From: Opitutales bacterium
GTDB taxonomy: Bacteria; Verrucomicrobiota; Verrucomicrobiia; Opitutales; JAKPNF01
Assembly (NCBI GenBank): GCA_031556275.1
Contig: JAVBTG010000040.1
Coordinates: 1-39,096 of the forward strand
DNA: 39,096 nucleotides
Reading direction: 5' to 3'
How positions within the stretch are numbered: the stretch's first letter is position 1; each line of letters starts with the position of its first letter. The notes below the pieces were generated by a model. That model was not told where the DNA came from. It did no database searches and saw nothing but the letters and a program-made list of their open reading frames with translations. Below are positions 1 through 39,096 of this stretch, piece by piece. The translations under genes were made by a program, and so were the position numbers.

Positions 1-998
1 GAAACGCCGTGCGAGCAGGAATACGTCGCCAAAATCCCGCCCGGCGAGAGCATCCGCAGCGCGCGCAGATTCAATTCCTTGTACCCGCGCAACGCGCCGG
101 GCACGGCCTGCTTCCCCCGCGCGAACGAAGGGGGATCCAAAATAATCAGATCAAACTGCCGGTCGCGATTCGCCGTGAACCAGTCAAACATGTTGGCCTC
201 AACCGCCTCGACGGTGAGGCCGTTGTGCGCGGCGTTGCGGGTCGTCGCGGCCACGCAGTCGGCGGAAATGTCGACCGCCAACACCTCTTTCGCCCCCGCC
301 TTGGCGCATTGCAGGGCGAAGCCGCCTTGGTTGCAAAACCCGTCGAGCACGCGCCGCCCTTTGGCGTAGCGGGCGACGTTCAGATGTTGAAAACGCTGGT
401 CGAGGAAGAACCCCGTCTTCTGCGCTCCCGGCAAATCGAGCCAATAGGAAACGCCCTCCACCTCCACCCAGCGCGGCTCCCACGTCTTGCCGCTGACAGT
501 GCGCACGACGGGCGTCAGCCCCTCGTACCGCCGCGCAGGCGCGTCGTTGCGGATGATAATGTCCTCCGGTGAAAAAAGCTCTTTTAGCGCCGCGCAAACC
601 GTGTCCAACGCCTTGTCCATCGCGAGCGTGAGCGTCTGCACGACCAGCGTGCCGCCGAAGCGGTCGACGACGAGGCCCGGCAGGTGGTCGGCCTCCGACC
701 ACACGATCCGCCCTGTTGTCATTCCAACAGGTCGTCGCCGTATGCACGCGCCGATCGCGGAGAGAAAAAAGTCCTTGTCCAACCGCTCAACGACCGAGCG
801 CGAGACGCGCCGCCACACGATCTGCGATTTGCCGTTGTAAACGCCCGTGCCCAGCGAGCGGTTGCGCGCGTCGAACAACTCCGCCAGCGACCCGTCGCAG
901 CTTTCGGGAAAACGCTCCTGCACCTCGGAGGAAAACACCCACGGATGCCCGCGCAACACGCGGGGAAAAGGCAAATTCTTCAATCGCAGTCGCAACAT
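1..998 (-). CDS. rlmI: RlmI/RlmK-family class I SAM-dependent 23S rRNA methyltransferase (3' end runs off the window; not in the ORF track)
   Basis: Hand translation from ATG at 998: MLRLRLKNLPFPRVLRGHPWVFSSEV (PUA-domain start), QKTGFFLDQR, FCNQGGFAL..AKAGAKEVLAVDIS SAM-binding motif. Confidence 0.85.
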   Translation of the reverse strand, partial: MLRLRLKNLPFPRVLRGHPWVFSSEVQERFPESCDGSLAELFDARNRSLGTGVYNGKSQIVWRRVSRSVVERLDKDFFLSAIGACIRRRPVGMTTGRIVWSEADHLPGLVVDRFGGTLVVQTLTLAMDKALDTVCAALKELFSPEDIIIRNDAPARRYEGLTPVVRTVSGKTWEPRWVEVEGVSYWLDLPGAQKTGFFLDQRFQHLNVARYAKGRRVLDGFCNQGGFALQCAKAGAKEVLAVDISADCVAATTRNAAHNGLTVEAVEANMFDWFTANRDRQFDLIILDPPSFARGKQAVPGALRGYKELNLRALRMLSPGGILATYSCSHGV

Positions 999-1044
999 GG
1001 CTTAAAAACAAAAAGATGAAAAAAGAAAACTTCCAAAACCCGAC

Positions 1045-2160
1045 TCACACGGCCTTCTTAAAAAGCCACGCGGAAAACCCGAGCATCGCCACGACCGGAA
1101 TCCACGCCGCCAAAAACGGCGCGATCAGCCCGTTGGAGCCGAGCATCGTGCAGATATTGGCCAAAATATAAAACGCCAGAAACAACCCCGCCGATTTGGA
1201 GACGCCCACCATCGGGTTGGTGCGCACGCCCGCCACCGCGTACGGCACGGCGATCCCCACGACCACAAGGCACACAAAGGGATTCGACAATATGCCGTGG
1301 TACTGCACCAGATAGCTGAGCAAACGCGGGTTGTCCTTGGCCGGAATCGCCTTCAGCACGCTCGTGATCTCAAAAAACGAAAGGTCTTTCGGACGCTTGA
1401 TGAGCGTCTGCATCAGATCCGGCCCCTCCTTCCAATCCGGGTGCGATTTTTCCTTAAAAGTGACCGCGCGCACCGGCTCGCCGCTGACAGGGTCAAACGT
1501 CATCTCCCGCCCGTTGAGCAGCACCCAGTGGTGGTCCACGTCGTCGTAATAGGCCTCGTCGGCGGTGGTGCGCGAGACTTCCCTGCCCTGCGGATCCTTC
1601 TGGTACACGCTCACGCCAAACCCGCGGTACGCGTACTGGCTGAACGAGTTCATCATCCACAGCCGCCCCTCGCGGCGGTTGTCAAACCCCAGCTGCGAGA
1701 CAAGCCCCACCCTGTGACTGCTGCCCTTTTCGCGCGCCTGCGCCGCGAATTCCAAATTGTCCTTGAAGTGGCGCGACTGCTCCACCGAAATCGGCACGAG
1801 CCACGCGTTGAGCGCCAGCATCACCAGCGCCAAAAGTCCGCCCGCCACAAACAGCGGGGCCGCGATGCGCCACAGCGTTATCCCGACGGCCCGCATCGCG
1901 ATAATTTCTTGGTTGCGGTGCAGCTGCCCCATGCAAAACAGCACGGAGATCAGCAAGCTCACCGGCATCACGATCGGCAGCAGGCTCGGGGTCAGCGCCA
2001 CGTAATACCACAGCATCTCCCCCACCGAGGCGTCGGCGTTGAGCAGCTGGTGCAAGGAGGTGTTCGCGTCGACCAGCATCAGCACGCCCAAGGTGGCCCC
2101 CAAAGAGAGGCCGAATATCTTGAGCCATTCGCCAAATATGTACCGATCGAGCAATCGCAT
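1045..2160 (-). CDS. lptG: LptF/LptG-family LPS export permease
   Basis: MRLLDRYIF start, N-terminal TM helices, NQEIIAMRAVGI motif, periplasmic domain, C-terminal 'PFLAAWIP'. Start set at ATG 2160; F versus G assignment is tentative. Confidence 0.85.
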   Translation of the reverse strand: MRLLDRYIFGEWLKIFGLSLGATLGVLMLVDANTSLHQLLNADASVGEMLWYYVALTPSLLPIVMPVSLLISVLFCMGQLHRNQEIIAMRAVGITLWRIAAPLFVAGGLLALVMLALNAWLVPISVEQSRHFKDNLEFAAQAREKGSSHRVGLVSQLGFDNRREGRLWMMNSFSQYAYRGFGVSVYQKDPQGREVSRTTADEAYYDDVDHHWVLLNGREMTFDPVSGEPVRAVTFKEKSHPDWKEGPDLMQTLIKRPKDLSFFEITSVLKAIPAKDNPRLLSYLVQYHGILSNPFVCLVVVGIAVPYAVAGVRTNPMVGVSKSAGLFLAFYILANICTMLGSNGLIAPFLAAWIPVVAMLGFSAWLFKKAV

Positions 2161-2283
2161 GAAAAAAACAAGCATAGGCGGCACGCCCCCAAAAGTCAGC
2201 CCCAAAAGCCCGCGCACACCGCCCCATTTGTGCTTTTCTCATTCGCGCGGCACCGCTAATATACATCCTGTTTTACCCCTGTC

Positions 2284-4074
2284 ATGCCCAAAGAACTGCG
2301 CCCCGCCGAACAATGGAACACCCGCTTGGGTGCCATTCTCGCCGTCGCGGGCAGCGCGGTCGGGCTGGGCAATTTTTTGCGTTTTCCGGGGCAGGTGGCG
2401 ATGTACGGCGGCGGCTCGTTCATGATCGCCTACGCAGTCTCCTTCATGCTGATCGGCATCCCTCTGTGCCTCGCGGAGTGGACGATGGGGCGCTACGGCG
2501 GCGCGCGCGGTTTTCACAGTTCCTCCGGCGTCCTCTCCTGCGTGCTGCGCCATCCGATAGGGAAATACATCGGCGTCATCAACATCATGGTGCCGATCTG
2601 CCTGTTCATGTATTACGCCTGCATCGAGGCGTGGACGCTGGGCTACGCCGTCAACGCCATGCGCGGGGAGCTGCATTTTGAGACCATCGATCAGGCGCAG
2701 GCGTATTTTGCGAACTTCGTCGGGCTGTCCGAAAACGGGGCGGCCGCCGCCGCCAATCTCGACACGGCGGGCGTCTTTCTGGTGGCCGTCATCTTCATCA
2801 ATTTGCTGATCCTCTGGCGCGGCCTTTCGCGCGGCATCGAGGTGTTCTGCCGCTACGCGATGCCCGCGCTCATCGTCATGGGGCTGGTCATCCTCGTGCG
2901 CGTGCTGACGCTGGGCACCCCCGACGCCGCGCACCCCGACCGCAACGTCGACAGCGGCCTCGGCTTCATGTGGAACCCGGCCAAGACCGTGCTGGAAACG
3001 CGCCAAACGCCCGAAAGCCTCTGGACGCGCGTGCCCGCGAGGGACGGGGGCGATCTCGTCGGCCCCGTCGCCATCGCCGAGGCCCAATCGCGCGTGGACG
3101 CCTCCCCCGAGACGCTCCGCGTCACCCGCATCACGATGTGGCAACAGCTCGCCAACCCCCAACTCTGGCTGGCGGCGGCGGGGCAGGTGTTCTTCACCCT
3201 CTCCGTGGGCATGGCGACGCTGTGCACCTACGCCAGCTACCTCAAACGGCGCGACGACGTCGTGCTCGGCTCCCTCAGCAGCGCGTCGGTCAACGAGTTT
3301 TGCGAGGTGGCCTTGGGCGGGCTCATCACGCTACCGGCGGGGGTGGCCTTCCTCGGCGTGGCGAGCGTCGCGGGGATGTGCAGCTCCTTCGACCTCGGCT
3401 TCAACGTCCTGCCGCTGGTCTTCGCGCACCTGCCTTTCGGCGTCTTCTTCGCGGCGCTGTTTTTCTTCCTGCTGTTTCTGGCGGCGGCCACCAGCTCCCT
3501 CTCCATGCTCCAGCCCGGCATCGCCTTTTTGGAGGAGGCGATGGGCATAGGGCGCAAACAGTCGCTCGTCATCCTCTCCACGCTGACGGTCATGGGGTCC
3601 GGCTACTGCTTCTTTTTTTCCAAAGACCTGCACGCGATCGCAACGCTCGACTTTTGGGGCGGCAATTTTTTGGTCTTCGTGTGCGGCATGACGAATATCA
3701 TCATCTTCTCGTGGTTTTTCCCCCTCAAGCGCGGATGGGAGCAAATGCAGATAGGAGCCGCCATCCGCCTGCCGAATATCTTTAAAACCATCCTGCGCTA
3801 CGTCTGCCCGTGTTTTTTGCTGGTCATTTTCGTCTACTGGTTTTTCGTGAACATCTTCGGCATCGACACGGGCACCGACGCCTCCGTGCAGGTGAGCTCC
3901 TACATCCGCGACCTTTTCGTCGAGCCTAACCCCGTGTCGTGGGGCGGCATCGGCGTCATGGCGTTCTTCTTTGTTTTCGGCATCCTCGTGGTGCGCGCCT
4001 CCCCGCGCCTGCCGATGGCGCACCGCCACCACGCCCGCCTCAAACGCCCGCGCAGAAAGGCCGTTTCATCATGA
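2284..4074 (+). CDS. Sodium-dependent transporter, NSS/SNF family
   Basis: W.TRLG.ILA.AGSAVGLGNFLRFP, GGGSF, WLAAAGQVFFTLSVG, YASY signatures; about 12 hydrophobic segments. Confidence 0.95.
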   Translation: MPKELRPAEQWNTRLGAILAVAGSAVGLGNFLRFPGQVAMYGGGSFMIAYAVSFMLIGIPLCLAEWTMGRYGGARGFHSSSGVLSCVLRHPIGKYIGVINIMVPICLFMYYACIEAWTLGYAVNAMRGELHFETIDQAQAYFANFVGLSENGAAAAANLDTAGVFLVAVIFINLLILWRGLSRGIEVFCRYAMPALIVMGLVILVRVLTLGTPDAAHPDRNVDSGLGFMWNPAKTVLETRQTPESLWTRVPARDGGDLVGPVAIAEAQSRVDASPETLRVTRITMWQQLANPQLWLAAAGQVFFTLSVGMATLCTYASYLKRRDDVVLGSLSSASVNEFCEVALGGLITLPAGVAFLGVASVAGMCSSFDLGFNVLPLVFAHLPFGVFFAALFFFLLFLAAATSSLSMLQPGIAFLEEAMGIGRKQSLVILSTLTVMGSGYCFFFSKDLHAIATLDFWGGNFLVFVCGMTNIIIFSWFFPLKRGWEQMQIGAAIRLPNIFKTILRYVCPCFLLVIFVYWFFVNIFGIDTGTDASVQVSSYIRDLFVEPNPVSWGGIGVMAFFFVFGILVVRASPRLPMAHRHHARLKRPRRKAVSS

Positions 4075-4244
4075 CGACCGGCGGCTGGATTATCATGCTC
4101 ACTTCCGTCACCTTGGCGACGTGCTTCATGCTCTGGTGCCTGTGGAAAGTCTTCACAGTCGGCAACGAAGACAAGTCCGGCACGCCCGCTTCCAAAAAAC
4201 CCAAGCGCGGCGACATCTCCGAGATTCCCCCGCCGCATTTGTAA
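4071..4244 (+). CDS. Small single-TM protein, MetS-like NSS transporter small subunit (57 aa)
   Basis: ATGA overlap with the NSS stop; MTTGGWIIMLTSVTLATCFMLWCLWKVF then a charged tail. Confidence 0.75.
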   Translation: MTTGGWIIMLTSVTLATCFMLWCLWKVFTVGNEDKSGTPASKKPKRGDISEIPPPHL

Positions 4245-4251
4245 TTTTCCC

Positions 4252-4737
4252 ATGCGCCTCACACACATACTTCTCTCTTCTTTTTTTCTCTGCCTGTTCT
4301 GCGGCTGCGCCTCGACGGCGCAGCACCGCGACCGCCAATACGCCAACGACTGGGACGGCGCGCTTTCGCAGCGCATCCAACAAGGCGTCATCGCTCAGGG
4401 CGACACGCGATTGATGGTCTACGTCGCCTACGGCCCGCCCTTGTATCAGCCAATCCTCACCGACCGCAACCGCGAGCGCTGGGAATACCTCGGCTCCATC
4501 AAGCCCCGCCCCGAATTGCTCAGGCCGCTGGAAACCACGTCCGTGTGCTTTTCCTCCACCAACGACGTGCGCTTTGAAAACCCCTTCCAAACGCAAAATT
4601 CGCTGAAAACCCTCGTTGTCGAATTCGACGAGCAGGGAAAAGTCGTGAGTTTCTCCCTCTTCCCCGCCCCCGCGGGCAGCCGCGTCACCCGCCCCGACTC
4701 CACAGCCTTCCGCTTGCCCGACTTACCAAAGCGGTGA
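4252..4737 (+). CDS. Hypothetical lipoprotein
   Basis: Hydrophobic N-terminus with lipobox LFCGC; 'GDTRLMVYVAYGPP...ERWEY' resembles SmpA/BamE-like small lipoproteins. Confidence 0.65.
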   Translation: MRLTHILLSSFFLCLFCGCASTAQHRDRQYANDWDGALSQRIQQGVIAQGDTRLMVYVAYGPPLYQPILTDRNRERWEYLGSIKPRPELLRPLETTSVCFSSTNDVRFENPFQTQNSLKTLVVEFDEQGKVVSFSLFPAPAGSRVTRPDSTAFRLPDLPKR

Positions 4738-4769
4738 CTTTTTTAAAAAATCTGTCTAAGCTAGAAACC

Positions 4770-6155
4770 ATGCATTTGCTGCGTCGTTTCCTCATTCTGT
4801 CTCTCGCGCTGTTAGGCGCGCTCCCAGCGCTGTGCGGCGCGCCCAAATATGTCATCCTCTTTGTCGGCGACGGTTTTGGCATGAACGCGCGCTCGCTCGT
4901 CGAAACGGCGATGGGCGAACCGCTTCTATTAAACTCCCTGCCCTCGCGCGCCCGGATGACAACCTCCAACGCCCTCAACGAGACGACGGACTCCGCCGCG
5001 GGCGGCACCGCCATCGCCTGCGGGGTGAAAACCGTCAACCGCGCGATAGGCGTGGACAAAGACCTAAAGCCCGTCGACAGCATCGCCACGCGCCTGCAGG
5101 CGAGGGGTTTTAAAATCGGCATGGTCAGCTCCTCCCCGCTCAACGACGCCACCCCCGCGGCCTATTACGCCCACCAAAACCACCGCAAACACCTCCGCGC
5201 CATCATCGACGAAATGGCCGCCAGCGGGTTTGAATGCTTCGGCGGCACCCCGCCCGTCCACGGCGACAAAGAACTGGACGCGCCGTCGGCAAAACTCACC
5301 CGCGATATCTGCGAGAAAAACGGCTACCTCGTCTTCGAGGGCGAAACATGCCTCGAGCAGTCCCGCCAAACGCCCTCGGATAAAAAAGTCTGCCTTTGGT
5401 TTACCCCCGACACGCCGCGCTTCAACAAGCCCGCCGAGCGCGCCACGCTGGCGGACTTCACGAAAGAGGCGATCCGCCGCCTCGACAATCCCGATGGCTT
5501 TTTTCTCATGGTGGAAAAAGGGGACATCGACTACGCCGGCCACGGCAACGACTCGGGAAAGCTCGTCTGGGAGGTGCTCGACTTCGACAAGGCCGTGAAA
5601 GTCGGGCTCGATTTCCAAAAAGAACGCCCCGATGACGTTCTCATCATCGTGACAGCCGACCACGAAACGGGCGGCCTCGAACTCGACAACCCCACCCACG
5701 AAAGCCTCGAGCGCCTCTTTCGCCAAAAGGAGGGCCTCGTCGAACTGCAAAAAACGGTCAAAAAACTCGCAAAAGAGGCAGCTGAACCGTCTCGCGAAAA
5801 AGTCGTCGCGATTTTGGAAAACGCCCTGCTTTCCGGCGAACCCCCGTTCACGCAAACCGAGCGCGCCCGCATTTGCGCCGCCTACGACAAGTACGTCGAA
5901 TCCCTAAAAAAACCCACCGACGAGACGCTTTCGTGGTTTGAGACCATATACGGCAAATACTGCCCCCCCGTCGTCGAGGCCTTCCACATCCGCGACGAGC
6001 GCGCGAAAATCCGCTTCACCACCTTCCGCCACAGCAACGCCGACGTCTGGACGTCCGCCGTCGGCCCCGGCCACGAATCCTTCGCAACCCCGATGGACAA
6101 CACCGACATCTCGAAAAAGATCGAGGCGATCGTGTTCCCGCAGGTAAAACAATAA
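4770..6155 (+). CDS. Secreted alkaline phosphatase (PhoA family)
   Basis: Signal peptide; VGDGFG, TDSAAGGTA (catalytic Ser), DATPAA, VEKGDIDYAGH, TADHETGG. Confidence 0.95.
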   Translation: MHLLRRFLILSLALLGALPALCGAPKYVILFVGDGFGMNARSLVETAMGEPLLLNSLPSRARMTTSNALNETTDSAAGGTAIACGVKTVNRAIGVDKDLKPVDSIATRLQARGFKIGMVSSSPLNDATPAAYYAHQNHRKHLRAIIDEMAASGFECFGGTPPVHGDKELDAPSAKLTRDICEKNGYLVFEGETCLEQSRQTPSDKKVCLWFTPDTPRFNKPAERATLADFTKEAIRRLDNPDGFFLMVEKGDIDYAGHGNDSGKLVWEVLDFDKAVKVGLDFQKERPDDVLIIVTADHETGGLELDNPTHESLERLFRQKEGLVELQKTVKKLAKEAAEPSREKVVAILENALLSGEPPFTQTERARICAAYDKYVESLKKPTDETLSWFETIYGKYCPPVVEAFHIRDERAKIRFTTFRHSNADVWTSAVGPGHESFATPMDNTDISKKIEAIVFPQVKQ

Positions 6156-6179
6156 AGCGAAATTTTTATTTTTTAAATC

Positions 6180-6410
6180 ATGGGCATGATTATATCGTTG
6201 TTCCTCGCAATTGCGGGGTCTGTCGCGCTTTATCAAACATTGCACATGAGCATGGACCGGGATTGGGGCGTGATCGCATCCGTCGCGATCATGATATTGT
6301 TTTTCTTGCTCTACACAGGAATATGCGCCCTATTCGGGCTCCCCTGTTTGTTCGGTATATTGGCCTTTTTCATCGTCGGGATTTACGCATTAAAAGCCTA
6401 CTTCCGCTAA
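6180..6410 (+). CDS. Small hydrophobic membrane protein (76 aa, about 3 TM)
   Basis: Almost entirely hydrophobic ORF filling the gap between the phosphatase and mtaB; visibly AT-richer than flanks. Confidence 0.6.
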   Translation: MGMIISLFLAIAGSVALYQTLHMSMDRDWGVIASVAIMILFFLLYTGICALFGLPCLFGILAFFIVGIYALKAYFR

Positions 6411-7717
6411 CCAAATAGTTCGGTCACTTCCCCCTCCATCGCGTCGCCGTGCGGTCGCACGAGTTTCACGCGGGCGAGTCGGTTGCGCAAATCGCGCGCG
6501 TCCTTGGTGATGACGCGCAAAAAATTGTCCGTCAGGCCGGGCCAATAGCCGGGGCGCGGGTTTTCAAAAAGAACCTCGACCGTTTTCCCCAAAAGGCTTT
6601 CGGCCCAACCGCGGTGCTTTTGGGCGGAGAGCCCGCGCAACACGGCGGAGCGGCGGTACCGTTCGGCCACGGGGACCGACTCCGGCATTTTCGCCGACAA
6701 AGTGCCGGGACGTTCGGAGTAGGAAAACACATGCGCGTATTGGAACGGACTTTCCAAAAAGGAACGGCAGGTTTCCTCGAATTCGTCAATCCCCTCGTGC
6801 GGGTGGCCGACCAAAATGTCGGTGCCAAGCCCGATGCCGGGAACCGATTCGGCGGCGTGCCGCGCAAAAGCCAATACTTCTTCCAACGTGTAGCGCCGCC
6901 GCATTTTCTCCAAAATTTTCGCGCTGCCCGACTGGATCGGCAGGTGCAAATACGGCAACAGCGGATGCCCCTTGTCGCGCATGCGGGCGAAAAGGCCGTC
7001 GGCGGGCACGGTCGTCGGTTCAATCGAGCTGATACGCAAACGGTCGATCCCACGCACCTGCGCCAGCGCGTCGATCAGCGCCAAAAAATCGCGTCCGCCG
7101 TGCGCGTACTGGCCGATATTGACGCCGGTGAGCACGAGCTCGCGCACGCCCCTGTGCGCCAAAGATTTCGCCTCCGCCAACGCGTCCTCCCAATCGCGAC
7201 TGCGGGCGACCCCGCGCGCTTTGGGGATGATGCAGTAGGCGCAACCGAAGTTGCAGCCCTCCTGTACTTTTATGTTGGCGCGTTGCGGGAACGGCCCGGC
7301 GTTGGAAGCAAAGGGAACGCTGAAATCGCCCCGCGCCAAAGGCGCGCGCACGACCTCGGGTTTTGTCTTCTTTTTCGCGTCGCCGACGAGCCTTGGCAAA
7401 TCCAGCTTGGCGTCATTTCCGACGATAAGATCAACACCAGCCCATTCTGAAAAATCCTGCGTGTCGGCCTGCGGCAGACAGCCCACGACGGCGACAAACG
7501 CCCCCGGATTGCGCGCGACGGCTTGGCGGATGCTCTGGCGGCATTTGGCCTCGGCCAGCCCCGTCACGCAACAGGTGTTGACAATCACCAAGTCGGCGGG
7601 CGTCTCCTCGGCGGCCGTTGCCCAACCCGCCTGCGTCAGCAGGTCGCGCAACAGCACGCTCTCCGCCTGATTCAGACGGCAACCGTGGGTGAGGATGCGC
7701 GCGCTACGGCCCATCAT
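6407..7717 (-). CDS. mtaB: tRNA methylthiotransferase MtaB (radical SAM, UPF0004 + TRAM)
   Basis: THGCRLNQAES, NTCCVT..AEAKCRQ, KVQEGCNFGCAYCIIP (CxxxCxxC), RISSIEP, HLPIQSGS. Confidence 0.92.
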   Translation of the reverse strand: MMGRSARILTHGCRLNQAESVLLRDLLTQAGWATAAEETPADLVIVNTCCVTGLAEAKCRQSIRQAVARNPGAFVAVVGCLPQADTQDFSEWAGVDLIVGNDAKLDLPRLVGDAKKKTKPEVVRAPLARGDFSVPFASNAGPFPQRANIKVQEGCNFGCAYCIIPKARGVARSRDWEDALAEAKSLAHRGVRELVLTGVNIGQYAHGGRDFLALIDALAQVRGIDRLRISSIEPTTVPADGLFARMRDKGHPLLPYLHLPIQSGSAKILEKMRRRYTLEEVLAFARHAAESVPGIGLGTDILVGHPHEGIDEFEETCRSFLESPFQYAHVFSYSERPGTLSAKMPESVPVAERYRRSAVLRGLSAQKHRGWAESLLGKTVEVLFENPRPGYWPGLTDNFLRVITKDARDLRNRLARVKLVRPHGDAMEGEVTELFG

Positions 7718-8381
7718 GCTTCGACACCTCGTACACCGCGTATCCGGCGCACAGGTTCGGCAGCCAACGACACGGTTTCTCCCAGTCACCGCCCAAGTAG
7801 ACGCGGCGGTGAATTTTTAACGAACGCGTCTGGCAAAACTCCTCAAAAGCGGCCACGGAAACGGGGTTGCTCGGGTGCGCGGCGTACCACGGCAAGCCAG
7901 TGTTCTCGCGGACATGGGCGTGGCGGCGGCCCGCCTCCTCGTACGTCTTGCTGCGGGCGCGCTTGCCCTTCATGAGCATGTGCAGGCGGTTGCGCCAGTT
8001 GCCGTAGTTGGCGAAGCTGACCGCGAGGCGCTTGCCCACTTTCAACGCGGACTCCAGCAGTTCGCCCGGCTCGTCCAATTCCTCCAACGTGCGCGAGCAC
8101 ACGATCCAGTCGAAATGCACGCCCTCCTTTTCAAAAGTCGCCAACGCCTTGCGCACGTCGCCCTGCATGACAGAAACGCCGCGTTCGACGCAACCGCGCA
8201 CTTTGCCCAAATCCATATCGACGCCGACGGCGCGCACCTGTTTTATTTTTTGCAAGTGCTCGAGCAAAATACCGCGACCGCATCCCAAGTCCAACACGGA
8301 CGCGCCCTGCCCGATCCACTCACCCAAGATGAGCAGGTCGGTTTCGCGCTTGATGTTTTGGCGGCTGTTGGGCGCGTTCAT
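7704..8381 (-). CDS. metW: Methionine biosynthesis protein MetW (SAM-MTase fold)
   Basis: VLDLGCGRG motif, VSFANYGNWRNR; directly downstream of metX. Confidence 0.9.
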   Translation of the reverse strand: MNAPNSRQNIKRETDLLILGEWIGQGASVLDLGCGRGILLEHLQKIKQVRAVGVDMDLGKVRGCVERGVSVMQGDVRKALATFEKEGVHFDWIVCSRTLEELDEPGELLESALKVGKRLAVSFANYGNWRNRLHMLMKGKRARSKTYEEAGRRHAHVRENTGLPWYAAHPSNPVSVAAFEEFCQTRSLKIHRRVYLGGDWEKPCRWLPNLCAGYAVYEVSKHDGP

Positions 8382-8385
8382 AAGG

Positions 8386-9489
8386 TTAGTCTTTCAAAAA
8401 GCCGTTCACCAATCCGTGCAATGCCGGGGCGTTCACCAAAAAGGAGTCATGGCCGTAATCCATCTCGATCTCGGCGTAGCTGGCGCGTTTGCCCGCCTTC
8501 AGCATGGCGTAGGCGATCTCGCGGTTTTGGGCGGGTGGAAAGAGCCAGTCAGAAGTGAAGCCCACGACCAACGCGCGGGCCCGCATCGGCTCAAAGGCCT
8601 TCCACAGCTCGCCGTCCGGCCCGTGGAGGTCGAAGCGGTCGAGGGCGTTGGTGAAATAAATATAGGTGTTCGCGTCGAAGCGGTTGACGAAGCTTTTGCC
8701 CTGATAGCGCAGGTACTCGGCCACCTCAAAGCGGTTTTTCGCGAATTTGCGCTGCATCCCCTTGTCGGAAAGATAGGTGATGTGCGCCATCATGCGCGCG
8801 ACGGAGAGGCCGACATCCGGCCCCTTTTGCGGGCCGTAATCGCCCTCCTTCCAGTCGGGATCCTGCATGATCGCGCAGCGGCCCACCTCGTTGAAGGCGA
8901 TGGCCTGCGCGTTTTGGCGGGCGGTCGTCGCGAGCGCGAGCACGCGGTCCACTTTTTCGGAAAACTCTATCCCCCATTGGAGCGCCTGCATCCCGCCCAT
9001 CGAGCCGCCGACCGCGCAGGCGACGCGGTTGATGCCCAAATGCCCGAACACAAGCCTGCCCTGCGCGCGCACCATGTCGCGCACGGTGATCTGTGGGAAG
9101 GCCATGTGATACGGCTTTTTCGTGCGCGGGTCGATGGATGCCGGCCCCGTGGAGCCTTGGCAGCCGCCAATGCAGTTGGAGCACACGACAAAAAAACGGT
9201 TCGTGTCGAGCGGCTTTCCGGGCCCGATCATGCGGTTCCACCAGCCGGGCTTGGCGTCGTCAAACGAATGCACTCCCGCGCAGTGGTGGTCGCCGCTCAG
9301 GGCGTGGAAGACGAGCAGCGCGTTGTCCTTCGCGACGTTGAGCTTGCCGTAGGTCTCGTAGCGCAGGGTGAATTCGGGGAGCGTTTCCCCGCTGTCGAAC
9401 ACGAAAGGCTCCTTCGAGACAAAGTCCTCGAAGCTCACAAGCCCGACCTCTCCTTCGGAGGGGTCGGGCATCTGGGAAGCGTCGTTCAC
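8386..9489 (-). CDS. metX: Homoserine O-acyltransferase MetX (start GTG 9489 or ATG 9471)
   Basis: HALSGDHH, GWW..MIGPG, GGCQGSTGP, GGSMGGMQ nucleophile elbow, DWLFPP, GHDSFL. Confidence 0.95.
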   Translation of the reverse strand: MNDASQMPDPSEGEVGLVSFEDFVSKEPFVFDSGETLPEFTLRYETYGKLNVAKDNALLVFHALSGDHHCAGVHSFDDAKPGWWNRMIGPGKPLDTNRFFVVCSNCIGGCQGSTGPASIDPRTKKPYHMAFPQITVRDMVRAQGRLVFGHLGINRVACAVGGSMGGMQALQWGIEFSEKVDRVLALATTARQNAQAIAFNEVGRCAIMQDPDWKEGDYGPQKGPDVGLSVARMMAHITYLSDKGMQRKFAKNRFEVAEYLRYQGKSFVNRFDANTYIYFTNALDRFDLHGPDGELWKAFEPMRARALVVGFTSDWLFPPAQNREIAYAMLKAGKRASYAEIEMDYGHDSFLVNAPALHGLVNGFLKD

Positions 9490-9539
9490 AAAAAACGCGT
9501 TAAAAAAGCTGGCGGCCGTGCGTCCAAACAAGCCAAGGC

Positions 9540-10298
9540 TTATGCCTCGGCCTGCGCCAGCAGTTCGTCCGAAATGTCGAAATTGGCAAAAACGTCGTTG
9601 ACGTCGTCGAGATCCTCCAGCGAGCTGATCATCTTCAAAATCTTCTTGGCGGTCTCCAAGTCGGTGATCGGGGTCTGGCTCGTGGGGATCCACGCCAGCG
9701 CCGACTCGACGGTCGGGATGCCCGCCTTGTTCAGCGCGTCGGAAATATTGTCGTAGTCCTTGATGTCGCAGAGCACTTCAAACACTTCGCCGCCCTCGTC
9801 CTTGATGTCCTCGGCTCCGGCCTCGAGGGCCACTTCCATCAGCTTGTCCTCGGAGGCGTTCTCCTTGGAGACGATGAACTGGCCCTTCTTGTTGAAGCTG
9901 AAATTGGTGAGCGCGCCCGGGCTACCGAGGTTGCCGCCGTGCTTGGTGAAGACGCTGCGCACCTCGGAGGTCGAGCGGTTCTTGTTGTCGGTCGTCGCGG
10001 TGACGACGACGCCCACGCCGGAAGCCGCGTAACCTTCGTACACCACTTCCTCGTACACGACACCCGGGATTTCGCCCGTGCCCTTTTTGATGGCGCGGTC
10101 GATGTTGTCGTTGGGCATGTTGGCGGCCTTGCCCTTGATGATGAGGGTGCGCAACCGCGCGTTGGTGGTCGGGTCGCCGCCGCTGGCACGGGCCGCGAGG
10201 GTCATTTCCTTGCTCAGGGAGCTGAAGATTTTGCCGCGCTTGGCGTCGACAGCCGCTTTGTGTCGTTTCGTGGTCGCCCACTTGCTATGTCCGGACAT
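9540..10298 (-). CDS. yebC: YebC/PmpR family protein
   Basis: MSGHSKWATTKRHK, YEGY, TDNKNR, LEDLDDVNDVFANF. Confidence 0.97.
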   Translation of the reverse strand: MSGHSKWATTKRHKAAVDAKRGKIFSSLSKEMTLAARASGGDPTTNARLRTLIIKGKAANMPNDNIDRAIKKGTGEIPGVVYEEVVYEGYAASGVGVVVTATTDNKNRSTSEVRSVFTKHGGNLGSPGALTNFSFNKKGQFIVSKENASEDKLMEVALEAGAEDIKDEGGEVFEVLCDIKDYDNISDALNKAGIPTVESALAWIPTSQTPITDLETAKKILKMISSLEDLDDVNDVFANFDISDELLAQAEA

Positions 10299-10373
10299 GT
10301 GTTGCCTTGGGTTGAGAGTTTAGAGAGAAAATACCAGTTTTCCCTCGGTTGGTAAAATCATTTGCGGGATAAA

Positions 10374-12272
10374 TTAGCGGTTTTTACGCTTCACCTTCAC
10401 GGGGGCCATGCGCTGGGCGCCGGTTCCCTTGGCGGCGGGCAAAACGGTGACCGTCGGCTCGTCGTCCTTTTTGCGGTTGGTGAGCCACTGCTGGAAGATC
10501 GTGAAGATGTTCTGCACCGTCCAGTACAGCACGAGGCCGGAGGGGAATGTGTAGCAAAACACGAGGAAAATCAGCGGCATGAACTGGAACATGCGCCGCT
10601 GCATGGGATCCGTCGTCGGCGTCGGCGCCAGCTTCATCTGGAGCATCATCGTCGCCCCCATCAAGAGCGGCATCAGGTGGATCGCGAAGCCGCCGATGTG
10701 CCCCACGGTGTCGGGCATCGAAAGGTCCTTGAACCACAGGAAGGGCGCGTAGCGCAACTCCGGCGCCGATTTGAGCATGTAAAACAGCCCGATAAAAATG
10801 GGCAGCTGGATGAACAGCGGCAGACACCCGGCCGCCGGGTTGACCTTGTGCTGTTTGAACAGCTTGATCGTCTCCTGCTGCATGCGCTGAGGGTTGTCCT
10901 TGAACTGCTCGCGGACGGCCTTGAGGGGTTCTTGGATCTTCGCCATGCGCTTGGCGGAGCGGGTCTGGATGCCGGTCAGCGGCCAGATCAAAAGTTTTAT
11001 GATGATCGTCACTATAATGATCGACCAGCCCCAGCCCCACGCGGGCGAGACATGGACGATCAGCGAGTGCACCCCGATCAGCAATAGCAACATCGCCTTG
11101 GAAATAAAACTCACCCATCCGAAGCTCATCACCAGATCCTGATGCCCGCCGAGGCGGTCGAGGCGGACATACTCCTTCGGGCCGACGTAGTAGGAAACGT
11201 CGAGCGTCTGCGCCTCACCCGGGGCGATTTCCTCGCCCGCGAACGACAGCGAGGCCGCGATGCCCTTTTGCTGCGCGGACTTCTGCGCCGTAGCCTCGCC
11301 GACGACGGAGGTCTCCTGCGTGGAAGGTTCCGTCGCGGGTACGTCCACCATCTCGGACTTGGCGAACAAACGCAGGCCCTTCAACTTGCCCTTGGGCGTG
11401 ATGATGGCGGCGAAAAACTGGTTGCGCACGGCGCCCCACTCAATATTGGAGCCTTCGACGACGTAAGGCTTGGCCGCGCGCGCGCCGATGCCCAAAAAGC
11501 CGCTGCTGTCCGAGAAAACCTTGACGGACTCAAACGTGTCCCCGTCGGCGTTGTAGTAGCCGAAGGAAAGCATGTCGCCGATATTGTCGCTCAAAGTCGG
11601 CGGCAACTCGCCGATATTCAGCCAGAGCACGTCGGCGGGCAACGCAGCCTGTCCGCGGTTTTCGAGCGTCGTCTTGTGCTGGATGAGATACGGCTCGGCC
11701 TCGTCGCCCACGCTCGCGATGTCGTAGGTTCGCACGATGCGCAGGCCGCTAGGCAATTCCAGCGCATAGCGCACAGAGGTGGCGGTGGCTTCCTCCAGCT
11801 TGAAATTGGCCTGAATATACGGCACGTTCGCGTTCGGGCCCATGGCGTCCAACAAGGCACCCTTGCCCAAGGCCAGCGCGCTCACGGGCGCGCCGCTGTT
11901 GAACTCGACGGCGGGCTCCGTCGTTCCGACAAAAGCGGGGAATTTTTTGAGCACCACGCGCTCGATCGCACCGCCCTTGGTGGTGAAGACGACCTGAATA
12001 TAGTCGTTTTCGAGGGTGTGGGTGCCCACTTCAGTCGCTTTTGGCGCGACAAACAAGGAGTCCGCCGGAACGGTCGCGGTTATCGAGGCAGTCGGAGCCG
12101 CCTGCGGGGCGGTGGCGACCGGCTTGGGAGCGGCGGCCGCTTGCGCCGCCTGCTGCTGGGCCTGGGCCGCGCGTTGCGCCTCTAATTCCTTAGCGGAAGG
12201 CTGCCCCATAAAAAAGGCACCAGCCGCCAGCACGAGAAACAAAATACCTAAAAATGTGTTCTTTTTATCCAT
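10374..12272 (-). CDS. yidC: Membrane protein insertase YidC
   Basis: N-terminal TM, periplasmic domain, YVGPKEY, WGWSII..TIIIKL, NPAAGCLP, PSGLVLYW. Confidence 0.97.
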   Translation of the reverse strand: MDKKNTFLGILFLVLAAGAFFMGQPSAKELEAQRAAQAQQQAAQAAAAPKPVATAPQAAPTASITATVPADSLFVAPKATEVGTHTLENDYIQVVFTTKGGAIERVVLKKFPAFVGTTEPAVEFNSGAPVSALALGKGALLDAMGPNANVPYIQANFKLEEATATSVRYALELPSGLRIVRTYDIASVGDEAEPYLIQHKTTLENRGQAALPADVLWLNIGELPPTLSDNIGDMLSFGYYNADGDTFESVKVFSDSSGFLGIGARAAKPYVVEGSNIEWGAVRNQFFAAIITPKGKLKGLRLFAKSEMVDVPATEPSTQETSVVGEATAQKSAQQKGIAASLSFAGEEIAPGEAQTLDVSYYVGPKEYVRLDRLGGHQDLVMSFGWVSFISKAMLLLLIGVHSLIVHVSPAWGWGWSIIIVTIIIKLLIWPLTGIQTRSAKRMAKIQEPLKAVREQFKDNPQRMQQETIKLFKQHKVNPAAGCLPLFIQLPIFIGLFYMLKSAPELRYAPFLWFKDLSMPDTVGHIGGFAIHLMPLLMGATMMLQMKLAPTPTTDPMQRRMFQFMPLIFLVFCYTFPSGLVLYWTVQNIFTIFQQWLTNRKKDDEPTVTVLPAAKGTGAQRMAPVKVKRKNR

Positions 12273-12397
12273 GAAAAACGGGGGAGCGGCCCTACGCGCA
12301 TAAAAGCCCGCAGGGCCAAAAGAAGGTTCATCTTCTCATACTCCCCATTTTGGGGGCAACGCAAAAAGCGCGGGGAACTGGCCTTTCAGAAGGCCGC

Positions 12398-12665
12398 TCA
12401 GACGCAACAACACAGCGGAATCAGCGCTAAAAACGGCAAAGAAAGCCACAGGCACAGCCTCCTATACGGATGCTTTTCCAACAACGTGCGCCGAAAAAAC
12501 CATAACAGGGCCAGCAGTATCGCGTAAACCAGCAGGTAATTGATGAAGTGCCAGACCTCCCCCTGCAGATACCCTAACGTCATGTCCAGCAGCACGGACA
12601 AAAATATTCCTACGTACTCATTTTTTTGTTTTGCATGGGCGTAATGTGTTTTTAGGGAAAGACAT
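12398..12665 (-). pseudogene. Small membrane protein, possibly frameshifted in an A7 tract (intact frame 12398-12601 from TTG)
   Basis: Hydrophobic 67-aa frame lacks a good start. ATG 12665 (just after the upstream stop) or ATG 12636 would join it with a -1 or +1 change in the T7 run at 12621-12627. Confidence 0.45.
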
Positions 12666-12667
12666 CA

Positions 12668-12865
12668 CTACCGATTAGCTGACTTTGGGATGTAAAAAAA
12701 ACACAGCCATATCTCCAATAAGATAAAGCCCGCCAATCCTATATTTATAGGATCAAATCCCCACTCCGGATATTCGCCAAACAGGACACAAATAGCATAT
12801 CCCGCGAATATCGCCAAGCAGGCCAAGGCGGCAACTAGGATCAAGACGGCAAGAATTGCTTTCAT
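12668..12865 (-). CDS. Small 2-TM membrane protein (65 aa)
   Basis: MKAILAVLILVAALACLAIFAGYAICVLF...; AT-rich; tightly packed between neighbours. Confidence 0.6.
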   Translation of the reverse strand: MKAILAVLILVAALACLAIFAGYAICVLFGEYPEWGFDPINIGLAGFILLEIWLCFFYIPKSANR

Positions 12866-12873
12866 GAATATGC

Positions 12874-13155
12874 TCAAGACGGGCCGAAAATATCGCCCAA
12901 AATGCTCGCTAAAAAAACACAGCCAATAGGCCAAGCCAGCAAGGCTATGAACCCGAGCCACGGTTTATCTCGGAACAAGGTGCGCCAAAACAGGAATATC
13001 ACCGCCAACAGACTGCCGGAAGCCAGCCAATAAGCACTCTCACATTCGGGAAACATGGGAAACAAAAGCCCCCATAAAAAAAGCGCAAGAGGCGTTGCCG
13101 AAAGCGAAATGGCAAAATTTTTTGAGAGAGACTCTCTTCTGGAGGGCGAATCCAT
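12874..13155 (-). CDS. Small 3-TM membrane protein (93 aa)
   Basis: Three hydrophobic segments; AT-rich; co-oriented with yidD and yidC. Confidence 0.6.
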   Translation of the reverse strand: MDSPSRRESLSKNFAISLSATPLALFLWGLLFPMFPECESAYWLASGSLLAVIFLFWRTLFRDKPWLGFIALLAWPIGCVFLASILGDIFGPS

Positions 13156-13223
13156 TGCGCATTATCCATAAATGCACAAAAAGCGGACGGCAACCTAAAT
13201 GTGGCTTCGTGTCGCGCGTAGCA

Positions 13224-13505
13224 TTATTTTCCCTTCATTTTAGGCGGCGGCACAGGATCTTCCCCGCCTGGGTTCCACGGGTGGCAGCGGGCGATCCGTT
13301 TCGTGCCCAGCCACACGCCCTTGAAAACGCCGTGCGTGAGAATCGCCTGCCGCACGTACTCCGAACAACTCGGGGTAAAACGGCACCCGGCGTTGCCCCC
13401 GAACATGTGCTGCAGGGGCGACAAAAAGAGCTGATAGCCGCGCACGCAGACGGCCGCCGCGCGGCGCGCGAAGGAAGGGGCGTTTGCCTCGGGCGCGCGC
13501 GTCAT
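13224..13505 (-). CDS. yidD: Membrane protein insertion efficiency factor YidD
   Basis: [34 protein letters not shown]. Confidence 0.97.
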
Positions 13506-13924
13506 GCAACCGGGGCCTTTTTCGCCGCCGCCGCGGGCGGGGCCGGTTCCGGCGGCGGCGGGTGTTTTTCAAAATAGCGGGCGAGCTGCCCGCAGGCTTC
13601 GGCAAAACGCGCGGACAGCTCGGCATGCGAAAATTTCGCGTAACTTCGGCGGATGACAACCGACGTGTCGCACATGCGCGGCAGCAAGTCCACATGCGTG
13701 CGCAAGAGTTCCCTAAACACCCGCTTGGCGCGGTTGCGGCGCACGGCGTCGCCCACCAAATGCTTGCTGGAAATGATACCGAAACGGCGCGGAGCCCTGC
13801 CCTCAACGCGGGCGGAAAACGCCCTGCAGTTGACGCGGAACGGCCCCGCCTCGGCGAAGCGCCCCTCCTTGCGCACGGCGAGGAATTCTATGGGGTTGCG
13901 GAGCTTTTCGGCGGGATCGGGCAC
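13502..13924 (-). CDS. rnpA: Ribonuclease P protein component
   Basis: [25 protein letters not shown] (RNR motif); 4-nt overlap with yidD. Confidence 0.93.
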
Positions 13925-13954
13925 GGGCGGAAAAAAGGATGCGTCGTTCGGGAG

Positions 13955-13983
13955 ATTCTACCCAAAGCCGCGGCGCGAAGCAA
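13955..13983 (-). promoter_or_regulatory. Putative sigma70 promoter for rnpA-yidD
   Basis: Minus strand TTGCTT-17 nt-TAGAAT about 30 nt upstream of the rnpA GTG. Confidence 0.55.
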
Positions 13984-14033
13984 GATGCGTCAGGACATTC
14001 AAGGAGGGAAACCCCATTTTTTTGCGCAAAGGC

Positions 14034-14063
14034 TTGACGGACGGCGCGCGGCTTGCTTATATA
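14034..14063 (+). promoter_or_regulatory. Putative sigma70 promoter for rpmH
   Basis: TTGACG-18 nt-TATATA upstream of ATG 14098. Confidence 0.5.
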
Positions 14064-14097
14064 AAACTTTTCCCACTTTTAAATCCCGTCAAACGTC

Positions 14098-14232
14098 ATG
14101 CAACCGACCTATCGCCCTTCCAAGTTGTGCCGCGCCCGTAAGTGCGGTTTTCGCGCGCGCAAAGCCACTCGCGGTGGCCGCAAAGTCCTCCAGAACCGCC
14201 GCCGCCACGGCCGCGCCCGTCTGGCCATGTAG
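14098..14232 (+). CDS. rpmH: 50S ribosomal protein L34 (44 aa; not in the ORF track)
   Basis: [44 protein letters not shown] matches the L34 pattern T.QP/RPS..R.R..GFR.R..T..GR.VL..RR..GR..L. Confidence 0.95.
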
Positions 14233-14274
14233 TCCGTTCGAAGGCCCCGCCTTCTTCGAGGCCCTGTGTCTCGC

Positions 14275-14305
14275 AAAAAACCCGCCAACATATGGCGGGT
14301 TTTTT
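14275..14305. terminator. Bidirectional intrinsic terminator between rpmH and rubrerythrin
   Basis: AAAAAA-CCCGCCA-ACATA-TGGCGGG-TTTTTT. Confidence 0.85.
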
Positions 14306-14341
14306 GTTGGCCAAATTTAACAACAGCCCTTCCGTCAGTTC

Positions 14342-15016
14342 CTACTCCGCCTGCGTGATCTGACTGGCGGGCGCCCCGCACAAAACGCACGCGGCGTCGG
14401 GCCGGGCGTCCGAGATATTGCCGCAACCTTGGCAAACCCAATAGGCGCGATTTTCCAGCACGTCCGAAGCCCCGTTGAGCCATTCGGAAAGCAGGCGCAC
14501 CTGCTCGCGTTCGGCAGCCGTGATGCGCTCGAACAAAACGGCCGCCCCCTCCTCCTTCGCCGCGCGCGCCGTCTTGATGAAGGCGGGGAGCATGACCGCC
14601 CCCTCAAAATCCTCCCCCTGCAAGGCCATGCGCACGCCGACCTCGATATCATGCACCGCGGGATAACTCGTTTCGGGCACGTCGATCTTCCATCCGCGCT
14701 CTCGGGCGAGGTCCTCCAACATCCGCGCGTGCAATGTCTCCGACAAGGCAACGGCGCGCAACAAACGCGAGGCCGCCTGCAGTTTTATGCGTTGCGGCTT
14801 TTGAATCTCGGCCGATGCCCCCAGCTTATCCTCCACCCCCGAGGCGTACACCTCCGCCGCCAAGGCCGCATTGCGCTCCAGCCGCAAGGCGGTGTTGAGG
14901 TTGTCGATCGTGGCCTGCTGCATGTCGTCGCGTTGGCCGCACGCGGCCCACAGCAACAACGCGCCGCCCGCCAAAAACACCGAAAACACGCGAGAAAAAT
15001 GAAAGAAAGCCTGCAT
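14342..15016 (-). CDS. Rubrerythrin-family protein with N-terminal lipoprotein signal
   Basis: TIDNLNTAL..E, A.SETLHA, GEDFE...MLPAF..TA, C-terminal rubredoxin CQGCG...CVLCGAP; lipobox LWAAC. Confidence 0.85.
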   Translation of the reverse strand: MQAFFHFSRVFSVFLAGGALLLWAACGQRDDMQQATIDNLNTALRLERNAALAAEVYASGVEDKLGASAEIQKPQRIKLQAASRLLRAVALSETLHARMLEDLARERGWKIDVPETSYPAVHDIEVGVRMALQGEDFEGAVMLPAFIKTARAAKEEGAAVLFERITAAEREQVRLLSEWLNGASDVLENRAYWVCQGCGNISDARPDAACVLCGAPASQITQAE

Positions 15017-15129
15017 GAAGAAAAAGTGCCGAACGCCCTTTATTGTGCGGATATTCCCTTTCCCTTTCAATAATTTTGAAAACGGCGCAATTTGCTTGCC
15101 ATCAGGGGCCTCGCACAAAGAATACGCAC

Positions 15130-17043
15130 ATGACCCGACGCCTCGCCCTATGCTTCCTAGCGGCCGCCGCCGCGTTTGCGCCGCTCAACGCCCAAACCAA
15201 GACGCCCCCCGCCGAATTGGAGCTCAAGCAGGCCATCTTTCGGGCGATCCTCGAGGAAACCGAAGCGGGCAACCCCTATGCGACCTATGAGGCGGGCAAT
15301 ATCATATACCTCCATGGAGGTTTTGTTTTCAACATTCCGATATCGGAGCATGGGAACACGCCCATACATCCGGATTTTGCGAAATCACAGGATGATCGCC
15401 GCCTGCGCGCCACGTATTTTGCGCAAATGGCCTTCGACGGGGGATATGATCCTGCCGCCGATTTGTTAAAGCGAATCAAGAAAGATGATACTGCGGCCAT
15501 GCCCGCCCCAGCGTCCCCCCTTGGCCCCGAAGCGCTGAATCAGGCAAAGCTGCAATTCGCCAAAAAAATTTACGAAACGCTCAAGGAGCTCGCGCAAAAA
15601 GGCAACCCCTATGCCGCCAAACATCTCGCACGCTGGCTCGGCTACGAACGCCAGAATGTCTTCACCCGTTCTGAAATACCCGAGGCATCCGCCCCGAAAA
15701 TCCACCCCGACCTCGCACAGCCCAAAGACACGCGCAAAAAAGCGGCGCGCACGCTTTATCTGTTCGCCGCCAAAGCGGGCGTCAACGGAGCGTGGACCAG
15801 CGCCGCCGAAACGTACGACGACCCAAAAGAAGAACTGGCCTGCCTGCGCGAGGGCGCGGCCTTTGGGGACGCCGAAAGCGCGCGCGAGCTGATAGAAAAA
15901 TTGCAGCGGCAGGAAGCCCCCGATTACGCGGAAATCGCACGTCTGACACAAATGATCATAGACGCCCCGCCGTACGTCGTCGGCAACGTGATCGACGCAA
16001 GGATGAACAGCGACACATACACGTTTCGCATGGGCTTCATTTACTTTTGGGGACGCGGCGTGCCGCGCGACCCGGGAAAGGCCGTCGCGCTATGGCGTTC
16101 GGTGTTCGAGATAAATTATGAAAAGGAAGATTTCTTCCGCATGAGCGAGGGCTATCCCCACGCGGCTTCCTTCGGCGATTTGTGGATACGCAGCAACCGC
16201 GCCGAGGCCGCCGCCTGTTTGGCGTACGCCATTGAAAACGGGCTGGGCACCCCGAAAAACGCGCAGGCGGCGCAACTGCTGCGCGAGGGGATCGTCTCGC
16301 AGCTCGGCGTAAAATACCAAGCGGAAAGCATCGCGCGCCATTTTGCCGACAAGGAGCACGCCGAAGATTGGGTCATCCGCTCCGGCATGTCGGTCGACGC
16401 CCCAAAAGAACACGCCTACTGGCTCGCCGTGGCAAAAAAACTGCCGGATTCCCCCGACCGCGCCCGGCAGAAAGACCGCGTCCCTATCGTTCTGCGCATG
16501 ATGGAAGATCTCGCCGAGGCGTACGCGGGGGGCGACTCCTTCTACGAAAAGGAAGCCTTTTATTGGACGCAACGGCTGGCAAACATCGACCGGCCCGGGA
16601 CCCGATTCGACAAAGGCCTCTATGTCATCCGGCTCGCGGGTCGCCTGCTCTCCGGAAACGGAACCGTGAAAAACGCAGGCAAAGCCTGCGACCTGCTCAA
16701 TGAAATGTATTTGCACGGAGGTTACGACATCGGCTACACGGTCGGATGGGACCCGAAGACCAAAAAAAGCCCCCCTGAAGGTTCGCAAGAGGAAAAAACA
16801 ACCCTGCGCCGCCGCCGCGCGCTCGTCGCTGCCGCCTTGGCCTACTGTCTGGAAAACGGACTAGGCACGCCAAAAGACACCGAAAAGGCGAACGAGATCC
16901 GCCAACGCGCCAAAAGCGAGCTGCGGACGCAAAACGACGCCGAAGCCCTCGCCGCATACTTCGCCCCGGGCGGCGACATCGTCGTGGACGCCAAGCAATT
17001 CGCGTTTTGGAAACAGGCGGCAAAAAACCTTCCCGCCGATTAA
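15130..17043 (+). CDS. Secreted Sel1-like repeat protein with internal duplications
   Basis: Signal peptide MTRRLALCFLAAAAAFAPLNA; YFWGRGVPRD, ENGLGTPK x2, GNGTVKN. Confidence 0.8.
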   Translation: MTRRLALCFLAAAAAFAPLNAQTKTPPAELELKQAIFRAILEETEAGNPYATYEAGNIIYLHGGFVFNIPISEHGNTPIHPDFAKSQDDRRLRATYFAQMAFDGGYDPAADLLKRIKKDDTAAMPAPASPLGPEALNQAKLQFAKKIYETLKELAQKGNPYAAKHLARWLGYERQNVFTRSEIPEASAPKIHPDLAQPKDTRKKAARTLYLFAAKAGVNGAWTSAAETYDDPKEELACLREGAAFGDAESARELIEKLQRQEAPDYAEIARLTQMIIDAPPYVVGNVIDARMNSDTYTFRMGFIYFWGRGVPRDPGKAVALWRSVFEINYEKEDFFRMSEGYPHAASFGDLWIRSNRAEAAACLAYAIENGLGTPKNAQAAQLLREGIVSQLGVKYQAESIARHFADKEHAEDWVIRSGMSVDAPKEHAYWLAVAKKLPDSPDRARQKDRVPIVLRMMEDLAEAYAGGDSFYEKEAFYWTQRLANIDRPGTRFDKGLYVIRLAGRLLSGNGTVKNAGKACDLLNEMYLHGGYDIGYTVGWDPKTKKSPPEGSQEEKTTLRRRRALVAAALAYCLENGLGTPKDTEKANEIRQRAKSELRTQNDAEALAAYFAPGGDIVVDAKQFAFWKQAAKNLPAD

Positions 17044-17099
17044 AAATCAAAAGCGCCCAAATTCCCCCTCTTTTCAGCAGGCAATCCAAAAATTTTAAC

Positions 17100-17128
17100 T
17101 TGCGCCGCGCCCGCCTTGCGCCTAGGAT
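17100..17128 (+). promoter_or_regulatory. Putative promoter for tRNA-Met/rpmG
   Basis: TTGCGC-17 nt-TAGGAT. Confidence 0.45.
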
Positions 17129-17178
17129 TTGAACTTTACACGCGTGTGCGCGGCCCGCACGGGCGTGTGAAGACAAGC

Positions 17179-17253
<75 letters not shown>

Positions 17254-17300
17254 CTTTCCATCCAACGTCCGCCACACACATTTAACCCACAGACATCACC

Positions 17301-17471
17301 ATGCCTCGCGAACTCATCATCCTGGAATGCTCGGAAGCCCGCAAGGAGGGCAAATCGCCCTCCCGCTACTTCTCGACCCGCAACAAGAAGCTCCAACAGG
17401 AGAAGGTCGAAAAGAAGAAGTACAACCCGGCCCTCAAGCGCCACACCCTGCACAAGGAAATCAAGGGATAA
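17301..17471 (+). CDS. rpmG: 50S ribosomal protein L33, zinc-independent (C-) form (56 aa; not in the ORF track)
   Basis: [56 protein letters not shown]. Confidence 0.95.
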
Positions 17472-17488
17472 TCCCCTTCCCTCCTTTC

Positions 17489-17523
17489 AAAAAACGGACG
17501 CCGTTCACGGTGTCCGTTTTTTT
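17489..17523 (+). terminator. Intrinsic terminator after rpmG
   Basis: CGGACGCCGT-TC-ACGGTGTCCG followed by T7. Confidence 0.85.
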
Positions 17524-17560
17524 GTGCCCCAAGCGCGCGCCCCGCGCATGACCGGCACAC

Positions 17561-17588
17561 AAAAAAGACCACGGCGCAAACCGTGGTC
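17561..17588 (-). terminator. Intrinsic terminator after the malic enzyme gene
   Basis: GACCACGG-6 nt-CCGTGGTC with T6 on the minus strand. Confidence 0.8.
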
Positions 17589-17622
17589 CTTTTGTACCCT
17601 TCCTTTAGAAACGATATCCGTT

Positions 17623-18933
<1,311 letters not shown>

Positions 18934-19342
18934 ATGGCTTTTGTGAGAAGGGGACATCCATCTGAGGGACTCATCGGTCCGAAAAATGACTGTTTTTTAG
19001 ACAACCTCTTTCCAAACCGAGAACCGCAGGCGAAAGCAAAGGTCTATACAATAGAAGTGCCAAATCCTTGTCAAGAATGCGGGGCCAAACCGGGGACATG
19101 AAAAAACGAATTTTCAAAATTGTTCCGACGCGCGCGCTTTATTTTTTCTTTCACGCCCAACGAAACAATCACTGGCATTCCGTGTCAGTTAAATCCATTT
19201 CATTTTAAAACAAATTTTTAAAAAACTAAAAATAACTAGATAGGAACAGCTCTTCAACACGCACGCACAAAACACACCGGCCCATCCGCCGGAGGACGCC
19301 GAGCCACCCACAAACGCAACATCCGAAAAATCGACCGCAACT

Positions 19343-21052
19343 TTGCACGCGCAGGCAGCCGCGGGCGACGCTAGCGCTATGCACGCACTCGGGCGCATGT
19401 GCAAAACGGCGGGCGACATCCCGGGGGCCATATCGCACTACGAGCGGGCGGCGGCGTTGGGCCATGCCCCGTCCTTCTATAATCTTGCGCTCATTTACGA
19501 ACGCGATCAAGGCCCCGGGCACCCTGCCGATTGCTCCAAGGCAATCGTCTGCTTTGAAAAGGCCGAGGCCCTCGGCGACACCGACGCCCGCTGCGCCATC
19601 GGGCTCGTCTACGAGGTCGGCGGCAACGGCGTGCCCAAAGACGACGCCAAAGCGCTCGCCTGCTACGCGCTGTGCGCCGAGCGCGGCGACGCGCGCGGCA
19701 TTTACTGCCTAGCCCATTGTTACGAAACGGGCCTCGGCACAAAGGCGGACGCACAAAAAGCCCTCTCCCTCTATCAACTGTCAGCGGACAAAGGATACGC
19801 CTTGGCGCATTACAGCGTCGGAATTTTCCGCCTCAAGGGCCTAGGATGCGAGGCCGACGAAATCGAGGCGGCGCGACATTTCGCGCGGGCGCAATCCAGC
19901 GGGGACCCCGAAGCCCTGCACGCGCTGGCGCGCCATTACGCCGACGGCGGCAAGGGGGTAGCCCACCCCGCAAAGGCGCTCGCCATCTATCGCGACTTGA
20001 GTCAACGCGGCGACGCGCGAGCCCTTGTCGCCTTGGGCCGGTTTTATCGCGACGGTTTCGGCCTCGAACGCGACTATATCCGCGCCGCCGAATGTTTCGG
20101 CAAGGCCGCCTTGACGCTGGATCCCGCGGGGCTGTTTTATCTGGCCCGCGCCCACGAAAAAGGCGTGGGCGTCCCCAAAGACGAGGACGCCGCATACCGC
20201 CTCTACGAACAGGCGGCGGTGAGAGGCGAACCCTCCGCCATGCTCAATCTGGGCATCTTGCTCACGCAAGGGGAGCATGTGATTCACGACCCGGCGCGCG
20301 CCTTCGCGCTCATCAAGCAAGCAGCCCAAGGCGGCGAACCGGCGGCCCTCTACAACTTGGGCGTGCACTACGCCAACGGCTTGGGCGTCGAAAAAGACCC
20401 GCGCAGGGCGTTCGATTGTTTCGCGCAAGCGGCCGAATCGGGCGCGGCGGACGGTCTGTACGCGCTGGGGGATTGCTACGAACACGGGCGCGGCACACCC
20501 CCCGACGCGCGCTCCGCGCTGGGCTATTACCGCAAGGCAGCCGATGCCGGAAACCTCGACGCCGACCTTCGCCTGGCCCACGGCTACGCGCACGGCGAAC
20601 TCGGCCTGCCGCAAGACGAAGATGAAGCGTTTTTGCGCCTGCGCCGCATCGCCCAAAGCGGCCATGCCTCCGCGTTGTACGCCTTGGCGAGCGCCTTTGA
20701 GCACGGCGAAGGCTGCGCGCAGGATCCGGAAATGGCGCTGGCCTACTTCAAGGAATCCGCCGCGATGGGATACGCCCCCGCCTTCGGGAGCGTCGGCCGC
20801 TTTTACGCGGAAGGCAAAACCGGCCGCGCCTCCGATTACCCCGCCGCCCTTCGTTGGTATGAAAAAGGAATGACAAAAGGCCACGGGGAATCGGCGTTTC
20901 AGGCCGGCTTGCTCCATGAACGCGGCGCACACGGCACCCCCAAGGATTCGCGCGCGGCCGCCTGCTGCTACGAACGCGCCATCGCGCTGGGCCACGCCGA
21001 GGCCGCGCGCCGTTTGGCCGCCCTGCGGGGGAACCAAGGGACGCATGCCTGA
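19343..21052 (+). CDS. Sel1-like repeat protein (many tandem ~36-aa repeats; start uncertain)
   Basis: Repeated A..ALG..Y..G.GV.KD...A...Y..AA..G pattern along the whole ORF. Confidence 0.92.
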   Translation: MHAQAAAGDASAMHALGRMCKTAGDIPGAISHYERAAALGHAPSFYNLALIYERDQGPGHPADCSKAIVCFEKAEALGDTDARCAIGLVYEVGGNGVPKDDAKALACYALCAERGDARGIYCLAHCYETGLGTKADAQKALSLYQLSADKGYALAHYSVGIFRLKGLGCEADEIEAARHFARAQSSGDPEALHALARHYADGGKGVAHPAKALAIYRDLSQRGDARALVALGRFYRDGFGLERDYIRAAECFGKAALTLDPAGLFYLARAHEKGVGVPKDEDAAYRLYEQAAVRGEPSAMLNLGILLTQGEHVIHDPARAFALIKQAAQGGEPAALYNLGVHYANGLGVEKDPRRAFDCFAQAAESGAADGLYALGDCYEHGRGTPPDARSALGYYRKAADAGNLDADLRLAHGYAHGELGLPQDEDEAFLRLRRIAQSGHASALYALASAFEHGEGCAQDPEMALAYFKESAAMGYAPAFGSVGRFYAEGKTGRASDYPAALRWYEKGMTKGHGESAFQAGLLHERGAHGTPKDSRAAACCYERAIALGHAEAARRLAALRGNQGTHA

Positions 21053-21178
21053 GACGTCCGCGCGGGGCTATTCGCACCAAGGAAGTTCACGCGGCCGCGC
21101 GTGATGCTTATTTGCTTGCGGGTGGCCCGCGCACGCATTACAAAATGCCTTCGTCGATCCCCGCGCCCCACTCTGCCC

Positions 21179-24100
21179 ATGAGAATTTTATTTCCCCTAT
21201 TGGCGTTGTGCACCGCTTCAACTCTGTGCGCCGACGCCACGCCCGCCGAAATAGACACGCAAGGCGGCCCGCGCATCGGATTCCGATTCGACTTCGGGAG
21301 CGGCGAATCCGCCCTGAGCCTCGACATCGGCGAGTCGTCCCCCGGCAAGAGACTGCATACGCCGCAATGCCTCGTCAGGGGGATGACCGCCTCGCAAAGG
21401 CACACGATCACCGATGGGCCCAACCACGCGCTGACCGTTTCCAACCCCTATTACGAGTTGCGCGCGCACGCCGTGGATTCTAAATCCGACACGCAGTTCG
21501 TCTGGACCATGGAGTTCTTCGTCAAGGAAAACGGCGCTTTGCGCGAACAGCCCGCCCAGACTTACAGCGGCACCACGCGCTACGAGCGCGAGGTGTCCGA
21601 CGGGCAACTCATATTCAAGGACTTCACCATCGAGGGCGACGGCCAATTCGGAAAATTGAAGCGCCGCTTCGAATGGATCACCGAGTTTGAAGTCGGCAAG
21701 ACAGCCAAGGCCGAGGCCGTCCTAAGCAACGGCTATCCCATCAAGGAAATCGTGGTGCTGGACGGCGGGACCGGCTACGCCGAAGGCAGCGAAATCACTT
21801 TTCAGGACACATGGGGGCAATTCGCCATGGGAACCCTCAGCGTCAATCCCGCAACGGGAGCGGTAACCGCCGTCAACCTCACCAATCACGGCAGTAATTA
21901 TTACGATATAAGCGGACATTCCATCTCGAGGAGCACGCAGGCCGACCGGCGACCGACGCCGGAGCAAAAAAAAGAATTGGAAGCCTACGAGCGGACGCGG
22001 CGACGGATCATCAGCGAGGCTAGGGCCAAGGGCGAATCGCCCGCGAAAGCCTTGGCGAAACTCGAGCAACCCGAATTCCTCAAAACACAAAATTCGATCT
22101 CGACGCCCGTCACGCAACGCAGCGTCAAATTTGAAGCCGTGCTGGACCTTGAGCACGAGAGCCCCCCGCTTGAGGCGAAACGAGGGGTCACCAACGTCAC
22201 TGTCGTGCGTCCGGGCGAAGGATACGCGCGCAATGCGACCGTCGAATTCAAGGGAGAATGCGTCAAACCTGCACAGGGCCGGCTTTTTATCGGACAAGGA
22301 AGGGGATACATTCAAGGCATGCACATTTCCGTCAAGGGTTCCGGATATATTTCGCCGCCTGAAGTCGTTATCAACGACCCGGACGGCAAGGGACATTCGG
22401 CGGTTTTGCAGGCGCATCTAGAGGAAACTAGGGCCAAGTTGATGATAAAAATAACAGACCCCGGTACAAACTACCGAAGGGCCCCCGGCGTCCGGCTATT
22501 TGCAGACGGGAAGCCCGTGGGAGGTGTGAGTTTCCATGTCCAGCTTGAGAATGACGAAACCCTCGCCTCCATATCCGCGAAAAACATCCCTGCGAGCCTG
22601 TCGTCAAACGCCGTTTTACGGCTGGAAATAGAACCGCCCGCCCTCCGCGTCCAAGGTCCCATCACCAAAGCCCTCGTCGTGTACGACAAAGACGGGGAGA
22701 CCATTCTCAGCCGCGAAGGCAGCACGCTTGCGCGTTCCATTGCGGACAACACCGTTTCCTGCACGGACTTCACGCAAGGCCCCGGCGGCAAGATGATGAG
22801 CAAGGAAACCACCCTTTACAAAAATCACCCGTTCGGGCGACAGGAGCTCCAAAAAATCATCCACTGTTACCTGCCGGACGGCACCGAGGATGTCGCCGCC
22901 AGGGAGGTGACGGAGCATTTTTACTACGACAAGGAAAGCGACGGAAAGGCTTACGGCAAGCTCAAGGCCAAGCGGAAGTCCGGCAACGGCCCGTGGGTTT
23001 ACTATATTTACGGCAAGGACGTCTATCACGGAAAAACCATTTACCAATACCTCAGCTCTTCGTGGGACGGAAACGGCATTCCGGGCGAAGCGGGCAACGG
23101 CGTCCGCGAAACCGAACGCGACACCTTCGAGGACTACGCGCTCGGCGGCAGACGCGGGAAAGCCATTGTCGACACGTCAACCACCAAGCTGGACGGTAAA
23201 ATCGTTGAAAAACACCTGTCGGTCTTCTGGAAAGACCTGAGGACTTATCCGGTGGACGGTCTCCCCCGAGAGGCCGGCGAATGGTGGGAGGTCGACATGC
23301 GATCTGCGGACGACCCAGCGCCACTTATAACAAAATATGAGGCATTTCGTGATTTTGGCATAAATCAAGGAAAGGAGAGACTTATTGTCTACCCCGACGG
23401 GACCGCATTTTTGGGGGCATACGACAAGCGCGTGACCACCATCAGCCGGGGCATCCTCAACGACGAGCGGACCGACATCGTGGAGGGAGAAATCAGCGTC
23501 ACGACCACCAACGATCTCGGCAAGATTGTTTCCGAAAAGAAATTTTACCGCTCAAAGGGAAACACGGTCGAACAGACCGAGTTTGAACTGCTCAAGTCGG
23601 ACGAGTTCGGCAGGCCGCTGCTGGTGCGGCACAAGGGCGATCCCACCAACACCGTCTCCTACACCTACGGCCCTTACGGGATGAACAGCCGCACCGACCG
23701 CAACGGGACGATCCGCTACACACGGGACGCCATGCGCCGCGTCAGCGAGGAGCAAATCGGCGAAGCCAAGACATCCTACGAGCGCGACGCCCTCAACCGC
23801 GTCACGCGCACGAGCGTCAACGACGTCGTCATGTCTGAAACGCAGTACGACTCCATGGACCGCGTGCGCGCCGAAAGCAACCGCTTCCAAAATGAGCTGA
23901 TGAAACGCTCCTACCACTATTTCAAAAAGCCCTTCTACAACGCCACATGGACGAGCTTTTTCAATTCCGACAAAATCGCCTCCGTGGAGGAATTTTACAA
24001 GGACGGCTCGCCGTTGAGAATCTACGGCCTCGGCGTCGCCGGAGGCGCGGGCTACGCCTATGAGGTGGCTGAAGACGGCAAACGCACCACCGTCGTGACC

Positions 24101-26569
24101 CTCCTGAACCCCGACGGCTCACCCACAGAGGAAACCGTCCGACAGACGCAAGACTGGACGGGGCGCGCCGTTTCGATCCAAACGCCCTCCCCCGCCGGAA
24201 GCGGTGTCAGCGAAGAATCCATTTTTTATGACGCCAGCGGCCGCCCCGCGCGCGTCAGCCGCACGGGGCGGCCCGACATCCTCTACGCCTACGACAAAAT
24301 GGGTCGGCTTTCAAAGAAGGCGGTCGATCTCAACGGCAACGGGCGCATTGACGAAGGGGACGAGGTCGAAACATTTGAAGTTTCATTTGTCCGGGACCCC
24401 TTTGGCGGCGCAAACCGCCGCACGCTATTCACACGCACGCGGCCCGACGGCTCCGTTGAAACGGCGCAGATGACGGCCTCGTTGGACGGCAACCGCACGC
24501 AGGTCAGCGACGCGGGCGGCAAAGTGTCCGTCACCACGGCAGCAAAGGACGGCTCCGTCGAGACCGTAACACGCCTCGATGATGGGACCTCCCTCGTCGC
24601 CACCATGCGCGACGGGCTCCTCCGGCGCGAAGTCGTCAAAAACGCCGGCGGCGAAATCATCCGCGACACGTCTTGGACATACGACGCCTTCCGCCGCCCC
24701 GCCGAGGAAACCGAGCTCAAGGACGGCCGCACGCAAACCACGCGCATGACCTATTATAACGACGGTTCGCCACGCTCCGTGAGCAGGCAGGACCAGCCGA
24801 CCGTGTTTATCGCGCGCACGCCCGTGTCCGAGGAGGGAAGCACCCTCGCCCTAGTCACGGAGGACGGGCGCGCCCGCTTGTACAGCTACAACCCGCGCGG
24901 CCAACTGGTCCGTGAAGAGGGCAATGCCCTCTATCCGTCCGAATACACGCGCGACGCCGCCGGACGGCCGCTGTCCGTGAAGACGCGGCGTGCGCCCGAC
25001 GGCGAACCCGACACCACGCGCTGGACATATAACACCGCGGGACTGCCAACCGTTCAAACCAATCCCGACGGCGGATCCGTGCGCTACGCCTACGACACGG
25101 CCGGACGCCTAGTTTCACGCACGTGGGCGCGCGGGGTCACCACCACCTATGCCTATGACAAGGCAGGACTGCTCGAATCGGTGCGCTATTCCGACGGTAC
25201 TCCCCCCGTCGTCTTCACGCGCGACAAACGCGGGCTGCCGCTGGAAGTCGCCGATGCTTCCGGAAAACGCGCCCTGCGTCACGACGCCTTGGGACGGATC
25301 GTCCAAGAGCGCCACACCGAAGGGCCGCTGGCGGGAACCGCCGTCGAATACGCCTGCGACGAACGCGGGCGGGCGGGCCGCACCGCCCTGACATTGCCCG
25401 CGCCTTTCGTCGTGGAGCGCGCTTATGACAACGAGACGGGAAACCTCGCCCGTGTCGGCTGGGGCGACGGCAAAAACGAGCACGCTTACGCCGCTTATGA
25501 ACGCGCTGACAGCGGCGAACTCAGGGGCGTCAAGCGCGCCGTCACCGGGACACAGACGACACTCTCCACACGCATAAGCCATGCCGGCAACGGGCGGCTC
25601 AGCGATGTCTATCATTATCCGATGTCCGGGACGCAGGACGGCGGTTTTCATTACACGTATGACAACACGGGGCTGTGCGTCACGGCAGGGATGCCCGGAT
25701 GGTCCAAATGGACTTACGCCTACAATGCACGCCGCGAGCTGACACAGGCCGATTTAACCCCGAATGAAAAATCAACGGACAAACCCCAAGGGTTTGCCTA
25801 CCTTTATGACGACTCGGGCAACCGCGTGGAAACGCATGCCGGAGAAACCCAGACGCGTTACGCAACACTGCCGGGCAACGCCTACGCCTCGACGGAATCG
25901 AAAAATCCACGCCACACGCAGACTTTCGTTTACGATGCGGACGGCAATCTGCTCGACGACGGGCGGTGGGTTTATGCGTGGGACGCGGAAAACCGCCTCG
26001 CAAGCGCGCAGGAACACTCCGAAGGGGCGGCGCGCAAACTCACGTTCGCCTATGACACGGCCAACCGGCGCGTCCAAAAAACGCTCTGGAAACGCGTCGG
26101 GCCGAAAGCACCTTGGGAACGCGTTTATGCGCGCAATTTTCTTTATGACGGCGACCGTTTGGCCGCCGAACTTGACGGCATGGACAACAACAGGACCGTG
26201 CGCACCTACGCATGGGGGGAATCCGTTCCGCTGGGGATAAGCGACGCGGCGGGAAAAACACACTTCACCCTTTACGACGGCTGCGGCAACGTCGTCGGTC
26301 TGTACCCCGGCGCAAAGGCCAAGGGATCGCTCCAAATCTGCTCGCCCTTCGGGGAAATCATTTCCAGCGGCACCTCACTGGGGGATATGCCGCTGGGGTT
26401 TTTGTCCTTGTATTTCGACGAGGAAATCGGGTTGTACTGCGCGGGCGCGCGCTATTACAGTCCGAAACTGGGGCGGTGGATCAACCGCTGCGCACAACAG
26501 CCGCAGGGCAATCCTTACCGATTCAGGGACAACCAACCGCAAATCCCACACACGGCGCTCGCGCAATAG
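21179..26569 (+). CDS. Secreted RHS/YD-repeat protein with degenerate core and no C-terminal toxin domain
   Basis: Signal peptide MRILFPLLALCTASTLCA; many YD..GR repeats; YDADGNL, WDAENRL, RYYSPKLGRW core; stop about 30 codons after GRW. Confidence 0.9.
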   Translation: MRILFPLLALCTASTLCADATPAEIDTQGGPRIGFRFDFGSGESALSLDIGESSPGKRLHTPQCLVRGMTASQRHTITDGPNHALTVSNPYYELRAHAVDSKSDTQFVWTMEFFVKENGALREQPAQTYSGTTRYEREVSDGQLIFKDFTIEGDGQFGKLKRRFEWITEFEVGKTAKAEAVLSNGYPIKEIVVLDGGTGYAEGSEITFQDTWGQFAMGTLSVNPATGAVTAVNLTNHGSNYYDISGHSISRSTQADRRPTPEQKKELEAYERTRRRIISEARAKGESPAKALAKLEQPEFLKTQNSISTPVTQRSVKFEAVLDLEHESPPLEAKRGVTNVTVVRPGEGYARNATVEFKGECVKPAQGRLFIGQGRGYIQGMHISVKGSGYISPPEVVINDPDGKGHSAVLQAHLEETRAKLMIKITDPGTNYRRAPGVRLFADGKPVGGVSFHVQLENDETLASISAKNIPASLSSNAVLRLEIEPPALRVQGPITKALVVYDKDGETILSREGSTLARSIADNTVSCTDFTQGPGGKMMSKETTLYKNHPFGRQELQKIIHCYLPDGTEDVAAREVTEHFYYDKESDGKAYGKLKAKRKSGNGPWVYYIYGKDVYHGKTIYQYLSSSWDGNGIPGEAGNGVRETERDTFEDYALGGRRGKAIVDTSTTKLDGKIVEKHLSVFWKDLRTYPVDGLPREAGEWWEVDMRSADDPAPLITKYEAFRDFGINQGKERLIVYPDGTAFLGAYDKRVTTISRGILNDERTDIVEGEISVTTTNDLGKIVSEKKFYRSKGNTVEQTEFELLKSDEFGRPLLVRHKGDPTNTVSYTYGPYGMNSRTDRNGTIRYTRDAMRRVSEEQIGEAKTSYERDALNRVTRTSVNDVVMSETQYDSMDRVRAESNRFQNELMKRSYHYFKKPFYNATWTSFFNSDKIASVEEFYKDGSPLRIYGLGVAGGAGYAYEVAEDGKRTTVVTLLNPDGSPTEETVRQTQDWTGRAVSIQTPSPAGSGVSEESIFYDASGRPARVSRTGRPDILYAYDKMGRLSKKAVDLNGNGRIDEGDEVETFEVSFVRDPFGGANRRTLFTRTRPDGSVETAQMTASLDGNRTQVSDAGGKVSVTTAAKDGSVETVTRLDDGTSLVATMRDGLLRREVVKNAGGEIIRDTSWTYDAFRRPAEETELKDGRTQTTRMTYYNDGSPRSVSRQDQPTVFIARTPVSEEGSTLALVTEDGRARLYSYNPRGQLVREEGNALYPSEYTRDAAGRPLSVKTRRAPDGEPDTTRWTYNTAGLPTVQTNPDGGSVRYAYDTAGRLVSRTWARGVTTTYAYDKAGLLESVRYSDGTPPVVFTRDKRGLPLEVADASGKRALRHDALGRIVQERHTEGPLAGTAVEYACDERGRAGRTALTLPAPFVVERAYDNETGNLARVGWGDGKNEHAYAAYERADSGELRGVKRAVTGTQTTLSTRISHAGNGRLSDVYHYPMSGTQDGGFHYTYDNTGLCVTAGMPGWSKWTYAYNARRELTQADLTPNEKSTDKPQGFAYLYDDSGNRVETHAGETQTRYATLPGNAYASTESKNPRHTQTFVYDADGNLLDDGRWVYAWDAENRLASAQEHSEGAARKLTFAYDTANRRVQKTLWKRVGPKAPWERVYARNFLYDGDRLAAELDGMDNNRTVRTYAWGESVPLGISDAAGKTHFTLYDGCGNVVGLYPGAKAKGSLQICSPFGEIISSGTSLGDMPLGFLSLYFDEEIGLYCAGARYYSPKLGRWINRCAQQPQGNPYRFRDNQPQIPHTALAQ

Positions 26570-26642
26570 GCCGCCGGAAAACATTCCGGCAAGGCCAAGG
26601 CACCCGCGCAGTCCGACGGCCAAAAAAGCCGCGCAAAGGCAC

Positions 26643-26670
26643 TTGATTTTTTTCGAAGGTTTGCTAGTCT
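26643..26670 (+). promoter_or_regulatory. Putative tRNA-Gln promoter
   Basis: TTGATT-16 nt-TAGTCT with TGn extended -10. Confidence 0.4.
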
Positions 26671-26720
26671 GAATCTTTACCCGTTTGTAAAAAAAGGGCC
26701 ATGGTGCCCTTTTTTGACAT

Positions 26721-26794
26721 TGTCCGATGGTGTAATGGTAGCACAAGTGACTCTGACTCACTTTGTCTAGGTTCGAATCCTAGTCGGACAACCA
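26721..26794 (+). tRNA. tRNA-Gln(CTG)
   Basis: Acceptor TGTCCGA/TCGGACA-A-CCA, anticodon arm AGTGA-CT-CTG-AC-TCACT, T loop GGTTCGAATCC. Confidence 0.96.
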
Positions 26795-26811
26795 CTTCCC
26801 CCTTTGAATAC

Positions 26812-26897
26812 ATAGGAGGGGGACAAAAGCATCTAAAAATCCCGAAACTCACTCAAGTTTCGGGATTTACTTCTTTTTAATGCCGTCCCCTTCCTGT
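26812..26897. terminator. Long nested hairpin between tRNA-Gln and the recombinase 3' end
   Basis: Perfect AAATCCCGAAACT/AGTTTCGGGATTT (26837-26849/26856-26868) inside an outer AGGAGGGGGAC/GTCCCCTTCCT stem. Confidence 0.7.
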
Positions 26898-26981
26898 ACA
26901 GCGAAAAGACACTCTTTGGTGCGACATTCTATCGAAGAAGACTTATTTCGCCGGCAGAAAAACAGGACACGCACCAATGGG

Positions 26982-28964
26982 TTATGGGGCGGTTTGCATC
27001 AAATTCTTCAAAAGCCTAATTTGCTTATCATCGGGATGTAAGGAGATTACTTTCAGTTTTTTGAAGCTAACTTTTTCAATCTGAGAGGCATGCCTGAGAC
27101 TTAGAATAAACGCGACTGCCTCATGCGAAAGATCGTCCAGTAGCTTAATTTTGCGCCCAAGAGTCGTCTTTTTGACTCTCATTTTATCAGCCATCGTGCG
27201 AATGCTTATATCCTCGCATCGCATCTTTTTCCTCCATTTCATAATTTGGTGCAGCCAGTGATGTTTAATCGGCCTTCCTTTCGCGTCAGATGAAGACATA
27301 TTTCCGTTCCCGCCGCCCTTGCATTTCAGATCGAAGGGAGCGTATATGTGCCACTGGGAATACCCCCGGGAATTATCGACGCTGAACAATACTTCCAGGT
27401 GTCCCAATGAGGCGTATTCGGGAGTGAAAATTACAGCGAGCATGAAATCCCGTTTGCCTTCGGATTCATTTCGCAGAACTAGGACAAGCTTTTTGACCGC
27501 ATGCCTCAATATTTCGCTGCGCTCTGAATCTTCCAAATGCTCTTGGAGGGCATCAAAATCCTGGAAGATCGCATTAATCTGAGACTGCCCAACCGTCTTA
27601 TCACAGCCAAGAAGTGTCTGTTCGGTTTCAATTTCCCTTAGGCGCATACTTAACCTTTCTATCTCATCGGACAATTTAGAAGCTCGAGCCCGCAATGCTT
27701 CTTTCATGACCGCATTGCCTTCAAATTCCGCCAACTCATCAATTAAATTCTGAAGCAAAGCATTGTTCCTCCCGCTTTCAGCTAAAAGTCCTTTTTTCTC
27801 TTCGGCAATTCGTTCTGGATATTCATCGCCGCCCTGTTTCAATCGCCGCCGATCAATATTCTTTGCGGCTATAAAGCCAAGCGCGGAAAAAATGACAGAC
27901 TCTATGATCTTTTTCCCAATCCTCGTTCTGCAGGCGCTCTGCGCATGAAACTTGTTCTTCGCGGAGCAGACATAGTACTGATAATGAGTGCCGTCTTTGC
28001 GTCGCTTCCCGGCGAACGAAGTGGTCATCATCGCCCCGCATGAACAGAACAAATATTTCTTCAACAAATGCGATCCTCTCATTCGGATATGCGAAATCTG
28101 GCAACGCTTCTGTCTCGCCAACTTTTCTTGGGTTCTTTCCCAAGCGGCACGGTCCACGAGTGCCTCATGCAACCCATCGTTGAGTTCCAATCCTTTTTCC
28201 GCAGACCACCAACAGACATAACCGGCATAAACGGGGTTTTGCAATATCTGACGGACATAATTTTCGCTGTAAGCACCACCTCCCATCGCCTCCTCTTTTC
28301 GTCCCTTTACGGTAGGCGTGGTTTTATATTTCTGCGCCATATGTGTCGCGATTTCCGAAGGACGCATCCCATCGGAAAATAATTGAAAAATCTCACGGAT
28401 ATGCACGGCCGCCGCCTCATCCACCACCAAAGTGCATTTCTTTTCGCCGCAAGCATACCCCGGAGGCGTTCTTCCACCCGTGCGATACCCTTGTTTGAAC
28501 AGTTCATACATTGCAATCGTTATACGTTGTACGATCTGTCCACGTTCTAGCTCTGCCATTCCCGCCATCATCGTGCGGATAAAACTACCAAAGGGAGAAT
28601 TATCCGGATTACAATCATTCGTGTAATGAACGCCGACACCGTAGCCTCGAATTATTTTCTCAAATTCAAAATAATCGAATTTATCGCGACTAATACGATC
28701 CAGTTTATAGCAAAGCACATAGGCAATATCCCCGTCTTGGACTCGCTTAAGCAGTGCCTGCATACCAGGTCGTCGCATATTACTTCCGGATGTTCCGGGA
28801 TCTGTGAACATTTCCACCAGTTCCATGCCCGGATGCGCCGCAACATATTGATGGATAATAGATTTCTGCGCCTCTATGGAGTCAAAGACCTTGCCTCGCA
28901 ACTGGAGATCCGTACTGACGCGCGCATAGCCAACAACCTTCAGGTTTCGTTTAACGACATTCAT
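26982..28964 (-). CDS. Large serine recombinase (resolvase + recombinase + Zn-ribbon + coiled coil + extra C-terminal HTH-like region)
   Basis: VGYARVST (catalytic Ser), RPGMQALL, DRISR, ILQNPVYAG, CSCG...YYVC...C; GGAGGT RBS upstream. Confidence 0.95.
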   Translation of the reverse strand: MNVVKRNLKVVGYARVSTDLQLRGKVFDSIEAQKSIIHQYVAAHPGMELVEMFTDPGTSGSNMRRPGMQALLKRVQDGDIAYVLCYKLDRISRDKFDYFEFEKIIRGYGVGVHYTNDCNPDNSPFGSFIRTMMAGMAELERGQIVQRITIAMYELFKQGYRTGGRTPPGYACGEKKCTLVVDEAAAVHIREIFQLFSDGMRPSEIATHMAQKYKTTPTVKGRKEEAMGGGAYSENYVRQILQNPVYAGYVCWWSAEKGLELNDGLHEALVDRAAWERTQEKLARQKRCQISHIRMRGSHLLKKYLFCSCGAMMTTSFAGKRRKDGTHYQYYVCSAKNKFHAQSACRTRIGKKIIESVIFSALGFIAAKNIDRRRLKQGGDEYPERIAEEKKGLLAESGRNNALLQNLIDELAEFEGNAVMKEALRARASKLSDEIERLSMRLREIETEQTLLGCDKTVGQSQINAIFQDFDALQEHLEDSERSEILRHAVKKLVLVLRNESEGKRDFMLAVIFTPEYASLGHLEVLFSVDNSRGYSQWHIYAPFDLKCKGGGNGNMSSSDAKGRPIKHHWLHQIMKWRKKMRCEDISIRTMADKMRVKKTTLGRKIKLLDDLSHEAVAFILSLRHASQIEKVSFKKLKVISLHPDDKQIRLLKNLMQTAP

Positions 28965-29124
28965 GGGTCACCTCCTTTGCTTGTGTAGCTTCGTGACATT
29001 TGACTTCTTGCGACTGCGCCCAGTCCCGACAACACCCCCTATCGCCCCTCGCATCTAACTCGCATCGACATACGCATATGGCCGTCAAGTAAACCGCCCG
29101 CGTGTTTCTTATTTTAGTTTTCAT
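28951..29124 (-). CDS. Small Cys-rich ORF (57 aa) overlapping the recombinase start
   Basis: GGAAGGGT-ATG; MKTKIRNTRAVYLTAICVCRCELDARGDRGCCRDW...; 14-nt overlap with the recombinase. Confidence 0.4.
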   Translation of the reverse strand: MKTKIRNTRAVYLTAICVCRCELDARGDRGCCRDWAQSQEVKCHEATQAKEVTHECR

Positions 29125-29686
29125 ACCCTTCCAGTATAGGGATGTCTCCAAAATTCATGGAAAACCAAGCCCTCTTCTCGCCCTTTTCGCCACATGAATT
29201 ACGCCTATTTCATTCTAAACCAACAAATTAATTCCTTTTTTCATTTCCTAGGGCTGTCGTCATGCTCACGACGCAAACGCCTGAATACTCCCCCCATTAG
29301 TTTATTGACGACGCCTTTCATATAGTTCGCCCGACGAAGCAATATCTCCACAAATACGCACGCCCAAAGGCTGCAAGTTGTCCTCATTCGCCCAGTATAA
29401 GCATGCTCAAAAATTGGGTTGGGGAGCAAGAGGATATGGATCGTAGGCTATCCCCTTCCATAAAGTACTGTCGCGCACAGCGATTCATGGCTTTTTATAT
29501 TCGTCGACCATCATATTTCATTAAAAATCAATTACAGACGCTCGATATAGCCATGTGTCGCTTGAGACATATTTAATGCATGAAAACAACAATAATCCTC
29601 GATAACCGATCGGCTACTGGAACAGGCGCATAAGTTCGCCAGGATACAATCGCATTCCGGTCTCATCAACGAAACGCTACGAATTC

Positions 29687-29736
29687 TTGTAAAAAGGAAG
29701 CCAATTCTTTACAAAAACAAAATAAATTCATATCGT
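29687..29736 (+). promoter_or_regulatory. Putative promoter of the 241-aa gene with an inverted repeat over the -35
   Basis: TTTACA(29708)-17 nt-TATCGT(29731); TTGTAAA(29687-29693)/TTTACAA(29708-29714) dyad. Confidence 0.5.
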
Positions 29737-29766
29737 TAAATGAGGATACATTAACTGTATTACGAA

Positions 29767-30492
29767 ATGAATCTTGCATCTAGACTTTATAACTTACTTA
29801 AAAAATTTGAAACCATTCCTGCGAACATGCGGTTTCGGCAGGCAATCAGTCAAATATTTTCCATCCCCGATCAAAAGTCACCTGAGATTTTTCGATCTTA
29901 TGTCAGCATCATCAATCTTTCTCTAGAAGTCAAAGATCGTTTGAATGCTATCCCCGACATAAATATAGGGCTGTACGAAAAATCGCTAAACGAAATAGAA
30001 AAACATTTGGCTGCTTTTAACATAGAAAAAGATCTCGATGCGTTTAAAGGTGGCCTAAAGAACGAAAACTTCCTGGGTCTTGAGTTCATAAGTGACAAAT
30101 TTGATGAAGTTGAAAAAGAAGAGGAAATTAATGAAGAAGATTTGAAAAAACTTGAGATCCAAATCGATGATTTGATTGAAACAGTAAAAAATGCAAATAC
30201 ATCTCCCGACTTTATTCAATTTTTAGTATCCCACCTTTTCGCAATCAAAATATCAGTACAAAACTATCGTTTTTTTGGAGCTGTCGGAATCCAAACCGCC
30301 ATGGCACGAGTAATCGGAGAAGTATTCCTAGATCCTAGAGGGGCAACAACAGATGAAAAAAAGCAATCTCTCGTGCGCAAAGTATTCGACACAATTAAAG
30401 ATGCGAACACTTTAATCAGTTTCGTAAGGAATGGTGTCCACGCTATTAAAGCGCTCCCGCTCGATGCCATCTCAAAATTAATGGGAGAGTAA
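29767..30492 (+). CDS. Hypothetical alpha-helical protein (241 aa), island cargo
   Basis: Long ORF in AT-rich DNA with its own promoter; acidic coiled-coil-like middle; no motif recognised. Confidence 0.85.
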   Translation: MNLASRLYNLLKKFETIPANMRFRQAISQIFSIPDQKSPEIFRSYVSIINLSLEVKDRLNAIPDINIGLYEKSLNEIEKHLAAFNIEKDLDAFKGGLKNENFLGLEFISDKFDEVEKEEEINEEDLKKLEIQIDDLIETVKNANTSPDFIQFLVSHLFAIKISVQNYRFFGAVGIQTAMARVIGEVFLDPRGATTDEKKQSLVRKVFDTIKDANTLISFVRNGVHAIKALPLDAISKLMGE

Positions 30493-30532
30493 CTCCATTC
30501 CTACTATTGTATCGTAATACCTATTTATTTCC

Positions 30533-32530
30533 TTAGGTGTTCTCGTTCGATTCGTCTACATCCTGTCCATCGCAATCAATGACGGGGATGAATTTTGCGT
30601 GAACTTTCTCCAAATAAGGGCGAGAAGTATCCCGCGTGGCCTCATAATTTAACGATTGATTGATAAATTGAAGTCGAACGCGGGCTTTGGAGATTATTTC
30701 GGTCCATGTAAATCCCCAGACTTGAATGTTTGATTTTCCGTCATCGTATATCAATCCGGAGGGTTTATTTCGTTCATTACATTTTCGCTTCGCGTACTCA
30801 TCCATTTCATTTGACACAACAATAAATTTCCAACGAGTTTTCTCAGAGAGAAAACGAGGATCCGCAGCAACAGCAATCGCATAGCTTTCCACTTGAGACA
30901 GTATTGTGGAATTAATCTTCTGGGCCGGCCGTTTTAGCTCCACCACCAGATGATCATATTCGTCGTGCCGAGGTTTATTGGCACGGCTAAGCATTAAATC
31001 AATGCGTCCCTGCTTCCCACCTTCACGCTCCACAGGACTATCATCATCACATCGTTTCCCTAATTCTTCCAGATGAAACGCAAGCACTTCTTCTAGACGC
31101 TGTTCACTCCCGGCTAAAGCGAATTCTTCATCGAAAATCCATGCTTCTTTTTCTAGAATTTTATGTAATTGATCTCTCTCCAATAGCGATTTTTTTGTCT
31201 CTGAGTCGAAGAGCAAATTTTCCAGAGCAGTAAGAAAATTCAATCTATTCGCTACAATTTTAGCTGAACTAATGATATTTGAAAGAGGAGTACTCATCAT
31301 TAATTCAGCCAAGTCATCTTGCTCTTCTTTTTTAAGATTGAGCACTTCTGTAATAATTTGCTGAACCGATGCTGGGTTTTCTTTAATAGCTTGTGCCAAC
31401 AACCGAAATACGAACCTCTTTGATTGAGAATCTGAATTTTCAAACGATGGCAAATATTCCTCTAAATTCACTGCTAGGATGTCAAATACCTGACGCTCGA
31501 CGATTTCAATAGGATCAATTATCGCTTTGTTTTCAAAAGGATAAATTTCCTCCTGCTTCCAACGTTCAACAATTTGACTCTGCTGGTCAGCTAGACGCTT
31601 GCGGAAATATCCACGAACTTCTTTTTTCGCTATTTTAATAATTTCCTTAACGTCTTCATTAAGTTCATCGAAAATCAGTAAATTTTCCCGATCAAGTTCT
31701 TTGAAATGATCGCACTTGATGTAAACAGTAAAATTAAATCCTGGAGCATGAATTTTGACGCCTGAACCGGCTTCATGCAGTGAAACACCGTCTGCATCAC
31801 AAAGATGTAACTCGCGATCAGTTGGCATTGCCCATTCGACAATAGTTATCACCGCTGAAACAACTTTTCCACTGGGCAATGTAATCGCCCCCAGCAAAAT
31901 ATCATGCTTCACATCTTGATAAATGTTCGGGTCAATCTTGTCGCCGCAGTAATATATAGTTACATCGGGATATTGACTCAAATATGGAGCAAATATCTTG
32001 GCAAACTCCGTCCGAGCTTCTTCGTCCACCAAAGAAGGATGGTTTTTTTGAATATTTGAGATGGTAACCGTTGTTCCTGTATTTTTAGTATCTACCTTGG
32101 CAGGAGAAGACGAAGACATACTCTCAAGCGAACCACCGTCTCCTTGTATCGTATATTGCATAATGGAGCCATCGCTGCCTTTAAAGGATGTTGCCCATTT
32201 CACTCGGCTTCCAAGCGAAAATGCTTTAAAACGACCTTGTCCGCTTTTGCCGTGTAAAGATCGCCCATTTGAACGATTCTTAGTCTTTTTCCAAGAAGAT
32301 CCCAAGTTCCCAAATAATATCTCAATATCCGCATGTTCAATACCAGAACCATTATCAGAAATACAAATAGTCTCTGGAGCTCCAAGCGCATTCAGCCCCA
32401 CATCAACTCGTATTTCTGTCGCTCCCGCGTCTAGCCCATTCCAAATCAACTCCGATACTGCTTTGACTGGAGCTGCAATAGCAAGTCTCTCAAGAAAATC
32501 GCCTTTGGCTGAAATGGGGATTTTTTTCAT
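30533..32530 (-). CDS. GHKL (MORC/MutL-like HATPase) ATPase fused to a C-terminal PD-(D/E)XK nuclease
   Basis: ELIWNGLDA (N box), ISDNGSGI (G1), HGKSGQGRFKAF (G2), TGTTV; helical linker; ER.QLH.ILEKEAWIF, RIDLML...HLVVELKRP. Confidence 0.85.
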   Translation of the reverse strand: MKKIPISAKGDFLERLAIAAPVKAVSELIWNGLDAGATEIRVDVGLNALGAPETICISDNGSGIEHADIEILFGNLGSSWKKTKNRSNGRSLHGKSGQGRFKAFSLGSRVKWATSFKGSDGSIMQYTIQGDGGSLESMSSSSPAKVDTKNTGTTVTISNIQKNHPSLVDEEARTEFAKIFAPYLSQYPDVTIYYCGDKIDPNIYQDVKHDILLGAITLPSGKVVSAVITIVEWAMPTDRELHLCDADGVSLHEAGSGVKIHAPGFNFTVYIKCDHFKELDRENLLIFDELNEDVKEIIKIAKKEVRGYFRKRLADQQSQIVERWKQEEIYPFENKAIIDPIEIVERQVFDILAVNLEEYLPSFENSDSQSKRFVFRLLAQAIKENPASVQQIITEVLNLKKEEQDDLAELMMSTPLSNIISSAKIVANRLNFLTALENLLFDSETKKSLLERDQLHKILEKEAWIFDEEFALAGSEQRLEEVLAFHLEELGKRCDDDSPVEREGGKQGRIDLMLSRANKPRHDEYDHLVVELKRPAQKINSTILSQVESYAIAVAADPRFLSEKTRWKFIVVSNEMDEYAKRKCNERNKPSGLIYDDGKSNIQVWGFTWTEIISKARVRLQFINQSLNYEATRDTSRPYLEKVHAKFIPVIDCDGQDVDESNENT

Positions 32531-32742
32531 ACAAAAAAGTGTGAGCATCCCCAAAAAATTAGTCCAGATCTAATGCCGGCGCCTGTTTGAGGGGCGGGTC
32601 CCCCTGAATATCCTGGGACATAGCTAAAGTAAAATGGATGCGTCACTTGGGCATTTGATCAAAGTGTTTGATTGAACATACACAAAAGTTGAATTACTGT
32701 GTGGGAATATTTCAGATAGCCCTCGCTCTTTCTTTTAAAAGA

Positions 32743-32806
32743 TTACCGGACGGGAATAATTCACTTGAAATCTAGGCGAAGATCAATGAATATACCCGAA
32801 CGGTAA
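32743..32806. promoter_or_regulatory. Pair of palindromic operators upstream of hipB
   Basis: TTACCGGACGGGAA (32743-32756) and TACCCGAACGGTAA (32793-32806), consensus TTACCGnnCGGTAA, flanking TTGAAA at 32765. Confidence 0.65.
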
Positions 32807-32822
32807 CATTTTAACAAAAACA

Positions 32823-33050
32823 ATGAAACTGACGACACAAAAGATCGGCCTCTTGATCCGCAAGACCCGTAAGGATCAAGGGCTCACCCAGCAGGATTTG
32901 GCGCTGGCGTGCGGGACTGGGCTACGTTTCATTATTGATTTGGAAAAAGGAAAACCCTCATGTGAATTTGCGAAAGCTTTGCACGTCATTCAAACTTTAG
33001 GTATCCACGTCACACTCACTACCCCGGTAATCCCCACAGAGGATAAATAG
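32823..33050 (+). CDS. hipB: HipB-like XRE HTH antitoxin (y4mF type)
   Basis: IRKTRKDQGLTQQDLALACGTGLRFIIDLEKGKPSC; directly upstream of hipA. Confidence 0.9.
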   Translation: MKLTTQKIGLLIRKTRKDQGLTQQDLALACGTGLRFIIDLEKGKPSCEFAKALHVIQTLGIHVTLTTPVIPTEDK

Positions 33051-33052
33051 CC

Positions 33053-34315
33053 ATGAAACGCACGTTAAACGTCTATTTGGATACCGCCCTTGTAGGCCAA
33101 CTCTCCCAAGACAATGAGGGGCGAATGCGTTTTGCCTACAATGAAAAATGGCTTACCTACCCCAATGCCATTGCCCTATCTCAATCACTGCCGTTGAGGG
33201 CTTCTCGTTTTACGCCCAAAGAATGCAAAGGCTTCTTTGATGGAATTCTGCCCGAACAGAAAAACAGGGAGCTTATTGCAAAGATATTGGGAGTCAGCCC
33301 GAATAATGACTATGCGATGCTCGAGCAAATTGGCGGCGAATGTGCGGGTGCCGTGAGTTTTTTACCACCCGATGTACCCTTTCCCGCAAAGGAATACGCC
33401 TACCATTCACTATCCGAAAAAGAGCTGGTCAGCATCATTGGGCGGCTGCCAAACGAGCCATTGCTCGCAGGCGAGCCCGGCATTCGACTGTCGCTTGCGG
33501 GCGCTCAAAATAAAATAGCAGTCCATGTGGACGCCAAAGGAAAGATCGCCCTGCCCCTCAACGGCGCTCCCAGCACGCACATTTTAAAACCGGCCATTGG
33601 GCATTTCCCAAACATCGTCAGCAACGAGGCGCTCTGCCTTGAACTTGCAAACGCCGTCGGCATTCCCGCGGCAAACGCCCAAGTCGGTTCCGCCGGCGGA
33701 AAAAAATACCTCTTGGTTCAACGCTACGATCGCCTCCCAGATGCCAATCTCCCCTATCCCAAACGCCTCCACCAGGAAGACTTCTGCCAAGCCCTCGGCA
33801 TTTCATCTGAACACAAATATCAGCTCGAAGGCGGCCCAAGTTTAAAACAATCCTTCGAGTTGCTACGAAACGCGTCAACCTTGCCCGCCCGCGATATCCA
33901 GCGTCTATTCAATCTGGTCATTTTTAACACCATCATCGGCAATCATGACGCGCACGGGAAAAATTTCTCCCTGCTCTATTCCAAGGGCAGCACACGCCTT
34001 GCCCCCGCCTATGACGTTCTCTCAACCGTTTACTATCCCCAACTAACCGCCAAGATGGCCATGCGCATCGGCAAAACCTATGAATCCGTCCATTTGCGCC
34101 TATCCGATTTCGAGCAATTTGCCGACGAAGCCGGGCTGTCCGCTTCAGCAATTGCCAAACATATCGCCGCTCTCGCCGAAGAAATACGAGCGGAACTGCC
34201 CGTTTTAAAAAAGAAATATGCCGAAGTCGCCGACCTAATCAAACTCATCGACGAACGTGCCATCTCCTTCATTCATCGAATGCAAATCAAGCAGGGAATT
34301 TCATTCACACGCTAG
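33053..34315 (+). CDS. hipA: HipA-family Ser/Thr kinase toxin
   Basis: LSQSLP N-domain, SLAGAQNK P-loop, HILKP, HQEDFCQALG, GNHDAHGKNFS, LAPAYD. Confidence 0.96.
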   Translation: MKRTLNVYLDTALVGQLSQDNEGRMRFAYNEKWLTYPNAIALSQSLPLRASRFTPKECKGFFDGILPEQKNRELIAKILGVSPNNDYAMLEQIGGECAGAVSFLPPDVPFPAKEYAYHSLSEKELVSIIGRLPNEPLLAGEPGIRLSLAGAQNKIAVHVDAKGKIALPLNGAPSTHILKPAIGHFPNIVSNEALCLELANAVGIPAANAQVGSAGGKKYLLVQRYDRLPDANLPYPKRLHQEDFCQALGISSEHKYQLEGGPSLKQSFELLRNASTLPARDIQRLFNLVIFNTIIGNHDAHGKNFSLLYSKGSTRLAPAYDVLSTVYYPQLTAKMAMRIGKTYESVHLRLSDFEQFADEAGLSASAIAKHIAALAEEIRAELPVLKKKYAEVADLIKLIDERAISFIHRMQIKQGISFTR

Positions 34316-34335
34316 TTACGGTGAAATATATGGGA

Positions 34336-34451
34336 TTAGGGCCCTCCAATTGCAATGAGGATTGAACTTCACTCGCCTGTGTTAACGCTAAATATCTGCC
34401 CGTTGCTAAATCAATTAATTGGTCCCAGAATCATCAAATTGATGGCCCTAA
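34336..34451. repeat. Imperfect inverted repeat pair, possible MITE
   Basis: TTAGGGCCCTCCAATT ... AATTGATGGCCCTAA. Confidence 0.4.
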
Positions 34452-34464
34452 GCTCTAAAAAAGG

Positions 34465-34544
34465 AGTCTCATTTTTGCGTTTCAGCAAGAATGAAACGTT
34501 TCAATTTTCACCATATTTCGGGTTTATGGAGCAAAAATGAGACT
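34465..34544. repeat. Perfect 14-bp inverted repeat with 52-nt spacer
   Basis: AGTCTCATTTTTGC (34465-34478) / GCAAAAATGAGACT (34531-34544). Confidence 0.75.
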
Positions 34545-34645
34545 GGGGCGTGAAAGCCAAATATCCAAAATCCGGCATGTGTCTATCTTGGCGGGAAAGA
34601 TGAATAATTTTCAAAATCACAGCTCACAAACCTTAGCGAGAGACA

Positions 34646-34725
34646 TCGGGCAACCACTTTCCGAAAGCCCTGTTTTCCCTCTGAAACCGGGGCTTTTTTG
34701 TGGTTGGCCGACTGGGGATTGGGAT
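34646..34725. repeat. attR-like tRNA-Gln 3'-end copy 1 within a hairpin/terminator
   Basis: TCGGGCAACCACTT versus tRNA TCGGACAACCACTT; AAAGCCC..GGGCTTTTTT; then antisense arm GTGGTTGGCCGACT. Confidence 0.75.
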
Positions 34726-34773
34726 AAATGGCGCCAGTCATTTACCCGCAGGGCGAGCGCATAGCGCGCGTCC

Positions 34774-34850
34774 AATCCATACTAAGGACAACCACTTTGA
34801 AAAGCCTTCCATTTGGAGGGCTTTTTTGTGGTTGGATGACCAGACTGGGA
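34774..34850. repeat. attR-like tRNA-Gln 3'-end copy 2 within a hairpin/terminator
   Basis: GGACAACCACTT exact (34786-34797) preceded by AATCC; AAAGCCTTCC..GGAGGGCTTTTTT; then GTGGTTG. Confidence 0.75.
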
Positions 34851-34851
34851 T

Positions 34852-34886
34852 AAAAAAGCCGCAAATTGAAAAATTTGCGGCTTTTT
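34852..34886. terminator. Bidirectional terminator, probably ending the GH13 transcript
   Basis: AAAAAAGCCGCAAATT-GAA-AAATTTGCGGCTTTTT. Confidence 0.85.
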
Positions 34887-34919
34887 GGCGGGTGCGTGTT
34901 TGAAAGCTCCTTTAAAAAC

Positions 34920-36539
34920 TCAAAGCCGGTACATCACCGCCGAGATACCGTCCATATCCAGCACGCAGCCGCCGGAAGTCAGCTTCAAATCGACCTTGCC
35001 GAACGCGGCGACCACTTCGGCCGCGCCCATTCCGGGAACGCCGAATTCCGCGCTCGCCGGTTTGCCCGAGGGGTTGACGGCGGTCACAAAGCGACTGTCC
35101 CCGAGCTTGCGCTCGAACACCAAGGGATAAGTGTCTTTGAGCGCGTAAAGCGGGATAAACTCGCCCTCCGCGCCCAGCGCGGGATGCTCGCGGCGCAGCT
35201 TTATCAGCTTGCGCGTGTAGTTCAGCAGCGAATCCGGATCGTCCTGCTGCGCCTCGACGCTCACCGTGTCCGCCTCTTTGCCCAGCGGCAGGTAAAAATC
35301 TTTTTCATTGGCCGTGGAAAAGCCCGCGCCCGGCCCCTTGCTCCACTGCATGGGCGTGCGCGCCCCCGTGCGGTTGTAGCCGCCCTCCTTGCTGACAAGG
35401 CCGTAGACGTAATCCATGCCGATCTCGTCGCCGTAATACAAAAACGGCACCCCGGGAAACGCGAACAACGCGGTGTAAAGCACCTTCAGTTCCTCTAGGG
35501 AGCGGCCTTGGCGGATGCGGCCGAAGTCGTGGTTGCCCGTGGGGATCGACATATAGCCCTTGCCGCCCATCTGAGAAAGCTGGTCGATCACCTCGTTGAC
35601 GAACAGCAGCGCGTCGCCCTGCCCGTCCTTGTCGAAATAGCTGCGCCGCCCGCCGCCCGCGTAGGGCGAATTGGGCACGCGCTCCATTTCCTGACGGAAG
35701 ACAGAGGTATACCCCGGCAGCCCGAAGTGCACCAAAAAATCGACGTGGAACGACGCGTTGATCGCCTTCGCCGGGTTCGACCATTCGGAGACCAACACCG
35801 CCTCGGGATAATGCGTTTCCATCCAGCCGCGGATGTCGCCCCAGAGGATCTGCAGGCCCTCGTAGCTTTTTTTGCCGCGCACGAGGCTGCTGGCCATGTC
35901 CACGCGGAAACCGTCGCACCCCATGTCGAGGTAGAACTTCATGATGTTGCGCAGCTCGTCGCGCACCGCGAGGGCGTCGGGGTGGTCCATCGGCAACTGC
36001 CACTGCTCCTGCCCCTCGTCGACAGGATAAAACCCGTAGTTGAGCGCGGGCTGTGAATGAAAAAAGTTGACGATAAAACTTCCCTCGCGGTCGGCGTAAC
36101 CGTGGATCGCGCGGTAACCGCCGCAGTCCCACGCGTCCCACTGCTTGGTCCACATGTAATAGTTGGAATACTTGTTTTTCTGGGCCTTGCAGGAATCGAG
36201 GAACCACGAACATTCGTTCGACGAATGCCCCGCCACGAGGTCGAGGATCACGCGGATGCCGTTTTCGTGGCACTTGTCGATAAACGCCTTCAAATCGTCG
36301 TTTGTGCCGTAGCGTTCGGCGACCTTGTAAAAATCGCGCACGTCATAGCCCGCGTCGCGGAACGGCGAGTCGAAACACGGGTTGAGCCAGATCGCGTCGC
36401 ATCCCAGTGATTTCACATAACCGATTTTTTCGATCATGCCGCCGAAATCACCGATGCCGTCCCCGTTCGAATCCTTGAAGGACTGGGGATAAATTTCATA
36501 AAAGACCGAATTTTTAAGCCAGGCGGGGATATGAGACAT
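34920..36539 (-). CDS. GH13 alpha-amylase-family glycosidase (oligo-1,6-glucosidase/TreS-like)
   Basis: YEIYPQSF.DSNGDGIGD, DAGYDV, DLVAGH, GFRVDMA (nucleophile), VSEW (acid/base), GNHD, YYGDEIGM, RTPMQW. Confidence 0.95.
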   Translation of the reverse strand: MSHIPAWLKNSVFYEIYPQSFKDSNGDGIGDFGGMIEKIGYVKSLGCDAIWLNPCFDSPFRDAGYDVRDFYKVAERYGTNDDLKAFIDKCHENGIRVILDLVAGHSSNECSWFLDSCKAQKNKYSNYYMWTKQWDAWDCGGYRAIHGYADREGSFIVNFFHSQPALNYGFYPVDEGQEQWQLPMDHPDALAVRDELRNIMKFYLDMGCDGFRVDMASSLVRGKKSYEGLQILWGDIRGWMETHYPEAVLVSEWSNPAKAINASFHVDFLVHFGLPGYTSVFRQEMERVPNSPYAGGGRRSYFDKDGQGDALLFVNEVIDQLSQMGGKGYMSIPTGNHDFGRIRQGRSLEELKVLYTALFAFPGVPFLYYGDEIGMDYVYGLVSKEGGYNRTGARTPMQWSKGPGAGFSTANEKDFYLPLGKEADTVSVEAQQDDPDSLLNYTRKLIKLRREHPALGAEGEFIPLYALKDTYPLVFERKLGDSRFVTAVNPSGKPASAEFGVPGMGAAEVVAAFGKVDLKLTSGGCVLDMDGISAVMYRL

Positions 36540-36612
36540 AAGAATTTTCCTTCTAAAATTCGATATGCTAGGATGTCCCCTAGGGAGGTTGCAATGGCAA
36601 TATCGCCATGCG

Positions 36613-37224
36613 TTAAGTTAGGCCTAACTCAACGAAAATATCGGGGATTTCCGCAGGCGAAAACAGCGCGCCCACCAAGAGAAAATAAACGGGCAATTCG
36701 TCTTTGGCCCATAGTAACGAGGTCTTTAGGCACACTTGGGCGATGGCAGAGACATCAAAACCCAATGACTCCAACGAATAACGCATGCGTTCGGGGTGGC
36801 GGCAGGAGGCGCCGCTCAAGCGAGCGCAACCGCCTTCCGGACAAAACCGGCAGGCTCCGGCGTGCAGGCTCAAAACGGCGGGATTTGATTCTTCCAATGC
36901 CAGCAACGCGGCATCAAAGCGCGGGCGGACATCGGCGAACAATTGCTCGATATAGGCTTTGCGGGCGCTGGCGTCCGATCGGGTGGCGGCGCGGACGGAT
37001 TGGGGAACGTCCAGTTTGAGGCCGACGATGTGCGCGGCGGGAAGATCGTCCAGCAGCGCCAGCGGCCGCGCGGCGTAAGGAGGACATGACCAGAGTCGCC
37101 CAAAGCGCGGGCATTGCTCGCACAACAAAAGGAATTTCGGCGCGTCGAGAAAACGCGTCTTCAGCTCGTCCGTTTTGAGGACGGCGTGCAACACTTTCGG
37201 CGGAAGCGGCGATGATTGGGCCAT
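36613..37224 (-). CDS. DUF2284-like predicted metal-binding protein
   Basis: CEQCPRFG..WSCPP; GACRFC..C.....CRHPE.MRYSLESLGFDV. Confidence 0.8.
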   Translation of the reverse strand: MAQSSPLPPKVLHAVLKTDELKTRFLDAPKFLLLCEQCPRFGRLWSCPPYAARPLALLDDLPAAHIVGLKLDVPQSVRAATRSDASARKAYIEQLFADVRPRFDAALLALEESNPAVLSLHAGACRFCPEGGCARLSGASCRHPERMRYSLESLGFDVSAIAQVCLKTSLLWAKDELPVYFLLVGALFSPAEIPDIFVELGLT

Positions 37225-37354
37225 GCAATTGAATTGTGCGGGCGACGGATCAAATTGCAAACACTCCTAAAAAAGCATCCGGCAAAAAACCTTGCCCTGC
37301 AGTTTTCAAAAGGACTTAATGAAACGCGTATTATCCAATAAATCCCCTTCCCCT

Positions 37355-38164
37355 ATGCAGATGAAAAAATCCTTGTTATCGCTGTGTCTATGCGCGTTGG
37401 CGTGCGCCGCCTTCGCCGCCGAACCGCCCAAGCCCCCGCTCCCGGCGGAGCCCGTGGCCCCCGGCTCCAAATGGCTGGTCAACGACCGCAAGCGGCCCGT
37501 TCCCCCGGTAGTGGCGCCCGCTCCTGTTTACGGACAGCCGCCCGCCGACGCCGATATCATTTTTGACGGAACCTCTTTAGACGCCCTCGAAACCGGCAAG
37601 GGGGAACCCTGCGACTGGGCGATCGACAACGGAATGTTGGTGACGACCAAGGGCACCATCCGCACCAAAAAAAGTTACGGATCGGTGCAGATGCACATCG
37701 AATGGCTCGTGGCTCCCAACACCGAGGGCAGCGACCAAAAGCGCGGCAACGGCGGCGTGTTCATGATGGGTTGCTACGAAATCCAAATCCATGACTCCTA
37801 CCAGAATCCCTCTTATGCCGATGGCCATGTGGGCGCTGTCTACGGGCAGACGCCTCCGCAGGTGAACGCCGCCAAAGCGCCGGGCAACTGGCAGGCGATG
37901 GACATTTTCTTCAACGCCCCGCAGACGGACGCCAACGGCAAGGTCGTCGAGCCCGCGCGGGTGTCGGTACTCGTCAACGGCGTGCTGGTGCAAAACAACA
38001 CTCCCATCCTCGGGCCCACGCGCAACCGCGTGGCGACCACCTACGACAATTTCAAGGTAGTCCCTTGGAAAATCCAATTGCAGGACCACAGGAACAACCC
38101 GCCGTTGCGCTACCGCAACATCTGGGTGCGCCCCATCCGCGAAACACATCCGTTGAAGGATTAA
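37355..38164 (+). CDS. Secreted DUF1080 (3-ketoglycoside hydrolase/lyase family) protein, copy 1 (start 37355 or 37361)
   Basis: Signal peptide; PPADADIIFDG, HIEW, GNGGVF, YEIQIHDS, YGQTPP, LQDH, YRNIWVR. Confidence 0.9.
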   Translation: MQMKKSLLSLCLCALACAAFAAEPPKPPLPAEPVAPGSKWLVNDRKRPVPPVVAPAPVYGQPPADADIIFDGTSLDALETGKGEPCDWAIDNGMLVTTKGTIRTKKSYGSVQMHIEWLVAPNTEGSDQKRGNGGVFMMGCYEIQIHDSYQNPSYADGHVGAVYGQTPPQVNAAKAPGNWQAMDIFFNAPQTDANGKVVEPARVSVLVNGVLVQNNTPILGPTRNRVATTYDNFKVVPWKIQLQDHRNNPPLRYRNIWVRPIRETHPLKD

Positions 38165-38213
38165 AAAGATTGCAAAGCGAACCTTTAAACAAAATTATAC
38201 CATTAGTATACCA

Positions 38214-39011
38214 ATGAAACTACTATCCCTTATTACTTACGCGGGCACGCTCCTGTGCCTGTGCCTCACCTGCCACGCTGCCGCCGTCAAACAGCAGGAG
38301 CCGCTGGCCCCCGGCTCGCCGTGGCTCGTGAACGACGCGAAACGCCCCCGCCCCGCCGCGCTTGCCGCCGCCGACGTCGTCGGGCAACCCCCGGCAGACG
38401 CCGACATCATCTTTGACGGCACCAGCACCGACGCGCTTATCACCCGCAAGGGCGAACCGTGCACATGGGTCATCGACAACGGCGAATTGGTGACTACCAA
38501 ATACGACTTGCAGACCAAGAAAAAATACGGGTCGGCCCAGTTGCACTTGGAATGGCTCGTGCAACCCAACCCCGAGGGAAAACCCCAGCAGGGCAACGGC
38601 GGCGTCTATATGATGGGGGCATTCGAGGTGCAAATCATCAACTCCTACGACATTGTTTTCTACGCCGACGGCATGCTGGGGGCCATGTATGGGCAGACGC
38701 CCCCGCAGCTCAACGTCGCCAAAAAGCCGGGGCAGTGGCAGACGATGGACATCATTTTCAACGCCCCCAAGGCGGACGACAAGGGCGTCGTCACGGAACC
38801 CGCCCGCATCACAGTACTGGTCAACGGTATTGTCGTGCAGAACAACACGCGCCTGCTCGGCCCCACCTACAACAAAAAGGCGTCCACCTACGACGGCTTC
38901 GTCGTCGAGGACGCCCCGATCTATCTGCAGGCGCACCCCGCGAACCCCGCCCTGCGCTACCGCAATATCTGGATCCGCCCGATCAAGGAATCCGATCCCC
39001 TGAAAGACTGA
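38214..39011 (+). CDS. Secreted DUF1080 protein, copy 2 (tandem paralog)
   Basis: Signal peptide; same motif order as copy 1; identical C-terminal PLKD. Confidence 0.9.
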   Translation: MKLLSLITYAGTLLCLCLTCHAAAVKQQEPLAPGSPWLVNDAKRPRPAALAAADVVGQPPADADIIFDGTSTDALITRKGEPCTWVIDNGELVTTKYDLQTKKKYGSAQLHLEWLVQPNPEGKPQQGNGGVYMMGAFEVQIINSYDIVFYADGMLGAMYGQTPPQLNVAKKPGQWQTMDIIFNAPKADDKGVVTEPARITVLVNGIVVQNNTRLLGPTYNKKASTYDGFVVEDAPIYLQAHPANPALRYRNIWIRPIKESDPLKD

Positions 39012-39031
39012 TCGCCCAGAACGTTCTGTTT

Positions 39032-39067
39032 AAAAGCGCGCACCCGTGTTTGGGTGCGCGCTTTTTT
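39032..39067 (+). terminator. Intrinsic terminator after the DUF1080 pair
   Basis: AAAAGCGCGCACCC-GTGTTT-GGGTGCGCGCTTTTTT. Confidence 0.9.
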
Positions 39068-39096
39068 GTCGTTTGCACCCGGCTGCATTCGCGCTA

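Follow-up and report, generated by a model that had tools for sequence, protein, structure and literature searches.

RHS/YD cocoons are viewed as toxin containers whose cargo is freed by self-cleavage. The locus described here raises the question of what such a container is for when its shell is intact but toxin, immunity gene and both catalytic Asp residues are missing, i.e. whether the gene is a remnant or has been kept for its shell. It lies in a 39,096-nt contig of an Opitutales bacterium that was analysed over its full length (the window). A preliminary description of this DNA had proposed a possibly domesticated cage protein.

Reading frame, locus and fold

The RHS/YD-shell gene is a single open reading frame on the + strand (21179–26569) of 1,796 codons and a TAG stop, with zero stops or frameshifts across 5.4 kb. 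The same frame is open from an upstream GTG at 21101, which would give 1,822 aa. Since a hairpin (21087–21104) overlaps this GTG, the ATG at 21179 is the likelier start; it is also the start of the public gene call P0002. At 60% GC, an open frame of this length (about 1,800 codons) is far from anything expected by chance. The C-terminal end reads ...GRWINRCAQQPQGNPYRFRDNQPQIPHTALAQ*, and both this end and the frame length were as previously described. The protein was also said to carry a Sec-type signal peptide, and the N-terminus MRILFPLLALCTASTLCA (21179–21232, +) indeed looks like one in the translation, with a putative cleavage between MRILFPLLALCTASTLCA and DA; signal and cleavage site are by-eye judgements.

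The upstream neighbour encodes a Sel1-repeat protein of 569 aa (19343–21052, +; Pfam Sel1 E 5.4e-72, 7 stretches). Both genes possibly form one transcript, though the terminator-like hairpin at 21087–21104 stands between them. In a metatranscriptome from another sample four identical contigs fall inside the RHS-shell gene, which hints at transcription, although such contigs could stem from carried-over DNA and depth is low (~6.8 in the DNA run); from RNA run X3 no contig was placed on the gene, which does not imply absence. Downstream, a 151-nt spacer (26570–26720) with small hairpins and a T-run immediately before the tRNA leads to tRNA-Gln(ctg) (26721–26794, +; ARAGORN). This tRNA gene is the locus boundary and the integration point of the downstream island. 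Att-like repeats of its 3' end are also present.

The full YD-repeat shell of the preliminary description is borne out by RHS_repeat PF05593 (E 1e-27, 96.3 bits versus a cut-off of 22, 5 stretches) and by TIGR01643 (E 8.6e-23). The YD-repeat beta-cocoon comprises aa ~630–1738 of P0001 (22988–26314, +), and alignments to homologues begin at about aa 630. An AF2 model of the shell piece has a mean pLDDT of 65.8 and a pTM of 0.58. Block means are mostly 74–96 over model residues ~540–1180, with short dips near 850 and 960–980, while the first 173 and the last 8 residues of the modelled piece fall below 50. Foldseek searches with this model returned Rhs cores, a teneurin-like protein, teneurins and TcB-TcC at E values of 1e-37 to 1e-22, with RhsA (7q97_A) as top match (E 9.5e-37, 1,124 aligned columns). 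As judged from the predicted structure, the protein has the Rhs beta-cocoon fold. Against NF041261, the RHS element core protein of enterobacterial type, it scored 40.1 bits, where an equivalog scores at least 2000.

Ahead of the cocoon lies a beta-rich region of ~570 aa with about six 'GxGY' repeats in total. A first pair of ~40-aa beta repeats (P0002 aa ~175–245; 21701–21913, +; AF2 pLDDT 71–95) is divided by a charged, partly helical linker from a second block of ~4 repeats (P0002 aa ~335–470; 22181–22588, +; pLDDT mostly 80–93). In an exhaustive search of 1.84 billion representatives with the N-terminal 574 aa as query, 186 proteins matched the repeats at E<=1e-3, and among the 8 top-matching proteins scanned no Pfam family covered them. 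The N-terminal region itself matched no Pfam family, toxin families included, and no solved fold in the PDB (Foldseek, E<=0.001); in the ESM Atlas it reached scores of 0.87 only, to clusters that are unnamed and mostly viral, which is a lead only. P0002 aa ~19–170 are devoid of a family match and of a confident fold in Pfam, the ESM Atlas and AF2. From the repeat architecture alone, an adhesive role would be a guess.

The core domain and its local decay

The cocoon is followed by a degenerate RHS-associated core domain (26342–26566, +), which corresponds to the C-terminal plug and former aspartyl protease. TIGR03696, the core model proposed as a check in the preliminary description, matches with 41.5 bits (cut-off 32.5; 44.3 bits in a whole-genome scan), where aa 1748–1813 correspond to model positions 2–67 of 76. 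Since 9 residues follow the match and 9 model positions remain, the TAG stop (26567–26569, reproduced in an independent contig) falls exactly at the core-model end, where such a protein is normally cut and a toxin tip would start. With zero residues beyond this point there is no C-terminal toxin domain. The 151 nt between stop and tRNA-Gln, previously put at about 150 nt, are too short for either a toxin or an immunity gene: The spacer fully contains no ORF of >=60 aa, and the only + strand ORF that reaches into it (26212–26646) mostly overlaps the 3' end of the RHS-shell gene. Read-through of the TAG or a hidden frame carrying a tip was considered and rejected, as nothing RHS-like or toxin-like was seen when reading by eye.

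The catalytic triad of RHS cores consists of one Arg followed by two Asp, according to the cited part of PMC9935623, and for the BiTLP protein the triad R2103, D2116 and D2140 with an Arg-to-Asp spacing of 13 is given in the portion of PMC13018210 used here. In the RHS-shell protein R1784 (26450–26452) is kept, and all 89 relatives have Arg in this column. The first catalytic Asp-Pro is replaced by C1797-A1798 (26489–26494) in a column that is 99% Asp, and the spacing from R1784 to C1797 is again 13. DPxG is replaced by T1818-A-L-A1821 (26552–26563), where 97% of the relatives have the Asp and 100% the Gly. The earlier readings that DP had become CA and that DPxG was absent thus hold in the alignment. 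The claim of a dead autoprotease stands as far as both catalytic Asp residues are replaced, but the catalytic Arg has been retained. In Rhs1 the single exchange D1338N abolished cleavage (PMC8636562, cited excerpt).

The relatives were drawn from the 119 nearest C-terminal relatives, 90 of which carried the core motif. The first-site residue was Asp or Glu in 88 of these 90, and the remaining 2 seemed to be spurious motif matches. For scoring, 89 relatives were kept, with the 2 false motifs dropped and the motif required beyond residue 800. All of them continue past the second motif by at least 76 residues (median 206, maximum 447; fewer than 30 in 0/89). Judged from these alignments, the absence of the Asp residues and of the tip would be a derived state. 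Truncated RHS ends exist among relatives as well: P0023 ends 12 residues past the cut site, and P0249 stops within a degenerate core.

The loss is local. In the plug (aa 1739 on, the last 84 residues) the protein retains 14 of 29 family-conserved columns, which places it last among 90 sequences, while the shell just upstream of aa 1739 keeps 22 of 28, with 13 of the 89 relatives lower. This difference in column retention has a Fisher p of 0.028, based on a single sequence, some 57 alignment columns and comparison sequences that are related and thus non-independent. Over the last 84 codons GC3 is 0.75 and GC2 is 0.48, compared to a gene-mean GC3 of 0.73 ± 0.07. The sequence data thus support a decay that is confined to the C-terminal plug with a coding bias that holds up to the stop, in agreement with the earlier suggestion that the loss was not random decay. 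An origin of the plug by fusion to a neutrally decayed vestigial core is unlikely, because the GC3 of these codons, a small sample of 84, equals the gene mean. Open frame, kept coding bias and loss of conserved residues in the plug only together indicate that the shell was most likely under selection after the death of the protease.

The best relatives of the RHS-shell protein are 26–41% identical, where 41% is a local maximum. No orthologue above 41% local identity was found in the genomes of 40 relatives. None was found either in a search of 5.8 billion protein clusters with the whole protein and with region 1480–1822 (all length classes except 'shorter'), in the exhaustive search of 1.84 billion representatives with the N-terminal 574 aa, or in pattern scans of metagenome and genome contigs. 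By sequence similarity the gene is a singleton in all collections searched. The case that the preliminary description had named as refuting, a close relative with DP/DPxG, toxin and immunity gene, was not seen, as no close relative was found.

A maintained shell or a remnant

The genome (G000) is a metagenome bin of 216 contigs that is 86% complete. On other contigs it holds two RHS core-plus-tip cassettes (C44/C48 and C155), each with a small downstream gene. These are normal RHS core-toxin-immunity cassettes of a different core subfamily, and a shell of their own is absent from the assembly. Compared with the 3' end of the RHS-shell gene, the cassettes gave nothing in tblastn at E<=0.01 and 15–20 nt chance matches only in blastn; recombination between the gene and these orphan cassettes was rejected for lack of similarity. 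A PF25023 scan of the genome gave no match, the RHS-shell gene itself included, and is thus uninformative on other shells. The same-genus sister G001 (97% complete) lacks the RHS-shell gene, which is therefore dispensable at the genus level. Its tRNA-Gln, 96% identical to the one in the window, adjoins a DUF2284 gene, and its Sel1 gene is followed by a GNAT gene, with no RHS gene there. This synteny was discarded as a guide to the ancestral state of the 3' end.

An artefact at the 3' end could be suspected in so fragmented a bin, in which the other RHS cores sit at contig ends: A normal tip might be concealed by a chimeric join, an overlooked frameshift or a stop that is read through. Such an artefact is nevertheless highly improbable. 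A Logan contig of run X1, the probable source sample, spans 21164–26600 with 0 differences, and a 182-base contig of the same run bridges the junction of gene and tRNA (26585–26766). With X1 as the probable source, this represents a separate assembly but presumably of the same data, and the 3'-end assembly error that the preliminary description had listed as a refutation was not seen in it. The other two frames and the TAG read-through encode nothing RHS-like or toxin-like, and the Asp losses are in frame between conserved residues. We also consider it improbable, though less so, that the protein is still a delivery device, with cargo that sits in its N-terminal ~150 residues or comes in trans, and no C-terminal cleavage. 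The featureless stretch at P0002 aa ~19–170 and two cassettes that come with tip and immunity gene yet without a shell in the assembly would suit such a device. However, the cassettes belong to the other core subfamily and share no similarity with the 3' end of the gene, such that recombination or loading has no evident basis. The N-terminal region has no toxin family in Pfam, and N-terminal cargo inside a shell was not found described in the cited portions of the literature.

A more serious alternative, which we regard as possible, is that of a non-functional relic: The toxin-immunity module would have been lost by deletion or rearrangement near the tRNA-Gln hotspot, leaving an unselected remnant that is still unbroken. 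That the gene is a singleton missing from G001, that tRNA gene, integrated island and att-like repeats make the locus prone to rearrangement, and that relatives with truncated ends are known (P0023, P0249) all fit this picture. Against it, the loss of 15 of 29 plug positions, among them two Asp residues that each require at least 2 base changes, points to a long time without protease function, during which a neutral frame of 5.4 kb should have broken. Moreover, the coding GC3 bias reaches the last codon, conservation of the adjoining shell is normal, and RNA contigs from another sample hint at transcription. Taken together, the sequence evidence favours a shell that has been maintained after disarmament. 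On whether the protein is such a disarmed RHS/YD-repeat polymorphic toxin, kept for its shell, our confidence is evenly divided.

For such a maintained shell the following course may be proposed. The protein would be exported by Sec, and the core domain would still fold back and plug the cocoon, without cleavage and without anything to release. The product would be an uncleaved and probably empty shell that is displayed or secreted on its repeat stalk. In this invertebrate-gut bacterium it is a candidate for a non-toxic exported protein with a structural or adhesive role. That a toxin cocoon has been turned into a permanently closed, cargo-free shell, with shell and stalk selected for adhesion or envelope structure in the animal gut, is a tentative proposal.

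Comparison with known RHS shells

With the bacterial Rhs toxins RhsA of P. protegens (7q97) and Rhs1 of P. laumondii (7pq5) the RHS-shell protein shares cocoon, repeats, core plug and Arg, whereas it lacks both Asp residues, the toxin and the immunity gene. Its N-terminus carries a putative Sec-type signal and GxGY repeats instead of a PAAR/VgrG linkage. In this respect it is like Sec-dependent RHS/WapA-type proteins and BiTLP, for which the cited sections of PMC13018210 describe signal-led export and variable N-terminal surface or adhesion modules before the YD shell. The Foldseek match to BiTLP (9ifo_A, E 4.6e-34) covers the shell. In contrast to the RHS-shell protein, which has no DPxG motifs, no enclosed toxic domain and no immunity gene, TLPs keep two DPxG motifs and enclose a toxic C-terminal domain next to an immunity gene (PMC13018210, sections cited). 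Tc-toxin TcB-TcC (4o9x, E 4.7e-26) and mosquito SGS1 (8fjp_A, E 5.3e-21) have the same cocoon fold. The cited part of PMC9935623 presents SGS1 as a repurposed shell of bacterial origin and states that both proteins keep the triad of Arg and two Asp as well as luminal cargo, while in the RHS-shell protein Asp residues and cargo are gone.

The preliminary description had called the protein conceptually teneurin-like. Metazoan teneurins, which are matched at E values of about 1e-30, combine a YD shell lacking the aspartyl-protease motif with a non-toxic adhesive role (PMC13018210 and PMC9935623, as excerpted), and they are the sole case of a protease-motif-free shell in the cited portions of this literature. 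The comparison stands as no more than an analogy. Of the superfold parts named beside the YD shell in the cited text of PMC13018210 (TTR, FN-plug and NHL propeller), no family had a Pfam match in the 1,822 aa, with low AF2 confidence in the N-terminal third of the shell model. Teneurins also differ by C-terminal domains outside the shell and by transmembrane, EGF and NHL parts, whereas in the bacterial RHS-shell protein nothing follows the plug. Their resemblance is one of fate by analogy and not one of membership.

Orphan or vestigial rhs core-tip cassettes are reportedly part of a C-terminal displacement model. The RHS-shell gene is the reverse, a full shell without a tip, and its core is unrelated at the DNA level to the cassettes of its genome. 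In the papers listed by a literature search, no wording for a toxin-less or empty-shell Rhs protein occurred, which is a weak negative. Even as a mere relic, the gene would be an example of the orphan-tip pattern turned around, a complete shell that lost its tip precisely at the edge of the core. If the shell is maintained, structural studies would gain an empty cage made by nature. An intact bacterial shell that outlasted toxin and protease would mean that bacteria use the cocoon in its own right, and a permanently closed, cargo-free shell would, if true, be a prokaryotic parallel to the exaptation behind metazoan teneurins.

The RHS gene and its predicted folds

The RHS gene occupies an open frame on the + strand that begins at 21101 (GTG) or 21179 (ATG) and ends with a TAG at 26567-26569. 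ATG 21179 was taken as the start because a GC-rich hairpin (21087-21104), just 3' of the Sel1 gene, overlaps the GTG; it is also the start in the public gene call P0002 (1,796 aa). From the ATG the N-terminus reads MRILFPLLALCTASTLCA|DA, which by eye appears to be a Sec-type signal peptide. Family searches found RHS_repeat in five stretches (Pfam, E 1e-27), YD_repeat_2x (NCBIfam, E 8.6e-23) and TIGR03696, the RHS repeat-associated core domain (NCBIfam), over aa 1748-1813, i.e. model positions 2-67 of 76. The alignment to TIGR03696, which a preliminary description of the locus had proposed, scored 41.5 bits at a cut-off of 32.5 bits. A tRNA-Gln(CTG) at 26721-26794 is separated from the RHS stop by 151 nt. 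In frame, family matches, tRNA spacing and core end that description was right in every particular that could be checked.

The shell was modelled with AF2 over residues 625-1822 (1,198 aa), using 48 homologues picked from 73 non-self whole-protein matches (mean pLDDT 65.8, pTM 0.58). Between model residues ~540 and ~1180 block-mean pLDDT was mostly 74-96, dropping over short stretches near 850 and 960-980, and pLDDT was below 50 for the first 173 and last 8 residues. Foldseek placed the model with Rhs cores (7q97_A, E 9.5e-37; 8qjd_B; 7pq5) and also with the bacterial teneurin-like protein 9ifo_A, teneurins, TcB-TcC and mosquito SGS1. The protein passes the tests for an RHS shell fold. The predicted fold is an Rhs cocoon, whose closure and emptiness lie beyond the reach of the AF2 model.

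The N-terminal ~570 residues match no Pfam family. When 1.84 billion representatives were searched exhaustively with this region, 186 matched at E<=1e-3 and only the protein itself at E<=1e-30. What the non-self matches share with the protein is a repeat of ~40 aa built around G-x-G-Y, which lies at query residues ~165-245 and ~335-470 (repeat blocks at 21701-21913 and 22181-22588) and of which long matched proteins carry many copies each; no Pfam family covered the repeats in the top 8 repeat matches scanned. About 6 repeats were counted in the RHS protein, split by a charged, partly helical linker. An AF2 model (mean pLDDT 60.8) built with 31 of the 150 listed matches, the shorter ones, consists of beta structure throughout and is confident in the repeat blocks. 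It matched no solved structure at E<=0.001, and from the ESM Atlas came only leads at the 0.87 level, to clusters that are unnamed and for the most part viral. The GxGY beta repeat is an unnamed, widespread module, and by its architecture the region looks like a modular stalk.

The C-terminal end

Beyond the TIGR03696 match 9 model positions remain and the protein has 9 residues left (QIPHTALAQ) before the stop; the frame therefore stops precisely at the RHS cut point, where the toxin would start. According to the respective publications, the RHS catalytic set is one Arg followed by two Asp (PMC9935623), the catalytic residues of a bacterial teneurin-like protein are R2103, D2116 and D2140 (PMC13018210), and in Rhs1 the second-motif mutation D1338N abolishes cleavage (PMC8636562). 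The Arg-to-Asp spacing of 13 in the teneurin-like protein equals that of R1784 to C1797 in the RHS protein. In alignment with 89 relatives the conserved Arg is kept (R1784; column 100% Arg). The first Asp-Pro site reads C1797-A1798 (columns 99% D and 94% P) and the second motif T1818-A-L-A1821 (97% D and 100% G), which bears out the earlier reading of CA in place of DP and of an absent DPxG. The other two frames and the TAG read-through at the 3' end, read by eye, held nothing RHS-like or toxin-like. The protein fails the defining tests of an active RHS autoprotease and of a toxin-immunity system.

In a search of 5.8 billion clusters the best non-self whole-protein match had 26% identity over 65% of the length; for residues 1480-1822 the best matches reached ~40% identity over ~62% of that region. 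The same-genus sister genome G001 (97% complete) contained no match, 14 of 40 other relatives' genomes gave weak RHS matches only, and no relative was confirmed when metagenome and genome contigs were scanned by pattern. The protein thus appears to be without a close relative in the collections searched, and a close relative with intact motifs, toxin and immunity gene, which would have pointed to recent truncation, was not seen.

The core motif was found by pattern in 40 of the 73 non-self whole-protein matches, with Asp at the first site in all 40. The second motif was present in 37, followed by a tail of 12 aa in one relative (P0023), of 52 and 60 aa in two and of 101-257 aa in 34. Among the 119 nearest C-terminal relatives 90 had the core motif (82 DP, 5 D with another residue, 1 EP); the remaining 2 look like false matches. 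With these dropped and the motif required beyond residue 800, the tail behind the second motif was never below 30 residues in the 89 relatives of the resulting set (minimum 76, median 206, maximum 447). The 29 motif-less and 2 doubtful matches were checked by BLASTP with the last 130 residues: most have variant motifs that by eye keep the Asp (Glu in one), and these extend 119-818 residues past the aligned stretch. Of single relatives, P0249 has a degenerate core and ends 11 residues beyond it, P0300 is truncated by the end of its contig, and P0307 and P0342 stop short of the core. Of all sequences compared, the query was the only one in which the core is complete, both Asp are replaced and the tip is missing.

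The tRNA-Gln locus and other RHS units of the lineage

Directly 3' of the tRNA-Gln the GC content drops from ~0.60 to 0.39-0.48, up to ~34.9 kb. This low-GC island (26795-34800) holds a large serine recombinase (26982-28964, - strand), a 241-aa ORF of no family (29767-30492), a GHKL-type ATPase of 673 aa (30533-32554, - strand; no PADLOC match) and a HipA kinase (33053-34315; weak PADLOC PDC-M03A matches). Partial copies of the tRNA 3' end at 34649-34659 and 34788-34798 resemble the outcome of two integrations in tandem. G001 has no such island; there the tRNA-Gln directly adjoins the DUF2284 gene, and a GNAT gene comes next after the Sel1 gene (30% identical), the RHS gene being absent. The island marks the RHS locus as rearrangement-prone but, lying beyond the tRNA, is not in itself an explanation of the missing tip. 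Between island and DUF2284 gene lies an alpha-amylase gene of host-like GC (34920-36539, - strand), of which the G001 contigs examined contain no homologue.

Two further RHS cores, which each retain the two Asp and lie at contig ends, were found when the genome that the window belongs to (216 contigs, 86% complete) was scanned with TIGR03696. The core at C48:7477-7740 (model positions 2-76) is followed by a ~260-aa low-GC tip (GC 0.39, HExxH-like motif) and a 242-aa secreted-looking ORF; the one at C155:14694-14840 by a tip with weak PT-TG and ParB_N matches and a 63-aa DUF6896 ORF. The end of C44, which overlaps that of C48 by 70 bases, places the GTG start of the C48 unit only ~90 codons upstream, which makes this unit an orphan cassette without a shell. 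The orphan cassette regions are C44 8049-8324, C48 5996-7822 and C155 13935-14843 (loci L023, L024, L033-L035). No full-length shell matching the C44/C48 and C155 cassettes was found in this assembly, in which only the window's RHS gene has RHS repeats (PF05593). A unit of G001 (C45:1-1022, locus L036), cut by the contig start, has a normal RHS core end with both Asp kept, a ~130-aa tip and a lipoprotein-like 158-aa ORF downstream. Given these intact core and tip units in both genomes, the lineage does use ordinary RHS toxins.

Beside the orphan cassettes a stretch of a few hundred bases is conserved (L033 on C44, 7444-7917; L024 on C155, 56-475; start of L023). The spurious ORFs within it hardly differ from contig to contig; a repeat, an RNA gene and a recombination site are all conceivable.

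Drift in the plug and readings of the gene

The last 230 residues were aligned in 90 sequences (query and 89 relatives), counting as conserved the columns with at least 80% agreement among the relatives. The query keeps 36 of the 57 conserved columns. In the shell (aa 1593-1738) it keeps 22 of 28, within the normal range (13 of 89 relatives score lower), and in the plug (aa 1739-1822) 14 of 29, the lowest of all 90 sequences (shell versus plug, Fisher's exact test p = 0.028). In the few relatives that score low in the plug, the shell score is low as well. The last 84 codons have GC1 0.54, GC2 0.48 and GC3 0.75 (gene mean GC3 0.73 ± 0.07); as they keep the codon-position bias, the plug changed as translated sequence and not as abandoned DNA.

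That the tip-less 3' end is an artefact of assembly or annotation is very improbable. One DNA run (X1, a possible source) and two RNA runs (X2, X3) of one study were compared with 20900-27300. A separately assembled X1 contig of 5,437 bases covers 21164-26600 with 0 differences and another of 182 bases spans 26585-26766, such that the stop and the tRNA junction are reproduced by another assembler, this being a second assembly at a depth of only ~6.8 and not independent data. The 3' assembly error that the preliminary description had considered was hence not seen. In X2, from another sample, four contigs are identical to the gene (21974-22238, 23946-24184, 24298-24546, 24914-25228), a hint of transcription, with the reservation that RNA libraries can contain DNA. 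X3 contributed no matching contig. It is also improbable that the shell's cargo lies elsewhere; the orphan cassettes have no DNA or protein similarity to the 3' end of the gene.

The gene may alternatively be an unselected relic with a still unbroken frame, which we consider possible though doubtful. Against this speaks that the protease, with half of the plug's conserved positions drifted since, would have been lost a long time ago, and that a neutral 5.4-kb frame would have closed in that time, so that the rest of the gene was probably under selection, as far as one sequence, few columns, related comparison sequences and an unseen ancestor can indicate.

Clean and unusual though it is, the pattern comes from a singleton gene with a putative role. 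The window's RHS gene is a separate, disarmed member beside the ordinary RHS toxins of the lineage, and we see an even chance that it encodes a disarmed RHS shell maintained as a non-toxic exported protein.
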